Part shown: positions 1 to 64,000 of the stretch, piece by piece
How the letters are laid out: every line of letters begins with the position of its first letter
Position numbering within the stretch: position 1 is the stretch's first letter
Assembly: GCA_018812715.1 (NCBI GenBank)
Contig: JAHJCT010000017.1
Location: forward strand, 204,019 to 268,018
Source of the DNA: Candidatus Micrarchaeota archaeon
Lineage (GTDB): Archaea; Micrarchaeota; Micrarchaeia; Anstonellales; Bilamarchaeaceae
DNA length: 64,000 bases
Direction: 5' to 3'
The notes under the pieces: model-generated
The model's database searches: none
What the model was told of the DNA's origin: nothing
The model's input: only the letters and a program-made list of their open reading frames with translations
Program-made: the position numbers and the translations under genes

Positions 1-3000
1 CTGTTGATTCTTCTGGTTCATTTTCTCCTACCCAGCCTTCTAGTCTGCCATACATGTAATTGGCTGCAATCAACCATCCGGCATTTCTTGCCTGATCTTC
101 ATTCCAACCATAAAGATCGACGAACATTGTTGTCATATTCTGATACATTTCATCTGCTTCCTGCTCTACTACTCTGTATTCCCGAAGAAGATCGACTTCA
201 TTATATGCAACTGTTACTCCATACCCATATGTTTCATGTTCACTTGTTGGTACCTCATGCCTCCATCGTCCTCCTATTGTTGCCGGATAACCACCAATAA
301 GTCTTGCTTCCCATGAATGTGATAATGGATCTACGCGCATGCGCCTCCACATAAGTTCTCCGCTTCCATGTGCCCAATGAGTGTCCGTTACTCTTGCGGG
401 ATTTTCAGGATCTAATTCAACTGTCTGGGCTCCGCGATAGAATGCTGCATAAACATCTCTTTGTCTTCCACTTTGTAACAAGTTTGTCACTGCCATGCCA
501 GTTGCTTCTTCTATGTGTACAGGATCCATTGTACTTAGGTTTCTTACAAGCTCTCCAAAGAGAAGTGCTGAAACTGTATCTCCGTCATCTCCAGTTGGTA
601 TGGTAAATCCAACAGCAGCACCATCAAATCCAGCTGCTGCCGAATCTTCTGTGAGCATTTCACTTCCAACAAATCTTAATGAAGCAAGTATATTCTGCGT
701 ATTTACTCCCCCATAAAGGTAATTCATCAACTCTGCTTCTGTATTACGTCCAAATGCAAGCTGGTAAACATCTCCCTCTCCTGTTATGAAAAACAATCTG
801 CTTCTTATTTCTCCTTGTTCTTCCTGCAGTCTGTCTCTTGTTTGGTTTTCAATATCTTCCATTGTTATTCCATAACCTTCCAAAAGTGCATCTAATTCTT
901 CTTGTGCTGCTTCTCTGTCTTCTTCAGTTTCTCCATTTCTTGAAGTATCCAGAAGCGTATTTATATGCGAATAATTAACATCTTCAGGATTTTCGACCCC
1001 CATATCTGTTATATCATCTGATGTTAATCTCCATGTGGGAGGACCAAGAAGTTCTGGCACATAGGTACCTGCAACAAAGAAAAGCATATCTGTTCCGGAT
1101 TCTCTTGCTATCCTTTGGTATGACTCAAGCAGTCCATCTGTCCTCACAGCAGTTGTTACTTCCTCTCCTTCTACCATGCCTGTTGAACTTTCATAAGTAA
1201 ATTCTTCTCGTGCCCTGTGGATTCCTACTCCTTCTCCTCTTCTAAACGTATCAACAGGAACAAGTTGAAGTAAAGGAAGCGGGACTGGTCCAGTTAATGG
1301 ACTTGGAACACCTACTGCTTCTCCAGTATAATCGACCCTATGGCCACCAGTAACACTTTCTTCAGCTTCGGTTCTTTCTCCAGTATATTGCAGCTCCCAT
1401 CTTTCTCCGCCAGTGATGCCCCGTAATTGTCCTTCACCAAGAGCAGCACCACGTTCTGTAACACTTCCTTCTTCTCCTTCTACTGAGTAGTACATTCCTC
1501 CTTCGGCATTGCCACTTAACCAATAATCCTGATAATTCACTGGCATAGCTCCAAAGAGCTGGGTAATTCTTCTTATGATTGTAGATGAACCAAGTGCACC
1601 AATTCTATATCGTGCTGGCACGCCCATTCTGAACATTCTGTCGGTTGGAGGGCGTACTTGATCATACATGTTTGAGAATAATCCCATTGCACCTGAATCA
1701 AGTACATTCAATCCTAACATTGGTCCATTTGGCATTGTCACGCGTGGAAGCAAACTGAGTGGCTGTCCACTTTGTCCATAAAGTGTTGGCAATTGTTCTT
1801 CATCATATTGCCACCAGCCTGGTCTTTGTCTGTATAAAAATGGGCTAATGAAACCCTCATCAGTCATTGGCTCCGGAACCATACGCATTTCATCTTCTAA
1901 TCTATGATGATCAAATGTACTTGTAATTTCTGGAAGTTGTTCTCCAATTCGTCTAAATACTCCAAGGAAGTATTCTCTGTTTATTGCATTACTATACATC
2001 AGATATCTTTGACCTTCAGCATATCTTTGTGTAAACATTTGCCTGAATGCCGTCATTCCTGCAATCAGCGTCCGCTCATCCTGAGCAACTTCTAATAATG
2101 CTGGAAGAACATACAATAAATATGGGCCAACGAGATAAGGATCCCTGTGTGATATCACTAAAAGCGTGTTCATTAATTCTGTGGCTGCAGCTCTTTGGAA
2201 GGCTGATCCACTTCCAGAAATGCCCTCAAGAGCTATGCCCATATATACTGCATCTAATATTGTAAGTTCATTGCGTAATTGTTGAACATTCTCATCTGTA
2301 AATTCTCCTGTTTCAGGACTAAAACCAGTTTCATTTCTTTGTAATAGGTATTCAGTTTCCATACCTTCATAGAACGTTCTTCCGGCCCTTATCAATTGTC
2401 TTCCAGCATCTGTTTGGAAAAATCTGGCCAGTTCTTCTGGTGTAACCTCATCTTGTAAATAGTCTGGTATATCGATGTGATACTGCTGTCCAATGCGTGT
2501 AAGATTTTCTCTGAAAAGTTCAAGATTGAAATATTGATTGAAAAGATAGTTATTCTCTCCAAATTCTTGTCTGTATATGTTTACAGCCTGTTCAAAATTG
2601 GTTCCAAATTCATCACTGGGATTAGAGAATAGCAATGCATTTCTTAATCTTGCATATACGCCGGGCAATGTTCTTGCTACGTGGTCATAATTCTCCATAA
2701 AGTTTGCCCTTGTTGCCCCGGGACCCTCTTCAAATGCACTATAAAGTCTTTCCAGAGTTTCTTCAGGAATATTTTCAAGCTCACTTACTCTAGCGCTTGG
2801 TCTTTCCAAAAATCTCAATGCATTCATATTTTCATGTACAAGTGTTACAAGGTCCTCTCCATAAGCAACATTAAGCATCTGTATTCTTTCTTGGAATCTT
2901 TCATATTCTCTTGTTCCTTCTGCTGGTTCATTCAACCACACCGCATATATTGCTCCGAGTGCATAAAACAACTCTTCTCCTTGATTAAGATATGTTCTTG

Positions 3001-6000
3001 TCAAGACATCAATTGTTCTTGAATATGCAGATGAATATGCTGCCATAAGTTCTCCTCTTACATCTTCTGGCAGTTCCCTTACTTGATCTAGACCAACTTC
3101 TGATTCCAATAATGGTGCAAGATGTTCTCGTTGTGCTTCAACTGCAACTACGAACTCTTCTCCAAACAATTCAACCATTCTTGCCCTGTTTTCTTCTCCT
3201 TGTGGATTTACTAACGCACGGTGGCATCTGATTAAAATACTTGCAAAAAGAACATTTTCTCCTTGTCTTAAATCTTCTCTGGTTGTACCTGGGCTTTCTA
3301 AGAATTGTAAATGTGGCGCATGTGCTTCAACAAGCAATACGAATTCCTCTCCATAATTTCTGACCAAGTCTCTTCTGTTGCTTTCTTCCAAACCAGCATA
3401 TGTTCTTGTAAGTGCATTAAAGAATCCTCTTTCATTCATGCTTCCAACAAACTCGTATAGTTCAGGATCTGCCCCATGCAAAACACTTGCAACAATCTCT
3501 TCTACGACTGCCTGTTTTTCAGGTGTAAGACTTCCAAACCAATCTAACAATTCTCTTAACTCCTGACTGTCAACATCTACACTTACAGTTCCAATCGCTC
3601 CGGTTACCCTTGTTAAATCCCCACCAGTTTGCGCTACATGTATCAAGGAGTATGCCATTTCAACTGATCTGCGAAGTTCTTGCGGATTTAACATTGAGTC
3701 AGACAATGTTCTTTGCTCTTGCTCCAATCTCTCAAGTGATTCTGCATCGGATGTAAGTCTGGATCTTCTTACTATTTCTCTGTTTTGTATCTCCCACCTT
3801 CTTATACGCTCCAATAAAAGTGCCCTTGCTGGTTCAAGAACAGAATATTGCAATTGTCTTCTAATATCCCCAATGTCATTTGCAATAGTGTGGCTGCGTG
3901 ATTCTATTGCCCTACTCCCCTCGCCTTCGATAACTACTGTAGGTGCAGTTACCACTTCTCTTGATACCACTGGCCTTACAAATAATGTTCCAAGTGCATC
4001 TCTTGCATCGACAAGAGCAACTCCTCCTCTGTTAATCGATTGTCTTGCCCTAGCTAATGCTGCCACCAATTGTACTGGGCCATATGAGTAAATTCTTCCT
4101 GCCCTCAATTCTCTTGTAGTTTCATCAGTCCTTTCTTGCAAAGCTGTTTCTATGCTCTGGACATCCCCAGAGAGCCATTCTAATTCAGCGCGATTTGTTT
4201 CAACAAAACCAACAAGTTCTTCCCCATATCGACTAACAAGCCTGCTTCTGTCTGTGCTATTTTCGTAAATATCATGCAGTGCAATTGCAAATGTCCCATA
4301 GGTATATCCAATGTTTTGCTGTATTTGTGTAACAACAGCGTCTTCACTTCTTGTGCGCATACCTTCTTCTATTTGTTCTATTGGAAGTACTAACCAATGA
4401 AGATTTTCTATATTTGTTTCAACAAAATTAACAAACTCTTCCCCATATCTGCTAACTAGTTCTGCCCTTCTTTCCCTCATTGTTTGTACTTCACTATATG
4501 CTTGCGTGAGGACAGTGCCAGCATTATTACCATATCTGCTTATCAGAGCAGTTGCGAGCGGATCTGCTTCTTCTCCTCTGCGGGTTCTTGTTCTTCTTTC
4601 AAGTTCTCCTTGGGCATCAGCAGGACTCATGTCAGCAACCCATGAAAGCTGATCAAAATTTTCTTCAACTGTTTGCATTTCTTGAACAACGTTATGCCCT
4701 ATTGTTCCTTCTTGCACTAATCTTGCATTTCCTCTTATTCTCTCCTCACGCAAGGCACTATAAACTTCTATTAATGCAGCTCCCCTATTTTCAACATCTA
4801 TTTCCAGAAGTTGAAGTGCTAGTGTATCCTCAAACCCAACTCTTCTACTCAGTTCTCTTTCGGCTTGCGTTCCATCTCTCATTAACCAGTCAATTCTGCT
4901 ATTTTGTATTATTACATTGACAAGCTCAGGTCCATAGTCAGTTCTTAATCTGTCAAGATCTGGAGTTTCTCTTGCCAGTTCAGTATAAATATCTCTTATT
5001 GCAATCGGGAGAATGTTTCTGCCAAATCCTCTTATGATCGCTGCTAATGTTTCATCATTATTTAGTTCAGCCCTATATAATGCTTGGAATTCATTCCAGA
5101 ATGTCTCATTCTCCTCTATTGGTCTACCAAGGAATCTTCCATTGAGTATTCCTCTAAATTCATTGCTTGCCTGCTGACTTCCAGTTGCAATAACCTCATT
5201 CATTAATCTGATTGCATGTCCTGCTTGTCCTCTTGCAACAATGTCAAGTAATGGTCCAATTACCTGCTCGTTCATCTGCGTTATTTCTGTATCGCTAACA
5301 TCTCTCCTTAGTACATCGCGCATAAAGCGTTGAACATGCGCATCTACATCCTGTCTTGTACCAGTTATGGCAAGATTATATACTTCTCGAACTAGTGTTG
5401 CAAATTCGCCGGGCTCTATCCCACTCATAATTCTGTTATAATTCTGTGTTATACTTGCTAAACCAGATGCTGTATCATTGTATATTCTTTCACGAAACTG
5501 TTCTGTAAATGCATCTGTAAATTCATCACTTGTATTTGCATTCCATATTCTTACAAATTCATCTCTACTTGTTTGATCGCCAGTAAGTATGAAATTCCTA
5601 AGATGATCTATTGCTATTCTTGCCTGTTCTGCTGGCATGCTTGTTATAACTAATTGTGTAAGATTCTCTCCATATCGTGCAGAAAGTTCTTCTACTGCCG
5701 CTCTTTGCAATTCTTTTCTTACAGCATTATCAATGGTATATCCTTCTTCCATCAATGCTCTTACTCTTCCGACATCAGTATCTGCCCTTACTGCTGTGCT
5801 GGTTTCTACTCTTTCCCTTAATTCATCTACTGCATCATTATTAGGAATACTTCTTGCCAATCCAGCTCTTATATTATACAACGTATCGATGAAGTCAACC
5901 ATAACAACAGGTTCTAATGGCCTTCTATCCTCTCTATAAGCCTCTAAAAGAGCACTCACTTGCGGATCTTCTCTAACCCGTTCCATTTCTTCAGAAAAGT

Positions 6001-6349
6001 GAGCCATAAAAGTAGCATTTTCATTTAATGGAGCTCCTCTGAAATCTTCATTATATATTCTCCAAAACAAGTCTCGTTGTGATTCGTTTCCAGTGATTAC
6101 ATAATTCCTATAAGCGTCAGCAGCTTCAGTGCCTCTTTGCTGAAGATACGTGACGTCCTCTGCTTCAATACGTCCCTGTTCTGCCATAGCTTCATTACCC
6201 CCGAAGTAGTTTATATTGGTAACGGTACCTACGCCAATGCTTGCAGAGAGAAAATACTTCATCCATCTCGAACGCTTTACCCGATCAAGAATGCCTTCAC
6301 GGCGAATCGTCTCTCGCTGTTCGCTATAACAAAGTTTTGCTCCTGCCAT
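1..6349 (-). CDS. giant protein A, partial (>2116 aa; continues beyond window start), unknown function
   Basis: ATG at 6349 with an in-frame stop just upstream (6353-6355). The track shows no complete minus-strand ORF between 1 and 6421, consistent with one frame running off the edge. I hand-translated both ends: N-term MAGAKLCYSEQRETIRREGILDRVKRSRWMKYFLSASIGVGTVTNINYF, window end ...LYGWNEDQARNAGWLIAANYMYGRLEGWVGENEPEEST. At least 8 in-frame copies of an RYGEEFV-type motif. Confidence 0.8.
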   Translation of the reverse strand, partial: MAGAKLCYSEQRETIRREGILDRVKRSRWMKYFLSASIGVGTVTNINYFGGNEAMAEQGRIEAEDVTYLQQRGTEAADAYRNYVITGNESQRDLFWRIYNEDFRGAPLNENATFMAHFSEEMERVREDPQVSALLEAYREDRRPLEPVVMVDFIDTLYNIRAGLARSIPNNDAVDELRERVETSTAVRADTDVGRVRALMEEGYTIDNAVRKELQRAAVEELSARYGENLTQLVITSMPAEQARIAIDHLRNFILTGDQTSRDEFVRIWNANTSDEFTDAFTEQFRERIYNDTASGLASITQNYNRIMSGIEPGEFATLVREVYNLAITGTRQDVDAHVQRFMRDVLRRDVSDTEITQMNEQVIGPLLDIVARGQAGHAIRLMNEVIATGSQQASNEFRGILNGRFLGRPIEENETFWNEFQALYRAELNNDETLAAIIRGFGRNILPIAIRDIYTELARETPDLDRLRTDYGPELVNVIIQNSRIDWLMRDGTQAERELSRRVGFEDTLALQLLEIDVENRGAALIEVYSALREERIRGNARLVQEGTIGHNVVQEMQTVEENFDQLSWVADMSPADAQGELERRTRTRRGEEADPLATALISRYGNNAGTVLTQAYSEVQTMRERRAELVSRYGEEFVNFVETNIENLHWLVLPIEQIEEGMRTRSEDAVVTQIQQNIGYTYGTFAIALHDIYENSTDRSRLVSRYGEELVGFVETNRAELEWLSGDVQSIETALQERTDETTRELRAGRIYSYGPVQLVAALARARQSINRGGVALVDARDALGTLFVRPVVSREVVTAPTVVIEGEGSRAIESRSHTIANDIGDIRRQLQYSVLEPARALLLERIRRWEIQNREIVRRSRLTSDAESLERLEQEQRTLSDSMLNPQELRRSVEMAYSLIHVAQTGGDLTRVTGAIGTVSVDVDSQELRELLDWFGSLTPEKQAVVEEIVASVLHGADPELYEFVGSMNERGFFNALTRTYAGLEESNRRDLVRNYGEEFVLLVEAHAPHLQFLESPGTTREDLRQGENVLFASILIRCHRALVNPQGEENRARMVELFGEEFVVAVEAQREHLAPLLESEVGLDQVRELPEDVRGELMAAYSSAYSRTIDVLTRTYLNQGEELFYALGAIYAVWLNEPAEGTREYERFQERIQMLNVAYGEDLVTLVHENMNALRFLERPSARVSELENIPEETLERLYSAFEEGPGATRANFMENYDHVARTLPGVYARLRNALLFSNPSDEFGTNFEQAVNIYRQEFGENNYLFNQYFNLELFRENLTRIGQQYHIDIPDYLQDEVTPEELARFFQTDAGRQLIRAGRTFYEGMETEYLLQRNETGFSPETGEFTDENVQQLRNELTILDAVYMGIALEGISGSGSAFQRAAATELMNTLLVISHRDPYLVGPYLLYVLPALLEVAQDERTLIAGMTAFRQMFTQRYAEGQRYLMYSNAINREYFLGVFRRIGEQLPEITSTFDHHRLEDEMRMVPEPMTDEGFISPFLYRQRPGWWQYDEEQLPTLYGQSGQPLSLLPRVTMPNGPMLGLNVLDSGAMGLFSNMYDQVRPPTDRMFRMGVPARYRIGALGSSTIIRRITQLFGAMPVNYQDYWLSGNAEGGMYYSVEGEEGSVTERGAALGEGQLRGITGGERWELQYTGERTEAEESVTGGHRVDYTGEAVGVPSPLTGPVPLPLLQLVPVDTFRRGEGVGIHRAREEFTYESSTGMVEGEEVTTAVRTDGLLESYQRIARESGTDMLFFVAGTYVPELLGPPTWRLTSDDITDMGVENPEDVNYSHINTLLDTSRNGETEEDREAAQEELDALLEGYGITMEDIENQTRDRLQEEQGEIRSRLFFITGEGDVYQLAFGRNTEAELMNYLYGGVNTQNILASLRFVGSEMLTEDSAAAGFDGAAVGFTIPTGDDGDTVSALLFGELVRNLSTMDPVHIEEATGMAVTNLLQSGRQRDVYAAFYRGAQTVELDPENPARVTDTHWAHGSGELMWRRMRVDPLSHSWEARLIGGYPATIGGRWRHEVPTSEHETYGYGVTVAYNEVDLLREYRVVEQEADEMYQNMTTMFVDLYGWNEDQARNAGWLIAANYMYGRLEGWVGENEPEEST

Positions 6350-6421
6350 TGACTAACTACCTTTGTATTTATTGTGTTAAGAAAGCTTAAAAAGAGGTGT
6401 CACAATAAGGATTTTCAGGGA

Positions 6422-6688
6422 TTATCCTACCCCCAAAAATTTCTCATATTCTTTGTGGTCGCCAATAAAATAAAATTTCCGAGTTTTTATTCTTTCTTCT
6501 GAAACAAAAAGCACACGATATTGCCCGATCTCATCAACAAAGAATTCAAGACCATATTTTTCATGTCTAAAGCCATGCGTAGGGAATATTTTATATTTGT
6601 CTCTACGTTTCATAAATCTCTTTTGGATATCTGGCGGAAGCTTGTCAAAATAATTTTTCCAGGCTTCATCATATTCAAGGATGTACAT
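6422..6688 (-). CDS. RelE/ParE-family type II toxin-like protein
   Basis: 88 aa. The C-terminal pattern GQYRVLFVSEERIKTRKFYFIGDHKEY resembles the RelE/ParE core. It lies 9 nt downstream of a small partner ORF. Confidence 0.55.
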   Translation of the reverse strand: MYILEYDEAWKNYFDKLPPDIQKRFMKRRDKYKIFPTHGFRHEKYGLEFFVDEIGQYRVLFVSEERIKTRKFYFIGDHKEYEKFLGVG

Positions 6689-6697
6689 TTATCTCAT

Positions 6698-6922
6698 CTA
6701 TAAAAGATGTTGATATTTACCTGTAAATTCTTCATCGCCAATTGTTTTCCTTTTTCCTTTTTTTGCTTCTTCATGAAGTTCTTTAAGTACTTTTATTGCC
6801 TTTTTATCTTCAAGTGGCCTTACTCCCAACCTTTCATGAACTTCCTCTTCTAAGTAATTGATAATATCTCTGCATTTAAGTAGTTCTTCATACTCTTGCT
6901 TAGATATTTTGATATACTCCAT
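6698..6922 (-). CDS. putative antitoxin partner (74 aa, charged helical protein)
   Basis: Small ORF immediately upstream of the RelE-like gene on the same strand. No family recognised. Confidence 0.35.
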   Translation of the reverse strand: MEYIKISKQEYEELLKCRDIINYLEEEVHERLGVRPLEDKKAIKVLKELHEEAKKGKRKTIGDEEFTGKYQHLL

Positions 6923-6967
6923 TTTATTTCACAGTTATATTATGATTCAGCTCTTTAAAAATCATTA

Positions 6968-8533
6968 TCATTCTATTTGCAATACTCTTCTGCGCCTTGT
7001 CCCTTCATCTTGTGGTTGCGCTTCTGGCACTGTGACGTTTGGTATGCTCCTTGCCCAATCCCCAACAGTGGAAGTATGGTGATTCATTCTCCACGTATAA
7101 ACAGAAATAGCAGAAAGTGTTCTCATATCTATTATTCCATTAACATGAAGATCTGTTCGTGGAGTTCCTAATATGCTGTTATATAATAAGTTAAGATCTC
7201 CATTGAGGCTGTCAAACCATTCTTCATCTGTTCTAGTTGCTGAGAAATTTATGAATGCCTGCACTGCCCTTGCTACTAATCTTCTATCCGTGTCTGATGT
7301 GGTACTTCTTAAGCGTGTCGCTTCTCTTCCAACAGTTGCATATTCATCATGACTTTGTACAAATGCTAAAAACACCTCATCTTCATGCAGGTAGTCATTG
7401 AATATTCTCATAAAAGCATCATATACATCAGTTCTCTCTAATTCAGTTAATGCACTTTCTAAGGAATCGTATCCTTCCGGAAGAGTGCGCATGAGTGTTA
7501 TTATTGCCTCTGGCCTTCCCTGTTGCACTCCTTGATATAATTCAGTACTAAGATTGGCCCAATGGCTTTCAGCAAATTGTTGCAGTGGGGTTTGTCGTAC
7601 TTCGACTGCTAATACTTCTGTAGCTTGCCATACATCAATACTATCCTGGCTTACACCAGTTCCTGTTTCCAAATACCATCTTCTCAAATATAATGCAGCG
7701 GCTGTAAGTGTATCTGCATCCATTGCTACAGTACGGTATGTTCTGAGACTTTGCTCATTTCCAATTCTTGTATGAATCTCTGGTAATTGATCTATCTCTT
7801 GATGATATCTTGCATAATTTTCACGTGCTGCTTCAAATTCAAGAAGATAATACCGGGTAAAAGCAAGTGCTGTGTTTACCAAATTAGCATCTGCATTTAT
7901 CGCAAGTGTTGGGGGTTCTCCTTGTTCTGTCATATATGCCTGAAGCGCAGCATAATTCCCTCCTTCTCTTCCAGCAACAGATGAAAGGAATAATCTGAAT
8001 CTTGGTATTTGATAAAATTCATTGAAAATTGTAACTGCTGCTCCTCTTCTGTTTTCATCTGTAGAAAGAAATTGCTGAATGCGATCTCTGTTAGTGTGCA
8101 AGGTATTTACAGCATTCAATGCATCTGTGCTTCCTCTTGCTCTTAATTGCATTTGAATCCAATCAGTTGAAATTGTTGGTATTGGAGGTTGTTCTTCTAC
8201 TGTTTCTTCTCTTCTTTCTCGTCTGGGCCTTCTCTCACGCCTTGGTGCAGGTTCTTCTACAGCTGGTTCTTCTACTACAGGCTGAGGGTGCAGTTCTCCA
8301 TAAATACGTGTAGCTATTGCCGCTACATTTAATCCATCAATAGCATCAAAATCCTGATCTGCACATCTTCCGCTTGCCCAGTTTTTAGCGCGTCTCAGTT
8401 CTCCTTGCAGATCTTCAACGCTCATTTGATCGTTTACAGTTACTCCTGTGTTATACCTTCTTGCCTCTCCTTCTCCACCTGTACAAACTATTACTATCGT
8501 ATTATTTCGAAGCGTTACTCTGGCATCAACCAT
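6968..8533 (-). CDS. 521-aa Arg/Glu-rich, Lys-depleted protein of unknown function (giant-gene cluster member)
   Basis: ATG at 8533 shares one base with the TAA of the upstream 2854-aa gene (TAATG). PRRERRPRRERRE linker. Only one Lys by my count. The segment EDEVFLAFVQSHDEY resembles the repeat motif of protein A. Confidence 0.8.
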   Translation of the reverse strand: MVDARVTLRNNTIVIVCTGGEGEARRYNTGVTVNDQMSVEDLQGELRRAKNWASGRCADQDFDAIDGLNVAAIATRIYGELHPQPVVEEPAVEEPAPRRERRPRRERREETVEEQPPIPTISTDWIQMQLRARGSTDALNAVNTLHTNRDRIQQFLSTDENRRGAAVTIFNEFYQIPRFRLFLSSVAGREGGNYAALQAYMTEQGEPPTLAINADANLVNTALAFTRYYLLEFEAARENYARYHQEIDQLPEIHTRIGNEQSLRTYRTVAMDADTLTAAALYLRRWYLETGTGVSQDSIDVWQATEVLAVEVRQTPLQQFAESHWANLSTELYQGVQQGRPEAIITLMRTLPEGYDSLESALTELERTDVYDAFMRIFNDYLHEDEVFLAFVQSHDEYATVGREATRLRSTTSDTDRRLVARAVQAFINFSATRTDEEWFDSLNGDLNLLYNSILGTPRTDLHVNGIIDMRTLSAISVYTWRMNHHTSTVGDWARSIPNVTVPEAQPQDEGTRRRRVLQIE

Positions 8534-11500
8534 TAACGTTCCCCTCTTCTGCTAACATACTGCATGATATGATTACGCAGGCCATTTCTTGCAGTCCTTC
8601 TATCAACTTCTACACTTAAACCTTCTCCTTCACCACTTACAGTAAGTCCATATCCTTCACGTAATTGCATGTCTCTATCTATGGTGCTAGTAAGTAATCT
8701 GTACATCTCTGCTTTGATATCTGCTCTTACAACATCTCTTGCTCTTTCTCTTGTTTCAGCATCTTCTGAATTTATTTCAGGACCATATGCATTTACCATT
8801 GCCTGTGCATCCTCTGTTAATGTTCCATCATCGTTTCTAGCTTCAATCATTCTGTCTATTGTTCCATCCAACAATGGTGTTAATGTACTTTCTTCATTTG
8901 CATAAAATCTCTGTGCTTCAGGTGATAAAGTTGCTGGAGGTGCATGAACTTCTTCAACATCAATCTGATCCTCTCTTCTGGGAGTCATTACTTCAAATCC
9001 AGGCCGTCTAACATATTGTGCTTCAAATTCTTCTCCAACCGGCTCCACTGTTTCTTCTCTTGTTACAGTTCCTCTGCTTCTTTCTCTTTCTTCCCTGGCT
9101 TGTTCTTCAGCAGGTGTTGCTCCATCCCACCAGCCGTTTGATCTGTACACTGTAGCCCTGCGGTCTAGATATTCGTATATTTCAGTGTATCTTCCAGGTC
9201 CTGGGACAGTGCTATGTTGCGAAGCATCTTCTATTATTTCTAAAACATGCCCGCGGATATTGTCTCTGTGATCTAGCAGCCATCTCACAAAACCTAATCT
9301 TTCTTCATCTGATCTTTCTGCAATAAATGTAACTAAGTGTGCATTCTCAGGATCAAACAATCTTGGTTCCATATATCCAAGAACTGCTGAACCTACAAAG
9401 CCGCGTTGTCTTGCTGCTTCAACTGCTTCTCCTGGAGTTTCACTTTCTAATATTAATGCTGCAAGCTCTTGCGGATTTCCATAGATTGCGTCTCCTCCAA
9501 TAACTCTATTCTCTTCTCCGTATCTAATATCCTCAATATTAAATGCATTGAATGCAAGCAAGGCTTCATTATTTTCTCTATATTGATTGAGCAGTTGTTC
9601 ATATGTATCTCTGAATCCAGGATCAAGTGATGCCCTGACATCAAGCAATCCAAGGAATGAATTTTGTCTTATTCCTGTAACTGTTCCATCTTCTTCTATT
9701 ACTTCAATGTAAAGATTCTGTGATCTCAAATGTGCTTCAAGTACCTGATAGATATCTCTTTCACTAGTAACCTGTTGCCTTAATTCTGTTATCCTTCCTT
9801 CGCTTGTAAGATCATTCATTATATTATCTAAATATACACTGGGTATGTGTCCTCCTTGTACTGCTTCCCATAAGTAGGCAAATACATCTGTGTTTGAAGT
9901 AAGGAAATCTACTCTTTGTCCGCCTTCTCTTGTATATCTTCCGCTTTCCGCCTCCCCTTCACTGATCAAACCAGTATCTACACAGAATGCATCTGCAACT
10001 GCATCCCTGAAATCTATCACAAGTCCTCTTTCTCTCCATTGTGGTATACGCAGATCAAATAAATCCGTAATATCTACTTCTTCTTTTCTTTCTTGCGAAA
10101 GAATTCCTTGCACATCATCAACAGTCAATCCCCATGGTTCAAGGATTGCTGCAAGCTCTGCCTCTCTTCTATCTTCTGCATCTCCTCTCCTCATATCACT
10201 CAATAGATCATTTATGTCATCTAATCTTCCGCCCATCTCTCTTCCGTCAGCAACTATCTCTCCAAGTCTTCTTGGTTCTATTAGTATGTCTGTTCTTTGA
10301 AGCAATTGATTAAGATCTTCTACATTTCCAGGTCTCCTATCTCTACCTCTTGGAAGAGCATTGGGCATGTGGAAGAAGAATCGCCTCCCTTCTTCAGTTG
10401 CAAGCCATTCCAAATCTTCATCACTGGCTCCGGCACAAAGATTTCCAAAGTCTCTTTCGCATAGCCTTCTTCCTTCTTCAACTGATCCGGCACTATTAAG
10501 TGAATTGTACCATGGCAATAGAACATTATCCCACGCGTAATTTCCAATCACATACCAGGCTATAGCCTGCGGTATTAAGTAAGGAGAATTCCTTAATCCT
10601 GCTCTTATCCTCCCTCCCGGAACTGCATTTCTTATGGAATTAACAAATCTTCTTGCTCCCCAATTAGTGAGTGGTTCCCAATTGTTGAGAAATCTAAGAA
10701 TTCTCCATCCAATATTTATTGCATCGTCCCTTAATGGTCTTGTATCTCTTGCAAATACATCTGCAGCAGTGCTTGCTTGGTCTAAAACTTGATTTATTCT
10801 TGGTCTTAATGCATTTATTGCTGAAAATTCTTGTGCAAATGCCGGGTCTTGACTAATATTTCTTACAAAACCTTCTAACGGAGTTCTCATTTCTCTTGGC
10901 ACAAACTGTGGTTCTGCTCCTTCTACAGCTCTGCCTTGTTCCAATACATTCAATATCTCGTCTACAGTTCTATTATTTTGCACTGCATCTCTGTAAATCT
11001 CTGCAGCTTCCCTTCCATATCTTTCCCTTACTGCTCTTTCAACTTCAGGACTTCTCAGAATCTCAGTTAACACATCATTAACATTTCCACCTTGGGAACT
11101 ACGCTCAAGAAGAGTACGCCTAATTACATTTGTTACTGGTTCATCAGCTATTGGAATTTCTCTTATTCTTCCTTCCACACTGTTTTGAACTCCAGCCAAT
11201 TCGCGAACAAGCATCTGAGGCGGAATTATGTCACTACCTTCTAATCTAGGCAATAATGATGCTCTTTCCAGCGGCGTGTATTCAATTCCAAGCAATTCCT
11301 GTGTTCTTAAAAGCGGTGCCAATTCACCCCGTTGTGCTTCAATTGCCCTTATCATCACTTCTACATCATTTGCAGAAAATCCTTCACGTGCTTGCACTGC
11401 CATATAATCTTCAGGACTTATTCCAGCATTTCTTGCCCCGCTTTCAATTGTTCTTCCTGTTCTATTTAATATATCTCTAAGTACTGGATCTGTTTCAGCT

Positions 11501-14500
11501 AATGTTTCAAGTTGTGCCCTTACATTTGGCCTTGAGTATATGCGTCTTAATAAATTCCAATAGCCACTAGTCTCCCCTCTTGCCGTTTGTGCTGTGTCGT
11601 ATAAAGATTTCATGATATCTGCTATTCTCTGAGGACTAGAATTCAACAGGTTTTCAAGTTCTACTGCCTCTGTTCTTGCTGTTTGTGCTTCTTGCTCTGC
11701 AACCCTTATCTCTTCTGGTCTTGCCCCTCCTTCTCTAAGTTCTTCTACTCTGACTTCAAGTTCAGTAGCTCTTGTGCGTGCCCTACTTATTTCTAATTGT
11801 GCCAATTCAGGATCTAATACCATATCCAAAGTATTTCTAACTCCTTCGCCTGTTGTACTAAGTACTTCTTCAGCTTCAGGAAGTTCGGCCCTTGCATTTC
11901 TCTCTACTCTATCGCTTCTCCAATTTTGCCAGCGCTCTCTTCCAAATCTATACATTCGTTCAAAGCGTCCCCATCTTACTTCTGGTATTGGCCGAACTGG
12001 TCCACCACCTCCACCCTGGCCCCCACCAACGGTTGTATCAACAGGACCTATTCCTCCTTGTTGCACTCCTGGTGGCCTTGCTCCTCCCTCTTCAGCCATT
12101 GCTCTTACTTCAGGCATCTGCCTTATCATCATTGGACCTTCGCCTTCAACAAGATGAGGCCTGCGTGCCATTTCACTTGCAACAACATCTTCTATGTAAT
12201 AGTTGTAATCATTCACTGCCATTGCAACAGCTTCAGGTTCAAACATTGCTTCTATTTGTGATCTTGCATTTTCCAAAGCACGTTGTGAAAATGGAGTTGC
12301 TTCTCCAGTTTCAAAGTAATGCCTTACACTTGGATTCCTGATAAGTCCATCTATTATTTCTGCAACTTCAGGATTTTCTGCCCTTATATTCTCTAATGTT
12401 TGTTGTGCTGCAGCTCTATGAACTACATTTTCTCTTGCTGTTGTTCCTTCAGGTGTTAGCAATCCCTCAAGCAGCCAATCCAATCTTCCTGGCTGCAATG
12501 TTCCTGTGCTTTCAACTTCTGTTACTGGTCTTCCGCCTCTTGGCCCTGGCGTTGGAGGTTCTGGGCCTCTGAATATCATATCAATTACACTTGTCATATT
12601 TCCTCGTGCAAGTGGTGTCATTTCTCCTGTTACTAGGGCCTCTGGAACATGCATAAAGCTTGTATTTCCAATGCTGCCCGTCTCCATAAACTGCATTATT
12701 CTTCCTTGTACTTCCTCAGGCAGTGTTCTCAACCGTGCCTGTGCACCATCCCTTACAGTCGGGTCTTCACTTCTCAACTCTCTCATGAATTCAAACATTT
12801 CTTCTGGGGTTCGAAGTCTTTGTGCTTCTCTAACTGAAGGAATTTCATTAGGTTCTATTTCAATTGGAACCTCTCGCGGTTCCGGTGCCCTTATCTCTTC
12901 AGCTACAAGCTCAGTTTCTGTTCTTGCTTCTGTTGTTCCTCTTACTGGTCTGGCTCTCATAGCTTGCCATCCACGTGACCCTGCCATATGTGCCCATGGG
13001 AAAGCGGCCATTGCAGTTAGGAAAATTCCCTCCCGCATATTCCCTTCTGAAAAGGCATCAACTGCATGATATCCCATATATCCTGAGAAACCAACTCCAA
13101 TTCCAATGTTTGTATAATTAAGGGCTCTTACCACTTGTGTCATTCTAGTAGCATATGCAGTTCCTTGTGCAAACTGTGCTTCTGTACGTAAAACGCCTGC
13201 AAGTCCTCCGATACCCATAGTTGCTATTATCCCACCAAACATCAACCACGATGTCCAACTTGCTTCTCCTTGTACCCGGTATTCTGTAACTATCTGATCA
13301 AATGCCATAGTTGCAAAGAGCGACCCACCAAAAAGTTGTCCTCCAGGTACGAGACACGCTACAACCCCAACAGCAGTTAGTCCAACTGTAGTCCAAAATT
13401 GGTGGTCTGCTACTCGTTCCTGCATTCGATCTATGATTGCATTAGCATCATCAAATCTTCCCATGCCAACAAGGGCATATACATTGCCTTGATCGACAGC
13501 ATACTCTGCAAACATCTGGCTTCCTGAATCTGCAGGAATTGCGAATATTGATGCTTCAACAATTCTTGCACCATTCAAATCCAACTGCATTCTCTCTTGT
13601 GATCCAGACCCTCCTCTACCAAAGAGAATATAATGCATCGAATCTGTTTGCATTTCTCTGTAAGCATCCCAATAAGATCTATCTGGTTCGCTTCTCATAA
13701 ATTCTGCAAAATCTTCTGGGAAAAATATTGCCTCTCCTAATCGTTCTGCACCTTCAAGGAAGTTTTCAATACCTGTAGCAGTTAAATTCATCGCACTTCT
13801 TCCTTCATATGATGCCATAGCAGTTATCCTATGATCTATAGCAGCTTCATATGCTTCTTCAGCTTCCTGGAACCTTCCCTCCAAAATAAGATTTTGAGCT
13901 CTTTGCAAATCAGTATTACAATCTCTTAAATTATCTTCTGCTAAACTAAATCTATCTCCACCCCCAATTCTTATCATTCTTAGATATTCATCGTTTACTT
14001 CTATCTGCTGTCCTATCTGTGAATAAGCCATGGCTGCCCTGCTTTCTCCTTGCACTAATTCGAGCAGATAACTCATCACAGTTCCGCCTCTTAGCCCCTC
14101 TCCATATATTGGCAGATCATCTGTAGTATATTCTATCCCATCCATCTGTGTAAGCAGAGCATCTACTTCGGTAGAAAGATATATCACTTGCCTTAATCTT
14201 CCCATCTCAAGGTCTGATACTGCTCCAAATGTCTCTGGATGCTGTTCAATATAATCTGCCATTAAAGAAAGGCCATTGCTTGTTGTAGTAAATGCGCCTA
14301 CATCATGGCCATAATCCCATGCTGTTTGCCAAGCTCTTTCTCCTGTTGTTCCTCCTCCGCACATGTTTATGACATAAGCTCGGAATGCTTCAGTAAGTGC
14401 ATCATTTCCTTGCCTAAGTATTACTTCAGCATCTACTACTGTACTTCGTCTATGCACTCTTGTAGCAATTAATGACAATCGGTTCCAATATGTTTCACTT

Positions 14501-17097
14501 GCTTGTTCATATTCTCTTAAATTTCCACTAAAAGCCGCTTCTCTAAGTTCTTCAAGATCACTTCTTAAGCTATGCAATGGATAATCTCTGGCTATTGTTA
14601 AATCGCGCTCCCCATGACTTCTTTCATAACCTCTTATCTGTTCAGCAGTAACATATGCTGGAAATGTTCCATCCTCATTTCTTTCACCGAGTGGAATTTG
14701 TCCGGCTTCTACACCTTCTGCTATCGGCTCTCTTCCCCAGTAAATACCTGTTAATCTGTTATAATCAGCAATAAGCATTTCTGTTTGTACGATTCTTCTT
14801 GTTCCTCTATCAAACTGTTGTGCAGCTGCATAATGCTCTTCATCTGTTCCTGCATGCATTTCCATTTCTATTGCTTCAAGCATTATCCTTCTGCCTCTTC
14901 TGTATCCATATGGCACTTCTTCAGTTCCTTCTCGAATCATGCGTTCATGAGTAAATAGTTCATATCTCCAGCCTTCCTCTCTTCCTCCTTCAGCTGCACC
15001 ATAATAATCTCTTATATATTGCAGCAATAGATTTGCTCCCCGATAATCTCCAGCTTCGACTCTTTCTCTTACAATTCCTAATGCTTCATTTATTGTTGTT
15101 CTCCCAACTCCTCTTCTTTGTGCAAATGTCTCCAATCTGTTTGCTTCTGCTTCTATGTAAACTATCTGCGCTAAGTTGAAGCTTTCCATGAAGGCACCAT
15201 CATCACCTGGTTCGCCTTGTGCCATAGCCTGCAATTGTGTCTCCATTCCACTTAGGTGTATTGCATTTTCATCCGTAATTCTGGTGACTCTTCCATTGCT
15301 TACTACTCCAAGCCTTTGCACAGAATCAACATACATTGCAAGAAGTGTAAGTACTCTTGCTGCTTCTTGTGCATTCCCTTGTCTTGCAAGTTCTTCTGCA
15401 CGTTCAAGTGTTTGATTTACTATCCCTATCTGGAAAGTCATTCTTCTTGAACTCCAGTTTTCAATCAGTTCTCTGAATTGATCTGTTTCTCCTCTAACCT
15501 GGTGGTAAATCATTCCTATATTGAACTGCTCACTGGCATCTTCTCCTGCCATTTCACTTTGAAGTGCTTGTTCTATTGTTTCGCGTCCTTCCCAATCCCC
15601 CCAGCGATGCCCTTCATTTCTGTCATAATAAAATGAAATCATGTAAAGTAATCTTCTTGCTCCTTCGAAATCACCAAGCTTGAATCTTTCATCTGCAATG
15701 GCTGCTGCATTTCTGATAAGTTCTCTTCTCTCTTGCCCTCTTCTTCCTGTAATTGCTTGGAACCCTTCAATATCTACAAGCATGTGTGCCATGTCCATTT
15801 CAGTTGAATACTGTGCAAGCATTGATGAAGTAGGGCTTCTTCCTTCAATTATTATATTATATATTGTCTGATAACTCGGCAGATAATCTACTGCATGCCT
15901 ATCTAATTGTCTTGCAGACCGTTCAAGCAATCCTAAAGAAATGGCAAGTGCTGCAAGATTTCTATCTCCTCTTTGCAGTGCATCAAGTGCCTGTTGACCA
16001 TACCATTCCGGACTTTCTTCTGTTACTCTTCCTGTTCCACGTAAACTAGTAGCAATCATAGTCAGGTTTGCATCTCTTTCTTCTTCGCTTAATGGCATCT
16101 CTCTTCCAATTGTCATGAAATAGCTGGTTGTAATTCTTTCAAATTCCAACTGACCAATTATTTGTCCTTGTTCAAGTCTTCTGATTATTTCATCTAGTTC
16201 ATGCCTGAGATTTTCCATTTGCTGTCTCATCTGTTCATTTGTCTGTTGTTCTATTGCAAGTGCTATCTCATCTCTCCATTGGCTGAAGACTGTTGTGTTT
16301 ATCTCAGTCCATTGGTCCTTTATTGTTCCTATATTAGCTTCAAAAGACCAAAGCGATTGTCTATCTTCATGTTCCTGTTCACTAGTATACCCAATCCTTT
16401 GCCTCCCCTGGTTTCCTCTCTCCACTATAAAACCAAAGAGTGCATTTCTTTCCATTTCTACAGCTGAATTGTCGATATTGTAAATAGGAATATTCTCAAC
16501 GTACAATCTCCCTGCTTTTAGTACTGCCTCTGCTCTGCCGTGATTTGTTGTTGCAATATCTAATACAGAAGCTTCCAGGCTATCAAAAATAGTTTCAAGT
16601 GCATCTTCTGATTCCACGCCAGGAATCTGAATATTTTCAGGCATGCCCCCCGTTAGCATATGTAATTCTATATCAAATACATCTCCGACTGTTCTGAGCA
16701 TTGCCCTTGATCTTGTTATCATGTGGAATGATGCAGCAATGTTTCCTTCTCCACCAGTTGTTCTTGCATCATTTAATATCTGCTGAACTAAATCGAGTTC
16801 ATCCGTATACCTTTCTCCAAGTATTGGCAGTGCAGTTACTCTTAATCTCACTTGTTCCAATGTTTCTTCTGTTCTTTCTACTTCTGAATTAATGTATTCA
16901 ATAGTTGCATCATCAGGCCTGACAGTTAAGGTTCGCGCATGATCCTGGAGTGCACTAATCTCTCCAAGCACTTCATCCAATCCCTGTTCTAATTCTCTTC
17001 TTTGTTCATCCATTGCTTCTATTCTTGTTGGAATGATTGCAATTGGTAATCGTGTAATCTCCTCCTCTTCAGGTCTTTCTATTGTTGTTCCTCCCAT
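8533..17097 (-). CDS. giant protein B (2854 aa), unknown function, with a central multi-pass hydrophobic block and a conserved C-terminal domain
   Basis: Uninterrupted 8.5-kb ORF with ATG at 17097 and a strong SD. Helical TPR-like repeats (GDYRGANLLLQYIRDYY, GDFEGARRLLYMISFYY, GRFQEAEEAYEAAIDH). About 5 hydrophobic helices around aa 1235-1400. Trp-rich segment AIAWYVIGNYAWDNVLLPWY. C-terminal YRLLTS...YGLTVSGEGE domain shared with the 1463-aa protein. Confidence 0.9.
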   Translation of the reverse strand: MGGTTIERPEEEEITRLPIAIIPTRIEAMDEQRRELEQGLDEVLGEISALQDHARTLTVRPDDATIEYINSEVERTEETLEQVRLRVTALPILGERYTDELDLVQQILNDARTTGGEGNIAASFHMITRSRAMLRTVGDVFDIELHMLTGGMPENIQIPGVESEDALETIFDSLEASVLDIATTNHGRAEAVLKAGRLYVENIPIYNIDNSAVEMERNALFGFIVERGNQGRQRIGYTSEQEHEDRQSLWSFEANIGTIKDQWTEINTTVFSQWRDEIALAIEQQTNEQMRQQMENLRHELDEIIRRLEQGQIIGQLEFERITTSYFMTIGREMPLSEEERDANLTMIATSLRGTGRVTEESPEWYGQQALDALQRGDRNLAALAISLGLLERSARQLDRHAVDYLPSYQTIYNIIIEGRSPTSSMLAQYSTEMDMAHMLVDIEGFQAITGRRGQERRELIRNAAAIADERFKLGDFEGARRLLYMISFYYDRNEGHRWGDWEGRETIEQALQSEMAGEDASEQFNIGMIYHQVRGETDQFRELIENWSSRRMTFQIGIVNQTLERAEELARQGNAQEAARVLTLLAMYVDSVQRLGVVSNGRVTRITDENAIHLSGMETQLQAMAQGEPGDDGAFMESFNLAQIVYIEAEANRLETFAQRRGVGRTTINEALGIVRERVEAGDYRGANLLLQYIRDYYGAAEGGREEGWRYELFTHERMIREGTEEVPYGYRRGRRIMLEAIEMEMHAGTDEEHYAAAQQFDRGTRRIVQTEMLIADYNRLTGIYWGREPIAEGVEAGQIPLGERNEDGTFPAYVTAEQIRGYERSHGERDLTIARDYPLHSLRSDLEELREAAFSGNLREYEQASETYWNRLSLIATRVHRRSTVVDAEVILRQGNDALTEAFRAYVINMCGGGTTGERAWQTAWDYGHDVGAFTTTSNGLSLMADYIEQHPETFGAVSDLEMGRLRQVIYLSTEVDALLTQMDGIEYTTDDLPIYGEGLRGGTVMSYLLELVQGESRAAMAYSQIGQQIEVNDEYLRMIRIGGGDRFSLAEDNLRDCNTDLQRAQNLILEGRFQEAEEAYEAAIDHRITAMASYEGRSAMNLTATGIENFLEGAERLGEAIFFPEDFAEFMRSEPDRSYWDAYREMQTDSMHYILFGRGGSGSQERMQLDLNGARIVEASIFAIPADSGSQMFAEYAVDQGNVYALVGMGRFDDANAIIDRMQERVADHQFWTTVGLTAVGVVACLVPGGQLFGGSLFATMAFDQIVTEYRVQGEASWTSWLMFGGIIATMGIGGLAGVLRTEAQFAQGTAYATRMTQVVRALNYTNIGIGVGFSGYMGYHAVDAFSEGNMREGIFLTAMAAFPWAHMAGSRGWQAMRARPVRGTTEARTETELVAEEIRAPEPREVPIEIEPNEIPSVREAQRLRTPEEMFEFMRELRSEDPTVRDGAQARLRTLPEEVQGRIMQFMETGSIGNTSFMHVPEALVTGEMTPLARGNMTSVIDMIFRGPEPPTPGPRGGRPVTEVESTGTLQPGRLDWLLEGLLTPEGTTARENVVHRAAAQQTLENIRAENPEVAEIIDGLIRNPSVRHYFETGEATPFSQRALENARSQIEAMFEPEAVAMAVNDYNYYIEDVVASEMARRPHLVEGEGPMMIRQMPEVRAMAEEGGARPPGVQQGGIGPVDTTVGGGQGGGGGPVRPIPEVRWGRFERMYRFGRERWQNWRSDRVERNARAELPEAEEVLSTTGEGVRNTLDMVLDPELAQLEISRARTRATELEVRVEELREGGARPEEIRVAEQEAQTARTEAVELENLLNSSPQRIADIMKSLYDTAQTARGETSGYWNLLRRIYSRPNVRAQLETLAETDPVLRDILNRTGRTIESGARNAGISPEDYMAVQAREGFSANDVEVMIRAIEAQRGELAPLLRTQELLGIEYTPLERASLLPRLEGSDIIPPQMLVRELAGVQNSVEGRIREIPIADEPVTNVIRRTLLERSSQGGNVNDVLTEILRSPEVERAVRERYGREAAEIYRDAVQNNRTVDEILNVLEQGRAVEGAEPQFVPREMRTPLEGFVRNISQDPAFAQEFSAINALRPRINQVLDQASTAADVFARDTRPLRDDAINIGWRILRFLNNWEPLTNWGARRFVNSIRNAVPGGRIRAGLRNSPYLIPQAIAWYVIGNYAWDNVLLPWYNSLNSAGSVEEGRRLCERDFGNLCAGASDEDLEWLATEEGRRFFFHMPNALPRGRDRRPGNVEDLNQLLQRTDILIEPRRLGEIVADGREMGGRLDDINDLLSDMRRGDAEDRREAELAAILEPWGLTVDDVQGILSQERKEEVDITDLFDLRIPQWRERGLVIDFRDAVADAFCVDTGLISEGEAESGRYTREGGQRVDFLTSNTDVFAYLWEAVQGGHIPSVYLDNIMNDLTSEGRITELRQQVTSERDIYQVLEAHLRSQNLYIEVIEEDGTVTGIRQNSFLGLLDVRASLDPGFRDTYEQLLNQYRENNEALLAFNAFNIEDIRYGEENRVIGGDAIYGNPQELAALILESETPGEAVEAARQRGFVGSAVLGYMEPRLFDPENAHLVTFIAERSDEERLGFVRWLLDHRDNIRGHVLEIIEDASQHSTVPGPGRYTEIYEYLDRRATVYRSNGWWDGATPAEEQAREERERSRGTVTREETVEPVGEEFEAQYVRRPGFEVMTPRREDQIDVEEVHAPPATLSPEAQRFYANEESTLTPLLDGTIDRMIEARNDDGTLTEDAQAMVNAYGPEINSEDAETRERARDVVRADIKAEMYRLLTSTIDRDMQLREGYGLTVSGEGEGLSVEVDRRTARNGLRNHIMQYVSRRGER

Positions 17098-17101
17098 TTT
17101 T

Positions 17102-17108
17102 TCACCTC
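17102..17108 (-). promoter_or_regulatory. Shine-Dalgarno-like GAGGTGA upstream of the giant protein B start
   Basis: The minus strand reads GAGGTGAAAAAATG. The element overlaps the TGA of the preceding small ORF. Confidence 0.5.
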
Positions 17109-17421
17109 AAGTATATTCCTTACACATAAGTACAAAATCCTGCAGCCTCTCAAGTCTCGCCTTTTCATTATCTTTTCCTTTCACTGCTTTTTTCTGCCAT
17201 TCAACCAGCTCATCATGGAATTTTCTTATTTTTTCTATCTGTGGCTCCATACTCCTGCTTTTTACCTTTGAAGCCTCCCATTTTGCAAGGAATTTTTCTA
17301 TTACAGTAATAGTATGATTTACCCTGTTTATTGTATTTTTTTCAACAGAAGCAGCATCAGTCTTAACAGGTATTTTCTTCTTGGAGATTTTTTTCTTTTT
17401 TGAAGATTTTTTCTTAGCCAT
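17107..17421 (-). CDS. small Lys-rich protein (104 aa from the ATG), unknown function
   Basis: ATG at 17421 is preceded by AGGTG (the track start at 17430 is GTG). MAKKKSSKKKKISKKKIPVK N-terminus. Composition is typical of the host genome, unlike its giant neighbours. Confidence 0.5.
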   Translation of the reverse strand: MAKKKSSKKKKISKKKIPVKTDAASVEKNTINRVNHTITVIEKFLAKWEASKVKSRSMEPQIEKIRKFHDELVEWQKKAVKGKDNEKARLERLQDFVLMCKEYT

Positions 17422-17511
17422 CAGAAGCACCTAAAAATTTATGGCGCTCCAACTTTATAAATTTGTACTATTTCACATAGAATTAGAAAAATATTATAAA
17501 AAATAAAAGAA

Positions 17512-20500
17512 TTATTCATTTTCTCTGCCTACAAAGCTCAGAGTGTGTCTCTCTATGCCTCTTCTGGCTCTTCCCATATCTGTTATTTGAACAGCGAACT
17601 CTTCGCCTTCACCACTTACAGTGAGTCCATAGTCAGTACGGTGCTGTACGTCCCTTCGTATATCACTTGTAAGAAGTCTATACCACTCTGCTCTTATTGC
17701 CATTTCAGTTTGTTCTCTGTTCCCTTCAAATGCACTTCTTAGCAATTGACCGTCTTCTCCTTCATCAGTGAAGAGCCTTTCCAGGGTTCCGTCCAACATG
17801 CTGTTAAAGTCATTTTCAATAGTATAGAACTGTTGAGCCTCAGCGTTCAATTCTGTACCACTTCTCTCAGTTCCAGTTCCTCTAAATCTTTCTACTTCAT
17901 TGATGTATCCTGTATCAACAGCCCACTGTACACGAACACCTTGTGGATCTGAGAATGGATTATAGTCAGATACATTTCCACCATCTGCTTTGTGCCTTTG
18001 CAGTTCTTCAACAAATTCTTCAAGACGGTATCTGTTGAGTCTGTATCGTGCACCTCTGGTATCGACAAAGCTTGTCAGGAGCTCTCTTATATCCTGGTTT
18101 GTTGGCGCAAGAAGAGTGTATGCCATGCTATCTGAAATATCAAATTCAGAAAGTTCTCTTCTTAACTCCCTTCTTGCATATTGTTCAGAGGTATCTTCAA
18201 CCCATCCATTTGTTCTTGCAGTTGCCATTGCTTCATTGAATGTTTCTTCTAACATTACATCAGTTACAGGAACACGTCTTGTTTGCAATGTTTGTCCTTC
18301 CCCAGCTCTTGCTTGTGTTTTTTCTTCCCAAAGAGTAACAAATGCTTCTCTATTTTCTGGTTTGAGGTACTCGGTATGCTCTCCCCTTTCAGCCACTAAT
18401 GGAAGCATAAGTCTTCCTACTCTATCTCTTCCTTGTGCAAAGACAAAATCCACTAATCCAAGATCTGCTATATTATAATTATCCATTACTCTTTCTTGTT
18501 GCTCAGATACGAGGAATCCTCTTTCTACCCATTGCCTTGTATGTTCATTCATATAGTCATAGTCAACTGTTGCCCTCGTTCCCTCTTGTGCCATTAAATA
18601 ATCAACAAATTCATTTGTCATATTCCTGTTGAGTTTAAGGCCATCGGTTATCACAGTATATTCTACATCGATTATACAACAGAACTGATTTCCTGATTCC
18701 CATTCATCTTCAATTGCTAGTGGTTCCCAGTTTTCTACATCATCCATACTTTCAATACCAAGTTCTCTGCATGAATTAGGTATTACTAATCCCGGTGTTG
18801 CTGGAGGCCTTTCAACTGCTTCTCCTGTTCCCTCGGCTACTTCATTAGTTCCTTCAGCTACCTCGCCAGTTCCTTCTGCATTTTCTTCTCTAGGCGGAGG
18901 TTGTGCTCTAGAGGTAGAACCTGCACTTGTTTCCTGAGAACAATTAGCTATGTCATCATCATCCAGTTCGTTTACATCTCTAACATGTTTCAATGTTCTT
19001 CTCTCTTGGAAGAATGTAAGAACACCTTCATTATCATGTTCAACTTGATTATCCCTTAGCCAGTCTAATCTTTCCTCACCTGTAACTCCATATGCAGTTG
19101 TGTAATAACTATCCTCTCTTTCTGCAAGTCGTTCTGGAATGTCGTAACTATCATTTATCATTCTCTTATTTGAGAGCTCACCTTGCATCGGAGACCACCA
19201 TTCCCAAGGTGCTCGGTCGAAGTGGTTTCCAAAATGATTAAAGCTCCAACGCCATGGCATCGCATTCCATGAGAATGGATTGTACCAATGACCTGTAGTT
19301 GATGTACCAATGCGATAGGTCCAAGGTTTGTACCATGCTCCGTTTGGTGTTGTTGTCATCCATTCATTTGGTGATGTGAACCATGCAACACCAAAAGATC
19401 CTATCAAGTATGCTTTGAGTGCTCCTTTCCAAAGTCCCCTCAACCATCTCGGGTAATGTTGGTATGTGTGAGCCTTTCCTGTAATTGGATTTCTACCAAC
19501 AACTTGCTTATTCCAATTTCGTTTCTTAAGATCATCAACTGTTTCTCCAAAGCCCCAACTTGAAAGTCTTCTAAGACGCCCACCTCTAAAATTACCTTGT
19601 GACTTTCCTATCCATGCTTCGCTTGTAAATAATCTCCAGAACCATTTATCTTTGAACTTTTGCCATTTTCCTACAGTTACTTTTGGAGACGGATCCCAGC
19701 TTTCTTTTGTAGCTTCCCAGATCGTTCTTGCTATAACAAATTGACCTTGAGGTATTTCACCTAAGTTTTCAGCAGTTCTTTTATGAAGCATTTCAACTGA
19801 TTTTTCAGCTGCTTTTCCTAATGGCTTGGAATACTTATTTTCTATTTTTACCAGCATCTCTTCTAATGAAGCACGAGGATACTTTCTAGTTTCTATTGCC
19901 TTTACAACTGTCAGCATTCTTTTTCTTACTTCATCAGGCAATTCTGCTCCTTCTACTTTTGTTCTTAATGCAGTTGCTTTTGTATCAAATGCTTCAAGCT
20001 TATATCTGAAAAGTTCTTCGCTTTCACCTTTACCTTTTCGTTCTTGTATCACTGCATCATATTCTGCTTTAGTAATACTTCTTGCTCTAAGCAGTTCATC
20101 CAATTGTTCTGCAGTTTTTGTTCTCAATCCTTGTTCTGTTGAAGGAATACCAAACAATTGCTGGCAGTCGTCCATACGATCAAGAACTTTCTTTGTATCT
20201 TTCATCAATTCACTGATAACTGGATTGCCTAGCCACTCTCCTGCTCTATTTGGAAGTTCATGAATTAATTCTGTACTCACTTCTCTGCAGTCAAGCATAT
20301 GCTTTTTGAAGTTTTCAGAGTATGTCCGTACTACATTTTCAAATCTGCCATTTTCAGTTCCTTGTATTCCACCTAATTCTGCTGAAAGTGTATCAAATAT
20401 TTCTTTTGCTTGAGTATACTCGTCCTCTATTCTCGCCCCCCTAGCAGACAAACTCAGTCCACGGGTATTAAATTCACTAATTCGCTGTCTTGCAATTACT

Positions 20501-21903
20501 AATTCTTGTTCTGCAGTATCCTTCTCTTCAGTAGCTTTTCTTTCTGCATCCTCAATCTGTTTTTGTGTTGCTTTTGCCTTTCCTTCTGCAACAAGCTGTT
20601 TTAGTTTTACAACTTTATCATACTGTTCTGTTTTTTCTACAACAGTTGCTTCGGCTCGTTCAACCAGTCTCTCTGCATCTGCCCTTTCGTTTCTAAATTC
20701 TGAAATTTCGTCATCTATTGCATCTACTCTTGCTGCACTTTCTTCCATGACGCTTTCAGCAGCAGCTCTCCGTACCATCATGTCTTCAACAGTTTGTCGT
20801 TGGCTTGGTCTGCATGGTCCAAATCCTTCAACATCAACAAAATGACCTGTTCCTGGAATACCTAGCCCTTCAACTGTCTCATTTGTAGGTGTTAAAAGAA
20901 TTGCACGAACGAATTGCCTGAAATTATCTGCAGCCATATCTATTGCTATAGATGTTCTTGATTCAAGATAAGCATCCACATAACTTCCATCAAGTACACG
21001 ACGATTAGTTTCTTGAGTATTCTCCGAGTCCATGCTTCTGGTCCCAGAAAGTTGCTTTAAAACACTACCTATGAATTCTCCTTCTTTTCCTGGGCTGAGT
21101 CTTTGTGCGACATTTTCAAGAAATCTAAAGAATGCGTCTGGAGGTAACGCTACTCCTTCTGGCCATGTTTCATGAGTCCACAATGATTCATATAATTTAT
21201 CTCCCCTTTCATCTCTTACACAATTTCCTTGTTCATCTTCTTGCTCAATCGGATTCCCCTTATCATCTAATTTAAATCTAGATCCGATCATTTGCGAATA
21301 AATAATATCAATTCTATCAGCATCAAAATCTTCGACTCTTCCTTCACTTAACTCTTGAGCAAGTCTTTGCCTTACGGCATACATTCTTTCTGCATACGCA
21401 GTATCAAGTTCTTCAAGCGGTGTCGGCACCGTCGGTTTCTTCAACCCATCAATAAATTCTTTTCTGCATACAATCTCTCTTATAAGCATATCAAAGCCAG
21501 AACTTGTCCTGCCCTGTCCTCTTCGTATTGCATCTACCAATTCTAATGTAAATTTAGTCAAATACTCTGCATTTGCTGTATCAGCACCGCTTTGCGGGGT
21601 TCCTCCGGCACCATGCCGTGTATCTTTATCTTGCCCTCGTTCTCCTCTCAGTTCTTTTAATCTTTCTTCTTTAGCAAATTCAATTCTTGCGTCTTTATCT
21701 GCTCTTTTTCGAGCTTTATGATCTTTTCTTAATTCAGGACTTAATGCAGCCCCCAGAACGGGCACTCTCTCTGCCATATATTTGTAACTCTTTGCAGAGC
21801 GACTTTCTCCACCTCTTGCCCAATCAAATACTCTTTGCCTTATACCAGCTTTCTCAGCCTGTTTATCTCTTCCCTGAGCCCTATCTATAACACTACCCGT
21901 CAT
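17512..21903 (-). CDS. giant protein C (1463 aa), unknown function, with coiled-coil N-terminal part, extremely Trp-rich segment and conserved C-terminal domain
   Basis: ATG at 21903 with GGAGG 12 nt upstream. About 18 Trp in ~150 aa (KWQKFKDKWFWRLF...PWRWSFNHFGNHFDRAPWEWW). C-terminal AEWYRLLTSDIRRDVQHRTDYGLTVSGEGE matches protein B. Confidence 0.9.
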   Translation of the reverse strand: MTGSVIDRAQGRDKQAEKAGIRQRVFDWARGGESRSAKSYKYMAERVPVLGAALSPELRKDHKARKRADKDARIEFAKEERLKELRGERGQDKDTRHGAGGTPQSGADTANAEYLTKFTLELVDAIRRGQGRTSSGFDMLIREIVCRKEFIDGLKKPTVPTPLEELDTAYAERMYAVRQRLAQELSEGRVEDFDADRIDIIYSQMIGSRFKLDDKGNPIEQEDEQGNCVRDERGDKLYESLWTHETWPEGVALPPDAFFRFLENVAQRLSPGKEGEFIGSVLKQLSGTRSMDSENTQETNRRVLDGSYVDAYLESRTSIAIDMAADNFRQFVRAILLTPTNETVEGLGIPGTGHFVDVEGFGPCRPSQRQTVEDMMVRRAAAESVMEESAARVDAIDDEISEFRNERADAERLVERAEATVVEKTEQYDKVVKLKQLVAEGKAKATQKQIEDAERKATEEKDTAEQELVIARQRISEFNTRGLSLSARGARIEDEYTQAKEIFDTLSAELGGIQGTENGRFENVVRTYSENFKKHMLDCREVSTELIHELPNRAGEWLGNPVISELMKDTKKVLDRMDDCQQLFGIPSTEQGLRTKTAEQLDELLRARSITKAEYDAVIQERKGKGESEELFRYKLEAFDTKATALRTKVEGAELPDEVRKRMLTVVKAIETRKYPRASLEEMLVKIENKYSKPLGKAAEKSVEMLHKRTAENLGEIPQGQFVIARTIWEATKESWDPSPKVTVGKWQKFKDKWFWRLFTSEAWIGKSQGNFRGGRLRRLSSWGFGETVDDLKKRNWNKQVVGRNPITGKAHTYQHYPRWLRGLWKGALKAYLIGSFGVAWFTSPNEWMTTTPNGAWYKPWTYRIGTSTTGHWYNPFSWNAMPWRWSFNHFGNHFDRAPWEWWSPMQGELSNKRMINDSYDIPERLAEREDSYYTTAYGVTGEERLDWLRDNQVEHDNEGVLTFFQERRTLKHVRDVNELDDDDIANCSQETSAGSTSRAQPPPREENAEGTGEVAEGTNEVAEGTGEAVERPPATPGLVIPNSCRELGIESMDDVENWEPLAIEDEWESGNQFCCIIDVEYTVITDGLKLNRNMTNEFVDYLMAQEGTRATVDYDYMNEHTRQWVERGFLVSEQQERVMDNYNIADLGLVDFVFAQGRDRVGRLMLPLVAERGEHTEYLKPENREAFVTLWEEKTQARAGEGQTLQTRRVPVTDVMLEETFNEAMATARTNGWVEDTSEQYARRELRRELSEFDISDSMAYTLLAPTNQDIRELLTSFVDTRGARYRLNRYRLEEFVEELQRHKADGGNVSDYNPFSDPQGVRVQWAVDTGYINEVERFRGTGTERSGTELNAEAQQFYTIENDFNSMLDGTLERLFTDEGEDGQLLRSAFEGNREQTEMAIRAEWYRLLTSDIRRDVQHRTDYGLTVSGEGEEFAVQITDMGRARRGIERHTLSFVGRENE
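18820..18882 (-). repeat. three tandem 21-bp units encoding (V)AEGTxE heptads inside giant protein C
   Basis: Plus-strand units ttctcctgttccctcggctac / ttcattagttccttcagctac / ctcgccagttccttctgcatt. Protein reads AEGTGEVAEGTNEVAEGTGEA. Confidence 0.7.
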
Positions 21904-21990
21904 TTTTTCTAAGCCTCCAGTTATTACATTAAATAGTAAATAATGTGGCTAAAACTCTTTAAAAAAGTATGTTTCAGTGGTTTTACATGG

Positions 21991-22413
21991 TTATAATCTT
22001 TCCTTAACTAGCTCAACGAATTTCTTTGCATTTTCTAATGCCTTTTCTGCTTCTTCTTTTCCTACACTATCTGATTCTCCATATACGACGTCATGCCGTC
22101 TTACTCGATACCGATTAAATGTATTTGCTAATCCGATCGACTCTGCTGGAAAGACTGCTGCACAGAATTGAACTACCGCGAGATGATGGGCCTCTGATAC
22201 TGGCATATATCCTTTATACGTCATCAAAGCCCTACCAGCAGATAGCATAGCATTATACGCTATTGCCAGTGCCCAATCATAATTCTTATTTTTCAAATTA
22301 TCTGATGCTACCCTCAGGTCTCTTTCTGCCATCAATAGTATCTCTTTAGCTTTTTCTCTATCGCTTTCCACTTTTCTTACTAAATCCTTCTTTAACAATT
22401 CTGCTAAATTCAT
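21991..22413 (-). CDS. HEPN domain protein (toxin half of a HEPN/MNT pair)
   Basis: All-helical 141 aa from the ATG at 22413 (the track start at 22428 is TTG). Rx4-6H-like motif RYRVRRH. Located downstream of, and overlapping, a nucleotidyltransferase gene. Confidence 0.6.
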   Translation of the reverse strand: MNLAELLKKDLVRKVESDREKAKEILLMAERDLRVASDNLKNKNYDWALAIAYNAMLSAGRALMTYKGYMPVSEAHHLAVVQFCAAVFPAESIGLANTFNRYRVRRHDVVYGESDSVGKEEAEKALENAKKFVELVKERL

Positions 22414-22966
22414 CCTTCTCACCAACAAGCCAAATGATTTTTTTCTTTAAAATATTAGTCAAAAATGAACCTTTCTTTTTTATTTTTTCTTCGAAATCTT
22501 TCTCACTCCATAAAATGAAATTTATTGCTTTTTCATGTTCTTTTTGTATTTCAAATATTCTATTTGCAAGAGTTTCATCATTCACATCTCCAATAACTAG
22601 GATATCTATATCACTATGTTTTTTCTCCTGTTCTCTGGCGCTACTGCCAAAAATAAAGGCATATTTTATTCTACCAGTTGCTTGCAAAACACTCTGTAAT
22701 TTGAAAATTACGCCCTCTGTTTTTTGGTAAAGTTTTTTTAGATCATGTAAAAACGGACATGCTTTGTTTAAATTGAATGCGAGCTGATTCCCTCTTTTTT
22801 CTTTTAGTAATATGTTTAACTCTGTCAATATCTCAAGTTCTCGTTTTGCTTCATAAGGTGAAACTCCAGCTCTTCTTGCAATTTCTCTAAGATGAAGCCC
22901 GTCTTCAAATAATACAATCCCAAGAACTTTTACTTCAGCCTTTGAACGCAATAATCTCTCTAACAT
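22358..22966 (-). CDS. wHTH plus minimal nucleotidyltransferase (MNT) domain protein
   Basis: N-terminal ArsR-like wHTH (LHLREIARRAGVSPYEAKRELEIL). NTase signature FGSSAREQEKKHSDIDILVIGD (GS...DxD). Confidence 0.7.
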   Translation of the reverse strand: MLERLLRSKAEVKVLGIVLFEDGLHLREIARRAGVSPYEAKRELEILTELNILLKEKRGNQLAFNLNKACPFLHDLKKLYQKTEGVIFKLQSVLQATGRIKYAFIFGSSAREQEKKHSDIDILVIGDVNDETLANRIFEIQKEHEKAINFILWSEKDFEEKIKKKGSFLTNILKKKIIWLVGEKDEFSRIVKEGFSKKSGKR

Positions 22967-23006
22967 GTTATACTAAATAAAACAATTGTTATTTTAAATT
23001 TAACAC

Positions 23007-24365
23007 TTACTCAACGATCCGATTTACTATCTTAACTGGATCAAAGGCTTCTAAATCCTCATACCGTTGCCCAATACCAACATAGAGCACAGGTATGTCA
23101 GTCGTTTTATTTATAGAGAGCATTGTTCCGCCTTTAGGGTCACAATCTAATTTAGTTAGTATTATCCCATCAATCCCAATTTCCTTGTTAAATGTTTGAA
23201 TCTGCTCTATTATTGCATTACCAGCAATACTCTCTCCAATATACACTTTAATTTCAGGTTGAATAATTCGATTCATTTTCTTTATTTCATTTATCAGGCT
23301 TATGTTGGTATCTTGTCTTCCTGCAGTGTCTATAAGCACTGCATCAATACCGCGTGCTTTTGCATAATTCATTGCATCATAAGCAACAGAAGTAGGGTCA
23401 CTTCCATATTCTCTTTTTATCATCTTCACTCCGAGCCTGTCAGCATGAATCTCCATTTGTTCAATTGCAGCAGCCCTGAATGTATCTGCTGCAGCAAACA
23501 CAACTTTCTGATCATTTTCCATTAATAATCTTGCAACCTTGCCGATAGTCGTTGTTTTTCCAGCTCCATTAATTCCAAGAAACATTATTTTTACAGGTTT
23601 TTCAGATACTTTTACCTTTTCTACAATGTCAAAGATTCTTTCATTTGTTATCATCTGAATCAATGTTTCTCTGATAGTATTGCTCACAAAAGCATGGAGT
23701 TCTTCTTTCTTTATTTTTGCGCCAACAAGTCTCTCAGTTAATTCTAGTCTTATAGCTTCTGCAACAGATAATTCAACATCTGATTCGAGAAGTTCAAGCT
23801 CTAAATTTTCTAATAATTCTTTTACATCTCCTTCGGTTATTTCTACTTCACGAATTACAAAGCTCTTTATTTTACTAATTGCACCAAGTTTGATTCTTTC
23901 TTTTTCTTCTACTTTTGGTGGAGGTTCTTCTTTCTTTTCTTGTTGTTCGATTATCTTCTCTTTAGGTTCGACTACTTTTGGTTCTTCTTTTTTCTTTTCT
24001 GGTTTTTTTGGAATAACCCTTTCAATTACTTTCTCTATTATTGGTTTTTCTTTAACTAAAACTGGCTCTTCCTTTGGTATTTCTTCTTTAGGTTCGATTT
24101 TTTTAGCTTCAGTAACTATTTCAACAGTTTTCTTTGGTGCTTCTTTTTTCTTTTCAGATTTTTTAGGGAGTGATTTTTCTTCTACCTTTTGAGGTTCTTT
24201 TTTTGGTAGAACTTTTTTCTTTTCAATTTTTTTCTCAGAAATCTTTTCCTGTTTTTCTTTCTTTTCAGGGGCAATCTTTTCTTCTATTTCTTTAGGTGGG
24301 AGGTCTTCTTTTTTTGTAAGTTTATCTACAAAACCAGTGATTTTTTTCTTTAAAAAATCAAACAT
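23007..24365 (-). CDS. ftsY: signal recognition particle receptor FtsY
   Basis: SRP54-type GTPase motifs GINGAGKTTTIGK, DTAGRQ, TKLD. Long Lys/Glu-rich N-terminal region. Confidence 0.9.
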   Translation of the reverse strand: MFDFLKKKITGFVDKLTKKEDLPPKEIEEKIAPEKKEKQEKISEKKIEKKKVLPKKEPQKVEEKSLPKKSEKKKEAPKKTVEIVTEAKKIEPKEEIPKEEPVLVKEKPIIEKVIERVIPKKPEKKKEEPKVVEPKEKIIEQQEKKEEPPPKVEEKERIKLGAISKIKSFVIREVEITEGDVKELLENLELELLESDVELSVAEAIRLELTERLVGAKIKKEELHAFVSNTIRETLIQMITNERIFDIVEKVKVSEKPVKIMFLGINGAGKTTTIGKVARLLMENDQKVVFAAADTFRAAAIEQMEIHADRLGVKMIKREYGSDPTSVAYDAMNYAKARGIDAVLIDTAGRQDTNISLINEIKKMNRIIQPEIKVYIGESIAGNAIIEQIQTFNKEIGIDGIILTKLDCDPKGGTMLSINKTTDIPVLYVGIGQRYEDLEAFDPVKIVNRIVE

Positions 24366-24396
24366 AGAAACTTTGACCTCTTGCTAGATGAAATAA

Positions 24397-24855
24397 TCAG
24401 ATGTAATCCTCTCTTATATTACTATCTACGCGTTCACTTAGTTCTGCTTCATTTTGTATTTGTCTCATTTCTACTGCAGTGGTATGAAGTTTTGTTGTTA
24501 TTTTGTTGAATTCCTCTGTTAATCTTTCTACTGCTTTTTTTGTTGCCTCTATTCTTTTTTCAATTTCTGTGATGGCACTTTCCCTATCCATCTCTGCCAT
24601 ATATTGTGCCCCTATCGGAACAAGGATTTTTGTTTCGCTGATGGCGCTTTTTATCATAGCGCCGCCGCCTATCGGAACAAGAACTGATTTCTCCTTTGGT
24701 TCTTCTTTGATGTTCTCTATTGTAGTAAGTGCGTTTGTCAAATCTACAGTTGTTAATCCTATTCTTTCCGTTTCACGTTTTATTAATGCGATCTGTTCTT
24801 TGTATACTGCAAGTTCATAATTCAGTTGAGCTACTCTTTCTTCTATTGATGCCAT
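24397..24855 (-). CDS. pfdA: prefoldin alpha subunit
   Basis: Coiled coil, beta hairpins (VLVPIGGGAMIKSAI, ILVPIGAQYMAEMD), coiled coil. Conserved position between LX and ftsY. Confidence 0.8.
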   Translation of the reverse strand: MASIEERVAQLNYELAVYKEQIALIKRETERIGLTTVDLTNALTTIENIKEEPKEKSVLVPIGGGAMIKSAISETKILVPIGAQYMAEMDRESAITEIEKRIEATKKAVERLTEEFNKITTKLHTTAVEMRQIQNEAELSERVDSNIREDYI

Positions 24856-24856
24856 A

Positions 24857-25030
24857 TTATCCCTTTTCTATCTTCTCTATCTTAATATTATTCCTTTTCA
24901 CTCCATTTTCAGAACCAAAGAGTGCATAAACTCTTTCCGTTGCCGCTTTTTCGGTTTGGGCATCTACTGTTTTTGCAAATGTCCGCCTTTCTTTTCCAAG
25001 CATTAATGTTCCACTGATGGTAAACTCCAT
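24857..25030 (-). CDS. rplX: 50S ribosomal protein LX (57 aa; below the ORF-track cutoff)
   Basis: My translation is MEFTISGTLMLGKERRTFAKTVDAQTEKAATERVYALFGSENGVKRNNIKIEKIEKG. This fits the LX pattern and the conserved archaeal order L39e-L31e-aIF6-LX-PfdA-FtsY. Confidence 0.7.
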   Translation of the reverse strand: MEFTISGTLMLGKERRTFAKTVDAQTEKAATERVYALFGSENGVKRNNIKIEKIEKG

Positions 25031-25039
25031 GTTTTCACC

Positions 25040-25699
25040 TCATTTTATTAAACCCAGGGCCTCTTCAAGCCTTCCAAGTTCAAATGCTGTTGTGTGCTCT
25101 CCAGCCACATAACCATTCTTATTAACAATAATCCCATAAGATACAAATCCAGTTCCTGTGTTTACTGTTCCTTTACTTCCATATACTTTCAATGCGTCTT
25201 TCAATACTGCCATTTCATTTTCATTGCTTTTGTAATGTGCTAGGAATCCAGTATTTGTTGCTATACACGCACTTCCAACTGTACTATGCCCAGCGACTGT
25301 TGTAGGCACTAATTCAACTCCAAGTACCTCTTCCATCTCTTTAATCTCTTTTTTACTTATATTCGGATTGATTATGCCTCCCTTATCATTTACTGCTATA
25401 TTATTGCCATGTGCGTTATACCTCTCCGATGATATATACGTATTAAGTCCACATTTTTTTAGTGCATCCACTTCTTTTTCGTTTACAATATTTGGCAGAA
25501 TAATACCATTGGAGTTTATTGCAGTATAGATACCAAGAAGGTTTGAATCTGCAATTGTAGTCTTTATTATCTCAGTCTTTAGGTTACTCTCTATCGCTTC
25601 ATCAAGCTTCTTCATGCTGTCAACCGGCAGCATGGTTATTTTGTCATTTGTTTTGATAAACATCCCTATCCAAGGATTTCCAAAGTATGTAGTCCTCAT
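25040..25699 (-). CDS. eif6: translation initiation factor 6 (aIF6)
   Basis: 219 aa. The start MRTTYFGNPWIGMF and the pentein-repeat pattern are typical of eIF6. ATGA overlap with L31e. Confidence 0.85.
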   Translation of the reverse strand: MRTTYFGNPWIGMFIKTNDKITMLPVDSMKKLDEAIESNLKTEIIKTTIADSNLLGIYTAINSNGIILPNIVNEKEVDALKKCGLNTYISSERYNAHGNNIAVNDKGGIINPNISKKEIKEMEEVLGVELVPTTVAGHSTVGSACIATNTGFLAHYKSNENEMAVLKDALKVYGSKGTVNTGTGFVSYGIIVNKNGYVAGEHTTAFELGRLEEALGLIK

Positions 25700-26169
25700 T
25701 TCTTTTCCTCAACTTTTTCCTTCTTTTCAGGTTCCTTTGTTTTTTCCTCTACTTTCTTCGGTTCAGCCTTCTCTTCTTTCTTTGATTCTACTTTCTCCTT
25801 TGGCTTTTCTTCGACCTTCTTTGTTTCTATCTTCTCGTCAATCTTCTTTTCTTCCTTTTTAGGTTCAGCCTTCTCTTCGGATTTCTTTTCCTTAGGTTTT
25901 TCCTTCGGCACTTCATCTGAGAGATATGCATTTATCGTGCCATCCTCTTTGATGACTCTTATTTTGATTTTTCTTGGTGGTTTTTGTATGCTCCTTTCCC
26001 ATAAACTTTTGTTCAATGCTTCACTGATTAGTATCCTTTCTCCAGTAGCTTTCATATGCTTTGAAATAAATTCTCTGAGCAATTTTACTGCCTTCGGAAC
26101 ACGCTTATTTCTAGGGACCTCAAATGCATCTCCAAGCGGAACAGTGTAGATTCTTTCCAGTTTCACCAT
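25696..26169 (-). CDS. rpl31e: 50S ribosomal protein L31e with a ~70-aa Lys/Glu-rich C-terminal extension
   Basis: ERIYTVPLGDAF...PRNKRVPKAVKLLREF core. ATG at 26169 (the track start at 26178 is GTG). Confidence 0.85.
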   Translation of the reverse strand: MVKLERIYTVPLGDAFEVPRNKRVPKAVKLLREFISKHMKATGERILISEALNKSLWERSIQKPPRKIKIRVIKEDGTINAYLSDEVPKEKPKEKKSEEKAEPKKEEKKIDEKIETKKVEEKPKEKVESKKEEKAEPKKVEEKTKEPEKKEKVEEKK

Positions 26170-26178
26170 AAAAATCAC

Positions 26179-26337
26179 CTAATCTTCTATTCGGAGTTTG
26201 TCTGTCCTCCAATTTCTATTTCTTTTATTCTGTGTAACCTTTCTTTTGGTCCTGAGCATTACAAATGCAGGTATTCTCCTTATCTTTCTCTTTTCTTTAG
26301 CGAGTCTCATCTTCTTTGTCAATCCTTTCTTACTCAT
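26179..26337 (-). CDS. rpl39e: 50S ribosomal protein L39e (52 aa; below the ORF-track cutoff)
   Basis: My translation is MSKKGLTKKMRLAKEKRKIRRIPAFVMLRTKRKVTQNKRNRNWRTDKLRIED. Confidence 0.85.
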   Translation of the reverse strand: MSKKGLTKKMRLAKEKRKIRRIPAFVMLRTKRKVTQNKRNRNWRTDKLRIED

Positions 26338-26342
26338 AATGA

Positions 26343-26630
26343 TCACTTCCGCTGAAATTTTATTGTAGATTCTCTTTCAGTCTGTTCTTTTATTACAGTT
26401 AAAAGCGAGAGCAACTCACTTTCGCTTATTTTGCGACCCATTCTTTTGAACAACATAAGAGCATTTTTTGCAGCAGTAAGATAAAGCTCTTTATTAGCCA
26501 ACGAAACGTTTATGAGACGTTCATAGGCAGATTCATCAAGAGCATATCTCAAAGTTGCTTTCAATTGCTCTTCAGCTTTTTTTGCTTCAAACTTTTTCTT
26601 TTTTATATCTTCGACTTCTTCGTCGTCCAT
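26343..26630 (-). CDS. PDCD5/TFAR19-like DNA-binding protein
   Basis: Charged N-terminal helix followed by the ...ERLINVSLANKELYL...SESELLSLLTVI pattern. Conserved neighbour of S19e. ATG at 26630 lies 1 nt after the S19e stop. Confidence 0.6.
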   Translation of the reverse strand: MDDEEVEDIKKKKFEAKKAEEQLKATLRYALDESAYERLINVSLANKELYLTAAKNALMLFKRMGRKISESELLSLLTVIKEQTERESTIKFQRK

Positions 26631-26631
26631 C

Positions 26632-27039
26632 TTAAACGCTCTCTTTAGCAGCCTCATCTAAGAGCTTTCTTCCATTGGCAGAAACCTTTCTCCCGCTTTT
26701 TTCCTTGACTAGCAAACCTGCTTTCTCAAGCTCCTGCATAGCTTTTCTTATAATAGAACCGCCAGCAGGGCTATGTCTCGCTGGTTTTACTCCGCGTCTT
26801 TTTCTACCGCCATAGTGCCTTCTGAGTCTTTGTACGCCGACACTATCATTCACATATGCCTGTCTCAAAATTGAAGCACATCTGAAATACCAGAAATCTG
26901 GGTCTTGTGGCGGCCTCTCTGCTTGCGCCCCTGTTTTCACTAACCCTACGAATGCAGGCTTTGGAATCTTCATTTCCTTCAGCTTTTTAGCTGTAATTTC
27001 TATGAGCTTATTCGGCTCAACATCAAATGCTGTAACCAT
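26632..27039 (-). CDS. rps19e: 30S ribosomal protein S19e
   Basis: PDFWYFRCASILRQAY and GGSIIRKAMQELEKAGL motifs. Confidence 0.9.
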   Translation of the reverse strand: MVTAFDVEPNKLIEITAKKLKEMKIPKPAFVGLVKTGAQAERPPQDPDFWYFRCASILRQAYVNDSVGVQRLRRHYGGRKRRGVKPARHSPAGGSIIRKAMQELEKAGLLVKEKSGRKVSANGRKLLDEAAKESV

Positions 27040-27121
27040 CTGTACACCTCAACTGTTGCAACCCATGATACTAAATGTAAAAATTGGATACTTCTAACGT
27101 TAAGATACATAAGTAATAATA

Positions 27122-27493
27122 TTAAAAGATATCCTTTATCCCCAAGGACCGGCAACAATCCATTATATCGCTTTCAAGTGGGCTAAATCTTCCAAATATC
27201 GTGCGTTCTTCACTTTTATGCGCCCCAACCACTAATCTTGGTCTTTCTATTAACATATCTCTATTTGCATCAACTAATTCTCTAAATACCCTGATTCTCC
27301 TAGTTGCCGTTTCACCATCCAAATCTTTTGGTATACTAACTCCTAATTCAATACAGCCAAAGGCGTTCGTTATCTTTACTATGCCTAACTTCTGTAATTC
27401 TTCTTGTGAGAAATCTCTTAATGGAATTTTCTTTTTCTTTGCTAATATATACACATAATTCAGTGCTAGAGACCGATAACTGCCATTAGTCAT
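27122..27493 (-). CDS. hypothetical protein (about 124 aa; start uncertain, 27493 or 27511)
   Basis: ORF divergent from fibrillarin. No family recognised. Confidence 0.35.
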   Translation of the reverse strand: MTNGSYRSLALNYVYILAKKKKIPLRDFSQEELQKLGIVKITNAFGCIELGVSIPKDLDGETATRRIRVFRELVDANRDMLIERPRLVVGAHKSEERTIFGRFSPLESDIMDCCRSLGIKDIF

Positions 27494-27563
27494 TTTTGTG
27501 TTACTTTGCATAGATAGACATGATATTCTCAACTTATTAAAAAATATGCGCTTCTATCTCTAT

Positions 27564-28220
27564 ATGATGAAACCTATTCTTAACGGAGTTTATCAAATAG
27601 ACAATTCCCTGGCCACTCTTAGTGCTGATCCTGGTCGTAAAGTATACAATGAAAGATTAATCAAAAAAGAAGGCAAGGAATATCGCCTATGGGATGCCTT
27701 TCGCAGCAAACTTGCAGCTGCTCTAAAAAAAGGGCTGAAAACCTTCCCATTCAACAAAAACAGCAAAGTCCTTTATCTTGGCGCTTCTTATGGCACAACT
27801 GTTTCTCATCTTTCAGATATTCTAGAAGATGGTGAAATCTACGCTGTTGAATTTGCCCCTCAGTGTATGCATGATCTGATTGAACTTGCAGAGAGAAGAG
27901 AAAATATAATTCCAATACATGGAGATGCAAGAAAACCAGACCAATATGAAGAAGTTGGCGAAGTTGATATTATCTATCAAGATGTTGCGCAGCCAGACCA
28001 AGATGATATTCTGCTAAAAAACGCCAAAGTCTTTCTCAAAAAAGATGGCATTGCGATGTTTTGTATAAAAAGCCAGAGTATAGATGTTACTAAGGATCCA
28101 AAAGAAATTTTTGAAATGGTGATAAGCAATTTGGAAAAAGATTTCGAAGTCCTAGAGAAAATAAAATTAGATCCATTTGATAAGGACCATCTTTTCCTTG
28201 TTTTGAAATATCTTGGTTAA
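27564..28220 (+). CDS. flpA: fibrillarin-like rRNA/tRNA 2'-O-methyltransferase
   Basis: YRLWDAFRSKLAAA, VLYLGASYGTTVSHLSD, DVAQPDQ motifs. ATG at 27564 chosen over the upstream track start. No Nop5 gene is adjacent. Confidence 0.9.
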   Translation: MMKPILNGVYQIDNSLATLSADPGRKVYNERLIKKEGKEYRLWDAFRSKLAAALKKGLKTFPFNKNSKVLYLGASYGTTVSHLSDILEDGEIYAVEFAPQCMHDLIELAERRENIIPIHGDARKPDQYEEVGEVDIIYQDVAQPDQDDILLKNAKVFLKKDGIAMFCIKSQSIDVTKDPKEIFEMVISNLEKDFEVLEKIKLDPFDKDHLFLVLKYLG

Positions 28221-28260
28221 ACCTCATTTATACATCTTTAAAAACATTTTCAGCTTAATT

Positions 28261-28995
28261 ATGCTAATGGATCTTCTAGAACGCCTCAAGTCAAATACTA
28301 CTCTTTACCCACCAATGCAACCTTTCACATCTCCTGATCATCATCTTACTGTTTCTTCAGTATTAGCGCACTGCCAAAGATTAGCTGGCGGTCTTGCGTG
28401 GTTAGAAGATATGATGAATGCACCGCATCTGTTTGCATTTTTTGGAGGTGCTGTTTATGTTCCAAATCACACACCAAAAGATGTAGATGTTCTTTTTTTC
28501 TGTGCTGACGGCCCTAATCACATGAGTGTTTTTCCACCTAAATTTATCCATTTTCAAAAAATCTATGAAAATGAACACACATTTGGAATCAGTATCAATT
28601 GCTGGAAGTTTCTTGTTGCGCATGCGCTTCTGATTCATCCAACCATTCCTCCGGATTTTGTTCTAAAAAGAATTGAACAAGGCAGAGATATGATTCGTGC
28701 AAGTCCATTTTTTAATGGTGGAATTGGAGATCTTCTTCTTTATGGAGCATTCAAAGAACATGAAGATTTTTTTGATATAAAATGGAGCGAGGTTGACGGT
28801 GCAACTATGATGAATAAAAGCATTACACTTGCAGAACTCCATACTCAAATTAAGAGACAAATGTGTGGTATGGAAGATCATGAAATTATGACATTAACTA
28901 AAGCTGCCATGAGAAGGATGCGAGTAAATAATAAGAAAAGAGAAGCATTAGGAAAAAGATTTTTTCAAGAATTAAGAAAATTACAATTTCAATAA
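28261..28995 (+). CDS. hypothetical protein with a possible Pol-beta-fold nucleotidyltransferase motif
   Basis: FFGGAVYVPNHTPKDVDVLFF fits hG[GS]x9-13DhDh. ATG at 28261 (the track start at 28213 is TTG). Confidence 0.35.
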   Translation: MLMDLLERLKSNTTLYPPMQPFTSPDHHLTVSSVLAHCQRLAGGLAWLEDMMNAPHLFAFFGGAVYVPNHTPKDVDVLFFCADGPNHMSVFPPKFIHFQKIYENEHTFGISINCWKFLVAHALLIHPTIPPDFVLKRIEQGRDMIRASPFFNGGIGDLLLYGAFKEHEDFFDIKWSEVDGATMMNKSITLAELHTQIKRQMCGMEDHEIMTLTKAAMRRMRVNNKKREALGKRFFQELRKLQFQ

Positions 28996-29400
28996 GTTCA
29001 ATCCTGTTTTTTCATCTTTTTCTCTTTTGATTTTTGTTTTGAATTGGATTATTGCAATCTCACAGGTAGGACTAATTACTGCCCTTACCAAATGCCCGCC
29101 ATAAGAAGTGAAATCAGCATTAGCAACAATAATATGTGCATGTACCAGTGGTTCATCATCGAGCAGCGTTACATTGCCATTCAATGAAACAATCTCAAAC
29201 ATACCCTCTGTTATTTTTGAGTTATACTTTTTCTCTTTAGTGTCAAAATGGGCGATTTCAATTTCTCTTGTTGCACCTATCCCGCTAAATATTGCATTTT
29301 CAATATTTTCTTTTTTACAGATGCGAGTAAGCATCTCCATTATTTCTTCTCCTTCATCAAGACGCAGTACAATCTCATGTTTGCCTTTTTTATATCTCAT
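28981..29400 (-). CDS. PPC (DUF296) domain protein
   Basis: About 139 aa. The pattern GIGATREIEIAHFD...EIVSLNGNV...HAHIIVA...GGHL is typical of PPC/DUF296. TAATG coupling to pyrI. Confidence 0.5.
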   Translation of the reverse strand: MRYKKGKHEIVLRLDEGEEIMEMLTRICKKENIENAIFSGIGATREIEIAHFDTKEKKYNSKITEGMFEIVSLNGNVTLLDDEPLVHAHIIVANADFTSYGGHLVRAVISPTCEIAIIQFKTKIKREKDEKTGLNLLKL

Positions 29401-29831
29401 TATACTAGCTCCTCTGCTTCTACTAGTTTTTCACAATATCCACATCTATAATTCCCATCCTCCATCTTAAATCTATTTTCTGTTTCTTCGCTATTTGTTA
29501 TGCAATTTGGATTTGGGCATTTACCTGCTCCTTTTAGTTCAGCAGGGAGCTCAACTCTAAATTTCTTTTCTACTTTTTCATTTTGTATAATATTTATTGT
29601 GGCTCCGGGAGAGATCAAAGCAATAATATTTGCAGCTTCATCACCAACAATTTTTCCCTCAATCTTTACAATATCCTTTGTTCCTCCTTTCTTACTTGGA
29701 ACATGCATCATCAGTGCTACTCTGTGCGGGTAATCCTCCCCTATTTTCAAAACTTCAAGAACCCTTCCTCCTTTTCCTGCTTTTATGTGGTCTACTACAG
29801 TTCCCATTTCAATTGTATCTACCTTTAGCAT
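29400..29831 (-). CDS. pyrI: aspartate carbamoyltransferase regulatory chain
   Basis: GTVVDHI N-domain and zinc domain CPNPNCITN...YRCGYCEK. Confidence 0.9.
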   Translation of the reverse strand: MLKVDTIEMGTVVDHIKAGKGGRVLEVLKIGEDYPHRVALMMHVPSKKGGTKDIVKIEGKIVGDEAANIIALISPGATINIIQNEKVEKKFRVELPAELKGAGKCPNPNCITNSEETENRFKMEDGNYRCGYCEKLVEAEELV

Positions 29832-29835
29832 GTTA

Positions 29836-30723
29836 TCACCTTAGAAGATATTCAAGAACAGCCATTCTCAACGGTATGCCGTAATGCGCCTGTTCGAAGT
29901 ATTTTGCCTGTGGCATTTCATCAATAGAACTCTCTATTTCATTTATTTTAGGAAGTGGATGAAGTATTGCCAGGTCTTCCTTTGCATCTTTTAGATCTGC
30001 TTTTTTCACTCTGAACTCTTCCTGAACTCGTTGTGCTTCATATGGGTCAGCAAATCTTTCTGCTTGTATCCTACAAACATACAACACATCTGCATCAGAG
30101 TAATTTGGTGTATTATCTATCTTTACATTCAATCCAAACTTCTTATTTACTTCATCTAAATATCGGGGATCCATCTCAAGTCCTTTAGGAGAAACAAGTG
30201 TAATGTTTGCATTAAACATTGCAAGTCCATAAACTAGTGATCTCATGGTTCTTGCGTGTTTCATGTCTCCGAGCAAAGTAACGTTCAATCCTTTTATCCT
30301 TCCCTTACTTTTTCTTATTGAAAATAAATCAATCAGCGTTTGTGTTGGATGTTGGTTTCCTCCATCTCCCCCATTTACAACCGGTTTATTACTTACACTT
30401 GCAGCAAGCCTCGCAGAACCTTCTTTTGGGTGTCTTACTGCTAAAGCATCAGCATATCCAGTCACAGTCTTTATAGTGTCAACAAAACTTTCGCCTTTTT
30501 TCAAAGAGCTGCTTTCAGGCAAAAAATCCAATATTTCCATCCCGCATCTCATTGCAGCCGATTGAAAGGATAATTTTGTTCTTGTAGATGGTTCAAAAAA
30601 TAATGTTGCCAGTATTTTTCCCTTCAGATCAACTTCGTGTTCCTTGTTATGTATTTTTTCCGTTGTGTCAAGAATGGCCTCTATATCTTTCAGTCCAACA
30701 TCTCTTATAGAAATTAGATCCAT
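29836..30723 (-). CDS. pyrB: aspartate carbamoyltransferase catalytic chain
   Basis: FFEPSTRTKLSF, HPTQ and HPLP motifs. ATG at 30723 is preferred over the track start at 30783. Confidence 0.9.
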   Translation of the reverse strand: MDLISIRDVGLKDIEAILDTTEKIHNKEHEVDLKGKILATLFFEPSTRTKLSFQSAAMRCGMEILDFLPESSSLKKGESFVDTIKTVTGYADALAVRHPKEGSARLAASVSNKPVVNGGDGGNQHPTQTLIDLFSIRKSKGRIKGLNVTLLGDMKHARTMRSLVYGLAMFNANITLVSPKGLEMDPRYLDEVNKKFGLNVKIDNTPNYSDADVLYVCRIQAERFADPYEAQRVQEEFRVKKADLKDAKEDLAILHPLPKINEIESSIDEMPQAKYFEQAHYGIPLRMAVLEYLLR

Positions 30724-30796
30724 ATAAGCACCATAGACTATTGAGAATATAGTTTTATATACCGCTACCAACCCATAATTCATATAAATCTAACGT

Positions 30797-33700
30797 ATGT
30801 CATCTATACGATGCGCTATGAGTAGATCGTTGTTATTACTGGTTCTAAGTGTATTATTGCTCTCAAGTTTTGCTTTTGCTGCAACTCTTGAAGTTACTAC
30901 AGGCACAAGTTGTGTTGGTTCTCCTGATGGAACATTCACAACGATCCAGGCTGCAATAAATAACGCATCTACTGGTGATGTAGTAATTGTGTGTGATGGC
31001 ACGTATACAGAAAATGTTGAAGTGAACACATCGATAAACCTATCAGGTGAAACTCCTGATGTTACTGTTGTAGCTTTCAATGATACATTACCTGCAATTA
31101 CTACTTATGCCAGCAATGTTAACATTACTAATTTTACTGTTACTGGTGCAGATGGCATTGGTGATTATTCATGCGGATTATTAGTAGGCCGAGTATTAAC
31201 TGGCAAATTTCCTGATACTGAAAATGTTACTGTCTATAATGTAATAGCAGAAGATAATGATAATGGATTTTGTGTTTATGATGATACTGTTTCTTTGGTT
31301 GGTCTTGTAAATGTAACAGCAGATGGAAATGATATCGGCATTTTTCTAACATCATTGTCTACTACTTATGGTCCAAATTATGTGTTTGTAATTAATTCTA
31401 CCATGACTGACAACGCAGTTGGATTAAAGCTCTATAGAACTAATTATACATTTGTATATAACAACACATTTTATGCCAACAATCGTGATGCGGGCCATTT
31501 CGATATTTCAGGTGGATTTGGCGTATGGTCACAATCGCATGTAAGAAATCTTGATTTCATGTATAATAATATCTCTGAGAATGATGCTGGTTTTCTTGCT
31601 GGCTGTGATTGGCCTTGTATAACTCTTGGAGAACACCTGGCTGATGCAAGAATAGCTTTCAATAATTTCACTGATAATGTAATGTTGTCACTTGTAATGG
31701 ATCAGGATCATATTGATCCGTCTTCTCCTATAAATGTCACTGGAAATCGTTTTACTGGCGATACATTATTCCATTTTGTTACAGATGATATGTACAATCT
31801 TACTGTAGCTGATAATTATTTCAGCGATGCTGTAGCCTGTATTGGTTTTGGCTTTACCTCAGGACCGGTAGATATTTTTTCGAACTACATAACTGATTGC
31901 CAGGTTGGAATGGCTTTCTTAGAGCTTGAAGAAAATACATTGTTTGTGTATGACAATGAACTTGTTAACAATTACTTCAATTTTGGTGTTCTTTCAGCCT
32001 TTGGAAGCGGATATATCCAGAATATATCTACTAACAATACAGTTGATGGCAAGCCAATCTATTACTTTGTCAATGGGACCACTGGAGATGGAAATACTAA
32101 TTTCAATCCTGTTCCTGCAGATGCCGGATATGTGGCTTTAATTCTTACAAATAATTCAAGAGTTGAAAATCTCTTATTAGAACATAATATTAACGGGTTA
32201 GTTGCTCTCGAGTCAGTCAATGTCACTGTTGATAATGTAAGCATGGTGACTAATTTTTGGGGGGCATTCCTGGGAACAGTTAATTCTACTTATAGTAATG
32301 TAGAAATTAGCGACTGTAATAATCCTGTTATCACCCCATACCTGTCAACATATCTTGGTTATTTCATGTGCGGTTTGATTACAGCAGCATTCAACAATAC
32401 GTACAATAATTTTTCAATCTATGACCAGGAGGAGTGTTATCTTCTTGCAATGAATGCAACTGGATATCAAGGTTGGGCCCCTGGTTGGGGAGATACGATC
32501 TACGCAAACAACTTCACCATCGGTTATACTGAAACCACTGGTCTTATCAATTACAGATACTTTGAAATTCACGGCGGCGGATCAAGTACAATGAACCTCA
32601 CATGGCTTGTCCCAAAAGATCTTTCATTATTTAATGCAACAGTTTTACTAGATGACTTTATTGTCTTGATAAACGACTCTGATCCTGCAGTTGAACCTTA
32701 TTTCGAAAACCCGGCGAATGTTACATTATTGGGGGCTGGCTGTCCTTTGACATATTACAATGTAACTGGTTTCCCAACAACTGAAGCAGCCATACTCACA
32801 GCCGCAACAGAATTTACTCCAAATATCATCTCAGCTTGTAATGGCGGGCTAACAACCTTTGAAGTTCCTGGATTTACTGGCTATTTTGTTGCTGGACCAG
32901 AAGATGATGAAGATGATGGGGAGAATCAGATATCATTAGATTATGAAAGACTGGAATGTCCAGAAAATGGAGTTTTATTAACTGCAACTCGTGGCAATAC
33001 GGTTCTTTCTAATGTTGAATTTAGAGTTTTATTCAATAGTTTATTCTATGATCTTATTCCATCTGCACCTGGAGAGTATCAACTTATGCTAACTGCAGAA
33101 GGGGATTATGATATTACTGCAAGAAAGAGCAGTTACAACGATGACAGCGTTTCATTTACTTTTGAACTCTGTGAAGTAGATGAAACACATTTAGCGTGTG
33201 TGAATTCTGCATGTGTTAGAGTGAGTGGTGCTGGTGAAAACCTCTGTTCCTCAAGTGCAGATTGTGAAGAAACCCCAGTATACGAATGCTATTCAGATGG
33301 CGATTGCGATGATGCATACTTCTGTGATATTCCAGCAGGACAAATCGGAGGAACATGCGAACCAGTAACTGGCGAATGCGGCTATCCACAAAATCATACC
33401 TGGGTGCAATATGAATGTGGCAATGAAGTGGGATGTCAGCCATGCCCAGAAGGAGAAGTTTGCGTAAATCATGTATGTGCTGAAAGATTACTTACTGGTC
33501 CTGAAACCGGCTTTGTAGGAGACAATGTAACACTCAATGGAAAAGAAAACGGTGGGCCGTGTGCACTTTGTGATGTTGTCATACTTAATCCTGTGGGCGA
33601 AACCCTCTACGGCAAAACAAATACTAATGGTGATCTTAATCTTCCGTTAACTATGAAAGGAAATTATTCCATTGGTCTTCTTGCTCCAGATGGTGCAATC

Positions 33701-33862
33701 GTATCAACAATAATTGTTGAAGCACTTCCAAAGGCCCAACCTTCAGAACCATCAAAACCAACACAAGAAATGCCACCTGACTATACCTGGCTTTGGTTCT
33801 TGATTTTACTCCTGATATTGGCAGCAGCATTCTTCTATTTGAGAAAAAGAGGCAAAAAATGA
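30797..33862 (+). CDS. large surface protein: signal peptide, right-handed parallel beta-helix (PbH1/NosD-like) repeats, beta-sandwich, Cys-rich module, C-terminal TM anchor
   Basis: N-term MSRSLLLLVLSVLLLSSFAFA (start 30797 or 30818). TIQAAINNASTGDVVIVCDGTYTENVEV start of the beta-helix. Many NxS/T sequons. C-terminal WLWFLILLLILAAAFFYLRKRGKK. Confidence 0.8.
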   Translation: MSSIRCAMSRSLLLLVLSVLLLSSFAFAATLEVTTGTSCVGSPDGTFTTIQAAINNASTGDVVIVCDGTYTENVEVNTSINLSGETPDVTVVAFNDTLPAITTYASNVNITNFTVTGADGIGDYSCGLLVGRVLTGKFPDTENVTVYNVIAEDNDNGFCVYDDTVSLVGLVNVTADGNDIGIFLTSLSTTYGPNYVFVINSTMTDNAVGLKLYRTNYTFVYNNTFYANNRDAGHFDISGGFGVWSQSHVRNLDFMYNNISENDAGFLAGCDWPCITLGEHLADARIAFNNFTDNVMLSLVMDQDHIDPSSPINVTGNRFTGDTLFHFVTDDMYNLTVADNYFSDAVACIGFGFTSGPVDIFSNYITDCQVGMAFLELEENTLFVYDNELVNNYFNFGVLSAFGSGYIQNISTNNTVDGKPIYYFVNGTTGDGNTNFNPVPADAGYVALILTNNSRVENLLLEHNINGLVALESVNVTVDNVSMVTNFWGAFLGTVNSTYSNVEISDCNNPVITPYLSTYLGYFMCGLITAAFNNTYNNFSIYDQEECYLLAMNATGYQGWAPGWGDTIYANNFTIGYTETTGLINYRYFEIHGGGSSTMNLTWLVPKDLSLFNATVLLDDFIVLINDSDPAVEPYFENPANVTLLGAGCPLTYYNVTGFPTTEAAILTAATEFTPNIISACNGGLTTFEVPGFTGYFVAGPEDDEDDGENQISLDYERLECPENGVLLTATRGNTVLSNVEFRVLFNSLFYDLIPSAPGEYQLMLTAEGDYDITARKSSYNDDSVSFTFELCEVDETHLACVNSACVRVSGAGENLCSSSADCEETPVYECYSDGDCDDAYFCDIPAGQIGGTCEPVTGECGYPQNHTWVQYECGNEVGCQPCPEGEVCVNHVCAERLLTGPETGFVGDNVTLNGKENGGPCALCDVVILNPVGETLYGKTNTNGDLNLPLTMKGNYSIGLLAPDGAIVSTIIVEALPKAQPSEPSKPTQEMPPDYTWLWFLILLLILAAAFFYLRKRGKK

Positions 33863-34425
33863 AGCTTGTAGTTATTGAGGGTATAGACGGCTGCGGGAAG
33901 GAGACTCAGATAAAACTCCTAAAAGAAAAGTTCCCTAACGCAGTTGTATTCAAATACCCAACGAAACGCTATTCTTTACTCAATGACTATCTTGAAAAAA
34001 AAGCTGAATTAAACCCAAAAGCCCTTTTCCTTTTATTTCTCTCAGATATAGCCAATGAGCAGAAAAAAGTAAAAAAAACCCTTGAAGATGACAAACTTGT
34101 AATTCTGGATCGCTATGTTTTCTCAACTATTGCCTATGAAATTAATGGCATCTCTTACAAACAAGGAAAAAAAATTGTCGAAGATTGTGATTTTCTAAAA
34201 CCCGACATGGTTCTTCTCCTTGATATAACCTCAGAAACTTCACAAAGTCGTAAGAAAAAGCAAAAACAGCTCGATCGTTATGAAGAAAATGCAGAATACC
34301 TCGAACAAGTAAGATCAAATTTTTTGAAACTCTCTGAAGAAAGGTTTTTAACACCTAATTGGCACAGAATTGACGCTAGCAAGGATATAAATTCAATCCA
34401 TGCAGAAATAATGAAACTTCTTTAG
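33859..34425 (+). CDS. tmk: thymidylate kinase
   Basis: MKLVVIEGIDGCGKETQ P-loop and DRY motif (LDRYVFS). ATGA overlap with the upstream surface-protein gene. Confidence 0.85.
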   Translation: MKLVVIEGIDGCGKETQIKLLKEKFPNAVVFKYPTKRYSLLNDYLEKKAELNPKALFLLFLSDIANEQKKVKKTLEDDKLVILDRYVFSTIAYEINGISYKQGKKIVEDCDFLKPDMVLLLDITSETSQSRKKKQKQLDRYEENAEYLEQVRSNFLKLSEERFLTPNWHRIDASKDINSIHAEIMKLL

Positions 34426-34609
34426 CTGCGTTCGTCTAGTCCGGCCAAGGATAGTGGACTTTCACAAACTTTTTGAAAAACAGCAAAGAACTTTGTTCTT
34501 TGTGCCCCATGAAAACCATTCGGTTTTCATTCGGGAAGTTTGATCAAAAACCAAATCTCGAAAAGTTTGAAGAACTCCATTGACCTGGGTTCGAATCCCA
34601 GACGCAGCA
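34425..34609 (+). tRNA. tRNA-Glu(UUC) interrupted by a 110-nt intron at the canonical 37/38 position
   Basis: Acceptor GCUGCGU/ACGCAGC+A. D-loop AGUCCGGCCAA typical of tRNA-Glu. Anticodon arm GUGGA-CUUUCAC-UCCAU after splicing. T-arm CUGGG-UUCGAAU-CCCAG. Exons 34425-34464 and 34575-34609. A T-run follows. Confidence 0.85.
34465..34574 (+). other. tRNA intron with canonical helix-bulge-helix-bulge-helix splice motif
   Basis: 3-nt bulges CAC and AAC are separated by 4 bp (CUUU/GAAG). These are flanked by the anticodon stem and an 8-bp intron helix AAACUUUU/AAAAGUUU. Internal hairpins are CAAAGAAC-UUU-GUUCUUUG and AUGAAAACC-AUU-CGGUUUUCAU. Confidence 0.75.
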
Positions 34610-34707
34610 TTTTTTCTTGAATAGCAGATGCCATTCACCAATATGTAATTTGCTCAAAAAATAACCGTACCAAACTATTTATAGCGTAAGGGCATATCTT
34701 TGAAACA

Positions 34708-35181
34708 ATGAAGGCCATACTTTTCGAGCCGAAATACCAGAAAGCAGTGCTTGAACTGAACGAACTTGCATTGAAACGATCGAAATACATAGGAAAAACA
34801 GTGGACTCTAACTGGCACGATGATCTCGTAAAAATAAAGGAATTATATTTGGATAATAATGGTGCTTTTTTGCTATGGCTTGTTGGTGACAAGCTAATAG
34901 GAATGGGTGGTCTTCTCAAAGTTGATACAAATACCGCCAATATCAAGAGAATAAGGGTACATCCAGATTACCAGCATAAAGGATTATCTAGCGAAATTTT
35001 AGCAGAACTGGAAAAGAGAGCGAGGGTGCTTGGTTATAATCGACTAATCACAAACGTTGCTAAAGGCAACATCCCTGCAGAAAAAATGTTTCTTAAAGCT
35101 AATTTCAAACCAGTTGAAGAAAAACATTTCTTTTCTGTACTCTGCACTGTTTTTGAAAAAAAGTGCGAAGTACTTTATTAA
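34708..35181 (+). CDS. GNAT family N-acetyltransferase
   Basis: IRVHPDYQHKGLSSEILAELEKRA (R/QxxGxG/A-type acetyl-CoA motif). TTTATA box about 27 nt upstream of the ATG. Confidence 0.75.
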   Translation: MKAILFEPKYQKAVLELNELALKRSKYIGKTVDSNWHDDLVKIKELYLDNNGAFLLWLVGDKLIGMGGLLKVDTNTANIKRIRVHPDYQHKGLSSEILAELEKRARVLGYNRLITNVAKGNIPAEKMFLKANFKPVEEKHFFSVLCTVFEKKCEVLY

Positions 35182-35207
35182 CCTGGCGTTGAATCCCAGA
35201 ACTGCAA
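35181..35207 (+). repeat. degenerate copy of the tRNA-Glu 3' end (T-arm/acceptor)
   Basis: acctggcgttgaatcccagaactgcaa compared with the tRNA acctgggttcgaatcccagacgcagca. The blocks acctgg and gaatcccaga are identical at the same spacing (17 of the first 20 nt match). Confidence 0.45.
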
Positions 35208-35269
35208 TCCGTTTAGGATTTGCTGAATACAAACACAGTATTATATTAAACAAACCCATATTTTTGATT

Positions 35270-36175
35270 ATGCGAATTTTTCTTTTCCTTTTCTTAATTT
35301 CTCTTACATTTGCAGCAAATGTAACTCCATTTCTTAATTTAGAATTAGAAACTAGTTGTCCAGGCAATTTCCTCAACATAACAACCATCTTATCTAATGG
35401 TACAGCGGCAGCAGATGTAGAACTTCGACTTGTACGTCATATTCCCTATCAAGGCCTTCGTGCTATTCAACATACTAATGAAAATGGGACAGCATCTGTA
35501 GAATTAACAAACACAGGTGAATATCGTATCTACATTGAAAACAGCGATTACTACAATAGTGATACATTTGTAGAGTTCAATTACTCTGAGATGTGTCCTC
35601 TTCCTCCTCCAGAAGAGTTTAATCTCTCTATTGAAGTAAATTGCAATGCCAGCATCCTCAAAATAACTGCAAGTAAAGATGGAATCCCATTGGAAAATGT
35701 TTTCATAAACACACAGAATTGGTCTTCTCTCACCGGAACTACTGGAACTGTTTTCTTTCTGCTTGAAGAAGGTTGGACTTTGATACGTGCAAATAAATCT
35801 GGATATGTTTACAAAGAATCAATTATAAACATAGTTTGCACACCGCCAGAATGCATTACAGATGAGAATTGCACCTATAATCAATATTGCTTCAATGAGA
35901 GTTGCATCAATCTCACTGGTGTATGTGGCTATCCAGAAAATCATTCATGGATTGGATATGAGTGCTGTGAAGATGGGGGTTGTGAAATGAATTTTGTATG
36001 TCTGAATAACAGCTGCATTTCATTGCCTCCACAGCCTGAAAATATAAACAATGTTTCCCTAAACCAAACTGTCTCTCAAGAAGAACCTGCAGAACCCCCC
36101 TGTATTGCGGCATTATTGCTACTATTTATTTTGCTATTGACCACTTTATTGAACTACGTTCAATATGCGCCTTGA
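35270..36175 (+). CDS. secreted/anchored glycoprotein-like protein: signal peptide, beta-sandwich domains, Cys-rich module, C-terminal hydrophobic anchor
   Basis: MRIFLFLFLISLTFAANV signal peptide (the track N-terminal extension from 35057 overlaps the GNAT gene). About 16 NxS/T sequons. CGYPENHSWIGYECC module. C-terminal PCIAALLLLFILLLTTLL. Confidence 0.7.
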   Translation: MRIFLFLFLISLTFAANVTPFLNLELETSCPGNFLNITTILSNGTAAADVELRLVRHIPYQGLRAIQHTNENGTASVELTNTGEYRIYIENSDYYNSDTFVEFNYSEMCPLPPPEEFNLSIEVNCNASILKITASKDGIPLENVFINTQNWSSLTGTTGTVFFLLEEGWTLIRANKSGYVYKESIINIVCTPPECITDENCTYNQYCFNESCINLTGVCGYPENHSWIGYECCEDGGCEMNFVCLNNSCISLPPQPENINNVSLNQTVSQEEPAEPPCIAALLLLFILLLTTLLNYVQYAP

Positions 36176-36251
36176 ACTTTGTTCAAGTGCGACCCATTTA
36201 CTTTTGCCATTAGAATAACATAAATCAGAAGTAATTGGAGTGGGCTTTCTG

Positions 36252-36296
36252 CTTGAAAATAAATTTTCAAGATCAGCCAACTTTGCATAAGCAAAG
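36252..36296. terminator. two AT-rich perfect hairpins between convergent transcription units
   Basis: cttgaaaat-aa-attttcaag (36252-36271) and ctttgc-ataa-gcaaag (36281-36296), bracketed by the direct repeat agtgggctttc (36239-36249 and 36295-36305). Confidence 0.35.
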
Positions 36297-36548
36297 TGGG
36301 CTTTCCAGTTAGCCTTGACATGAATATAAGGAGCCAATATCCGCTACTCAATCCTGGATCTTATAAGCACGGAACGATACATTTAGGGCTGCTTCTTCCG
36401 ATCTGACCCGGTTCATATATAATCCCGCCACATAAGGCAGGACGTCAACGCTTAAGATACTGGGCATACATCCACGGCAAAACGCCCCAGACCTTCGAGT
36501 CGCCTAAGGGGATTTGCGATGCCGGGACCCCTAGCCCCGCTCTAGCCC
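36290..36548 (-). ncRNA. signal recognition particle RNA (7S/SRP RNA); 3' end uncertain (36235-36330)
   Basis: ORF-free GC-rich island. The minus strand starts GGGCUAGAGCGGGGCUAGGGGUCCC with two 5' hairpins. It has a helix-6-like UCCUGCC-UUAUGU-GGCGGGA. It has the helix-8 signature CCGGGUCAGAUCGGAAGAAGCAGCCC (compare the universal GGUCAGGUCCGGAAGGAAGCAGCC). Confidence 0.7.
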
Positions 36549-36569
36549 ATTATTATAACGAAATTCTCC

Positions 36570-36578
36570 TTTTTAAAA
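36570..36578 (-). promoter_or_regulatory. TATA-box-like TTTTAAAAA 22-30 nt upstream of the SRP RNA 5' end
   Basis: The position matches the archaeal box A spacing. It lies inside the end of the Bud32 gene. Confidence 0.4.
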
Positions 36579-37115
36579 CGCATACCTAACTCTTTTTTCT
36601 ACATTTTTAACTCGTTTCAATATGCCTTTGGCTTTAGAATAAGATTCATATCCTTTGATGAAACTTTCTTTTTCAGAGATTGCCCTTAACATAGTAAAAA
36701 CATCAACTGCTTTATCTTCAATATCATTAGAAACAAATCCTAATCCAAAATCTATGACAAACATTTCTCCATCAACAAAAAGATTTGCCGGGGTGTAATC
36801 ACCATGAATGATATCTGATGTATGTAATTTAGCAAGCAGCTCTCCCGCTTCTTTTGCTTCTTCATTATTCATCTCAGGTCTTTTCCCTGCAATAAAACTC
36901 ATTGTTATGGCAAATTCCTCTACTTCAAGAACTGTTGGGCATGCGACCCCTGCAATCTTTGCTTTATGCAAAAGCCTTGCCTCTCCGCGCGTTCTTTCTC
37001 TTCTTAATTTTTCATCTAAATTCTTATCTCTGTAAGCTTTTGCGATTCTCTCTTTAATCACTACTGGCTTTCCTAAAAGACTAGTTTTATGCAATACTGC
37101 TTCAGCACCCCTCAT
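36573..37115 (-). CDS. bud32: Bud32-type (KEOPS) serine/threonine kinase
   Basis: Small RIO-like kinase: VVIKERIAKAYR, IIHGDYTPANLFV, VIDFGLG. ATG at 37115 (the track start is TTG). Confidence 0.75.
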   Translation of the reverse strand: MRGAEAVLHKTSLLGKPVVIKERIAKAYRDKNLDEKLRRERTRGEARLLHKAKIAGVACPTVLEVEEFAITMSFIAGKRPEMNNEEAKEAGELLAKLHTSDIIHGDYTPANLFVDGEMFVIDFGLGFVSNDIEDKAVDVFTMLRAISEKESFIKGYESYSKAKGILKRVKNVEKRVRYAF

Positions 37116-37119
37116 CTTT

Positions 37120-37851
37120 TCACCCAAAAGCCAATTTAGAGAAAATTAGTACAATGACTAATAGTATAGCCCAATTTAGAACCATTGCAGGGCTTATGAA
37201 TATCCATCCCAAAGCCAATACTACTAATGTTATTGCAGTCCAAACAAGCCTGCTCCATCTAAATATCTTACTTCCATCCAATGGAAATGCCGGTATAGTA
37301 TTGAAGAGTGCCAGCAAAAGATTAATTGCAGCACCGAACTGCCATACTTTGAATACACCGTTACTTATTCCAAGTCCTCCAAATCCATCTCCTAATCCAA
37401 CTAAGAATGAAAAGTATTGATTCACTGGAGCAATCAATTCAAGACCGAGGAAAAAGAAAAATAACAAAACATTTAGCACCGGGCCAGCAATTGATATAAT
37501 GCCATTTTGTCTGACGGTTATCCTGTTTGAATAAATATAAACTGCACCAGGAGCTGCAAAAAGCAGACCAAAAAGAGACATCAGCAACATCAGCACTAAT
37601 CCTTGGGTCCACATTTTGAATTTTGCCTTTGCTCCATACATTATGGCAACAAGCTTATGGGCCATTTCATGTAATACAAATCCGCTTCCAATCGTCACCA
37701 TTAAAGGTGCCATGAAAACGAAAAATTCTACTGGATACTTCAACATTCCACCAATTTCTGCGAATACTAATCCTAATGCAAATGAAATAGCCACTACACT
37801 GATGATTATTTCTATTGCCTCATCTGCTTCTATCGAAAATATCCTATGCAA
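37120..37851 (-). CDS. membrane zinc metalloprotease (M50/site-2-protease-like)
   Basis: Polytopic membrane protein with HEMAH inside a TM helix. Apparent TTG start directly after the upstream stop codon. Confidence 0.55.
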   Translation of the reverse strand: MHRIFSIEADEAIEIIISVVAISFALGLVFAEIGGMLKYPVEFFVFMAPLMVTIGSGFVLHEMAHKLVAIMYGAKAKFKMWTQGLVLMLLMSLFGLLFAAPGAVYIYSNRITVRQNGIISIAGPVLNVLLFFFFLGLELIAPVNQYFSFLVGLGDGFGGLGISNGVFKVWQFGAAINLLLALFNTIPAFPLDGSKIFRWSRLVWTAITLVVLALGWIFISPAMVLNWAILLVIVLIFSKLAFG

Positions 37852-38232
37852 TCAATCAACCAACTTTTCTTCGTAAATAATACGAATTTTTGCAGGAGTT
37901 ATAAGTCCCGTATAACTTTCTATAATTCCTAATACCTCAGTTCCATTATTAAGTGTTATCTTTATCTGGTCATTTTTTCTTCCATTCGCAGCTGCCTTCC
38001 CAACCCTCCCTATAATTCCAGGAAGGGCCGAATCTGTGACAACTGCTACCTTATCTCCTGATTTTACTCCTCTAACATCGGGATATAATGCTGTTGCTCC
38101 TATCGAAATAACAGTGCTAATTGCAAATATCTTGAGCGTAGTAATGATAGTAATTTCTGGCAGCAACCCGAACGCTAACAATGAAATGCAAATAGAAATT
38201 AACATCAATTTGAAGAACATCGCAATTCTCAT
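37852..38232 (-). CDS. membrane protein (2 TM helices plus a small beta-rich domain), unknown function
   Basis: Hydrophobic N-terminal half. ATG at 38232 or 38244. Confidence 0.45.
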   Translation of the reverse strand: MRIAMFFKLMLISICISLLAFGLLPEITIITTLKIFAISTVISIGATALYPDVRGVKSGDKVAVVTDSALPGIIGRVGKAAANGRKNDQIKITLNNGTEVLGIIESYTGLITPAKIRIIYEEKLVD

Positions 38233-38236
38233 TGTT

Positions 38237-40384
38237 TCACCCATACATAGTAGATGCCGTAGTTTTGAATTTCTTCACACTCTCAACATCCTCTTTCTTA
38301 ATACTTGGCACTATTGATTTGAACGAGAGTTCGAAGTGCCTTGTTTCAACCTTTTTTGCCCCTTCCCTTATGGCAGCCATTCCAGCTTCTCTTACAAGAT
38401 TTTCTATATCTGCACCAGTGTAGCCATCTGTAAGTTTTGTCAAATCTTTGAGATTTACATCATTACTAAGCGGCATATTTCTGACTGCTATTTTGAATAT
38501 ACTGAGTCTTGCTGCTTCATCTGGTGCCTTTATTTCTATAAATCTATCAAATCTTCCTGGCCGCATAAGTGCTGGATCAAGAATATCTGGTCTATTTGTT
38601 GCAGCGATAACTACAACATTTTTGAGGCTCCTTAAACCATCCATCTCAGTAAGTAATGTGTCAACTATTCTTTCAGTTACTAATGCGCCCCCCTCACCAT
38701 ATCCAGTTCTTCTCACAGCAACTGCATCCATCTCATCTATGAACAATACGCATGGTGCTGCCATTCGTGCTTTTTTGAAAAGTTCTCTTACTGTTCTTTC
38801 AGATTCTCCAACATACTTAGACAACACCTGTGCCCCGCTTATTGATATGAAATTGGCTTCGGTTTCATTAGCTACGGCCTTAGCAAGTAGTGTTTTTCCT
38901 GTTCCCGGTGGACCGTACATTAAGATACCTTTAATCGGTCTGATACCCATTTTTTCAAACATTTCGGGCATTTTCAATGGCAATTCTACTGCTTCTTGAA
39001 TCTCTCTTTTCACTTCTTCAAGACCTCCGATATCCTCCCATTTGACTGATGGCCTTTCAACAAAGACCTCACGAAGTGCAGATGGTTGTATCTCATGCAT
39101 TGCATTGAAGAAATCATCTCGCGTTACTTTTATGCTTTCAAGTAATTGTGGAGAAAGATTTTCCTCATCCATATTTATACTTGGAAGAATCCTCCTCAGT
39201 GCTTTTATTGCAGCTTCTTTTGTAAGCAGAGCAAGATCAGCACCAGTATAACCATGAGTAACATTTGCCATTTCTATGATCTTAAAGTTTTCTTCAAGTG
39301 GCATGCATCTTACATGGATATTCAATATCTCCTCTCTTCCTTTTTTGTCTGGTACTCCTATTTCAATTTCCCTGTCAAATCTACCCGGCCGCCTCAATGC
39401 CGGATCCAATGAATCTGGCCTATTAGTAGCCCCAATTACTATTACCTCCCCTCTCACTCTTAGGCCATCCATGGTGGTAAGCAATTGTGATACCATTCTT
39501 TTTTCTACTTCACCAACAACCTCTTCACGTTTTGGGGCTATGGCATCTATCTCGTCTATGAAAATTATGGATGGTGCAGTTTCTTGTGCCTCTGCAAACA
39601 ATTTACGCAGTCTTTCTTCACTCTCTCCGACATATTTGCTTATTATTTCTGGCCCACCAACATAGAAGAAATTTGCATCACTTTCATTAGCCACGGCTTT
39701 AGCAAGTAATGTTTTTCCTGTTCCTGGAGAACCATGAAGCAGAATTCCCTTTGGTGGTTCTATTCCCAAACGCTCGAATAATTCCGGATGCCTCAAAGGA
39801 AGTTCAATCATCTCACGCACTTTTTGTATGGTGTCCTTTAAGCCGCCAACATCATCATAGGTAATATTCGGTATATTCTTCATCTCTTTAATCGGTTCTT
39901 TGTTTATATGTACTTCAGTATCTTCGCTTATCACTACTGGCCCTTGCGGGAAGACCTGGGCTACTATTAATGGTATAGAAGTTCCGAAAATACCAACAGG
40001 AAGTAGATTTCCTTTGAGTACTGCTTTGCCAATCAATCTTTTCTTTACATATTGGTCAAATCCTACTGAATATCTTACACTTTCCTGAGGCGCAAGAACA
40101 ATCTTTTTCGCATTTTTCACCTGTATTGGTTCTACTCTTATCCGTTCGCCAAGTCCAATACTGAGGTTTTGCCGCAGAATTCCATCTATTCTTATCATAT
40201 CTAATCCTTCGTCATCTTGGTGGGCCTGCCAAACGATAGCAAGTGCAGATTTTTTTCCAGTCAGTTTGATGATATCTCCAGTAGAGACTCCCAATTGACT
40301 TTTTGCTTTGGAGTCAACCCTTGCAATTCCTCTTCCGATATCATTCTGGAATGCTTCAGCAATTTTTAGTGATATCCCAGCCAT
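38237..40384 (-). CDS. cdc48: CDC48/VCP-like AAA+ ATPase
   Basis: N-domain plus two AAA modules (GSPGTGKTLLAKAVA and GPPGTGKTLLAKAVA; DEID/DEMD Walker B). Confidence 0.9.
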   Translation of the reverse strand: MAGISLKIAEAFQNDIGRGIARVDSKAKSQLGVSTGDIIKLTGKKSALAIVWQAHQDDEGLDMIRIDGILRQNLSIGLGERIRVEPIQVKNAKKIVLAPQESVRYSVGFDQYVKKRLIGKAVLKGNLLPVGIFGTSIPLIVAQVFPQGPVVISEDTEVHINKEPIKEMKNIPNITYDDVGGLKDTIQKVREMIELPLRHPELFERLGIEPPKGILLHGSPGTGKTLLAKAVANESDANFFYVGGPEIISKYVGESEERLRKLFAEAQETAPSIIFIDEIDAIAPKREEVVGEVEKRMVSQLLTTMDGLRVRGEVIVIGATNRPDSLDPALRRPGRFDREIEIGVPDKKGREEILNIHVRCMPLEENFKIIEMANVTHGYTGADLALLTKEAAIKALRRILPSINMDEENLSPQLLESIKVTRDDFFNAMHEIQPSALREVFVERPSVKWEDIGGLEEVKREIQEAVELPLKMPEMFEKMGIRPIKGILMYGPPGTGKTLLAKAVANETEANFISISGAQVLSKYVGESERTVRELFKKARMAAPCVLFIDEMDAVAVRRTGYGEGGALVTERIVDTLLTEMDGLRSLKNVVVIAATNRPDILDPALMRPGRFDRFIEIKAPDEAARLSIFKIAVRNMPLSNDVNLKDLTKLTDGYTGADIENLVREAGMAAIREGAKKVETRHFELSFKSIVPSIKKEDVESVKKFKTTASTMYG

Positions 40385-40387
40385 TTT

Positions 40388-41359
40388 CTAACCTCTAATA
40401 AAAACTTGACCTTTTTTCTCCTCTATTTTAACTGCGATTCTAGTATTTATTAAAGTTCCTCTTTTAAGTTCCACGACGGTAGAAAGGGCAATATCATCAG
40501 CCACTTTAATTCCCAAGAACTTAAGGGCATTTTTACGATTTAAAGAAACAGTTTTGTTATTTACATCCACTGAGAGCATTTCATCTTTGCATGTTAGCTC
40601 TTTCACTGTCCCAATAAGCATATTCTCTTTTCTTCTTGTCTTTATTCTTGAGGAGTGATCAAGAGTTATGTCTCCTTTATTGACATGCCCACCTTCAATC
40701 AAAATCTCATCACCTTCTTTGAGCTTTTCTCCCCTCTCAACATTTTCACATATCACAACCCTTCGTTCTGTTTTTCCATTTGATATCATGAATGAGAATC
40801 CCATCGAGCTTCGCCCATCTCTTACAAATTTGTCATATCTTTCAATCTTGCTTATAATTCCCTTCAGATGTACTATCTCATCATCTTCCAGCTCATCTAA
40901 TTCAGAAAATGGGGACTTTTTCTCAATCGTCAACTTTCCGCTATACCCAAAATGAAGTTCTCCTGATTTTTCATATACTCCATTTACATTAATCTCATCA
41001 TTCACTCTAACGCTCTTTACTAATTCGGTATCTTTGTTCCAAAATACCAACGGCATCTCCCCAGTTTCATCTTTCACTTCTACAACCTGCGAGCATTTTC
41101 CTGAGGGGTAAGTTACTAGTGGCCAGATCTTTTTTACATGTGCTCTAAAAGCCATTTTTCTGATTCCTTTGGGTGCCTCACCAAGTTTGTAGGTCTCTTC
41201 CTTTTGTTTAAGTATGTCCCTTTCCTTTGCTATTAATCTTACTGCAACTTCTCGAGTAAGCAGGCCATGAAACGATGCAATTTTTTGTTTTATCAACTGC
41301 TCTAATTCGTCTTTTTCAATTAATTTGAGCAGTTCCCCCTCCATGTCCATGAAAAGCAT
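40388..41359 (-). CDS. multi-OB-fold protein, RPA/SSB-like (tentative)
   Basis: Repeated pattern ...V.D.TGE.PLVFW......V.V.DEI.V.G... is suggestive of OB folds. ATG at 41359. Confidence 0.4.
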   Translation of the reverse strand: MLFMDMEGELLKLIEKDELEQLIKQKIASFHGLLTREVAVRLIAKERDILKQKEETYKLGEAPKGIRKMAFRAHVKKIWPLVTYPSGKCSQVVEVKDETGEMPLVFWNKDTELVKSVRVNDEINVNGVYEKSGELHFGYSGKLTIEKKSPFSELDELEDDEIVHLKGIISKIERYDKFVRDGRSSMGFSFMISNGKTERRVVICENVERGEKLKEGDEILIEGGHVNKGDITLDHSSRIKTRRKENMLIGTVKELTCKDEMLSVDVNNKTVSLNRKNALKFLGIKVADDIALSTVVELKRGTLINTRIAVKIEEKKGQVFIRG

Positions 41360-41400
41360 TTGCACCCAAATAATTTAAACGTAAATGACTATTTTCATAC

Positions 41401-42369
41401 ATGCGAAAAATGTCAAATCTAGAGTATTCATTTATAGTCAAAGAACTTTCTTCTTTACTTGGTAAGCACTTCTCAAAAATACGCAAAATGAACGAGGATA
41501 CCTATCGTATGAAAATAGGAAACATTGAAATTCTTTGTCAATTAGGCGTCCGCATCCACAAAACTAAATATATAGAAGAACCAGAACCACATGACAAATT
41601 TGTACAAAAATTAGAAAAAGAACTTGTAAATGCAAAGCTTCTCTCAATAGAACAACTAAACAACGATCGCATTATTTCATTCAATTTTGATAAAGGAAAT
41701 CTAGTTTTTGAAATGTTTGGAAAAGGCAACATTATCCTGTTGAAAGATGAAAAAATCATCTGTGCTTATAAAAATGAAAAATGGGCAGACAGGGAAATTA
41801 AGGTTGGCCTTGGTTACTCCCCACCAAAGAAGCCTTCAGATGAAATCGAAGTTTCAGATCGATATATCATAGTATCATTGACAAAACTTCCTCTGGGAAA
41901 GGAGTATGCACTTGAAGTACTGGCAAGATTGGGAATAGATGAAAAAACACCTGGAAACAAACTTAACACAGAACAACTTTCTAAACTTGAAAAAGAAATT
42001 GAAAAAATCAAAAAAAGCTGCCAGCCCTGCATGTTCATTCAAGATGGAAGACCATTTGATTTCTCACTTACAGAACTATCCTCTTATTCAACCCACGAAT
42101 CTAAGAAATTCCAATCTCTCAGTGAGGCAATTGATGAGTTTTATTATGCACGTGAAGCACCAAATGAACAACTTGAAAAACTGAAAAAAAGACTAGAAAA
42201 ACAGAAAGAAAGATTGGAATCTTTGAAAGGGGAAGAAAAAGAAAATCGGCAGAAAGGCGATCTGATATATGAAAATTACAGTAAAGTAGAAGAAAGTATA
42301 AAAGCTGCCAAAGCGGATAAAATTAAAAATTTAAATAAAAAAGAAAAATCAGTTGAAACCGACCTTTAG
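41401..42369 (+). CDS. NFACT-N (FbpA/Rqc2 N-terminal) domain protein with coiled-coil tail; short form
   Basis: N-term LEYSFIVKELSSLLGKHFSKI...RIISFNFDKGNLVFEMFGKGNIILL matches the NFACT-N pattern. At 322 aa it appears to lack the C-terminal half of typical archaeal homologues. Confidence 0.5.
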   Translation: MRKMSNLEYSFIVKELSSLLGKHFSKIRKMNEDTYRMKIGNIEILCQLGVRIHKTKYIEEPEPHDKFVQKLEKELVNAKLLSIEQLNNDRIISFNFDKGNLVFEMFGKGNIILLKDEKIICAYKNEKWADREIKVGLGYSPPKKPSDEIEVSDRYIIVSLTKLPLGKEYALEVLARLGIDEKTPGNKLNTEQLSKLEKEIEKIKKSCQPCMFIQDGRPFDFSLTELSSYSTHESKKFQSLSEAIDEFYYAREAPNEQLEKLKKRLEKQKERLESLKGEEKENRQKGDLIYENYSKVEESIKAAKADKIKNLNKKEKSVETDL

Positions 42370-42773
42370 TATACTGATTCATTAGCCAATAAATTATCCT
42401 TCAGAATCAGTGCTGTTTTTCTTGGGTTGTCCACCATCAATGACAGTACTGTTGTTTTACCATCTTTAGAAATCATGTGGACATTTTGTATATTCACTCC
42501 CTCTTTTGACAGTGAACTAGTTATTCTGTTTAATTCTCCTGGTTTGTCGTCAAGTTTTACTACAACTGAATTAAGTTCTTCAACCTTGAATCCTGCGGAT
42601 TCAAGTACTTCTTTTCCTTTTTCTGCATCGGAAAGAGTCAAAGTAATAATTCCTTTTCCTGAAATGACATCAGCACTTATCGATTCAATATTTACTTTTT
42701 CTTTTGCTAAGACATATGAAATATCTGCCAAAAGACCTACTTTATCATTTGATACTATAGTTATAGTTCTCAT
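42366..42773 (-). CDS. tandem ACT domain protein
   Basis: Two DKVGLLADIS / DKPGELNRITS beta-alpha-beta-beta-alpha-beta units. ATG at 42773. Confidence 0.65.
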   Translation of the reverse strand: MRTITIVSNDKVGLLADISYVLAKEKVNIESISADVISGKGIITLTLSDAEKGKEVLESAGFKVEELNSVVVKLDDKPGELNRITSSLSKEGVNIQNVHMISKDGKTTVLSLMVDNPRKTALILKDNLLANESVY

Positions 42774-42784
42774 ACAACCACCTC

Positions 42785-43081
42785 TCACAATCTATAAATT
42801 TGGACATAAGGAATTTTATTTATATACATAATTTCTTCTTTATCTATTATATCCATAGAAATAGCAATACTTACACATCTACTCCCAACTAAATTAGCAG
42901 AATCAAATTCTTTTAAAGCACTTTTAACGTCGTCATCTCCTGCTCTTTCTCCAATGTAAAATGCCCTATGCCTGTCAAGATCCATATACACAGTTCCATC
43001 ATCAAGAACCTTTCCAATTAGTTCTTTATCACAAATAGCAACTATGCGTCCTGTTTGAGTTTCGTGTATCTTCAAATACAT
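42785..43081 (-). CDS. DUF424 family protein
   Basis: MYLKIHETQTGRIVAICDKELIGKVL...FYIGE pattern. Confidence 0.5.
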   Translation of the reverse strand: MYLKIHETQTGRIVAICDKELIGKVLDDGTVYMDLDRHRAFYIGERAGDDDVKSALKEFDSANLVGSRCVSIAISMDIIDKEEIMYINKIPYVQIYRL

Positions 43082-43103
43082 AAAAAATTCTATATGTTAA
43101 TCT

Positions 43104-44213
43104 TTATCTGCTTTTGCAATAGTGCAAAGCCAATGCTTTATATGCATCTTTCCATTCTTTGATGCTTTTCATTCCTACATGTTCATTGGATCGATGAATT
43201 ACTTTGTTACCATTTTCATCATAACCAGTTGGTCCCATGCTAATAGTCGGAATGTTTTTCTCTGTGAAAAAATGCCCGTCACAGCCGCCCAATTTAATTC
43301 TAAGCTCTAACTTCCTTTCAAGTACTCTCTCTGCTACTTCTTTTGCATTTACAACTAATTCGTGATCTGGAGCAGTATACATTCCCTTAATCTTCATACT
43401 TATTTCAACTTTTGATTTTTCATCCATGAGACTCTCAAGATACTTCACAACGTTTTCCATATCTTCATTCACTGGCACTCTAATATCAAGTCCAAAGTAA
43501 CACTCTTCAGGTATTACATTGATTGTTTCTCCACCTCTGAAAAGTCCAATATTGCATGTTTTTAGATTAACTGATTCATCTCTAGTTGCTTTCAATATCA
43601 GTATTTTATCTTCAGCTATTTTGTTGATGATACGAATTGCTCTAAGAACAGCACTATCACCTGCATAAAGGCGTGACCCGTGTGCTCGTTTTCCAAATGT
43701 TTTTACATCTGCCCGAACAAGGCCTTTGTGCGCATATGCAATTCCTTCTCCACTTGGTTCCCCAATTACCATTCTTTTTGCATACAATCCTCTTTCTATA
43801 AGAGTCCTTGTTCCATGCTCTCCTCCTTTTTCTTCATCCCCAACAACCTGCAGAATTACCTTTCTCGAAAGATCCTCTTCAGCAAGTTCTAAGTATGCTA
43901 CAAGCATAGCTGCTAATCCGCCTTTCATATCAGTGGCTCCTAACCCGTAAAGCTCTCCACCTTTTATCACAGGTTCAAGCGGATCCGTTTCCCACCCAGT
44001 TCCTGGCGGCACAGTGTCATAATGTCCATTAAATCCTATCTCTGCCTCCCCTTCTCCAATGGTAGCATGTATATTCTTCACACCATTTGATTCAATTATT
44101 GACATTTCTATTCCAGATGTTTCAAGAAGTTCCTTTATGTAGAAAAACGGCCCATCTGCTCCATCATAACTTTTAAGCGCTATAAGGTCTTGAGTTATTT
44201 TTACTGGATCCAT
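43104..44213 (-). CDS. M20 family metallopeptidase (ArgE/DapE/LysK-like deacylase)
   Basis: GHYDTVPPG and GLGATDMKGGLAAM motifs. The ATG shares one base with the upstream TGA (TGATG). Confidence 0.75.
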   Translation of the reverse strand: MDPVKITQDLIALKSYDGADGPFFYIKELLETSGIEMSIIESNGVKNIHATIGEGEAEIGFNGHYDTVPPGTGWETDPLEPVIKGGELYGLGATDMKGGLAAMLVAYLELAEEDLSRKVILQVVGDEEKGGEHGTRTLIERGLYAKRMVIGEPSGEGIAYAHKGLVRADVKTFGKRAHGSRLYAGDSAVLRAIRIINKIAEDKILILKATRDESVNLKTCNIGLFRGGETINVIPEECYFGLDIRVPVNEDMENVVKYLESLMDEKSKVEISMKIKGMYTAPDHELVVNAKEVAERVLERKLELRIKLGGCDGHFFTEKNIPTISMGPTGYDENGNKVIHRSNEHVGMKSIKEWKDAYKALALHYCKSR

Positions 44214-44869
44214 CAAATCAAACCTGCAATAGAATTCAATATCAAAATGCCAAACATACTAACTACTACAAAGAAAAGAAAAATATTTGCTAATTTCATA
44301 AGTTCGAATACATCTTCTACTGATTTCTTTGTTTGCCCCAGTGTTTCTCTTTGGGATTGTACTCCGTCTTTTATATCGCCGATGTCTTCTCCCAATTCAT
44401 TTACTGTTGTTTTTTGCTCTTCAAATGCGGATACTGTTTCATTTAATTCCTGTGCCGATTCTTTTAATGATTCTGCAGCTTCCATATACTCTTCTTCAGG
44501 CATATCTACTCCAAGGCCTTCAATTCCAGATAATATCTCGCCAGTGCTGTTCAATGCATCTGCAGTTGATTGCAGCCCTTCTGAAAGTGGTTCTATCGAT
44601 TCCTGAAGAGATTCAAGTGCAGTGTCAGTAGAATTTAGCCCGCCTTCCAATGTTTCAAGTGTTTCTTCCATTTCAATCATATTTTGTCTTGCTTCTTCAA
44701 GATTGTTCAAAAGAGAGTTTTTGGTTTTGTCCATTGCATCGTTTATGATGAATACCAATACCAACAAGATAAAGCAACCTATAAATGCAATCGCCAATGA
44801 TGCTGCACGAAGAGGTTTTTTCAAATGTTCTAGTTTGAATTCATCCTCTTCAGATTTCTTTTTGGCCAT
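44213..44869 (-). CDS. membrane protein with two TM helices flanking a coiled-coil ectodomain, unknown function
   Basis: TM at aa ~20-45 and C-terminal FLFFVVVSMFGILILNSIAGL. Confidence 0.5.
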   Translation of the reverse strand: MAKKKSEEDEFKLEHLKKPLRAASLAIAFIGCFILLVLVFIINDAMDKTKNSLLNNLEEARQNMIEMEETLETLEGGLNSTDTALESLQESIEPLSEGLQSTADALNSTGEILSGIEGLGVDMPEEEYMEAAESLKESAQELNETVSAFEEQKTTVNELGEDIGDIKDGVQSQRETLGQTKKSVEDVFELMKLANIFLFFVVVSMFGILILNSIAGLI

Positions 44870-44927
44870 AGTTCTATCACTACATCTTTATTCTTAAAAT
44901 TTTGTTTTATTTTTTAGTTAAAAGTAT

Positions 44928-45039
44928 AATGCAGGAGGCGCTTGAATCGAGCTTCATTACAGTCAGTTTTTTGCCTCACTTTTCAAGGATCAGTTTTTTG
45001 GTTCTTTTTTCCTAAAAAAGAACAATGCAGGAGGAAGGA
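44928..45039 (+). repeat. direct repeat copy 1 (core 44951-45039) flanking the VapBC cassette
   Basis: The 89-bp core is 88/89 identical to 45812-45900. It contains a perfect 10-bp hairpin gttctttttt-cct-aaaaaagaac and starts and ends with AATGCAGGAGG. Confidence 0.85.
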
Positions 45040-45087
45040 CATTCGTAATTAGTACAGTGCAGACCCCCGAAATCTCGAGGACAGAGT

Positions 45088-45507
45088 TTATAACTTCTGC
45101 CCCAGCATTTCAATGAGTTCTTTTGTTGTGAGAACCTTTACCCCTTTCTGTTTCTTGAAGTGTTTATCATCACTCCAAATAGGAGCTTTGGTTGCCAAAG
45201 CTGCCGCAATGAACGGGACATCAGCTGAATCTATTTTTTCCATTATCCCCTTTGCTTCTCCCATGTATATAACAATTATTTTATCGTCTAGAATAGTCAT
45301 TTTTGAAAAAAGCTTGTTCAGAATCATCTCGAGATCTGTTTCTGATATTTTTGCTTTCTTGAGAATCTCCTTCTTATGATTGCCTAGTTCTTCCATTGAA
45401 AAGCCAATCGTAATGAGTTCTCCATCGAAATGGGTGATGATTTTCCTGGAAACCCCATCTCGCACTAGGGCAGCGATGATTCTGTTGGTATCTACAACAA
45501 GCCTCAT
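45088..45507 (-). CDS. vapC: PIN domain ribonuclease (VapC-like toxin)
   Basis: MRLVVDTNRIIAAL start and a late SDDKHF acidic motif. 4-nt overlap with the upstream antitoxin gene. Confidence 0.7.
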   Translation of the reverse strand: MRLVVDTNRIIAALVRDGVSRKIITHFDGELITIGFSMEELGNHKKEILKKAKISETDLEMILNKLFSKMTILDDKIIVIYMGEAKGIMEKIDSADVPFIAAALATKAPIWSDDKHFKKQKGVKVLTTKELIEMLGQKL

Positions 45508-45725
45508 TTTGAGAACCTTTTTCTCATTTTAGCTTTTACGTCATGGCCTATTCTCTCGGCATCTTCTTCAGTCATCTTACTGTTCTTCAGAACTTCGTCC
45601 ATCCAATGCAGCTCTCTAATTTTCTTCTCGAAAGCCTGTCTGGCCACGTCGCTCCATTTGAGCTCTGAATGGGCAATCATCTCTTTGTAGAGTTCTTCTG
45701 GAATCGAAAGCGTCATGTTAACCAT
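45504..45725 (-). CDS. vapB: VapB-like antitoxin (RHH-type N-terminus)
   Basis: MTLSIPEELYKEM beta-strand/helix start. Coupled to the PIN gene. Confidence 0.5.
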   Translation of the reverse strand: MVNMTLSIPEELYKEMIAHSELKWSDVARQAFEKKIRELHWMDEVLKNSKMTEEDAERIGHDVKAKMRKRFSK

Positions 45726-45786
45726 AATCTCACCTATTTGTATTATGTGCTAACACATATTTAAAGCTTTGCTACAAAAATGAGAA

Positions 45787-45900
45787 AATGCAAGAAAGGC
45801 ACTCGAAGCAAGCTTCATTACAGTCAGTTTTTTGCCTCACTTTTCAAGAATCAGTTTTTTGGTTCTTTTTTCCTAAAAAAGAACAATGCAGGAGGAAGGA
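45787..45900 (+). repeat. direct repeat copy 2 (core 45812-45900)
   Basis: See copy 1. The upstream extension is more diverged (aatgcaagaaaggcactcgaagca versus aatgcaggaggcgcttgaatcga). Confidence 0.85.
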
Positions 45901-46177
45901 TTGACGGCACTATTTTAGAGCACCAGTTTTTGGTGCAGCTTTCTAAAAAGGTGCATTCGAACCTTCGAAGGCGCGTAGCCCATGTGCCTTTTAGTAAAAG
46001 GCACCCCAAAACGGGGAGTTACATGTTAAGCCAGCAGATTTCCCAAACCGCAATTGGAAAAGGAAAATAACGCGACTATTTACGACCTTGTTTGTTGTTC
46101 CTCAGGCCTTTTTCCAGGGTTTTTGGCCGTGGAATGGCAGAGGTCAAAAGGCCCCTTGAGTCTGCCACGTTTGACCG
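45901..46177 (-). ncRNA. candidate structured ncRNA of unknown class (strand and ends uncertain)
   Basis: Locally GC-rich and has no credible ORF. Perfect hairpins at 45920-45936, 45984-46004, 46004-46016 and 46105-46128. Two interleaved perfect 7-bp helices at 46135-46176 suggest a pseudoknot. A promoter-like repeat lies immediately upstream on the minus strand. Confidence 0.3.
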
Positions 46178-46241
46178 CTTCGCTACTCCTGCAGAAACTT
46201 TCCTTAGATGAAACAATTGTTAAAGTTTCATCAAACTTCCT
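46178..46241. repeat. 64-bp perfect direct repeat, copy a
   Basis: cttcgctactcctgcagaaactttccttagatgaaacaattgttaaagtttcatcaaacttcct is identical to 46295-46358. Contains the 8-bp inverted repeat gatgaaac/gtttcatc. Confidence 0.9.
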
Positions 46242-46294
46242 GAGTTTTCCTCAGGATTGGAGTTGCGAATCGTGAACGGATTGCCGTTCAGGTA

Positions 46295-46358
46295 CTTCGC
46301 TACTCCTGCAGAAACTTTCCTTAGATGAAACAATTGTTAAAGTTTCATCAAACTTCCT
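46295..46358. repeat. 64-bp perfect direct repeat, copy b (period 117 bp)
   Basis: Identical to copy a. The 53-bp spacer carries two perfect 6-bp hairpins (cctgag-ttttc-ctcagg and gaacgg-attg-ccgttc). Confidence 0.9.
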
Positions 46359-46373
46359 AAGAAAAAATAAAAG
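46359..46373 (-). terminator. oligo-T stretch after the ferredoxin gene
   Basis: The minus strand reads CTTTTATTTTTTCTT directly after the stop codon. Confidence 0.4.
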
Positions 46374-46646
46374 TTAATACTCTACAACCACCTTGCCTTT
46401 CTTTATCTTGCATTGGCAAAGCAATCTTTCATCAGAACTTCCACCAAAAATCTCCAAACCTGCCTTTTCTGTTTCATTGGCCGGTTCAAGATTCTCCATT
46501 CCTTCAAGAACTTTCACTTTGCATGATCCGCAAGTTCCTGCTTTACATGCAAAAAGAATAGAACACTTTCCTTCTAGTTCAACAAGTGATGAACCATCGG
46601 GAACTTCAATTTTTTTTCCTTCATTTTTGATTTCTACAGTTGCCAT
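46374..46646 (-). CDS. 2Fe-2S ferredoxin-like protein
   Basis: CKAGTCGSCKV...C Cys spacing (Cx4Cx2C...C) in a 90-aa beta-grasp-sized protein. Confidence 0.7.
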   Translation of the reverse strand: MATVEIKNEGKKIEVPDGSSLVELEGKCSILFACKAGTCGSCKVKVLEGMENLEPANETEKAGLEIFGGSSDERLLCQCKIKKGKVVVEY

Positions 46647-46658
46647 AAAATCACACCA

Positions 46659-47240
46659 TCATTTTCTTGCGAAAACAAGATAAGCTGTATGCATAAGACC
46701 AAAATGCTTGGGTCTGAATCCTCGCTCTCTTGCCTCATATTCTCTTACAATTCCTTCTATTGTAAACACTTCACTAAAAACCCCTTCAGCAGCAATATGG
46801 AGTGCTTTTGCCTGTTCTGCATGCAAACAATGTGCTGCCAAATATCCATTCTTCTTCAGTGCCTTGTCTGCCATTTCAACTACTTTTTCTGCTTCTGCTA
46901 TATCACAAAAAACAAGATCCCAGGACCCATCGTTTTCATCTATTCCCTCCAGTACATCTTTATGCCTGAAAGTAACATTTTTCAATCCGCTGCGCTCAAC
47001 ATTTTTCTGTGCAAGGGCTAAAAATTCATCTCGTTTCTCATAACTTACGACTTCTTTAACAATATTGGCCAGTTGGACTGTCATAAAGCCTGTCCCTGAA
47101 CCAAGTTCAATTACTTTTGATTCTTTGCCAATGCCAGTATACCCAATTATCAATCCTGCATCCTTTGGTTGTGTTACTGCTGGGCCTCCTCTTTTCAATT
47201 TTGTCAATAATGCAGGAAAATGAAATTCAGTTTTCTTCAT
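46659..47240 (-). CDS. trmI: SAM-dependent tRNA (adenine-N1) methyltransferase, TrmI/Gcd14-like
   Basis: VIELGSGTGFMT motif I and a C-terminal ...RPKHFGLMHTAYLVFARK typical of TrmI. Confidence 0.65.
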   Translation of the reverse strand: MKKTEFHFPALLTKLKRGGPAVTQPKDAGLIIGYTGIGKESKVIELGSGTGFMTVQLANIVKEVVSYEKRDEFLALAQKNVERSGLKNVTFRHKDVLEGIDENDGSWDLVFCDIAEAEKVVEMADKALKKNGYLAAHCLHAEQAKALHIAAEGVFSEVFTIEGIVREYEARERGFRPKHFGLMHTAYLVFARK

Positions 47241-47287
47241 AGAAACTTTCCTCCGGCCATTCTCATGTTAAAGTTTCATCAAACTTC
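47241..47287. repeat. third, partial copy of the 64-bp repeat in the trmI 5' region
   Basis: agaaactttcct and gttaaagtttcatcaaacttc are identical to the repeat with the same 14-nt spacing, and only the central 14 nt differ. On the minus strand it abuts the trmI ATG. Confidence 0.7.
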
Positions 47288-47294
47288 TTAAGGT

Positions 47295-47732
47295 TTACTC
47301 CTTGAGTTTTTCTTTAAATTCTACTAATTTTTGCCTTAGTTCTGGATCACTTATTGCAAGTATTTCAATAGCCAGAATAGCCGCATTCTTTCCATTATTG
47401 ATTCCAACACTTGCAACTGGAACATTGGGTGGCATTTGGGCAATGGAAAGCAATGAATCAAGTCCTCCAAGGGCAGCATCAATAGGAACGCCTATAACTG
47501 GTTTTATTGTCTTTGATGCAACAACTCCTGGGAGTGCTGCACTCAGACCTGCAATTGCTATAAACACATCAGCAGTACTTTCTTTTACAAGCATTTCAAC
47601 TTTCTCTGGATTTCTGTGTGCAGATGCAACCTCAGATCTGTAAGATACTCCGAAAGCACTCAGCACACCCTCTACCTTTGTTACTATCTCCTCGTCGCTC
47701 TTGCTCCCGCTTAAAATAAGTACTTTTTCCAT
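47295..47732 (-). CDS. purE: PurE (N5-CAIR mutase / AIR carboxylase catalytic subunit)
   Basis: ILSGSKSD, ASAHRNP and AGLSAALPGVVAS motifs. Confidence 0.85.
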   Translation of the reverse strand: MEKVLILSGSKSDEEIVTKVEGVLSAFGVSYRSEVASAHRNPEKVEMLVKESTADVFIAIAGLSAALPGVVASKTIKPVIGVPIDAALGGLDSLLSIAQMPPNVPVASVGINNGKNAAILAIEILAISDPELRQKLVEFKEKLKE

Positions 47733-47781
47733 ACTAACGTCTTATGCTAAACTCTTTAAAAACATTGAACAGAGTCTCTTT

Positions 47782-48093
47782 ATGGTAAAAGTGCTTTCCT
47801 TGAAAAAAAGATACATTGCCTTTGAGCTCCGCGGAAAAGAAATGAATGAAAAGGAACTCAAACATGCCATTTATACAGAGGCACTCACATTCTTTGGTGA
47901 ATATGGCCTTTCTTATGCGGCGCTTAAACTAATTGAGTATAATCCAGTAACAAAAAGAGGAATACTTCGATGCGAAAGGGATTACAAAGACAAAGTTCTT
48001 GGTTTTTTAGCACTTTCTGAAATTCGTTTAGTGGCTCTAAAATCAAGCGGAACTCTCAAGAGCTTAGAAAGTACGCTTTCTTCTATCCATTGA
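47782..48093 (+). CDS. rnp2: RNase P protein component 2 (Pop5/Rpp14 family)
   Basis: KKRYIAFEL...FGEYG...GILRCERDYKDKV...SSGTLKS pattern. ATG at 47782. Confidence 0.6.
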   Translation: MVKVLSLKKRYIAFELRGKEMNEKELKHAIYTEALTFFGEYGLSYAALKLIEYNPVTKRGILRCERDYKDKVLGFLALSEIRLVALKSSGTLKSLESTLSSIH

Positions 48094-48374
48094 ATATATT
48101 CAGTATTGCCCCCCTCAACATCTATCTTCAATATTTCAGCTACTTTATATGGGTGATTCTGTTTGATGTACATCTCCAGTTGCTTGTATGCTTTTTCAGT
48201 TGTTTTTATCACAAGGAGGTATTCTGGACGTTTCTCTATTTTCCCTTTCCATTTGTAAATTGAATTTTCAACCTTGATCACATTAACACACGCAGCGAGT
48301 TCCTTTTCAACTAAATTCGTTGCTACTTCTTCTGCTTTTTCCTTATCCGGATATGCTGAAAGAACAATCTTCAT
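47982..48374 (-). CDS. cutA: CutA1 divalent-cation tolerance protein with a ~30-aa C-terminal extension
   Basis: ELAACVNV...YKWKGKIE...EYLLVIKT...HPYKVAEI pattern. The tail overlaps the 3' end of the Pop5 gene. Confidence 0.7.
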   Translation of the reverse strand: MKIVLSAYPDKEKAEEVATNLVEKELAACVNVIKVENSIYKWKGKIEKRPEYLLVIKTTEKAYKQLEMYIKQNHPYKVAEILKIDVEGGNTEYIQWIEESVLSKLLRVPLDFRATKRISESAKKPRTLSL

Positions 48375-48375
48375 A

Positions 48376-49566
48376 TTACCCCTTTTTCTTGAAAACAATC
48401 TCAACAACATCTCTGTGCTTTAGCACATGCTCCTTTCCAATTACCTGTTTTTTCTTTACATCTATTGCTTTGATGAAACCATTTCCTATATCGCTATGCA
48501 ATCTGAATGCAAAATCAATTGCAGTGGTGCCTGGTGGCATTAAATAGCAATCAGGGATCACATTTCCCTGCGAATCTTCTAGTTTTCCTACCCCGCCAGG
48601 AAAAACAGCTATATACTGAAGGAAATCAAATACGGCCGCATTCAAGCATTTTTGTACTCCTGTTCCGTTGCATTTATCACACACATTTTTCAATATCCCA
48701 AGTGCCTTTTTTTGCTGTTCATCTGCTTTTTTTATCTCAAATGTTTCATCGCCTGGGAGATAAGATACATACTCGTGCTTAGCAGCTTCTTTCAGGGCTA
48801 TCTCAGCTTCTGAAGAACATGGGATAATAAGATAATCTGGAAATTCTTTTTTCAATTTCTGATAATTGCCCCATCCATGCGGAAGATCACACTTATTTGC
48901 TGCGATTATTGTTGGTTTTCCCATATGCCTTAATTTTTTTGCAAGTGCCATCTTTTCTTCTTCTGTCCATTCTTCCAGGGCCTTCTCCTCGAGATTAAGG
49001 CTTTTCAATACTCTCCCAACTATCTCTCTATTCATGCCAAGCCCACTAAACTGTTCGGTAAGTGCATCTTCATTTTTGCCTTTGTGCTTTGCTTCTTTTT
49101 CTAGTTTTTTCCAATTCCTATCTAGAATTCCCTTTATCCAGAAATCAAGTTCTTCTTCAAGAAATCTTACATCATTACATGGATCGTAGCTGCCTGCAGA
49201 AACTTTCTCACCCACTTCATTTGTGGATCCGCTTGCATCAACAATATGAACGAGCACATCTGCCTGTCTCAAATCATCAAGAAATTTATTTCCTAGTCCT
49301 TTTCCTTCATGTGCTCCTGGTACTAGGCCAGCTACATCCAGAAGTTCAACCGGAACGAATCTTCTAGAATCTATACAATAACCAGCTCTTGGATTGCATT
49401 TCTTTCCAAATTCCTTATCTACACATTCTACTTCAACATAAGCCATCGCATGATTTGGTTTTATTGTAGTAAAAGGACGTGGCGATCGCTCTACAGTTGC
49501 AGATGTTGCTGCCATGAAAAATGTACTTTTCCCCGTACTAGGTTTGCCAACAATTCCAATAAGCAT
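48376..49566 (-). CDS. Obg-family GTPase (YchF/Ygr210-like) with C-terminal TGS domain
   Basis: [16 protein letters not shown]1 motif, DVAGLV G3, NKCD G4, and a TGS-like C-terminus. Confidence 0.8.
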
Positions 49567-49596
49567 GATTAATCACTTTGTCATTTTCTTTTATAA

Positions 49597-50739
49597 TTAC
49601 TTCTTCAAAACCACAATACTCTCTCTTGTTTTTATTTTCTGTGGTTTTACATCTGCTATTCTTTCTGCACCAATGATTATTTCTGCTTCAAAGCCAATCC
49701 TCTCCCCTATCTCAGCAAGAATCTCATCAACAAGCACATGTGTCTGATGTATTACTGAATTGGAAACAATTATGTGTGTGCTTCCCCCATCCTGCAAAAC
49801 TCGGTACATTTCAGCTATTGACTGTTCCATATCTTTGAAATACGTGCCTATTATTGGAATCCTATATCCTATTTCTCCAACTTCTGGGGGCATTTCTTGG
49901 ACATCCATTTTCTTTCCAATAAATGATCTCACTGCGCGCATTCTCGTTTCTTCAGCCTCTGCTTTGCTCATATGCAATAAGCTCAATTCAAGTCCATAAA
50001 TTTTGGAATAATCTATGTTGTTTAAATATGGTGGGGAAGTTACAACCAAATCAACGCTTTCTTCAGGTAAATCCAGCCCTCTTGCATCACCTAAGAAAAC
50101 TTGCGGAACTGGTTCAAGTGCTTCGTTTTGTTCCAAATCCTCCAGTATTTTTTTCACTTTTCTTTTGAATATTTCTTTTGCAGGAAGCGCTCTCTTTCTT
50201 CGTGTTATTTTCAAAACTCCGCCATCCTTTACAATGATACTTGCCTGAGGAAGAATAGATAATAATGCTAAGAGCAAAAGATCACGTCCTTTCCCTTCCT
50301 CCTGCTCTATTGCATTCCGCAATGCCAGAATTTGATTGTAATTCCTTTTTGGGAATGCAGCACGGGCATCAAACAACTCAAACTCCCAACGTAGGGGACG
50401 CACGCCCTCTTCTGGTTTTATCTTTGTTGCTAAAAATGATTTAACGGATTCAATATCTTCTTTACTATAATTCTCGGTTTTTGTTTTTGAAATAAAAACT
50501 GCAAGAGAAGAAGCATCAACACCAACGGATTCAATTCCCCCCTGTTTTGCAGTTAATAACGTTGTCCCAACTCCACAAAAGGGATCTAGGATTATTTTTG
50601 GTTTTGAATTTCCAATTGCATATTCGACTATCTCCGGAGCAAATCCTTCTTTATACCAAAACCAGTTATGTGTTGGTTTACTCTTGGAATATTCAAAGGT
50701 CATATACTTTCCAAGATCATAATTTTGTTTGATTTTCAT
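49597..50739 (-). CDS. N6-adenine/N4-cytosine-type methyltransferase (SPPY motif), orphan; start uncertain (50739 or 50703)
   Basis: LDPFCGVGTT (motif I) and VVTSPPYLNNIDYSK (motif IV) are about 180 aa apart. No restriction endonuclease is recognisable nearby. Confidence 0.6.
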   Translation of the reverse strand: MKIKQNYDLGKYMTFEYSKSKPTHNWFWYKEGFAPEIVEYAIGNSKPKIILDPFCGVGTTLLTAKQGGIESVGVDASSLAVFISKTKTENYSKEDIESVKSFLATKIKPEEGVRPLRWEFELFDARAAFPKRNYNQILALRNAIEQEEGKGRDLLLLALLSILPQASIIVKDGGVLKITRRKRALPAKEIFKRKVKKILEDLEQNEALEPVPQVFLGDARGLDLPEESVDLVVTSPPYLNNIDYSKIYGLELSLLHMSKAEAEETRMRAVRSFIGKKMDVQEMPPEVGEIGYRIPIIGTYFKDMEQSIAEMYRVLQDGGSTHIIVSNSVIHQTHVLVDEILAEIGERIGFEAEIIIGAERIADVKPQKIKTRESIVVLKK

Positions 50740-51133
50740 TTCTTTTTCCTCGTTTTGCACCTTCTTTTGATAATTCATCTGCTTCGTTGTTTTTCTCACG
50801 TGGTATATGTTCAAAATGTACCTTAAGACCTTTACAAAGTTCATCTATTCTTTTTTTGAGTGGTTTCAATTTCAGATCTTTTACTTTATACTCATTATTT
50901 AATTGTCTAATCACAAGTTGACTATCACTTTTGATGTGTACCTCGCGTTCTCCCATCTGGTGAGCAGTTTCAAGTGCTTTAATCACTGCAGTATACTCAG
51001 CTATATTATTTGTCCCATTCCCTAAATACTCACTCAATTCTTCTACACATATCCCTTCACGATAAATTACAATGCCAATTCCCATAGGGCCGGGGTTTCC
51101 TAGCGAGGCTCCATCAGTATAAATTATCAGCAT
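50717..51133 (-). CDS. rnhA: ribonuclease HI
   Basis: IIYTDGASLGNPG, NNIAEYTAVIKALE, SDSQLVI and NNEADELS motifs (DEDD). Confidence 0.8.
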   Translation of the reverse strand: MLIIYTDGASLGNPGPMGIGIVIYREGICVEELSEYLGNGTNNIAEYTAVIKALETAHQMGEREVHIKSDSQLVIRQLNNEYKVKDLKLKPLKKRIDELCKGLKVHFEHIPREKNNEADELSKEGAKRGKRNENQTKL

Positions 51134-51183
51134 ATCTTAACCTTGCCTCATGCTTTTTATAATCTTTGTCGTTAGGTGTTCAC

Positions 51184-51633
51184 ATGTCATATTCCTTCAA
51201 TCCTTACCCCGTGGTTGGAGCAGTTCGAGCCGCTGTTATAGCAGCACTTTTCTCAATTTTCTTGTTATTTGTAACATTCTTTCTTGGCCCATGGACATTC
51301 ATTATTATCATTCTCGTTTGGGCATTGACCCTACTAAGAATAGTATCTGTATTCTTAATGGCCAAATATCAAGTTTTAACCTTAGAGAAAAATAGCATAA
51401 CTTATAGGGTTGGCGTTTTTTCTCATAGCAGCGTTGTTCTTCCTTATCAAAAAATCACAGAAGCAAGTTACAGTCAGGGCTTTATTCAACGTATTTTTGG
51501 GGTTGGAACGTTAAGATTAGATAGTGCGGGGGGCTCTCAAGTTGCTATTTATGTACAGGATGTTCGTCATGTCGATGTCCAAAAGACACTTCGTGAAATA
51601 GATGAGAAAGGTGGCAAGGTAGATACTAAATGA
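51184..51633 (+). CDS. membrane protein with bacterial PH (bPH_2/DUF304) domain
   Basis: Two TM helices followed by ...LPYQKITEASYSQGFIQRIFGVGTLRLDSAGG. ATG at 51184 is preceded by AGGTG. Confidence 0.55.
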   Translation: MSYSFNPYPVVGAVRAAVIAALFSIFLLFVTFFLGPWTFIIIILVWALTLLRIVSVFLMAKYQVLTLEKNSITYRVGVFSHSSVVLPYQKITEASYSQGFIQRIFGVGTLRLDSAGGSQVAIYVQDVRHVDVQKTLREIDEKGGKVDTK

Positions 51634-52112
51634 AATTCGATACGGATTATCTTGTAATTAATGATCGATCTCTTATACTTAAACTCCGTAGCCTTGGGGC
51701 AGGCGTAGAAGAAGGAGATGAAACAAAAATAACCTATCTTGAAGCTGCCTATTTTGCAGATCGTGGAGTACTTCCAGCAGATAAAGAAAAACTCCTGAAA
51801 CACGTTAAGGAAGACTTTGCAAAAGAAAAATATATTGTTATAAAGTACCTCAGAGACCAAGGCTATATCATTCGGCCAAGCCTTGATGGAAGTGGTTATC
51901 TTCGCCTCCATAGAAAAGGATATCGCCCTGGTGAAGATAAAACTTATTATCTGATTAAAGTAGTTCCAAAAGACTGGAAATGCAGCTCAGAATCCCTTTT
52001 GCCTTCTTTGGAAACCGCAGGAAAATTACGTAAGGAACTCGCTATCGCGATTGTTGATCCAGAATATGACAAACCTTTGTTTATAAAATTCGGAAGAATG
52101 AATTTTGATTGA
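51630..52112 (+). CDS. endA: tRNA-splicing endonuclease family protein, probably a non-catalytic (structural) subunit
   Basis: LEAAYFADRGVL, KYLRDQGYIIRPS, GYLRLHRKG, YYLIKVV and AGKLRKELAIAIVD align with the EndA C-terminal domain. The catalytic Tyr and His positions appear to be His and Thr. Confidence 0.6.
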   Translation: MKFDTDYLVINDRSLILKLRSLGAGVEEGDETKITYLEAAYFADRGVLPADKEKLLKHVKEDFAKEKYIVIKYLRDQGYIIRPSLDGSGYLRLHRKGYRPGEDKTYYLIKVVPKDWKCSSESLLPSLETAGKLRKELAIAIVDPEYDKPLFIKFGRMNFD

Positions 52113-52147
52113 TATACTTATAAGGAGTTCACTTACAAATAATTTTT

Positions 52148-53647
52148 ATGGAACTTGGAACTATCATAGTTACAGATGGGACTCCTTCTACTACTGATTT
52201 TTCATTTGTCCTTAAAAATCCTGTAAAAAAAGGCCAGTATGTTCAAGTAAAAAACAATGATGATATTCTTTTTGGTTATATTTCTGAAATAACAAAAGCA
52301 AATAGATATTTTGAACGTGCTGAAAGCGTAGCAGAATTTGAAAAATATTCTGGCATGGAATCATTTCCTTCAAGTTCATGGGAATATGTGCTTGCAACTG
52401 TGAAAGTTCTTGGAGTTTTTAAGGATAACCAATTTCAAAGGGCATTCGTTCCACCATCTCCAGGGATCCAAGTATTCAATGCAGATAACAATGTTCTTCA
52501 CACTTTCTTAGGATTTGATAAAAACGGCCTTCATCTTGGCTCTATTGAACATCATGATGTTCCTGCAAAATTATCCATGACCAGGTTATTCCAGAAGCAC
52601 ATGGCCATTCTTGCAATGAGTGGTGCAGGAAAATCACATTTAGCAAGTGTGCTTCTCGAAGAAATACTTGAACGTAAAAAAGAGGATGGTCGTATTGCAG
52701 TTATCTTAATCGATATCCACGGAGAATATATAGGTTTTGCCCACGATCCAGTGTTTGGATCAAAAACTGAAGTAATTGATGGCAAAGATATCGCAATTCC
52801 ACTCAAGAAAATAAGTCCGGAACTTATCATGGGGTGGTTACCTAATCTTTCCTCACCCCAAAAGGATGTACTACGTCATGCACTTTTAACTCTGAAAAAA
52901 GAGAAAAAAGATGCTACAGGTTATAATTTCAAAGAACTTATAGAAAAAATCGATGCTTCTGATATTTCCAGAGATGAAGTAAAACGTGCACTTAAACGCA
53001 GCCTAAGCGAACTTAGAAGATACCGATTCGTCTCCAAAAAAACAGAAAAACCTCATCTACTATCAGATATTAAACCAGGAAAACTCATGATTCTTGATTT
53101 CAGCACAATAGATTCTCTTAGAAAAAAACAAATCTTAGTATCTCTAATAGCACGAAGACTTTTCAATCTCAGAAAGAAAAATAAAATTCCTCCATTTTTG
53201 CTTCTTATTGAAGAGGCCCATAATTTTGCAAGAGAAAAAGCCGAAGCCAGTGAGGCAGTCTCAAGAAGCATAATTGAAACAATTGCGCGTGAAGGGAGGA
53301 AATTTGGGGCATCACTATGCCTGATAAGCCAGAGACCAGTAAATCTTAGTACTACTGCCTTAAGTCAATGCAATACTCACATAATTCTCAGGGTTACAAA
53401 TCCAAATGATCTTGATCACATTCAAATGAGTTCGGAGGGGATAGATTCAAGAGTAGCAAGAAGTATAACTGGTCTTAAAGTAGGAGAAGCAATAGTAGTT
53501 GGGTCAGCTGTCAATTACCCTGTTTTTATCAGCGTAAGAGATAGAAAATCAGAAAAAAGAGAAAAAGGTGCACCTCTCCATACCCAAGCTATTGACTTCG
53601 AAGAAAAACAAGAAAAAAAGGAAAAGGCGGTTGAAGCCTTCATCTAA
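52148..53647 (+). CDS. HerA-like (DUF87) P-loop ATPase
   Basis: N-terminal barrel-like region, Walker A AMSGAGKSHL, Walker B LLLIEEAH, and RKFGASLCLISQRP. Confidence 0.7.
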   Translation: MELGTIIVTDGTPSTTDFSFVLKNPVKKGQYVQVKNNDDILFGYISEITKANRYFERAESVAEFEKYSGMESFPSSSWEYVLATVKVLGVFKDNQFQRAFVPPSPGIQVFNADNNVLHTFLGFDKNGLHLGSIEHHDVPAKLSMTRLFQKHMAILAMSGAGKSHLASVLLEEILERKKEDGRIAVILIDIHGEYIGFAHDPVFGSKTEVIDGKDIAIPLKKISPELIMGWLPNLSSPQKDVLRHALLTLKKEKKDATGYNFKELIEKIDASDISRDEVKRALKRSLSELRRYRFVSKKTEKPHLLSDIKPGKLMILDFSTIDSLRKKQILVSLIARRLFNLRKKNKIPPFLLLIEEAHNFAREKAEASEAVSRSIIETIAREGRKFGASLCLISQRPVNLSTTALSQCNTHIILRVTNPNDLDHIQMSSEGIDSRVARSITGLKVGEAIVVGSAVNYPVFISVRDRKSEKREKGAPLHTQAIDFEEKQEKKEKAVEAFI

Positions 53648-53679
53648 CACTTTTTAATTCTTAATGCGGATATAGAATC

Positions 53680-54486
53680 ATGCTCAGAAGATTGTTCGTC
53701 GTATCTCTTATTTTGCTTTCATTAACGTTTTCCATCGCTATTGTTTCTCCAGTTAATGCTGATGTAGACGAAAGTGATATCATTGATCTTGGTATTATCG
53801 GTCCAGGCCAGACAATTTATGTACAAATTGATCCTATTGTTAGTAGCGGTGGAACCCACGGTATTGGGGGCACCTATGATATGGCTGTTGCAGAAAACCT
53901 TCCTGAAGGCTGGGAATCAAGTGAAAGTAAGCTCTACCAAAACCCTCTCCAGGTTACTATTACAGCCGATCCAGATACCCCTGAAGGCAATTATAGTGTA
54001 AGAATAAATGTCATTGACGAATTCAATGGTGAAAATCTTGGGAATGTTAGTTTTATCCTAAGGGTTCAAGTCACCTGGGATGTTCTAGATTTTGAAGTTA
54101 CTCCAATCAGCCAAACAGTTGGTCCTGGCCAACCTGCTGTTTTTGATATAACCATCAAAAATAAAGCATCCACAAGTGATGCCTTTCAAGTAAGTGCCGA
54201 AGGTGCTAGAAGATGGGAATTTACAAAGCCTGTTTTCGTACCTGCCAAAAGCTCAAGAACTATTTCTTACGAAATTGTAGGTACTGAAGAGGAGAATTAT
54301 GCTGCAACTATTAAAATTGTCTCTCTTGCAAGCAGCAACATTGCAGACGAAGAAAACGTAACTCTTTCTATTGAATCTAACCTGCTAGGTGATTATAAAG
54401 CAACAAACAATGGAGCCATTGTTTTCCCTATATTTGAGCTTCCTATTTATTCCTTAGCTGGTTTACTCTCCAACTTCTTCGGATAG
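53680..54486 (+). CDS. secreted protein with two Ig-like (CARDB/NEW3-like) domains and a C-terminal hydrophobic tail
   Basis: Signal peptide MLRRLFVVSLILLSLTFSIAIVSPVNA. PEGNYSVRINV and PAVFDITIKNKAS patterns. Confidence 0.45.
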   Translation: MLRRLFVVSLILLSLTFSIAIVSPVNADVDESDIIDLGIIGPGQTIYVQIDPIVSSGGTHGIGGTYDMAVAENLPEGWESSESKLYQNPLQVTITADPDTPEGNYSVRINVIDEFNGENLGNVSFILRVQVTWDVLDFEVTPISQTVGPGQPAVFDITIKNKASTSDAFQVSAEGARRWEFTKPVFVPAKSSRTISYEIVGTEEENYAATIKIVSLASSNIADEENVTLSIESNLLGDYKATNNGAIVFPIFELPIYSLAGLLSNFFG

Positions 54487-54519
54487 TTCTTTTAAATTAA
54501 ATCAAACAATCTATCCTCA

Positions 54520-56028
54520 ATGACGAGAAGAGAGGCTATAGATTATATCATAGACAGACTCATTGCTGGAGAGGAGGATCTAGGGCAAATAAAACGCGAA
54601 GCAGGAAACAAATTCAAGATCTCATCAATGATAACAAATCCAGAGATTCTTGCACAGTTTCCAGCTTCAAAACTCACTTCAAAAATAAAAGATATGCTGA
54701 TAAAAAAACCAACAAAAACCATCTCAGGAGTCACACCTGTTGCTGTAATGATAAAGCCTCAAGATTCTTGCAAATATGCCTGCATTTACTGCCCATTTAC
54801 AGGGCTTGCTGCAAAAAGTTATCTAGGTTATGAGCCTGCTGCTTTACGGGGAAGAAATTTCTCTTTTGATCCTTACATGCAAGTTTCAAGCAGAGCAGAG
54901 CAATTTGAAACGGGTGGCCATGCAACTGATAAATGCGAAGTCATAATCATGGGTGGCACATTCCTAGGTATGGACAAAAACTACAAAGAATATTTCATAA
55001 AAGGCGTTTATGAGGGCCTTAATGGAAAGAGATCTCATACGCTTCAGCATGCAATCAAAACAAATGAAACAGCAAAACACCGGGTAATTGGCCTTACAAT
55101 TGAAACCAGACCAGATATGTGCTCTCAATACATAGATGAAATGCTTTCTTATGGCGCTACGCGTGTAGAATTAGGAGTACAGCATGCTGATGATGAAATC
55201 TATAAAATCATAAATCGTGGGCATACAACTGCTGATGTCATAAGTGCAACAAGAGATCTGAAAGATGCAGCATTCAAGGTTCTTTATCACATCATGCCTG
55301 GCCTTCCTGGTTCTAATATGAAAAAAGATATTGCTTTTGTAAAAAAACTCTTTAATGATAAGAATTTCAGGCCAGACATGCTCAAGATATACCCTACTCT
55401 TGTTGTGGGTGGCACTGTCTTACAAAAATGGGCTGAAGAAGGTAAATACAATCCATACACTACAGAAGAGGCGGCAGAAGTAATCTCTGAATTCTACCGT
55501 TATATCCCCAAATATGTTAGGGTAATGCGCATCCAAAGAGACATTCCTGCTGGCAGAATAAATTCAGGTGTAAGAAAAAGTAATCTAAGAGAGCTTGTAG
55601 AAGCAAAACTTAGAGAAAAAGGCATCATTCCGCAGGAAATACGTTATAGGGAAGTAAAAAGAAAACACATCAAACTTGCTGATTTTGAACTAAAAAGATT
55701 AGATTACGAAGCAAGTCAAGGTAAGGAAATTTTCTTATCATATGAAAATGAAAATCTTATTGCAGGGTTTCTAAGATTAAGGTTTCCTCAAGAAACTTCA
55801 GTTGCATTTGTAAGAGAATTGCATGTTTACGGTTCTGAAGTTCCAATAAGTGGAAATGGGAAAGTCCAGCACAAAGGTTTTGGCTCAAAATTATTACAAG
55901 AAGCTGAAGAAATAGCAAAAGAAAATGGAAAAGAAAAAATGCTAATTATTAGCGGCGTGGGTGTAAGGCCATATTACTCAAAATACGGCTATTCATTTTC
56001 AGGATCTTACATGTGTAGGAACCTATGA
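54520..56028 (+). CDS. elp3: Elp3-like radical SAM/GNAT tRNA uridine(34) modification enzyme
   Basis: CKYACIYCP radical-SAM cluster motif and a C-terminal GNAT domain (HKGFGSKLLQEAE). Confidence 0.85.
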   Translation: MTRREAIDYIIDRLIAGEEDLGQIKREAGNKFKISSMITNPEILAQFPASKLTSKIKDMLIKKPTKTISGVTPVAVMIKPQDSCKYACIYCPFTGLAAKSYLGYEPAALRGRNFSFDPYMQVSSRAEQFETGGHATDKCEVIIMGGTFLGMDKNYKEYFIKGVYEGLNGKRSHTLQHAIKTNETAKHRVIGLTIETRPDMCSQYIDEMLSYGATRVELGVQHADDEIYKIINRGHTTADVISATRDLKDAAFKVLYHIMPGLPGSNMKKDIAFVKKLFNDKNFRPDMLKIYPTLVVGGTVLQKWAEEGKYNPYTTEEAAEVISEFYRYIPKYVRVMRIQRDIPAGRINSGVRKSNLRELVEAKLREKGIIPQEIRYREVKRKHIKLADFELKRLDYEASQGKEIFLSYENENLIAGFLRLRFPQETSVAFVRELHVYGSEVPISGNGKVQHKGFGSKLLQEAEEIAKENGKEKMLIISGVGVRPYYSKYGYSFSGSYMCRNL

Positions 56029-56030
56029 AA

Positions 56031-56456
56031 TCAGTCTGGAGGGCTGAAACACATTGATAAGAACATTCTTGAAAACATATAGTCATTTCTAATATCATCT
56101 CTTGTTTCCCATCCTTGAGAAAATGCATACCTTGCTTCATCTTTAAATGTTCTATACGCATCGAATACAAGTGTCATTATGGTGTGCACTTGGGCATCAA
56201 ATCCTTCGCGGTCACCACTTTCTCCATAAGTAGTTAAATCATCCATTGCATCACTGAGTGCATCTCTTTTATCTTGCAGTGATTGCGGAGGAGTCGAATA
56301 GTAACCTTGGGCAGTCGCCAATAAATTATCTGCAGAATTATACCAACAATATATGTTACCATATTTATTATTCATATAATCGTCTTCAAATAATGGCTTT
56401 GCAAATCCAACACTTGCAAGCAAAAGTATCCCTAAAATAATGAATTTTTTCATCAT
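56031..56456 (-). CDS. small secreted protein (141 aa), unknown function
   Basis: MMKKFIILGILLLASVGFA signal peptide. The ATG lies 2 nt after the stop of the upstream beta-helix gene. Confidence 0.5.
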   Translation of the reverse strand: MMKKFIILGILLLASVGFAKPLFEDDYMNNKYGNIYCWYNSADNLLATAQGYYSTPPQSLQDKRDALSDAMDDLTTYGESGDREGFDAQVHTIMTLVFDAYRTFKDEARYAFSQGWETRDDIRNDYMFSRMFLSMCFSPPD

Positions 56457-56458
56457 AC

Positions 56459-59400
56459 TCACCTCTTTTTTCCTCTTCTTGAAAGCACTAAGTATGCTAC
56501 TCCCACAACTACGGCCAATACTAAAAATAGTGTTATGCATGGGAACTCTTCTTCTTGTTGCGTTGCTTTATCTGTTTCAATACTTTCTTCAGGAGCAAGT
56601 GATTCTCCAATTGCACCCATTGCTTGTATTGCATATTCTTTTGCTGCTTTATAATCGCCAGCTTCAAATGCCTCTTCAGCCAGTGCATAATATTCCAGGG
56701 CAGCTGTAACATTTTTGCCAGCTTCCTCAGCAGCATTAATCGCAGCACTTGCATCATCAAGTGCATCTTGTGCTTCTTCCTGTGTTACCTCTTCAGGAGG
56801 TAATTCTTCAGGTGGTTGTTCCTCCTCAATTATACATCCATTACTGGTGCAAACTTCCCCTTCAGCACAATCTTCATCATTGCAGCATTCATATGGAACG
56901 CATTCATGATTCTGCACGACTCCACACTCACATTCAACAGCAACACAAGCTCCCCCAATACATTCTTTTGTTGTAGGACAATCCGAATTTTCTGTACAAC
57001 CTACTGGTTCTTCTTCACATAGTGTGTAATGGATCACATACGGATTAGCATAATCATACCCAGCTTTGCTCAGATAAGCTCTGTATGTAGCAGTTGCTGG
57101 CATATCAAACGTTATCTCCCCATTACTGTTGGTGTATTTTGTTGCTATTACTCCTACAAACGGAGTATATTGCGTGAGTTTTATCTCAACATTAGTTACG
57201 GGACTTCCACTGTTTGTTATAGTGAATTCAACACCATCACAATCTGTTTCTGTTGTTACGCTCAATTGTTTTAGAGCTTCATCACCGCCACTATCTGTGC
57301 TTCCACTTGCAGTATACCCTGAAAATCCAGCAACTTCAAATGTTGCTGTTCCTCCTGCACATGATGAAGAAGCTGGCGTGAATGTTGTTCCGCTTAGAAT
57401 ATCAAGTCTTGTCAATGGGAATCCTGCTGCTTCATAAAATACTAAATTGTCACAACCGCCTGCGTATACACTCACTTCAGCTCCGGTGTTTAGTTCGTCT
57501 ACATCTATGTCACTATCATTTAGAGAAACAAAATTGCGTTCTAGTAAAAGATTATCCTCATTTGCATCCGTACCGGTAAGCATTACTGTGGGCCATAGGA
57601 CACCTTGAGTTTCACTGTAACCCATCCAAAGATCAGTTGCAGATACTGTACCACGAACTATTATCCAAGAATCATCATTGCCATAAATCATGAAGTTGTC
57701 GAGTGTTACAATTCCGCCATTGGCACCAAATCCATAGACTCCTGTTGAATGATCGTGTGATGTACAGTCAGTAACTGTTGCACTGGTCCCCTCAAAGTAA
57801 TAACCCCGTGCTCCATCATTGTATGCTTCATCATCTACTAGTAATGCATTGTCACTATCTACAATAGAAAATCCTTCCCATTGATTATTGTAAGACATCG
57901 TTTCTGTGATGTTTGCGTTATCTACATCATAGAGATAAATCCCCCCCCAAGAGTCATAAACTTCCGTATCGTTTATTATAAGATTCTGAAAGCCATTTCC
58001 TTGTATCCCATATTGATTCCATCCATATCCGTTTGAGTATAACGTTTCTCTCTGGAGTTCATTATCGTATGAGTTTACCAACCAATAACCTGAGCCCCCA
58101 TTATCATAGATCGTATTCCCTGAGAAGTACCCGTCATCAGTAAATTGAAGGCGTAGTCCTCTGAAATCATTATCATAAATTTCGTTATCAGTTACTCTTA
58201 CATTATCAGCATTGTAAAGATATATCCCCTCATCACCGTTTTCAAATATATAATTTGGATCCATAACAGCAAAAGCAGAATCAGTAATATCTATCCCACT
58301 ACCATTATTATTTCCTATTTCATTATCATTGATGGTTACAAAATCAGTCGATACTATTGTTATTCCGCTGCCTATGCCAGTCACAAATCCGTTCCCTGAA
58401 ATATTATTATTGATTATATCACTTGTATCGCCATTGAAGATACGAATACCATCACCGCCATTGAAGATAATGTCGTTTTCTTCTATCAAACTTGGATATA
58501 CTTGAAGGAAATAAATACCGTTATCCGTACTACCTAATATTGTGTTATTCGTAACATTAATGTTTGTTGTTGGGTCGGCATACACTCCATAATAGTTGCC
58601 ACCTATTAAATTATCATGAATATCAATGGCATCAGAATCTTCGATGTATACACCTGCAGCCAAGAAATCATCATTTGAAGTAATACTATTGTCATATACT
58701 TCTACATTTGTTGCTTCTGTTATATACAAACCATTACTATTCCCCATAATATTATTTTCATATACTAAAGAATCATCACACCAAATATCAAGCCGTATTC
58801 CATCATCAGGATTATCATAGATATAATTATTGCTTATATTTACTCCATATGACCAGTATAAGTAAATACCATCATCACCGTTACCATAGATCGTATTATT
58901 AGTAATTATAGCATAATCTAGATACTCACCATATATTCCATCTTGTAATCCATTGTCGTGAATACTGTTGTTATCAAACACTAAGTCAGGATTACTACCC
59001 CAAGCAGATACATGTACCTCAATACCATTATTTGTATTATCATATACCTCATTATCTCGGAATGTTACTGTATCTAAATCATACGCCATTATTGCAAACA
59101 TATCATTCTGATAGACCTCATTATCCTCTATAAGTGCATCAGTTACCATTTCAAGATATAATCCAGCATAATCATTACCCTCTATAACATTAGATATAAC
59201 TTCCACACTACTTCCATCTTCAATATCAAGACCAACATAATTGTCAGTGAAATTATTATCAAAAATATAATCATCCGAACCAGCTAGATACACCCCCCAT
59301 ACAACATTGCCAGTAAACTCACTTCCCACTATATTTATATCGTCACCAGTGATGTATACCCCAGATCCATCATGATTCTCGAATGTAGAACTTTCTATTG

Positions 59401-60028
59401 TAACATTGTCAATCTGCGCAAGCTGAATTCCACCTAAAATATCTCTCGCAGCAATCCCAGATAGTGCTGTTCCTGGGGGGCTTACTCCAATAACACTACT
59501 AAACAACGTATTATTTACAATTAATCCGCTTGTTGGTACATTACTATAAGTTATTTGATCTCCATAGCCAGGAGAAAGACCAGTGTAATACAGTTCACTA
59601 TCTTCAATTGTTACGTTTGTTGCCCCATCTACAAAAATATTACCAACATCATTTCTTCCAACAGCCCATCCAAAGTCGTAAATATTACAGTTTCTAATAG
59701 TTACATTATCCATTCCTGGCGCTATATAAATTCCGATTTCCCCCATGCTTAGAGGGCCTAAACTGCTTCCATAAATGGGCATTGCATTACAGTCTATAAT
59801 CACATCAGAAGTCCAAACCTCCATACATGTGCGGCCAACTGGACTACCAGAAAAAGTTCCATCATATGACATTGGTAGTCCGTTACCTATGTACTCTCCA
59901 GGAGTAACTATCAGTATAGTTCCTGTTGGAGCACCACAATCAAGTCCCGTGCCAGGACCAAATGCTGTTAGAGCAAAACTCAAACCACCAATTAAGAAAA
60001 GTATCAGAATAATGATGTTGGCTTTCAT
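56459..60028 (-). CDS. giant surface protein (1189 aa): signal peptide, more than 20 parallel beta-helix (PbH1) repeats, beta-sandwich, Cys-rich module, acidic linker, C-terminal TM anchor
   Basis: MKANIIILILFLIGGLSFALTA signal peptide. Repeated NxIxxNxxxGI units (ITNNTIYGNGDDGIYLY, ISNNYIYDNPDDGIRLD...). C-terminal FPCITLFLVLAVVVGVAYLVLSRRGKKR. Confidence 0.85.
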   Translation of the reverse strand: MKANIIILILFLIGGLSFALTAFGPGTGLDCGAPTGTILIVTPGEYIGNGLPMSYDGTFSGSPVGRTCMEVWTSDVIIDCNAMPIYGSSLGPLSMGEIGIYIAPGMDNVTIRNCNIYDFGWAVGRNDVGNIFVDGATNVTIEDSELYYTGLSPGYGDQITYSNVPTSGLIVNNTLFSSVIGVSPPGTALSGIAARDILGGIQLAQIDNVTIESSTFENHDGSGVYITGDDINIVGSEFTGNVVWGVYLAGSDDYIFDNNFTDNYVGLDIEDGSSVEVISNVIEGNDYAGLYLEMVTDALIEDNEVYQNDMFAIMAYDLDTVTFRDNEVYDNTNNGIEVHVSAWGSNPDLVFDNNSIHDNGLQDGIYGEYLDYAIITNNTIYGNGDDGIYLYWSYGVNISNNYIYDNPDDGIRLDIWCDDSLVYENNIMGNSNGLYITEATNVEVYDNSITSNDDFLAAGVYIEDSDAIDIHDNLIGGNYYGVYADPTTNINVTNNTILGSTDNGIYFLQVYPSLIEENDIIFNGGDGIRIFNGDTSDIINNNISGNGFVTGIGSGITIVSTDFVTINDNEIGNNNGSGIDITDSAFAVMDPNYIFENGDEGIYLYNADNVRVTDNEIYDNDFRGLRLQFTDDGYFSGNTIYDNGGSGYWLVNSYDNELQRETLYSNGYGWNQYGIQGNGFQNLIINDTEVYDSWGGIYLYDVDNANITETMSYNNQWEGFSIVDSDNALLVDDEAYNDGARGYYFEGTSATVTDCTSHDHSTGVYGFGANGGIVTLDNFMIYGNDDSWIIVRGTVSATDLWMGYSETQGVLWPTVMLTGTDANEDNLLLERNFVSLNDSDIDVDELNTGAEVSVYAGGCDNLVFYEAAGFPLTRLDILSGTTFTPASSSCAGGTATFEVAGFSGYTASGSTDSGGDEALKQLSVTTETDCDGVEFTITNSGSPVTNVEIKLTQYTPFVGVIATKYTNSNGEITFDMPATATYRAYLSKAGYDYANPYVIHYTLCEEEPVGCTENSDCPTTKECIGGACVAVECECGVVQNHECVPYECCNDEDCAEGEVCTSNGCIIEEEQPPEELPPEEVTQEEAQDALDDASAAINAAEEAGKNVTAALEYYALAEEAFEAGDYKAAKEYAIQAMGAIGESLAPEESIETDKATQQEEEFPCITLFLVLAVVVGVAYLVLSRRGKKR

Positions 60029-60061
60029 GCCTTAGTAACTAACTTAAGTTTTTTAAATCTC

Positions 60062-60853
60062 TCAGACATTCACTGAAAGCCTTTCCTCATCATTAAATTC
60101 CTTAAGTAATTCATCCTGCTCTTTCAATAGATTAAGGTAAGCGCCTTGGAATTCTTCAAAGTCTTTTTCTTCTTCTTCACTGAATTTTTTTACATACCGC
60201 ACTGCATTCATAAGCTGGATCTTTGTATTAACTTCCTTCATTTTCTCAAGATTCTCTCTTAGCTTCTCTTTTGTATTTAGGTCTACCCAAACACTTTTAG
60301 TGGCCAGTTCTATACATTCTTCGTTCTTACTGTCATTAGGGACAAGCATTCCCTCTTGAATATCGCAGCCTATCCCACATCTTCTCATAAATCTAACTAA
60401 ATTCTTTGCAACTTTTTCTTCAAGAGTTATTGAAATATTGTTCTCTACAGCCCCTAATTTCACTGCATCCGAAACTGCTGTTTTTTCATCTTTCAGCATT
60501 GAAATAATTACAGAAAGCTTTGCAATTTCAAGGCGGTTTTTGTAATTTTTCTTTATTATTTCCCCTCGTTCACAAAGTATATCAAATGCCTCGCCAGTTT
60601 TATTAGTAATCCCATCTTTGATTTCTTCTGCTGAAAATTCGCTTAGTTTCCCAGTCATATCATCTAATTTATTCTGATTAGGACAAACAATCTCTACTTT
60701 TGCCGTTTTTCTTTGCAATTCAGTTACTCTTTGATTAATGATCTCTAATTCTTCATCACACTCTCCATCTAATATCGCTTTCTTGAACTCAAACTCTGCC
60801 TTTTTTTTGTTTAGCTCTATTAGGTTTGCGATATCCTTTACGTTGATTTCCAT
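60062..60853 (-). CDS. hypothetical coiled-coil protein (263 aa)
   Basis: Long ORF with no family recognised. Its first 65 nt overlap the upstream protease gene. Confidence 0.45.
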   Translation of the reverse strand: MEINVKDIANLIELNKKKAEFEFKKAILDGECDEELEIINQRVTELQRKTAKVEIVCPNQNKLDDMTGKLSEFSAEEIKDGITNKTGEAFDILCERGEIIKKNYKNRLEIAKLSVIISMLKDEKTAVSDAVKLGAVENNISITLEEKVAKNLVRFMRRCGIGCDIQEGMLVPNDSKNEECIELATKSVWVDLNTKEKLRENLEKMKEVNTKIQLMNAVRYVKKFSEEEEKDFEEFQGAYLNLLKEQDELLKEFNDEERLSVNV

Positions 60854-62477
60854 ATGTTCTCATTATTAGAACGATGATAATAAATAAAAATAGTAATACC
60901 ACTACACCAGCAAGAAATACAACATCAACACTCTCTTCTTCTGTCTTCTCAACTACTAATTCTGCCTTCATTTCTTCTGTTGCCTGTTCCAATCCTTTAG
61001 CAAACTTAATTGTTCTATATGCTGCATCGTATTCATTCATTTCATAAAGAAAAACGGCATGGGAGTGGTATATCTCCCCCCAAAGCGAATCGTATTCTTC
61101 CTCTAAAAGCGGTTCAATATCATCCATTTCTCCACTTAAGATCTCAGCATCTGCTTCTTCCATTGCTATTACATAGACTGCATCAAATATTGCTGCTCCA
61201 TAATTGCCCTGTTCATATGATTTTTCTGCAATAGCCAATCTATTTTGTGTATCTAATGCTGTTATCCCAACCTCGCTGGCTTCTGCAATTTTGTCCTCTG
61301 CTAATCCCTCCCAACTGCTTTCATTTATGGCATTTCCTCCTTCTGGTGCTGCTGCAGTAAGTTCTTTTGCAACATTGCACCAAGCTTTTGCATATAATAA
61401 CTCATGGTATACTACAAATTCTTCATCTGTTAGAAGATCATCTAGTGTATTAGTTTTATTCCATCTATCATATGCCCACGCCTGCCTTAAATCTGAGCCA
61501 ACTACCCACTCAAAATTTTCATTTGTTACATTTGGTCGAGTTATTCCAGTAAGGCAAATTCCTATTTCCCCTTTCTTGCGTGATAAATCTGCTTTTCCTT
61601 TTATGATAGCTGCAACTGTTGAAATGTCCATATAATTAAGAAATGCCTCATTTGCCGCACTGAAAACATAGCCATCATCCATCAGGCTTTCTTGTCTTTG
61701 TATCTCATTCTCAAAAAATTCCTTTATCGCAGTAGTTTCATTATCCTCTACACTGATCGATACAAGCACCTCTTCCTCAAAATAGACCATTTTCTCAGCT
61801 ATAGGAATAAATGCCTCTAATTTTGAAGTATCATAGGCAGGAAGTTCAGGTATCTCACGCTTTTTTGCACTAAATGGTTCCTGTACTATTGTTTCATTAT
61901 CCATCATGAATCCTATAACATCTTCAATCCGATCTACTTCAAGTACTGTAATCTTGTCCTCAAGATTTTTCAGAAGAAGTGTTTCATATAAATTGCCCTG
62001 TGGCGCTATGAAGTATGTTGCGCCCTTTGCAGCTGCACCTTTTACCTTTTCATAAACGCCACCAACAGCGCCGACGTTTCCCCCGCCATCTATACTTCCA
62101 GTTATTATTGTATCATTTCTCATGGTTTTATTTTCTAATAAGGCATATGCCATTACAGTAAATGCGGCCCCTCCACTCGGCCCTTCAATATAACTGGTTG
62201 GATAATCATGGCCAAATGTAAATAAGATGCTACATCTTGTCTGTTTTCCTGATAATAAATAGGCGTAACTTACAGCTTCAATTATTGATTGTTGTGTCAT
62301 CAGACCTGTTGTTGGATATACTGTTGAATATACATTTCCATTTCCGGGTATTAACTCCACACTTACATTTATGAGTCCGCCATCAGTACCTATTACTGCT
62401 GGGACATACTGTGATATTTCACCTTCACATGCAAACGATAATGTGGCAAAAACTAACAGGAGGAAAACAATTCTCAT
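60789..62477 (-). CDS. membrane-anchored Lon-type (S16) serine protease domain protein with helical TPR-like region
   Basis: Signal peptide MRIVFLLLVFATLSFA. GPSGGAAFTVMAYALL (catalytic Ser) and GGVYEKVKGAAAKGATYFIAP (Lys) motifs. C-terminal TM helix plus basic tail. Confidence 0.6.
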   Translation of the reverse strand: MRIVFLLLVFATLSFACEGEISQYVPAVIGTDGGLINVSVELIPGNGNVYSTVYPTTGLMTQQSIIEAVSYAYLLSGKQTRCSILFTFGHDYPTSYIEGPSGGAAFTVMAYALLENKTMRNDTIITGSIDGGGNVGAVGGVYEKVKGAAAKGATYFIAPQGNLYETLLLKNLEDKITVLEVDRIEDVIGFMMDNETIVQEPFSAKKREIPELPAYDTSKLEAFIPIAEKMVYFEEEVLVSISVEDNETTAIKEFFENEIQRQESLMDDGYVFSAANEAFLNYMDISTVAAIIKGKADLSRKKGEIGICLTGITRPNVTNENFEWVVGSDLRQAWAYDRWNKTNTLDDLLTDEEFVVYHELLYAKAWCNVAKELTAAAPEGGNAINESSWEGLAEDKIAEASEVGITALDTQNRLAIAEKSYEQGNYGAAIFDAVYVIAMEEADAEILSGEMDDIEPLLEEEYDSLWGEIYHSHAVFLYEMNEYDAAYRTIKFAKGLEQATEEMKAELVVEKTEEESVDVVFLAGVVVLLFLFIIIVLIMRTYGNQRKGYRKPNRAKQKKGRV

Positions 62478-62529
62478 GAATTTTTCACTCGTGTTATATT
62501 AATAAACATGTTCATTAACAATAATTCTA

Positions 62530-62961
62530 GTGAATCAACAACTAGAGCGCAAGCTTGAAAACCTTAGAAAAAGTATACGGAAGCTGGATAGTGCAATTGT
62601 TACATATACAGACAGTATAGACGATGCATTTCTTCTAAGAATCTGTCGTGATGAACTTGGTGAAAAAGCAATTGCAGTAACCATATGTCCTGATGATTAC
62701 CTAGAAACTGAACTTTCTATTACTGAAAGTGTAACCAAGGTTCTAGGAATAAAACATATAGTTACTAAAAAATCTCAACTCAAGAAGCTTGCAACACGTA
62801 TGAATATTCAGAATATACTAGTTGGCATAAGTAAAGGTAATCCAGCATCACTTATTATTGGTGTGAAGTGCCCTCTTCTTGAATGCGGACTTACCAAAGC
62901 AGAGATAGAGTTCTTGGCAAAAGAATTAGGTGTTGATAAATTAAAAAAGAAAAAATATTAA
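62530..62961 (+). CDS. PP-loop ATP-pyrophosphatase-like protein (LarE/ThiI-like fold) with a degenerate P-loop
   Basis: The N-terminal coiled helix and the VTYTDSIDDAFLL segment occupy the position of the SGGxDS motif. GTG start. Confidence 0.4.
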   Translation: MNQQLERKLENLRKSIRKLDSAIVTYTDSIDDAFLLRICRDELGEKAIAVTICPDDYLETELSITESVTKVLGIKHIVTKKSQLKKLATRMNIQNILVGISKGNPASLIIGVKCPLLECGLTKAEIEFLAKELGVDKLKKKKY

Positions 62962-63521
62962 GCAATTTTTTTGAATGCAAGTGTTCCTTTTTCTGTTCTA
63001 TGAAATTCATAATCTTCTGAAAGAAATAATTTCTCTAATTGACTCCCAGCCTCTCTTATATACTCAGAAATATTCCCTTTTGGCAGATCTTCATAAAGAT
63101 AGCTTATTACATACTTGAATTCTGATTCTGTAGCTTCTTTCTCTCTTTCTTTCAATAATATTCTTCTGATGCCCCTTCCTTCGTAAGCCAGCAGGACTGC
63201 TGGATCTTCTAGATAAAGTGCATTAGGATCGCCATGCATAATTATCATCTTTTCAGCATCTAACCTGGCTGGCCATGATAATCCCACGCCAATGAGCATG
63301 CGGTTAACAGTTGCTCCAAAGCTTTTTTCATAATCCACTATACTTTTTACTTCTGCCTCTGTAACATCAAATGCGCATTTTCTCATAACTTTTACACATT
63401 CTTCAATATCTTCTTCTCCAAGCCTTTTTACCTCTACTTCTTCCTCATCTAGGAGATGGATGAATTTAGGTTTGAATTTTTCTTCCTCCTCATCTTTCTT
63501 CTCTTGTTTGAATGATTCCAT
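62958..63521 (-). CDS. GNAT-like acetyltransferase (tentative) with acidic N-terminus
   Basis: LLAYEGRGIRRILL resembles the R/QxxGxG/A motif. Confidence 0.4.
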   Translation of the reverse strand: MESFKQEKKDEEEEKFKPKFIHLLDEEEVEVKRLGEEDIEECVKVMRKCAFDVTEAEVKSIVDYEKSFGATVNRMLIGVGLSWPARLDAEKMIIMHGDPNALYLEDPAVLLAYEGRGIRRILLKEREKEATESEFKYVISYLYEDLPKGNISEYIREAGSQLEKLFLSEDYEFHRTEKGTLAFKKIA

Positions 63522-63527
63522 AATTTC

Positions 63528-63863
63528 TCACACGAGACGCACATTACATGCTGGACAACGTGTATACATTGTATCCATTTTATATCCACATCTAGGGCAT
63601 ACATAATAAGTTTTTTTCGCTCTTTGCAATTCTGCCTCAAAATCATATCTGCACTGTCTGCATCTCTGTATATCTAATTCGTTCAATGTGTTGCATTTAG
63701 GACATTTTCTACGAAACATGCTCTTTATACGTACGCCGCATTTAGGGCAGCGTTCCATGCTTAAATTAACTGTTTCACTACAACTTGGACATTTCCTTGG
63801 CGGTCCTTTGGATACTGGTTTGCTACCTTTGAACAAGCCACTAAGAAAATCTCCTAATCCCAT
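63528..63863 (-). CDS. triple zinc-ribbon protein
   Basis: Three CxxC...CxxC pairs (CPSC..CPKC, CPKC..CRQC, CPRC..CPAC). Confidence 0.6.
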   Translation of the reverse strand: MGLGDFLSGLFKGSKPVSKGPPRKCPSCSETVNLSMERCPKCGVRIKSMFRRKCPKCNTLNELDIQRCRQCRYDFEAELQRAKKTYYVCPRCGYKMDTMYTRCPACNVRLV

Positions 63864-63867
63864 ATTA

Positions 63868-64000
63868 TCAACTGTATGAACATTCTATTGTGTAATCTCG
63901 TATTGGTGATTGTTGGAGGCCACAGAACGTACTAATCTCTCCAATTTGTGAGGTGGTACTTCCAAATCCACAATCTACGTTTTCATAGCCGCTTTTTGGG
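63868..64000 (-). CDS. 3' end of an unidentified gene entering from the right edge (partial)
   Basis: One frame is open from the window edge to the TGA at 63868-63870 (…GYENVDCGFGSTTSQIGEISTFCGLQQSPIRDYTIECSYS), 4 nt before the next ATG. Confidence 0.25.
   Translation of the reverse strand, partial: PKSGYENVDCGFGSTTSQIGEISTFCGLQQSPIRDYTIECSYS

Follow-up and report, generated by a model that had tools for sequence, protein, structure and literature searches.

A probable membrane anchor with long tryptophan-rich flanks in an unannotated archaeal protein family

Known systems and their likeness to the locus

Tryptophan side chains partition into the interface between lipid and water, and Trp/Tyr belts, together with the positive-inside rule of single-pass signal-anchor proteins, belong to the established biophysics of membrane proteins. 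Ordinary aromatic belts comprise only a few residues at each end of the helix. In HIV-1 gp41 and other viral glycoproteins, a Trp-rich region adjacent to the transmembrane (TM) helix is membrane-active (PMC4521866, PMC7809034), and the coronavirus spike has an aromatic-rich pre-transmembrane region (PMC10671605). Among host-dependent, nano-sized archaea, Nanohaloarchaeota possess SPEARE proteins, giants of 8,880-9,409 aa with a Sec signal peptide, Ig-like/fibronectin-like domains and a VirB4/TraG-like ATPase domain (PMC10266531). Lysine deserts, conserved lysine-free regions, are thought to evade lysine-directed tagging by eukaryotic ubiquitin or in pupylating bacteria (PMC10169902, PMC10665810); with the terms searched, no treatment of archaea was found in this literature.

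The window analyzed here is a stretch of 64,000 nucleotides from the genome of a DPANN archaeon, Candidatus Micrarchaeota, and carries on its minus strand the genes for three large proteins, designated A, B and C. Protein C and its relatives resemble signal-anchor proteins with aromatic belts in having a predicted hydrophobic helix of ~20-25 aa that is flanked by Trp at each end but by basic residues at one end only, the interfacial free energy of the flanks being strongly favorable. They differ from them in three respects. First, the Trp enrichment of the C family extends over ~60-100 residues on each side and reaches 5-9%. Second, the outer belt of C consists of repeated, sequence-conserved WYxPW(T/S)W-like motifs. 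Third, the helix core is of no more than moderate hydrophobicity, and small residues abound in it. A membrane anchor is therefore a known kind of element, and what is unusual here is the length and Trp density of the interfacial belts.

[quoted passage not shown] However, the viral MPER precedes the helix of a type I protein, whereas the outer belt of C comes after the helix of a putative N-in/C-out protein; moreover, C has a second, cytoplasmic belt, and it lacks a fusion peptide, a heptad-repeat hairpin and any sequence or fold similarity to viral fusion proteins. SPEARE proteins are very large, acidic and membrane-anchored, have large extracellular parts and belong to host-dependent nano-sized archaea (PMC10266531); all this would apply to C as well, and for both a role at the host interface is suspected. 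In contrast to these, C has only 1463 aa, neither a Pfam/NCBIfam match nor an N-terminal signal peptide, and is encoded in a multi-gene cluster of separate giants. Finally, a long, conserved and near-total absence of Lys, as in lysine deserts, is seen in A, B, a 521-aa ORF and the putatively exported half of C, but here the proteins come from archaea, are thousands of residues long and would be exported or located at the surface.

Protein C, its tryptophan-rich segment and a putative membrane anchor

The protein C gene (17512..21903, minus strand; NCBI KKB44_03070, a hypothetical protein of Candidatus Micrarchaeota archaeon) was defined from the ORF list and its translation, which is identical to library protein P0001. 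A word-based protein search with C as query returned solely C itself, but a whole-library HMMER search found 73 representatives, 54 of them below 1e-10; the family comprises ~70 clusters. C has no match in Pfam, PHROG or NCBIfam, and its family is unannotated. Every named or verified member is archaeal, and among such members the family is confined to Micrarchaeota and other uncultured archaea. When GTDB genomes were scanned with a degenerate DNA motif, 10 matches were obtained, five of which are true C-family members, all archaeal, and the other five bacterial chance matches. Helix, charge and motif counts for the family were taken over 43 full-length members, and C is the Trp-richest member seen. 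An N-terminal signal peptide was found neither in C nor in its relatives, and the N-terminus of C is polar without a hydrophobic stretch. The N-terminal half of C (~740 aa) contains helical stretches of coiled-coil-like character. A PDB profile search yielded coiled-coil noise only.

The Trp-rich segment (19180-19680, minus strand) corresponds to aa 742-908 of C. The sequence-only reading of this DNA had counted about 18 Trp in ~150 aa; indeed, 18 are present in aa 754-903 and 19 in the 167 aa of the segment. None of 20,000 residue shuffles reached 18 Trp per 150 aa (mean 7.6, maximum 14). The segment is a basic, acid-poor island, with 4.8% D+E as against 17.8% in the whole protein and 14% K+R. 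Six of the 19 Trp are conserved in the family, and another three lie within a lineage-specific insertion. Relative to the helix, Trp in the C family amounts to 4-8% at positions -100..-40 and 5-9% at +20..+80, as against 0-0.6% closer to the N-terminus and about 2% beyond the outer belt. In nearly every full-length member, the most hydrophobic 19-mer falls inside the Trp-richest 150-aa window. Wimley-White interfacial windows below -3 kcal/mol occur only three times in the whole of C, at aa 754, 824 and 873, all within the segment. No DNA tandem repeat was found beneath the repeated WYxPW motifs, and a PDB sequence search with the segment alone gave no match. Over aa 742-908, no Pfam family, including carbohydrate- and cell-wall-binding ones such as choline-binding repeats and CBMs, was detected at E 0.1 or better, and no NCBIfam match was obtained.

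The segment most probably (at a rough probability of 0.7) represents the membrane-anchoring module of a bitopic protein with unusually long interfacial Trp belts. A single Gly/Ala/Ser-rich TM helix (aa ~819-843) would divide C into two halves, so that the N-terminal ~740 aa remain cytoplasmic and a folded C-terminal module of ~555 aa is exported. The Trp/Lys/Arg-rich region with its basic end would form the inner belt, and the Trp/Pro-rich region with WYxPW(T/S)W-like motifs the outer one. Given the preference of Trp for the lipid-water interface, the two belts would hold the helix in place and keep the adjoining chain flat on both membrane surfaces. An internal signal-anchor would be the simplest export route, since C has no N-terminal signal peptide.

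The predicted helix itself (19375..19449, minus strand; aa 819-843, RWLRGLWKGALKAYLIGSFGVAWFT) appears in an AF2 model built with the family alignment as a 25-residue helix, q120-144, with pLDDT of about 78-88 per 10-residue block. Its interfacial energy is -6.2 kcal/mol (window at aa 824). While the classical KD19 threshold for a TM segment is 1.6, that of C is a marginal 0.96 and its core holds two lysines, which limits this reading for C itself; the family median is, however, 1.48 and the maximum 2.17, with KD19 at least 1.2 in 34 of the 43 members and at least 1.6 in 13. Small residues (G/A/S) make up 34% of the helix core, and D+E only 0.8% of the helix bin. Basic residues are distributed asymmetrically around it: the 15-aa flanks contain 3.51 K+R on the N-terminal side versus 1.30 on the C-terminal side, the former being richer in 37/43 members, and in 20-aa bins K+R falls from 24% at -20..0 before the helix to 9.7% directly after it. 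This strong positive-inside bias suggests that the N-terminus of C lies inside, and the C-terminus outside, of a membrane into which the helix would be inserted. As the density of N-glycosylation sequons does not differ between the two halves across the C family, it gives no independent support for this orientation.

The juxtamembrane region on the presumed cytoplasmic side (19450..19680, minus strand; aa 742-818) is rich in Trp and Lys/Arg and ends in the basic YPRWLRG; aa 742-823 contain 7 Trp, 18 K+R and 5 D+E. W747 and W764 occupy aromatic columns conserved family-wide, and the interfacial minimum of this flank is -4.4 kcal/mol at aa 754. AF2 places in it two helices (q47-60 and q77-93) and a beta hairpin (q101-119), with pLDDT of about 52-88 per 10-residue block. 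The Trp/Pro-rich region on the presumed outer side (19180..19374, minus strand; aa 844-908) contains AWYKPWTY, HWYNPFSW, PWRWSF and APWEWW, that is, WYxPW(T/S)W-like motifs conserved in the family alignment, and has 10 Trp per 65 aa. Conserved aromatic columns here are W873, W879, W900 and W902, while residues 848-861 are an insertion missing in 80-98% of relatives. With a pLDDT of about 40, the AF2 model is uncertain in this flank. The window at aa 873, in the stretch aa 868-892, is the strongest of the whole protein, with an interfacial energy of -8.4 and an octanol-scale minimum of -8.7 kcal/mol. On the octanol scale the helix itself attains only -3.0, so that C may have a further membrane element of the re-entrant type.

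Helix, belts and motifs of C are conserved family-wide, and charge asymmetry, interfacial minima and a switch in lysine content are shown as well. The sequence-only reading had regarded Trp/Tyr belts in all three proteins as typical of membrane-interface, re-entrant or glycan-binding regions; a place at the membrane interface is supported for C only, which has the conserved helix, the positive-inside bias, 4-9% Trp on both sides and the Wimley-White minima.

Beyond the belts, the C-terminal module (17515..19179, minus strand; aa 909-1463, ~555 aa) is lysine-poor, with 6 K versus 54 R, and would lie outside the cell. It opens with the most conserved motif of the family, R-M-I-N-D-S-Y-D-I-P-E-R-L...Y...G (19087..19164, minus strand; aa 914-939), whose general form after the helix is RxIxDSYDIPERL. 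In a nine-member alignment, R914, I916, D918, D921, P923, L926, R929, Y934 and G939 are invariant, and D918 and R929 are so in 43/43 members. AF2 models the module with high confidence as a globular alpha/beta structure, for which no fold match was found in PDB. The anchor provides a first topology model for a wholly unannotated family, with a cytoplasmic N-terminal half and an exported C-terminal module. To our knowledge, the host-interaction machinery of host-dependent DPANN archaea is essentially uncharacterised.

Other interpretations and the block proposed for proteins A, B and C

Beyond anchoring C, the Trp stretch might act on another membrane, such as that of a host, and help to disturb, connect or fuse the bilayers where symbiont and host meet. 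In this it would resemble either a re-entrant loop or the Trp-rich segment that adjoins the membrane in fusion glycoproteins of viruses. We consider this unlikely. The energies at aa 868-892 are the most favorable of C and the prolines there argue against a plain helix, the gene lies in a conserved cluster coding for giant proteins that are apparently exported in part, and fusion by HIV gp41 and further viral glycoproteins depends on Trp-rich sequences next to the TM helix (PMC4521866, PMC7809034). In addition, Micrarchaeota belong to the DPANN archaea, live attached to hosts and make close contacts between cells (PMC11329633, PMC8784108). However, hallmarks of fusion proteins were not found, there being no viral fold or sequence match for C (best E 0.5 in BFVD; PDB), and the putatively exported module is globular instead of a long coiled-coil hairpin. 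On the cytoplasmic side, where an outward-acting fusion element has no need of it, Trp is enriched to the same degree, and distant C-family members exist without giant partners.

It is quite doubtful that the segment is instead a soluble aromatic surface that binds glycans, the S-layer or a partner such as A or B, with the helix buried in a protein core or an oligomer interface. The core is just moderately hydrophobic in C and many relatives, its small residues are typical of helix-helix packing, the Trp, Tyr, Pro, Asn and His of the outer stretch recall carbohydrate-binding surfaces, and AF2 folds a small unit of helices and a hairpin directly before the helix. On the other hand, no carbohydrate- or cell-wall-binding Pfam match was found, 13 relatives have a core KD of at least 1.6 and up to 2.17, and a soluble surface leaves unexplained the positive-inside charge in 37/43 members, the acid-free core (D+E 0.8%) and the lysine switch at the helix.

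The sequence-only reading had proposed that A, B and C contain one homologous Trp/Tyr-belted hydrophobic block at equivalent positions, followed by homologous C-terminal parts. Protein B (8533..17097, minus strand; KKB44_03060) has 2854 aa, only 6 of which are Lys, with hydrophobic helices clustered at aa ~1232-1375; three of its relatives came from a word search, and P0079 and P0086 from a HMMER search. Of protein A (1..6349, minus strand; KKB44_03040, P0002), the window holds the first 2116 of 2824 aa, and the full-length protein was recovered by a word-based protein search. Its eleven relatives, all of which with a source name are from Micrarchaeota, have 40-57% identity and mostly 2750-3030 aa.

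The block assigned to B (10495..10725, minus strand) does correspond to aa 2125-2201 and includes a family-conserved aromatic helix (aa ~2174-2202), modeled by AF2 with low confidence as q125-153 (B 2050-2854, 6 sequences). All of 6 B-family members retain W2146 and W2181, KD19 is 0.50-0.66, and the energies are -7.1 (interfacial) and -6.4 kcal/mol (octanol). It is not Trp-rich, however: the best 150 aa of B have 7 Trp, a number reached by 17% of shuffles. Likewise, the block of A was correctly placed (2..130, minus strand; aa 2074-2116), but the best 150 aa of full-length A have 8 Trp, reached by 11% of shuffles, and what is conserved there is a polar motif found only within the A family (LYGWxEDEARxTGWLxAxxYMYxRLExW in its alignment).

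Homology of the three blocks appears very improbable, and at the sequence level this idea is largely refuted. In its favor, B and C share a C-terminal domain and a weak collinear match in the middle (E 0.015-0.035; C vs P0016, E 7e-4), the B block is a conserved aromatic helix of favorable interfacial energy that lies 676 aa from the C-terminus, as against 640 for the helix of C, and the A block lies 734 aa from the C-terminus of a protein whose 2824 aa are close to the 2854 of B. Nevertheless, the segments said to match give Smith-Waterman z values of -0.45, 0.74, -0.21 and 0.50, scores at least as high being obtained with 228 to 664 of 1000 shuffles; the proposal had itself called for an alignment better than shuffled controls, and the scores equal those of shuffles. 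Profile-profile comparison by full-length, restricted or global hhalign never pairs the blocks: between B and C, the full-length run pairs the C-terminal ~110 aa only, the best restricted hit (E 0.17) lies downstream of the block, and global alignment of the tails is uninformative except for the last ~110 aa; the A family yields no pairing. The supposedly common motif, A-x-x-W/Y-h-h-x-x-N/S-Y/F-x-aromatic, matches strictly in B only (AIAWYVIGNYAW) and loosely in A, while C has neither form; among relatives it occurs in 1/6 B-family, 2/12 A-family (loose form) and 0/43 C-family members, and is post hoc. Besides the chance-level Trp density of A and B, the A block is polar (KD19 at most 0.32), and the blocks of the B family are weakly hydrophobic (KD 0.1-1.1) without charge asymmetry. 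The B block is a possible analogue of the C segment.

Protein A had further been expected to continue for about 700 aa beyond the window to a total near 2900, with a tail homologous to those of B and C. The length was well estimated, with 708 aa beyond the window, but aa 2117-2824 match B or C neither by BLASTP nor by profile comparison (hhalign probability 16% or less), so the correct estimate does not rest on homology. The only BLASTP match between A and B joins A 1796-1844 to B 2295-2340 (E 5e-4), and by sequence comparison A belongs to a family separate from both B and C. The sole part of C reliably homologous to B is its C-terminal domain (17515..17850, minus strand; aa 1352-1463), which matches B aa 2724-2853 by BLASTP (40% identity, E 1.5e-17) and hhalign (probability 98.6%, E 4.9e-16) and has the same H-H-E-E-H pattern in both AF2 models. 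The notion of three giants with one block is thereby corrected: A is a separate family, and all that B and C reliably have in common is a terminal domain of ~110-130 aa.

That the C segment is a compositional fluke or a frame or assembly error, for which nothing speaks except that the MAG is unpolished metagenomic sequence, is rejected as practically negligible, given that 0/20,000 shuffles match the Trp clustering, that the sample was also assembled independently in Logan, with 1 mismatch in 24,392 bases, and that the ORF is continuous with relatives, 43 or more of which conserve the segment, aligning on both sides and through it.

The gene cluster and its depletion of lysine

Two further ORFs accompany the three large genes. 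Between C and B lies a conserved small ORF (17107..17421, minus strand) of 104 aa with 24 Lys, which has equivalents of 104-107 aa at two further loci (L002 and L003). Downstream of B, a 521-aa ORF (6968..8533, minus strand), whose start overlaps the stop of B, has 1 Lys versus 53 Arg, and in L002 the equivalent place is taken by an 833-aa gene. Hardly any lysine is found in A, B and the 521-aa ORF, whereas their Arg content, like that of the putatively exported half of C, stays at about 10%.

In C, the lysine content switches exactly at the helix, with K/(K+R) of 0.44 before and 0.10 after it, and the same is seen in nine further members. Because lysine depletion starts at the anchor of C, the putative topology is tied to the near-absence of lysine in the neighboring giants, and the switch offers a testable hypothesis on which parts of the cluster proteins are exposed. 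Halophily or acidophily as a cause of the acidic, lysine-poor composition was rejected, since the neighboring housekeeping genes are lysine-rich. The source sample, a deep subsurface groundwater biofilm, also counts against an explanation by habitat (PMC5364579).

A speculative extension, to which we give a low probability, is that A, B and C, together with the 104-aa and 521-aa proteins, constitute a conserved, Micrarchaeota-specific surface or host-contact apparatus with its genes beside ftsY. Lysine would have been eliminated from the exposed parts of this apparatus as a protection against lysine-directed attack, the anchor of C would be the exit point, and the outer belt would act on the partner membrane in an MPER-like manner. 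Such an attack might come from proteases of the host or the environment, from ubiquitin-like tagging once the host has been entered, or from amine-reactive chemistry.

In other Micrarchaeota, the C gene is found directly after ftsY at a conserved locus. An origin of the cluster from a mobile element was ruled out, because the same order after ftsY and a ribosomal-protein block is seen in other Micrarchaeota. The coding sequence of the cluster in this genome amounts to at least about 21.6 kb (about 7,770 codons). Two toxin-antitoxin pairs are the sole parts of the locus that seem to have been inserted.

Trp Clustering and Probable Membrane Anchoring of Protein C

The Trp-rich segment of C, a giant protein of 1463 aa encoded on the minus strand (17512–21903), covers aa 742–908 (bases 19180–19680) and contains 19 Trp, with 18 in the richest 150-aa window. 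None of 20,000 residue shuffles of C reaches 18 Trp per 150 aa (maximum 14), and the sequence-only reading was right to call this richness extraordinary. The same stretch is a basic, acid-poor island inside a very acidic protein. C is the Trp extreme of its own family; conserved aromatic columns hold 6 of the 19 Trp, and another three fall in an insertion missing from most relatives.

No above-threshold match was obtained with Pfam, PHROG, and NCBIfam models for C or for A and B, the other two giant proteins. A word-index protein search with C returned C itself as the sole match, and a HMMER search with aa 700–1463 against 1.84 billion representatives yielded 73 relatives, mostly of 1100–1800 aa and 54 of them below 1e-10. 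All the family members with a name or verified source are archaeal or from Micrarchaeota. Family alignments were built for each giant, with 43 proteins of the C type, 6 of the B type, and 12 of the A type.

Several lines of evidence bear on the function of the C segment. First, the most hydrophobic 19-mer sits within the Trp-richest window in nearly all full-length members, and, when the family is aligned on the helix corresponding to aa 819–843 of C, Trp accounts for 4–8% of residues at −100 to −40 and 5–9% at +20 to +80, compared with 0–0.6% further upstream and about 2% elsewhere downstream. Second, K+R amounts to 24% over the 20 residues before the helix vs. 9.7% after it, and the 15-residue flanks hold 3.5 such residues on the N-side vs. 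1.3 on the C-side, with the N-side being higher in 37 of the 43 members. In the helix core, acidic residues vanish, median hydropathy is 1.48, and Gly, Ala, and Ser make up a third of the residues (43 members); the core of C itself is marginally hydrophobic (KD 0.96) and has two lysines. Third, WYxPW(T/S)W-like motifs, in one or more copies, are located C-terminal to the helix and precede the family's best conserved motif, RxIxDSYDIPERLxxRGxxYYxxAYGVG. Fourth, in the AF2 model made with the family alignment, aa 819–843 form a 25-residue helix (pLDDT about 78–88 by 10-residue block), pLDDT is about 40 in the outer Trp stretch, and aa 909–1463 are a confident module (pLDDT mostly above 90). Fifth, a Wimley–White scan of C gives interfacial values below −3 kcal/mol only at aa 754, 824, and 873, all within the Trp-rich segment. 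Finally, no N-terminal signal peptide was found in C or its relatives. Together, these data support C as a predicted single-pass membrane protein in the N-in/C-out orientation, with Trp belts of unusual length at both faces of its anchor. The membrane-interface role once proposed for a block shared by the three giant proteins finds support in C, with its helix, Trp belts, and interfacial minima, but not as a property common to A, B, and C. Since aa 868–892 in the outer stretch are more lipophilic than the helix on the octanol scale, this part may have a re-entrant or membrane-active role.

The closest general principle for the C anchor is the aromatic belt and positive-inside rule of membrane proteins. 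Among specific systems, viral fusion glycoproteins come nearest, through their Trp-rich membrane-proximal region (PMC4521866, PMC7809034, PMC10671605), but the likeness is positional only and does not place the C segment in that class. Nanohaloarchaeal giant surface proteins (PMC10266531) provide a biological parallel with no domains in common. The Trp-rich anchor of C is of a known kind, of which the extended belts are the variation.

No fold relative of the aa 909–1463 module was found in PDB or BFVD. Four Cys columns in this module (aa 988, 1045, 1075, and 1076; window region 18676–18941; consensus CS...C..LG...VCCTI) are kept in 32–34 of the 43 members and may pair into two disulfides or bind a metal.

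Comparison of the Segments of A, B, and C

The C segment had been taken as one copy of a Trp-rich block with a hydrophobic core that recurs in A and B. The corresponding blocks are indeed present at aa 2125–2201 of B and aa 2074–2116 of A, but their Trp density is ordinary: B has 7 and A has 8 per 150 aa, which 17 and 11% of shuffles reach, respectively. Local alignments among the three segments give z-values of −0.45 to 0.74, which are indistinguishable from those of shuffled controls, an outcome that had been named beforehand as refuting the match. With hhalign, only the last ~110 residues firmly link the C and B families (probability 98.6%, E 4.9e-16), with an additional weak collinear match in the middle (E 0.015), and the A family shows no match to either of them except for a 40-aa motif with B (probability 16%). 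When the comparison is limited to the blocks, the best E is 0.17 for a match downstream of the block, and global profile alignment leaves the blocks of B and C unpaired. The proposed core motif, A-x-x-W/Y-h-h-x-x-N/S-Y/F-x-aromatic, matches strictly in B, loosely in A, and not at all in C, and is conserved in none of the three families. Because the alignment scores equal those of shuffles, the profiles never pair the blocks, and the motif is unconserved, a block common to A, B, and C is not supported at the sequence level.

In B, the block corresponds to a conserved aromatic helix of favorable interfacial energy, located at a distance from the C-terminus similar to that of the C segment. Across the B family, however, it is weakly hydrophobic and lacks charge asymmetry, and thus it may be an analogue, not a demonstrated homologue, of the C segment. 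The A block is a polar motif whose conservation is confined to A's own relatives.

Full-length A has 2824 aa, of which 708 extend past the window, in good agreement with the forecast of about 700. The homology to B and C expected in this downstream part was not found, as the 708 residues are similar to neither. This part (aa 2117–2824) is aromatic-rich, with Phe/Tyr stretches around aa 2213–2280 and 2651–2680, and was assigned to no family or fold. The last ~150 aa, ending in ...APPSWWFGLYGRIEW, resemble alternating-strand sequence. At the N-terminus (window ~6200–6349 for A), 6 of the 12 A-family proteins have a basic stretch, then about 20 weakly hydrophobic residues, and then a conserved (V/A)MAQP sequence; in the remaining six, the start is called at its internal Met. 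This leader, which holds three of A's five lysines, has the look of a Sec signal peptide that would be cleaved at an AxA-type site, and hence A is probably exported.

Gene Cluster and Lysine Avoidance

The gene cluster around the C segment and its lysine avoidance are more intriguing leads than the Trp element itself. The window carries genes for fibrillarin, L31e, eIF6, prefoldin, FtsY, Cdc48, Elp3, and HerA, and is therefore archaeal. KKB44_03040, KKB44_03060, and KKB44_03070 from a Candidatus Micrarchaeota MAG (NCBI) are identical to its giant proteins, and run SRR2540949, which derives from a water biofilm of the deep terrestrial subsurface (PMC5364579), has an independent assembly in Logan that agrees but for one mismatch in 24,392 bases. 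On the minus strand, gene A (1–6349, cut by the window edge), a 521-aa ORF (6968–8533), gene B (8533–17097; 2854 aa), and a 104-aa ORF (17107–17421) are arranged in this order below C, with the stop of B and the start of the 521-aa ORF overlapping at 8533.

The order FtsY, C-type, 104–107-aa gene, and B-type recurs in two other Micrarchaeota contigs, L002 and L003 (6968–21903 in the window, 5387–28703 in L002, and 10001–17513 in L003), where the C-type gene comes directly after ftsY and a ribosomal-protein/eIF6/prefoldin block. The C-type gene there encodes 1380 or 1509 aa, and the B-type gene encodes 2900 aa in L002, while that of L003 runs into the contig end after 847 aa. In L002 alone, the B-type gene is followed by an 833-aa gene, behind which lies an A-type gene (2857 aa). 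The recurrent order indicates that the giant genes form a conserved cluster of the chromosome rather than an island. Distant C-family members were also found without giant partners.

Lysine avoidance covers 1–6349, 6968–8533, and 8533–17097, together with 17515–19179 in C (all minus strand). There are five lysines in the 2116 aa of A that the window covers, six in all 2854 aa of B, and one in the 521-aa ORF, while Arg is about 10% in all three and K/(K+R) is 0.02, against a genome background of 0.5–0.86 (neighboring genes; 38% GC genome). In C, the depletion is confined to the half after the membrane helix, K/(K+R) being 0.44 before and 0.10 after it, and nine other members of the C family switch at the same point. 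A composition change exactly at the helix is what is expected if the two halves of C occupy different compartments. Of the 11 A relatives and 5 B relatives, 10 and 4, respectively, are depleted as well; the exceptions, P0004 (A relative) and P0015 (B relative), have normal Lys, indicating that the depletion is lineage-specific. The published work found on lysine deserts does not cover archaea. GC content is 0.40–0.43 in the giant-gene region (1–22000) vs. 0.34–0.40 in the remaining window, consistent with Arg codons in place of Lys codons, and GC skew is strongly negative all along this region.

The 104-aa ORF, with no family match, is the compositional opposite of its neighbors, having 24 Lys, among them those of an N-terminal KKKSSKKKKISKKK run. 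In the middle of B (12973–13404; aa ~1232–1375), four or five hydrophobic helices are clustered (KD19 up to 1.91), which points to B itself as a predicted polytopic membrane protein; the regions flanking this cluster are lysine-free. Toxin–antitoxin-like pairs flank or interrupt the giant genes: a nucleotidyltransferase (Polbeta/NTP_transf_2) with a HEPN protein upstream of C (21991–22966), and a small antitoxin-like ORF with an 88-aa RelE/ParE-like ORF in the interval separating A from the 521-aa gene (6422–6922, minus strand). L002 and L003 have neither pair at the matching positions, and in the window genome the two pairs look like insertions into the cluster. Elsewhere in the window, two large right-handed beta-helix proteins with Beta_helix and NosD repeats (30797–33862, plus strand, 1021 aa; 56459–60028, minus strand, 1189 aa) have low contents of Lys and of Arg (1–2% each) and are probably located at the cell surface.

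Follow-up and report, generated by a model that had tools for sequence, protein, structure and literature searches.

A Cys-rich module of about 60 residues in membrane-anchored surface proteins of Micrarchaeota and other DPANN archaea

The DPY module of Drosophila Dumpy (PF21164; 1OIG) is a small module with two disulfides and the Cys spacing Cx5Cx5Cx4C, and the architecturally similar CREMP module has C1–C3/C2–C4 connectivity (PMC12723725). DPY is an extracellular β-hairpin used in tandem in large surface and matrix proteins; Dumpy, an animal protein, contains 185 copies of DPY with EGF modules in between. CREMP, EGF-like, and other tandem modules with two or three disulfides are small C1–C3/C2–C4 β-hairpins that form extended arrays with sparse intermodule contacts and have structural roles (PMC12723725). 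A 22-aa Cys-rich repeat, Myxo_Cys_RPT, is represented by the NCBIfam model TIGR04201. In the tandem Ig-like or β-sandwich stalks of giant bacterial adhesins and S-layer proteins (SiiE, GhpA, SbsB, and EA1), a spacer near the membrane or wall carries a functional head above.

Living attached to other cells, DPANN archaea presumably meet their hosts through their surface proteins, of which almost none has been characterized. In the window, that is, the whole stretch of 64,000 nt analyzed here, three genes for secreted proteins (hereafter P1, P2, and P3) encode a Cys-rich module. A check of ORFs and translations confirmed all three copies in long ORFs in the reading frames given by the preliminary description, and a window-wide scan found no further copy. 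As that description had proposed, the copies are homologous, with pairwise BLASTP E values of about 1e-10 (9e-11 for P1/P2 and 4e-10 for P2/P3); the P1/P3 alignment extended over ~500 aa with an E value of 1e-24. Judged from the sequences, the similarity among the three modules is far above chance. The proteins had also been called otherwise different, but this does not hold for P1 and P3, which are both β-helix proteins and are homologous over the C-terminal 500 aa. The earlier count of eight Cys residues was too low, since the modules of P1 and P2 contain 10 and that of P3 contains 12.

Table 1. Positions of the three proteins and of the parts of their C-terminal regions in the window.
Feature	Position	Strand	Residues and sequence	Basis
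P1, secreted β-helix surface protein	30797..33862	+	1021 aa	ORF; Pfam Beta_helix 2.8e-7
P1 β-sandwich domain ahead of Cys region	32924..33166	+	aa 710-790	AlphaFold2
P1 degenerate Cys-rich remnant	33167..33283	+	aa 791-829, ELCEVDETHLACVNSACVRVSGAGENLCSSSADCEETPVY	alignments A3, A4; AlphaFold2
P1 module, W/'CG...CxxC' type	33284..33481	+	aa 830-895, 10 Cys	sequence
P1 second β-sandwich, conserved PCxxC motif	33482..33727	+	aa 896-977	AlphaFold2; A3, A4 consensus
P1 C-terminal TM helix and basic tail	33788..33859	+	WLWFLILLLILAAAFFYL, tail RKRGKK	sequence
P2, small secreted protein	35270..36175	+	301 aa	ORF
P2 module, canonical W/CC type	35849..36019	+	10 Cys	sequence; AlphaFold2
P2 C-terminal TM helix, lone Cys at its start	36101..36151	+	PPCIAALLLLFILLLTTLL	sequence
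P3, secreted parallel β-helix (NosD-like) surface protein	56459..60028	-	1189 aa	ORF; Pfam
P3 β-sandwich ahead of module	57053..57220	-	aa 937-992	sub-threshold CarboxypepD_reg-like match
P3 module, C-type	56831..57001	-	aa 1010-1066, 12 Cys	sequence
P3 C-terminal TM helix, lone Cys at its start, and basic tail	56483..56539	-	FPCITLFLVLAVVVGVAYLVL, tail SRRGKKR	sequence

P1 (NCBI MBU0532467.1, an entry that starts later) begins with a signal peptide and ends in an anchor cassette, and it contains 34 N-x-S/T sequons (3.3 per 100 aa versus 0.47 in cytoplasmic genes). In an AlphaFold2 model of aa 710–985, the first β-sandwich (model residues 1–80) was all-β with a pLDDT of 84–96, and the degenerate remnant behind it reached just 49–68. 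The pLDDT rose to 91–96 in the module and to 97–98 in the second β-sandwich, which is also all-β. The remnant (ELCEVDETHLACVNSACVRVSGAGENLCSSSADCEETPVY) is without the central hairpin of the module, and homologues in the alignments A3 and A4 have a full first module, of the C-type, at the same place. The preliminary description had the P1 copy begin at 33166; the copy exists, but this start takes in the 39-aa remnant, and the module proper begins at 33284. The module runs from a four-Cys unit through the CGYPQNHTWVQYE hairpin to another four-Cys unit with a relocated Cys (CGNEVGCQPCPEGEVCVNHVC). The second β-sandwich is kept in the consensus of both A3 and A4 and belongs to the canonical cassette. 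A phmmer search with the P1 cassette segment (aa 710–985) matched 128 of 153 representative homologues, and many of the top matches spanned segment positions ~113–275, which correspond to the module and the second β-sandwich.

The true start of P2 is the ATG at 35270, giving MRIFLFLFLISLTFA; from its signal peptide the protein runs through two β-sandwich-like regions and a single module to a linker rich in P/E/Q and a TM helix, and it has 5.3 sequons per 100 aa and weak Pfam matches to CarboxypepD_reg and transthyretin. Its module, ECITDENCTYNQYCFNESC-INLTGV-CGYPENHSWIGYE-CCEDGGCEMNFVCLNNSC, was predicted by AlphaFold2 from a 90-sequence alignment to consist of three β-hairpins with a pLDDT of 95.3. 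P3 (NCBI MBU0532497.1, Candidatus Micrarchaeota archaeon) matched Beta_helix at 2.3e-88 and NosD at 1.6e-53, and its β-sandwich is homologous to that of P2 (5e-9). In the P3 module, CECGVVQNHEC replaces TGxCGYxxNHxW, which adds a Cys pair and probably a further disulfide. A CarboxypepD_reg-like sandwich had been reported ahead of each module. The AlphaFold2 model does contain a β-sandwich at this place in P1, but the CarboxypepD_reg (PF13620) scores of the window proteins, 15.1 bits for P3 (E 0.029) and 14 bits for P2 with no match for P1, lie below the gathering score of 32.3 bits. Among 49 homologues, 19 matched this family at E ≤ 1e-5. Similarly, the proposed succession of module, Pro/Glu-rich linker, and anchor is right as to the linker and the TM helix, but in P1 the extra β-sandwich intervenes before the Pro-rich linker.

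A profile built from the three copies retrieved 852 protein clusters (at 50% identity) at E ≤ 1e-3, of which lower-scoring members may hold only generic four-Cys units, like the Myxococcota protein P0124 (MBU1431097.1); 368 clusters were retrieved at E ≤ 1e-10. A word-index homologue search with the alignment of three copies, and then with that of 90 copies, gave no matches. Such an index is poorly suited to a short Cys-rich query: each of the 153 known members has three or more 5-mers in common with the 90-copy query, and the index-free search gave 852 clusters, so that this null result is not evidence of absence. The core CG...NH.[WC]..Y.C was present in 148 of the 153 top representatives, and nine columns were invariant among 90 homologues. 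The module is a composite of two four-Cys units (Cx5Cx5Cx4C) around the β-hairpin CGYxxNHx[W/C]xxYE, with the full spacing Cx5Cx5Cx4C...C-x12-CC-x4-C-x5-C-x4-C. Direct reading of P1–P3 gave C-x5-C-x5-C-x4-C for both the first unit (A) and the second (A'), except that P1 has x10 for x4 in A and x8 for the second x5 in A'. The two units aligned with each other over all 22 columns (hhalign E 1.8e-6). Successive units within one protein are spaced 37 residues (36 cases) or about 60 residues apart, and the hairpin together with the second unit (37 aa, six or eight Cys) is the repeating unit in tandem arrays. Of 283 units, 276 have the His of the central hairpin, 269 have Tyr11, and 241 have either Asn or Asp as residue 5. 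This His and Tyr are kept more strongly than a pure spacer seems to require. The flanking four-Cys hairpins repeat the N-[H/N] turn of the central one, with His at position 28 in 124 units and Asn in 105.

A C-terminal TM helix was found in 133 of the 153 representatives (189–7114 aa), followed by a basic tail in 127 of these 133. The median distance between the end of the last module and the C terminus is 124 aa. Module-bearing proteins, with their signal peptides, have 1.35–5.3 sequons per 100 aa, again compared with 0.47 in cytoplasmic genes. A lone Cys marks the start of the TM helix in 43 of the 133 homologues, as it does in P2 and P3. The residues preceding the helix are PDYTW in P1, EPPC in P2, and EFPC in P3; with respect to an archaeosortase-type CTERM signal, there was neither an NCBIfam CTERM match nor a PGF/PEF-type motif ahead of the TM helix in P1–P3. 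The cassette begins with a β-sandwich, continues with one, two, or as many as several modules and often a further β-sandwich, and ends with a Pro/Glu-rich or helical linker, the TM helix, and the basic tail. It forms the C-terminal part of surface proteins that are N-glycosylated and have a type-I anchor, in DPANN archaea and most of all in Micrarchaeota. In a Pfam census of 49 members (E ≤ 1e-5), Beta_helix/NosD (24), CarboxypepD_reg (19), Big_13 (9), and DUF11 (5) were matched, among others, and no model covered the Cys module. The TM helices and the varied ectodomains bear out the earlier proposal of a conserved cassette, close to the membrane, on which different ectodomains sit.

A scan of species genomes with a hand-made degenerate DNA pattern gave a taxonomic picture that is a sample from the matches listed. 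Among the pattern loci listed, 115 of 119 carry true modules and all 115 are archaeal; about 74 of them, counted from locus titles, are from Micrarchaeota, and the others include loci from Woese-, Aenigm-, Iain-, Nano- and Altiarchaeota. Several genomes among the matches listed have three to five module loci. Four bacterial pattern matches (Legionellaceae, Chitinophagales, Saccharibacteria, and Nitratireductor) had no module-bearing ORF and were judged to be chance matches, of which roughly three were expected. Two matches in viral contigs fell in the same 63-aa stop-to-stop ORF, which scored 13.9 bits over profile positions 28–49 only, and were also attributed to chance. Among the matches listed, the module is restricted to DPANN archaea. 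The preliminary description considered disulfide-rich modules uncommon in archaeal surface proteins; this does not apply to DPANN, whose genomes frequently carry the module, and in multiple copies.

In searches of Pfam and NCBIfam with the window proteins and their homologues, no match to the module reached its cut-off, and no significant PDB match was obtained by sequence or fold. A PDB profile search matched only 1OIG, the 24-aa DPY module, to unit A (E 0.0023); Foldseek superposed 1OIG at an rmsd of 1.5 Å over 23 columns with 39% identity. Scores against Dumpy DPY (gathering 27 bits) were 15.6 bits for the P2 module and 13.8 for P3 with no match for P1, and the best homologue scored 18.3. 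The flanking units share with DPY the Cys spacing, from which P1 deviates, and their predicted structure and tandem use in large surface proteins are those of a small two-disulfide extracellular β-hairpin. By contrast, the archaeal domain permanently joins two such units through an extra 15-residue hairpin (CGYxxNHxWxxYE) and a putative fifth disulfide, and it occurs in one to five copies adjoining a TM anchor. TIGR04201 (cut-off 25 bits) was matched just under threshold by the four-Cys cap unit of the best homologue (23.7 bits, E 3.6e-5) and had no match at E ≤ 1 in the three window proteins. Tandem ECxxDxDCxxGxxCxxGxC units of the Myxococcota protein P0124 were retrieved by the module profile, but the myxobacterial proteins are without the central CGY..NH.W..YECC hairpin. 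CREMP and EGF modules resemble the archaeal module in their small hairpins and array-forming habit, but their spacing is Cx4Cx5Cx8C and they gave no sequence or fold match to it. The absence of a named domain that had been noted for the Cys pattern therefore stands for the module as a whole and is to be corrected for its halves: the four-Cys halves are an already known kind of small disulfide module, and the whole 60-aa module is new. Like the stalks of giant adhesins and S-layer proteins, the P1 cassette model is a beads-on-a-string array of β-sandwiches, with four Foldseek matches at E ≤ 0.001 (GhpA and SiiE chains; best 2.4e-5) and further ones to SbsB (3.7e-3) and EA1 (4.3e-3). However, only the flanking β-sandwiches match, the first of them only generic tandem Ig-like adhesin/S-layer domains, and none of these stalks has the Cys-rich module. 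No account of the module was found in the literature on Cys-rich, disulfide, and β-helix proteins of DPANN and Micrarchaeota. It represents a previously undescribed domain family of DPANN, probably one of unnamed, disulfide-rich extracellular domains some 60 residues long, for which a role as spacer or stalk is the best explanation.

Membership in a described eukaryote-type Cys-rich family (EGF, follistatin/Kazal, Dickkopf, WAP, EB, DUF7107, or CysRRep) appears highly improbable. Weak Pfam matches do point that way (DUF7107, E 0.007; Dumpy_DPY, 0.016; Dickkopf_N, 0.14; EB, 0.47; WAP, 5.6), as does the top Foldseek match, the Dkk4 N-terminal region (E 0.98), but all matches have 7.5–17 bits against gathering scores of 20.8–27. 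For DUF7107 (PF23416, gathering 24.6 bits), the isolated window modules reached 10.2–17.1 bits and the best homologue 21.8; for Dickkopf_N (PF04706, gathering 25 bits), 7.5–13 bits. The best-scoring models, DUF7107, Dumpy_DPY, and EB, cover one four-Cys unit only, and Dickkopf_N covers the whole module with only 13 bits. No EGF or follistatin-type match (EGF, Kazal, and FOLN) was obtained in Pfam even at E ≤ 10 with the isolated modules, or among 49 homologues at E ≤ 1e-5; CysRRep differs in spacing, Cx6-9Cx5-7Cx8-11Cx7-8CC (Daugavet et al. 2026, bioRxiv 10.64898/2026.06.07.730663), and none of these families has an equivalent of the central CGYxxNHxWxxYE hairpin. The Cys residues and the conserved His might instead be ligands of Zn, Fe, or Cu in a small metal-binding domain, as recently proposed for several "dark" Cys-rich archaeal domains, among which small ones with eight conserved Cys have been interpreted as metal binding (PMC13607799). 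The nearly invariant His, the CxxC motif of P1-type copies, the greater difficulty of making extracellular disulfides in the anoxic sediment or groundwater that is the source of many host MAGs, and the frequent NosD-like ectodomains (Pfam describes NosD as a "periplasmic copper-binding protein") fit this proposal. The Cys statistics argue for disulfides. Positions −2/+8 are C/C, the state of the P3 module, in 126 units, G/W in 103, G/C in 12, and C/W in none; in 34 of 35 cases, as in the P1 module, replacement of CC by CG comes with an additional CxxC; and core units have six Cys (130), eight Cys (124), or an odd count (24). These compensatory patterns and the strongly even Cys count indicate disulfides rather than metal sites: Cys residues are gained and lost strictly pairwise, with an even count in 254 of 278 core units, which is a disulfide signature, and the replacement of a Cys pair by Gly and Trp would destroy a tetrahedral metal site. 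The covariation bears on the additional Cys pairs. Moreover, the four-Cys units match the two-disulfide DPY module (PMC12723725) in spacing, sequence, and local structure, and the proteins are secreted and glycosylated. We consequently regard metal binding as very unlikely. In the disulfide connectivity that we infer, the Cys of the hairpin CGY would pair with the relocated CxxC Cys in P1-type copies and otherwise with the second Cys of the CC that follows.

Under the preferred explanation, the module would be a compact, cross-linked, protease-resistant stalk that keeps exchangeable ectodomains (β-helix/NosD-like, Ig-like, DUF11, and others) a set distance away from the membrane and probably passes through or above the S-layer; its position and the analogy with known stalks suggest this rigidity and spacer function. 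Unlikely is a function as a binding domain in which the exposed central hairpin, with its Tyr, Asn/Asp-His turn, Trp, and Tyr-Glu, recognizes a glycan, host, or S-layer component and so aids attachment of DPANN archaea to hosts or docking of the proteins to the S-layer. The strong conservation of the hairpin residues given above would suit such a function, as would its aromatic and polar residues, which carbohydrate-binding sites typically hold, the confinement of the family to ectosymbiotic DPANN lineages among the matches listed, and the frequent multiple copies, which could give avidity. However, Trp is freely swapped for a Cys that covaries with the second Cys (C/C versus G/W), so that it is a packing residue rather than a ligand contact, and the recurrence of the N-[H/N] turn in the flanking hairpins points to a structural role. 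The module also lies close to the membrane under much larger ectodomains, and the only likeness to a CBM or lectin is an insignificant rhamnose-lectin match (E 0.036). A broader and decidedly unlikely proposal is a DPANN-specific invention, a disulfide-stapled stalk whose nearly invariant His/Tyr hairpin would in addition bind the S-layer or a host-surface component; the lone Cys that opens the TM helix in about one-third of members would be part of a new sorting or lipidation signal. Since the module is abundant in anaerobic, genome-reduced archaea without recognizable Dsb/VKOR machinery, this proposal would include an unknown route of extracytoplasmic oxidative folding or the use of oxidants from the host or environment.

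Regardless of the variable heads, the module marks a large set of DPANN surface proteins (at least 852 clusters, several genes per genome), and because the marking is independent of the heads, the module profile is a practical means of enumerating the DPANN "surfaceome". It is a likely new family entry that Pfam and InterPro lack and, being short and predicted with very high confidence, should be easy to express and solve. The Cx5Cx5Cx4C unit common to myxobacterial repeats and insect Dumpy DPY may have arisen by convergence or may descend from an ancient mobile mini-module. The family also bears on oxidative folding, with putative multidisulfide extracellular domains in archaea that are genome-reduced and often anaerobic: anoxic sediment or groundwater is the source of many host MAGs, and no thiol-disulfide oxidoreductase was present among the window ORFs of at least 150 aa that were scanned (all but two). 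There was no conserved operon partner, the commonest neighbor family occurring in just 8 of the 115 module-bearing loci listed. The neighbors in the window are housekeeping genes.

The peptide strings quoted in the preliminary description were all exactly present, in three long ORFs encoding surface proteins P1, P2, and P3. Module-wide BLASTP gave E-values of 9e-11 (P1/P2) and 4e-10 (P2/P3), and P1 matched P3 at 1e-24 across ~500 C-terminal residues; the module similarity is therefore true homology. The description of an eight-Cys module in otherwise different proteins needed correction: the Cys count of the module is 12 for P3 and 10 for each of the other two copies, the start given for the P1 copy (33166) took in a 39-residue degenerate Cys-rich piece 5′ of the module, and P1 and P3 are paralogous β-helix proteins (Pfam Beta_helix, 2.8e-7 and 2.3e-88). 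No additional copy was found elsewhere in the window. Their NCBI counterparts, where identified, come from a "Candidatus Micrarchaeota archaeon" MAG: P3 has the same sequence as MBU0532497.1, and P1 equals MBU0532467.1 apart from a later start in the NCBI entry. An N-terminal signal peptide and a C-terminal TM helix are present in all three, and N-x-S/T sequons number 1.35 to 5.3 per 100 aa versus 0.47 in the window's cytoplasmic genes; P1, P2, and P3 are type-I anchored extracellular glycoproteins. A lone unpaired Cys opens the TM helix of P2 (EPPC-IAALLLL) and P3 (EFPC-ITLFLVL), as it does in 43 of 133 family members (e.g., DLC-LPGIII, GIC-WYWW). None of the NCBIfam CTERM models searched matches it; it may act as a signal for sorting or lipidation, or form a disulfide between molecules.

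Features of the window and regions of the P1 cassette model
Feature	Position	Strand	Description
P1	30797..33862	+	1021 aa, long ORF
P2	35057..36175 (long ORF); real ATG 35270, MRIFLFLFLISLTFA	+	301 aa
P3	56459..60028	-	1189 aa, long ORF
P1 module	33284-33481		exact peptide mapping
P2 module	35849-36019		exact peptide mapping
P3 module	56831-57001		exact peptide mapping
P2 TM-start Cys	36101-36103
P3 TM-start Cys	56537-56539	-	Cys1164
P3 module-to-TM segment	56540-56830	-	aa 1067-1163, ...DASAAINAAEEAGKNVTAALEYYALAEEAFEAGDYKAAKEYA...
Thymidylate kinase gene	33793-34425		directly 3′ of P1
SRP RNA	36296-36550	-
Elp3-like ORF	54520..56028
Small ORF	56031-56540	-	likely real start MMKKFIILGILLLASVGFA
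Unannotated ORF	60062..60853
Putative Lon-like protease ORF	60789-62477	-	562 aa; TM helix and basic tail VVLLFLFIIIVLIMRTYGNQRKGYRKPNRAKQKKGRV
ORF	6968..8533	-	521 aa
Giant ORF	8533..17097	-	2854 aa
Giant ORF	17512..21903	-	1463 aa
β-sandwich	P1 model residues 1-80		pLDDT 84-96
Remnant, poorly predicted	P1 model residues 81-120		pLDDT 49-68
Module	P1 model residues 121-186		pLDDT 91-96
Second β-sandwich	P1 model residues 187-268		pLDDT 97-98

A word-indexed protein search with the module alignments gave no match because the index was unsuited to such a query. Using index-free HMMER with the three-copy profile, we retrieved 852 representatives (50% clusters) at E ≤ 1e-3, 368 of them at E ≤ 1e-10 and 14 at E ≤ 1e-30. 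The matched proteins range from 189 to 7114 aa, have two to six matched stretches in most cases, and are named "hypothetical protein," "Uncharacterised protein," or "right-handed parallel beta-helix repeat-containing protein"; save for one Myxococcota cluster, all named organisms are Micrarchaeota (including Ca. Norongarragalina). A degenerate DNA pattern for CG....NH.[WC]..Y.CC, run over one genome per GTDB species, found at least 119 loci, 115 with an ORF matching the module profile. Among the matches listed, all 115 are archaeal and several genomes supply three to five loci each; by our count from locus titles, ~74 are from Micrarchaeota, including Bilamarchaeaceae and Anstonellales, and the others from Woesearchaeota (6), Aenigmatarchaeota (6), Iainarchaeum (3), Nanoarchaeota (1), Altiarchaeales (1), and unclassified archaea (24). 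Four bacterial pattern loci among the matches listed lacked the module and were about the number expected by chance, and matches in viral contigs were chance only. The domain family is large, unnamed, extracellular, and, among the matches listed, DPANN-restricted.

A census of 283 units in 148 proteins defined the repeating core as [VIL]-x-[G/C]-x-C-G-Y-[IVA]-x-N-H-x-[W/C]-[VI]-x-Y-E-C-C-x-D-x-D-C-x2-G-x2-C-x-N-[HN]-x-C, with successive units spaced by 37 residues (36 cases) or by ~60 where they follow a "cap" with four Cys (ECxxDxDCx5Cx4C). This cap, unit A, is homologous to unit A′, the final 22 residues of the core: hhalign aligned the two over all 22 columns (E 1.8e-6), and both are spaced Cx5Cx5Cx4C. 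The same spacing has been published for the Dumpy DPY module (PMC12723725), whose 24-residue structure 1OIG was the only PDB sequence match of the family profile, on unit A (E 0.0023), and superposed on the P2 model at 1.5 Å (23 columns, 39% identity) in a sub-significant Foldseek match. TIGR04201, the NCBIfam model of a myxobacterial 22-aa repeat, reached 23.7 bits on cap units, just under its cut-off of 25. The module halves are therefore DPY/TIGR04201-like. The Myxococcota protein P0124 (MBU1431097.1), recruited by the profile, has 4-Cys units only, without the archaeal central hairpin: residues ~35-900 hold 21 matched stretches of tandem ECxxDxDCxxGxxCxxGxC with a period of ~24 aa, and the 4-Cys mini-unit is therefore free-standing as a repeat in Myxococcota (cf. 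TIGR04201). The homology of the two units, their DPY/TIGR04201 ties, and this hairpin-free protein together indicate that the module is composite, with a CGYxxNHxWxxYE hairpin set between two DPY-like units. The 4-Cys units belong to a known kind; the hairpin and its fixed combination with them are not.

Assignment of the module to a known eukaryote-type family failed in every score-based membership test. A Pfam-A scan, run on the modules in isolation, on P1, P2, and P3 in full, and on 59 homologues, agreed with the preliminary description, which had not recognised a named domain: no match to the module passed its cut-off, the best being DUF7107 (21.8 versus 24.6 bits) and Dumpy_DPY (18.3 versus 27). 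NCBIfam likewise gave no match above cut-off, full-text literature searches turned up no account of the module, and the repeat of the "CysRRep" preprint is spaced differently. "Dark" domains of archaea, small and with eight conserved Cys, have been read as metal-binding (PMC13607799); for the present module, metal binding is weakened by the pairwise Cys covariation and the Cys parity. The residues at −2/+8 relative to the CG Cys are both Cys in 126 units (as in P3); Gly/Trp occurs in 103 (as in P1 and P2), Gly/Cys in 12, and Cys/Trp never, suggesting that a Gly–Trp contact is replaced by an extra disulfide in Cys/Cys units. "CG" instead of the "CC" doublet occurs in 35 units, the P1 type, with an additional Cys as CxxC in 34 of the 35; the partner of the CG Cys is apparently relocated. 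Core units contain six Cys in 130 cases, eight in 124, and an odd number in only 24. That Cys are gained and lost in pairs, keeping parity, is predicted by disulfides and not by metal sites. Five (or six) disulfides per module would form, C1–C3/C2–C4 in each 4-Cys unit as in the similar two-disulfide CREMP module, with an additional one probably linking the CG Cys to the second Cys of CC. No oxidoreductase for disulfide formation was seen in the window ORFs scanned, and family habitats are often anoxic. The near invariance of the central-hairpin His and Tyr speaks for a binding function, but this is weakened by the exchange of Trp for Cys in the hairpin and by the flanking hairpins, which share its N-H turn. 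By position and analogy, the module would rather be a rigid, protease-resistant spacer displaying the ectodomain. We conclude that it is an undescribed domain family, a variation on a known sort of small disulfide module. It typifies DPANN surface proteins and can serve as a marker for the DPANN surfaceome.

AlphaFold2, with an input including 90 homologous modules, confidently predicted a three-hairpin fold for the P2 module (mean pLDDT 95.3; β-hairpins at residues 15-24, 30-39, and 52-61), with a short helical turn ahead of the first and third hairpins. Foldseek gave zero matches to this model at E ≤ 0.001; sub-significant ones were Dkk4-N, the DPY module, and the EETI-II knottin. The P1 cassette model (aa 710-985, 32 sequences; mean pLDDT 89.1) matched, in Foldseek, generic tandem Ig-like stalks of the adhesins/S-layer proteins GhpA, SiiE, SbsB, and EA1.

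Among 153 representatives, 133 have a C-terminal TM helix, followed in 127 of the 133 by at least two K/R, and the median distance from the last module end to the C-terminus is 124 residues. Homologue alignments A3 and A4 gave the consensus order β-sandwich, C-type (Cys/Cys) module, W-type (Gly/Trp) module, β-sandwich with PCxxC, linker, TM helix, and basic tail; C-type then W-type is usual in two-module proteins (Cc-Wg in 29, Cc-Wc in 18). P1 is a consensus cassette with a decayed first module, and P2 and P3 have a single module directly followed by a P/E-rich linker and the TM helix. N-terminal of the cassette, a Pfam census of 49 members found Beta_helix/NosD (24), CarboxypepD_reg (19), Big_13 (9), DUF11 (5), other Ig-like domains, PKD, and more, and no model covering the module. 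The module is placed in a conserved membrane-proximal cassette with varied N-terminal domains; as an architecture, the stalk cassette with exchanged ectodomains proposed in the preliminary description therefore has good support. The module-to-TM segment of P3 is Ala/Glu-rich, helical-looking by eye, and occupies the place of the second β-sandwich of P1-type members; its motif type G.NVT.A...L..A..AF..G.Y..A recurs, at times duplicated, in other members (P0020, P0007), and Pfam gives only faint matches (DUF1771, DUF4398).

The three genes are dispersed, without clustering, among archaeal housekeeping genes: aspartate/ornithine carbamoyltransferase, thymidylate kinase, GNAT acetyltransferase, SRP RNA, a RIO/APH-type kinase near P2 that we read as Bud32-like, M50 peptidase, CDC48, an SRP54-type GTPase (FtsY-like), prefoldin, eIF-6, fibrillarin, tRNA-intron endonuclease, and HerA. 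An Elp3-like ORF was recognised by eye only. No neighbour gene is conserved, the best family occurring in 8 of 115 module-bearing loci among the matches listed. Thymidylate kinase also lies within the 8-kb locus of a module-bearing gene in at least six other archaeal loci (cluster representative L073), and this recurring neighbour may mark a conserved syntenic orthologue of P1. The SRP RNA, between P2 and the RIO/APH-type kinase gene, has as its reported Rfam match the bacterial large SRP (RF01854, 65.2 bits, full length) despite the archaeal genome. The small ORF directly downstream of P3 overlaps it as listed, 5′ end on 3′ end. Its likely start resembles a signal peptide, and Pfam gives no match; the ORF may encode a secreted partner of P3. 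One unannotated ORF separates P3 from a gene for a putative membrane-anchored Lon-like protease, which matches the Lon_C proteolytic domain (E 8.4e-10) and ends in a TM helix with a basic tail. Two giant ORFs and the 521-aa ORF adjoining them are Cys-poor and without Pfam match, and the giant ORFs have similar C-terminal sequences (YGLTVSGEGE...R..G...H).

Follow-up and report, generated by a model that had tools for sequence, protein, structure and literature searches.

A tRNA-Glu(UUC) gene at the end of tmk in Candidatus Micrarchaeota, probably split by a 110-nt canonical BHB intron

Positions 34425–34609 of the 64-kb stretch of DNA analyzed here (the window) very probably constitute a functional tRNA-Glu(UUC) gene that is split by a 110-nt canonical BHB intron, the intron being a passenger. 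This assignment rests on the sequence of the gene and of its relatives. The DNA comes from a MAG of Candidatus Micrarchaeota (DPANN), and the arrangement in which tRNA-Glu follows tmk is found in 70 related loci. The tRNA-Glu gene itself is ordinary, and the turnover of intron families is the more interesting part. The gene has the following parts.

34425–34609, + strand: tRNA-Glu(UUC) gene, pre-tRNA body of 185 nt, CCA not encoded (ARAGORN -i: tRNA-Glu(ttc), 110-nt intron)
34425–34464, + strand: exon 1, with the acceptor 5′ strand, D arm, anticodon stem 5′ strand, and loop through A37; identical to exon 1 of the related loci L038 and L078
34465–34574, + strand: 110-nt BHB intron at position 37/38 (ARAGORN -i and pair check; MFE −36.2 kcal/mol, z = −5.2)
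34575–34609, + strand: exon 2, with C38, anticodon stem 3′ strand, 4-nt variable loop, T arm (intact by motif scan), acceptor 3′ strand, and discriminator A

The spliced exons form a full 75-nt cloverleaf (ARAGORN) that has the 7-bp acceptor stem and anticodon position of a tRNA (RF00005). The anticodon TTC is at 34461–34463, and in the spliced 7-nt loop, CUUUCAC, UUC occupies positions 34–36, as in the Glu(UUC) isoacceptor. The spliced 75-mer is 100% identical to an intron-less syntenic ortholog located downstream of tmk in another Micrarchaeota genome (L038, 3064–3138), whose RF00005 score of 59.4 bits exceeds the gathering score of 29. The unspliced gene gives a 13.8-bit partial match to RF00005, as expected because of the 110-nt insertion. 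Default ARAGORN and an Rfam search at gathering threshold reported no tRNA in the 64-kb window, and in an Rfam E-value search of 34300–34750 the tRNA model matched the T arm alone, the remaining matches being noise. A motif scan of the window found an intact T arm with matching acceptor strands only at tRNA-Glu. A tRNA-Glu with a 110-nt canonical BHB intron had been proposed here by an earlier, sequence-only reading, and is borne out by ARAGORN in intron mode, by the standard pairs of the motif, and by the identity of the spliced product to the intron-less ortholog.

The splice junctions lie in a strict 3-4-3 hBHBh′ motif, which is composed of two strands.

34454–34476, + strand: 5′ strand, with h GUGGA (34454–58), H CUUU (34459–62), bulge CA^C (34463–65, predicted cut after 34464), and h′ AAACUUUUUGA (34466–76); all standard pairs
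34558–34580, + strand: 3′ strand, with h′ UCGAAAAGUUU (34558–68), H GAAG (34569–72), bulge AA^C (34573–75, predicted cut after 34574), and h UCCAU (34576–80); all standard pairs

Helix H (CUUU/GAAG) is paired at 4/4 positions, with one G·U; h′ is 11 bp in length, and h is the 5-bp anticodon stem. The intron thus has the attributes of an archaeal BHB intron, namely two 3-nt bulges, a 4-bp helix, flanking h and h′, and a restored spliced RNA. Every pair of the strict motif is standard, in agreement with the textbook hBHBh′ described earlier, and the intron is, as was also stated there, longer than the mature tRNA (110 versus 75 nt). Among 47 well-aligned loci, a 4/4-paired H helix (CUUU/RRAG) and 3-nt bulges occur in 28/28 introns at 37/38, though the intron sequences differ. 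When constrained to the cloverleaf and BHB, the predicted fold has an energy of −59.3 kcal/mol, whereas the MFE structure predicted without constraints (−68.0 kcal/mol) has a slightly displaced register, with the D and T regions paired in a non-native way.

Micrarchaeota tRNAs are heavily disrupted by introns, and the endonuclease of the lineage cuts both strict and relaxed BHBs (PMC3239211, PMC5829648). The ARMAN-2 pre-tRNA-Ile(UAU) has a 25-nt intron in a strict hBHBh′ at 37/38, which is cut by the ε2 EndA (PMC3239211). The tRNA-Glu intron shares with it the 37/38 position, the 3-4-3 geometry, predicted cuts two bases into the bulges, and a host from the Micrarchaeota lineage, but is 110 rather than 25 nt long and contains three hairpins.

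The gene directly upstream is tmk.

33859–34425, + strand: tmk (dTMP kinase) CDS, 188 aa (Pfam Thymidylate_kin, 3.2e-32)

The tmk product is 100% identical to a database protein (P0001, ‘dTMP kinase [Candidatus Micrarchaeota archaeon]’), and the start of tmk shares ATGA with an upstream 1021-aa ORF. The tmk stop codon TAG is at 34423–34425, and its G is base 1 of tRNA-Glu. The coordinates thus confirm the earlier statement that the tRNA starts on the last base of the stop codon with no intergenic space. From this one-base overlap it follows logically, as had also been pointed out, that the promoter lies within tmk or that the tRNA is co-transcribed. The overlap is not special, since close spacing is common among relatives: in those with a defined stop, the distance from tmk stop to tRNA-Glu is −1 to +4 nt in 15/29 and ≤30 nt in 26/29. 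If tmk and tRNA-Glu were co-transcribed, each transcript would yield an intact tmk message or the tRNA, never both. Abutment and overlap of genes with tRNAs are known from the tRNA-punctuated transcripts of mitochondria. There, as here, the upstream ORF ends where the tRNA begins, and a cut at the tRNA 5′ end would leave an incomplete stop (UA) on the mRNA; unlike the mitochondrial case, the tmk/tRNA-Glu pair is archaeal and an internal promoter is equally possible.

Two candidate transcription signals flank the gene.

34385–34392, + strand: hypothetical archaeal TATA-like box ATATAAAT, within the tmk coding sequence, −40 to −33 from the tRNA 5′ end
34610–34615, + strand: T6 run directly 3′ of the discriminator base, a probable archaeal termination signal; a T-rich run follows the tRNA in 39/47 related loci

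The spacing of ATATAAAT resembles that of TATA-like boxes in relatives having intergenic space (L018 and L024). A TATA signal at a fixed distance was not enriched upstream of 47 related tRNA-Glu genes, and neither position-wise A+T content nor a scan for TATA-like 8-mers had a peak at −25 to −45. The sole upstream peak in the 47-gene scan is at −90 to −79, and we take it to be, probably, a conserved tmk coding motif. A recurrent ATAATG was rejected as a promoter: it encodes an Ile-Met pair conserved in the tmk C-terminus, and its distance varies. A T5 run inside the intron (34470–34474) is a potential partial terminator of the archaeal type.

From established archaeal tRNA biology we infer a pathway from transcription to a circularized intron. 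Transcription would start from a promoter buried in the final ~40 nt of tmk, or the tRNA would form the tail of the tmk transcript, and would end at the T6 run. RNase P would presumably generate the 5′ end by cutting exactly at G34425, and the anticodon arm and intron would fold into the strict hBHBh′. The archaeal splicing endonuclease EndA would then cut after A34464 and A34574, two bases into each 3-nt bulge, and an RtcB-type ligase would join the exons into the 75-nt tRNA and circularize the intron. CCA would be added post-transcriptionally.

We searched for the exons in related loci with blastn-short and a long-gap aligner. The tRNA-Glu genes of the 70 loci have no intron (20), one (31), two (14), or three (5), and the 34 introns at 37/38 span 27–221 nt. 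Intron content varies among genomes whose tmk DNA is 84–88% identical. For example, L010 and L083, whose tmk DNA is 88% identical, are told apart by a 78-nt intron in the D loop, and L008 and L009 (87%) have completely different sets of introns. Even among genes with identical exons, L038 has no intron, while L078 has an unrelated 70-nt intron, of family B, at 37/38.

Similar introns recur at different positions, and the window intron appears to be related to one such group. Family A, as defined in this analysis, consists of a 31-nt unit, AAACUUUUU-NGG-AAAAAGUUU-NAUCAAAAAC, followed by a second AAAAGUUU arm, which forms h′, and by RRAG before the 3′ splice site. The window intron carries CAAACUUUUUG ... 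GGGAAGUUUGAUCAAAAAC ... CGAAAAGUUUGAAG, which is the family-A unit split by a 57-nt insert. Its Smith-Waterman score against the intron of L006 is 21, just below the clustering cut-off of 22 but far above shuffles (mean 6.8, maximum 13). The interior of the intron is as follows.

34476–34532, + strand: 57-nt insertion relative to the 48–53-nt family-A introns, in the apical loop of the family-A 5′ hairpin, bearing hairpins A and B (alignments to L006, L009, and L021; BLAST segment 72–91 versus L021, 95% identity)
34483–34503, + strand: hairpin A, GCAAAGAAC-UUU-GUUCUUUGU, with 8 Watson-Crick pairs and one G·U; only in this genome among sequences examined
34509–34530, + strand: hairpin B, AUGAAAACC-AUUC-GGUUUUCAU, with 9 Watson-Crick pairs and loop AUUC, extended by CCC/GGG to 34505–34535; similar hairpins in other long introns

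Judged by these alignments, the window intron is probably a diverged copy of the lineage-wide family A that acquired a two-hairpin insertion of 57 nt in its apical loop. The two additional hairpins had been recognized in the sequence-only reading, whose statements about the sequence itself all proved correct. By inspection, no second BHB that would make the insert a nested intron was seen around it. The best match to the intron elsewhere in the window (41439–41456, 17/18 nt) lies inside a coding region and forms no hairpin; it was dismissed as a second copy and attributed to chance.

The earlier suggestion of an independent function for the intron, for example as a stable circular RNA, did not find support. 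We consider it unlikely that the excised intron is a functional, stable (circular) noncoding RNA, such as a guide or protein-binding RNA. Its predicted structure is strong: three hairpins are closed by a 12-bp stem, and 0/200 shuffles of the intron alone were as stable as its −36.2 kcal/mol (z = −5.2). Modules related to hairpin B occur in L012 (GAAAAACCC-ATTC-GGGTTTTTG), in the D-loop intron of L062 (ATGAAACC-TTTC-GGTTTCAT), and in other long introns, and the family-A hairpin covaries, with 33 cells changed on both sides versus 13.3 ± 3.2 in shuffles. Taken together, the z-score, the recurring hairpin-B-like module, and the compensatory changes in family A may reflect selection on structure, and hence some role. 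However, palindromic DNA is able to stay complementary without selection at the RNA level. In addition, hairpin A and the exact 110-nt sequence have no homolog in 100 loci and none elsewhere in the window (BLAST), and intron content turns over among close relatives. A conserved independent role is unsupported, because genomes with identical exons have no intron or the unrelated 70-nt one.

Database and motif searches of the intron point in the same direction. The covariance search against Rfam that had been proposed matched no family: the best match was on the wrong strand (E = 2.5–6.6), and the only snoRNA-like match was likewise on the opposite strand (E = 5.9). By inspection, there is no D box (CUGA) in the intron and no C box (RUGAUGA), the nearest C-box-like sequences, AUGAAAA and UUGAUCA, having two mismatches each. 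A self-splicing group I or II intron was also rejected, as no such model matched at gathering threshold or at E ≤ 10 and the intron has only 110 nt, whereas introns of that class measure a few hundred nt or more.

The tRNA-Trp intron of Haloferax volcanii, ~100 nt in length, offers a precedent for a functional intron. According to PMC3326292, this intron carries a C/D box guide RNA and forms a stable circle, and the 65-nt tRNA-Trp intron of Sulfolobus is likewise a stable circle. The tRNA-Glu intron is like these in being a long, well-structured BHB intron for which circularization is expected, but differs in lacking C/D boxes and an Rfam match, in not being conserved in orthologs, and in residing in a different tRNA. 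The general archaeal pathway should leave the excised intron as a circle (PMC3326292); nothing here indicates that this circle is stable or has a role, and most excised archaeal tRNA introns are unstable (PMC3326292). The simplest reading of the window intron is that of a selfish or neutral passenger, not a conserved functional RNA, tolerated because the BHB was kept intact.

Across tRNA-Glu genes, introns of families A and B are seen in the D loop, at 37/38, and in the T arm. For family A, the 37/38 copies include those of L006, L009, and L021, D-loop copies are present in L003 and L081, and L074 has three copies in a single gene. For family B, L004, L008, and L010 have D-loop copies, and L023, L078, and L087 have copies at 37/38. 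The signature of mobile introns, that is, similar introns at different positions or in different tRNA genes, is thus found for families A and B, not for the window copy specifically.

The 31-nt unit is also present outside of introns. It occurs as a tRNA 3′ trailer, both downstream of a tRNA-Leu in the window and downstream of the tRNA-Glu of L004. Unexpectedly, it also forms perfect tandem arrays in three AT-rich IMG/VR contigs; Pfam searches of the ORFs of these three contigs found eukaryote- or giant-virus-like domains and no archaeal signal.

The family-A hairpin motif led to a second disrupted tRNA in the window.

45887–46192, − strand: tRNA-Leu(CAA), with three introns
46154–46040, − strand: 115-nt intron at 37/38
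46029–45980, − strand: 50-nt intron in the variable arm
45957–45903, − strand: 55-nt intron in the T loop

The reconstructed spliced tRNA-Leu is an 86-nt cloverleaf that ARAGORN calls as tRNA-Leu(caa). When its introns were compared with tRNA-Glu introns from other genomes, the scores were 32, 26, and 33 (shuffled maximum 13), and by this similarity the gene belongs to the same intron system as tRNA-Glu, with families A and B represented in it. A PIN-toxin cassette at 44936–45900 lies between direct 104-nt repeats of the tRNA-Leu 3′ end. In its unspliced form tRNA-Leu(CAA) was reported in the window by neither ARAGORN nor Rfam, and both tRNA genes of the 64-kb window were thus missed by default tRNA finders and Rfam. 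Consequently, the tRNA complements of Micrarchaeota MAGs would be underestimated by such tools; undercounting of tRNAs has already been suspected for DPANN (PMC5829648).

It is very unlikely that the intron serves to protect the tRNA gene by breaking up an integration site of mobile elements or viruses, a hypothesis of the Randau-Söll type mentioned in PMC3239211. The case for it is circumstantial. Introns are very frequent in the lineage and tRNA genes are integration targets in the window, as the cassette at tRNA-Leu illustrates, but that integration occurred despite three introns, and 20/70 orthologous tRNA-Glu genes are intron-less. Least credible is that tRNA-Glu is a decaying pseudogene, a tRNA that a repeat element disrupted and that has since ceased to be spliced or used: it escapes standard tools, its intron has nested insertions and a T5 run, and the search for tRNA-Glu copies covered 64 kb of a genome that could hold another elsewhere, but its exons are 100% identical to those of the intron-less (L038) and differently interrupted (L078) orthologs and form a flawless cloverleaf, its 3-4-3 BHB is perfect with an 11-bp h′, synteny and the terminator T-run are preserved, and the arrangement recurs with intact BHBs in 28/28 intron-bearing relatives.

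Thermoproteales, according to a 2010 study summarized in PMC4090602, have transposed tRNA introns, up to three per gene, with rapid gain and loss. Micrarchaeota genes likewise have up to three introns and rapid gain and loss. Unlike Thermoproteales, which belong to TACK, the host is a DPANN archaeon, the families occupy different sites of one orthologous gene (the tRNA-Glu by tmk), and they involve a 31-nt hairpin unit. Our literature searches found no report of transposed tRNA intron families in Micrarchaeota.

We tentatively propose, with confidence somewhat short of even, that the Micrarchaeota harbor a small number of families of short, modular BHB introns in which a covarying 31-nt hairpin unit is the building block. 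These introns would be in active gain, loss, and expansion, and would also move from one position to another (D loop, 37/38, variable arm, and T arm) and from one tRNA gene to another. If so, the tmk/tRNA-Glu locus, with its zero to three introns in genomes differing little elsewhere, would provide snapshots of archaeal tRNA intron acquisition, and the 110-nt intron of the window would be among them, showing a family-A copy after nested insertion of hairpins. The series of ~70 genomes holds every state of tRNA-Glu from no intron to three, with recognizable families at different sites, and so the gain and movement of BHB introns may be approached by comparative genomics together with circRNA and small-RNA sequencing of enrichment cultures.

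The reading frame ending at position 34425 encodes thymidylate kinase (tmk; Pfam Thymidylate_kin, 3.2e-32). Its product is 100% identical to 'dTMP kinase [Candidatus Micrarchaeota archaeon]', encoded on a 301,896-bp contig, and the upstream ORF overlaps its start by ATGA. Default ARAGORN found zero tRNAs in the whole 64-kb window, and Rfam at gathering thresholds returned SRP RNA only, and no tRNA, from the same 64 kb. With introns allowed, ARAGORN identified one gene in the window, tRNA-Glu(ttc) at 34425–34609, with a 110-nt intron. Joining 34425–34464 to 34575–34609 yields 75 nt that ARAGORN folds into a flawless cloverleaf, bearing out the intron-containing tRNA-Glu proposed by the sequence-only reading. 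The 7-bp acceptor stem begins with G34425, which pairs with C34608 and is also the G of the tmk TAG; the proposed one-base overlap of tmk and tRNA is therefore real.

Features of the tmk/tRNA-Glu locus
33859–34425, plus strand: tmk, from its real ATG start to the TAG stop at 34423–34425 (Pfam, translation)
34454–34458 and 34576–34580, plus strand: helix h (anticodon stem), GUGGA/UCCAU
34459–34462 and 34569–34572, plus strand: central helix H, CUUU/GAAG
34463–34465 and 34573–34575, plus strand: 3-nt bulges of the hBHBh' model, C36 A37^C and A A^C38
34466–34476 and 34558–34568, plus strand: helix h', 11 bp
34483–34503, plus strand: hairpin A of the predicted intron interior
34509–34530, plus strand: hairpin B of the predicted intron interior, extended by CCC/GGG

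The strict bulge-helix-bulge structure (hBHBh') was drawn by hand, with each base pair asserted by script, and all pairs in h, H, and h' were confirmed. The two internal hairpins claimed earlier are present in the predicted fold, which also holds a small third hairpin. On the gene and the BHB, the earlier interpretation was correct. In the ARAGORN call the intron is shifted rightward by one base, a C/C ambiguity that leaves the spliced product identical; we prefer 34465–34574 because the BHB rule selects it. The pre-tRNA folds at −59.3 kcal/mol with cloverleaf and BHB enforced, and at −68.0 kcal/mol unconstrained, in a neighboring register with non-native D/T pairing. The isolated intron has a minimum free energy of −36.2 kcal/mol (z = −5.2), a stability equaled by none of 200 shuffles.

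An alignment of 29 tmk homologs provided 76 genome-assembly loci and 21 metagenome loci for comparison, nearly all labeled Micrarchaeota, Micrarchaeia, or Bilamarchaeaceae. In the collections searched, no relative is closer than 76% tmk amino-acid identity. One locus (L038) carries, 2 nt 3' of tmk, an intron-less tRNA that equals the predicted spliced product base for base and scores 59.4 bits against Rfam tRNA (gathering score 29). The exons of a second locus (L078) are likewise identical to those of the window. These identities indicate correct junctions and purifying selection on the gene, a case as strong as sequence evidence can make it.

Long-gap alignment of the mature tRNA against every locus recognized a tRNA-Glu(UUC) gene adjacent to tmk in 70 of them; in lower-scoring loci intron boundaries may be misplaced by a few bases, and the intron counts there are approximate. 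Twenty genes have no intron, 31 have one, 14 two, and five three; two of the three-intron genes lie at 2888–3131 of L074 and 3116–3415 of L062. Introns occur at 37/38 (34 introns, 27–221 nt), in the D loop around 13–17 (18 introns, 13–137 nt), around 20–25 (eight), and in the T arm around 56–61 (13). The window intron ranks fifth longest among the 34 at 37/38 and so is no outlier in length. In the 47 genes that align best, every one of the 28 introns at 37/38 has a fully paired H (CUUU/RRAG) and both 3-nt bulges; outside these elements they diverge in sequence. The spacing from tmk stop to tRNA is −1 nt in the window and L014, 0 nt in L020 and L025, 1–4 nt in 11 loci, 7–29 nt in another 11, and more than 60 nt in only three. 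The one-base overlap is the extreme case of a close tmk–tRNA-Glu linkage that is general and ordinary in the lineage.

The tRNA may be co-transcribed with tmk and the ORF upstream of it. RNase P cleavage of such a transcript at G34425 would leave a tmk message ending in UA, without a stop codon, and we infer that one transcript could not serve both purposes. No TATA-like signal is conserved at a fixed upstream distance across the 47 tRNA-Glu genes. A reasonable candidate TATA box in the window is ATATAAAT at 34385–34392 (−40 to −33). Its spacing matches TATA-like boxes in L018 and L024, where intergenic sequence precedes the tRNA, and is roughly that upstream of the window SRP RNA gene. Just 13 nt separate pyrB from the divergent 1021-aa beta-helix ORF. 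Provided that both gene starts are correct, promoters within neighboring coding sequence are normal in this compact genome, and one inside tmk would be unremarkable. Downstream, a T-rich run follows tRNA-Glu in 39 of 47 loci. Some 25 nt before the ATG of a GNAT acetyltransferase gene lies a TATA-like ATTTATAG, which suggests a leaderless mRNA there and would provide a local example of promoter spacing.

Other features of the window
8533–17097 and 17512–21903, minus strand: two very large ORFs (2854 and 1463 aa)
29836–30783, minus strand: pyrB
30797–33862, plus strand: 1021-aa beta-helix ORF
34676–34683: TATA-like ATTTATAG
34708–35181: GNAT acetyltransferase
36296–36550, minus strand: SRP RNA (Rfam; the only SRP-clan match is Bacteria_large_SRP, 65.2 bits, gathering score 60)

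When 43 introns were locally aligned, each against all others, two large families emerged, A (24 introns) and B (nine). The window intron aligns with L006 at a score of 21, with L021 at 20, and with both L003 and L009 at 19, compared with a mean of 6.8 and a maximum of 13 for shuffled pairs; by these alignments it is probably a diverged family-A member. Short family-A introns (48–53 nt) read GAAACTTTTT-GGG-AAAAAGTTTC-ATCAAAAAC-TGCCTG-AAAAGTTT-GAAG-NN. Their elements are a hairpin of 10 bp, the conserved linker CAAAAAC, and a duplicate of the 3' arm; this duplicate pairs with the 5' end of the intron, producing h'. Both ends of the window intron fit this pattern (CAAACTTTTTG ... GGGAAGTTTGATCAAAAACCAAATCTCGAAAAGTTTGAAGAA), and 57 extra bases (34476–34532) replace the expected hairpin loop. 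Hairpin A has no match elsewhere in the sequences examined. Hairpins like B lie mid-intron in other long introns, among them those of L012 (GAAAAACCC-ATTC-GGGTTTTTG) and of the L062 D loop (ATGAAACC-TTTC-GGTTTCAT). Long introns look like short ones enlarged by nested hairpin insertions.

Near-identical family-A sequence occurs at 37/38 in three loci (L006, L009, L021) and in the D loop of two others (L003, L081), with only a few splice-adjacent bases adapted to the local exon. Family B occupies the D loop in L004, L008, and L010 and 37/38 in L023, L078, and L087. L074 carries three family-A introns in one gene (D loop, 37/38, and T arm) sharing the core AAACTTTTT-NGG-AAAAAGTTTAATCAAAAAC. Loci L008, L009, L010, L011, L014, and L083 have tmk DNA 84–88% identical, yet their intron sets differ (52 nt; 51 nt; D-loop 78 + 51; 104; D-loop 82 + 103). 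The exons identical to those of the window are found with no intron in L038 and with a family-B intron in L078.

A window-wide scan with the family-A hairpin motif yielded three matches near 45–46 kb and exposed a tRNA-Leu missed by both ARAGORN and Rfam.

Features of the tRNA-Leu region
46192–45887, minus strand: tRNA-Leu(CAA) with three introns (motif match and reconstruction)
44936–45039 and 45797–45900: direct repeat of 104 nt (95% identity) that spans the 3' end of tRNA-Leu with its trailer
45088–45507: PIN_2-domain protein (1e-27)
45504–45725: overlapping 73-aa ORF
46178–46244 and 46295–46361: 67-nt direct repeat, 99% identical, copies 117 nt apart

The three introns measure 115 nt (at 37/38), 50 nt (variable arm), and 55 nt (T loop). 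Once they are removed, 86 nt remain, forming a class II cloverleaf whose variable stem has 5 bp; ARAGORN identifies this product as tRNA-Leu(caa). All three introns have homologs among the tRNA-Glu introns of other genomes, with scores of 32 (family B), 26 (family A), and 33 (the L049 T-loop intron), so the same families populate different tRNA genes in this genome. The variable-arm intron contains the family-A hairpin in inverted orientation, and a family-A unit lies directly 3' of the tRNA-Leu, as one does directly 3' of tRNA-Glu in L004. The 104-nt repeats flank an 861-bp cassette encoding the PIN_2-domain protein and the 73-aa ORF, an arrangement that resembles insertion of a toxin-antitoxin module at the tRNA-Leu 3' end with target duplication. 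The 67-nt repeat comprises the first 15 nt of tRNA-Leu and 51 nt of upstream region; either copy may be the true 5' end, or the interval may be a further D-loop intron.

The exact 31-nt family-A unit, AAACTTTTTAGGAAAAAGTTTTATCAAAAAC, also occurs in intergenic gaps of three AT-rich IMG/VR 'viral' contigs: three perfect tandem copies in L100 (4157–4249), at least two in L098 (about 180–260), and one in L099 (1553–1583). A rough hand estimate puts the chance matches expected in that search at about 1e-4. These contigs have eukaryote- or giant-virus-like genes, with trypsin-like/PDZ, C2H2 zinc-finger, and Exo_endo_phos domains in L100 ORFs.

The suggestion that the excised intron has a function of its own is not supported. 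The Rfam covariance search of the intron found no family, the 110 nt contain no C/D boxes, the 64-kb window contains no further copy, and the closest relatives available have not conserved the intron. After excision, archaeal tRNA introns are generally circularized, but most are unstable (PMC3326292). For these reasons an independent function, while possible, is quite unlikely. Among 19 copies of the family-A hairpin, the outer five pairs keep pairing through compensatory changes (33 both-side-changed cells versus 13.3 ± 3.2 in shuffles, reached by 0 of 500; slid controls were lower). Complementarity of palindromic DNA alone does not prove selection on RNA. The simplest reading is that the window intron is a tolerated, selfish or neutral element with the BHB as its only constrained part.

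Our literature search found no description of such intron families in Micrarchaeota. The turnover resembles the pattern in Thermoproteales that is described, in the summary given in PMC4090602, as intron transposition. It is also consistent with the heavy tRNA disruption found in ARMAN-2 by studies independent of ARAGORN and with the broad-specificity epsilon2 endonuclease of that organism (PMC3239211, PMC5829648). The fast-moving, modular intron families of Micrarchaeota are the part of these findings worth following up.
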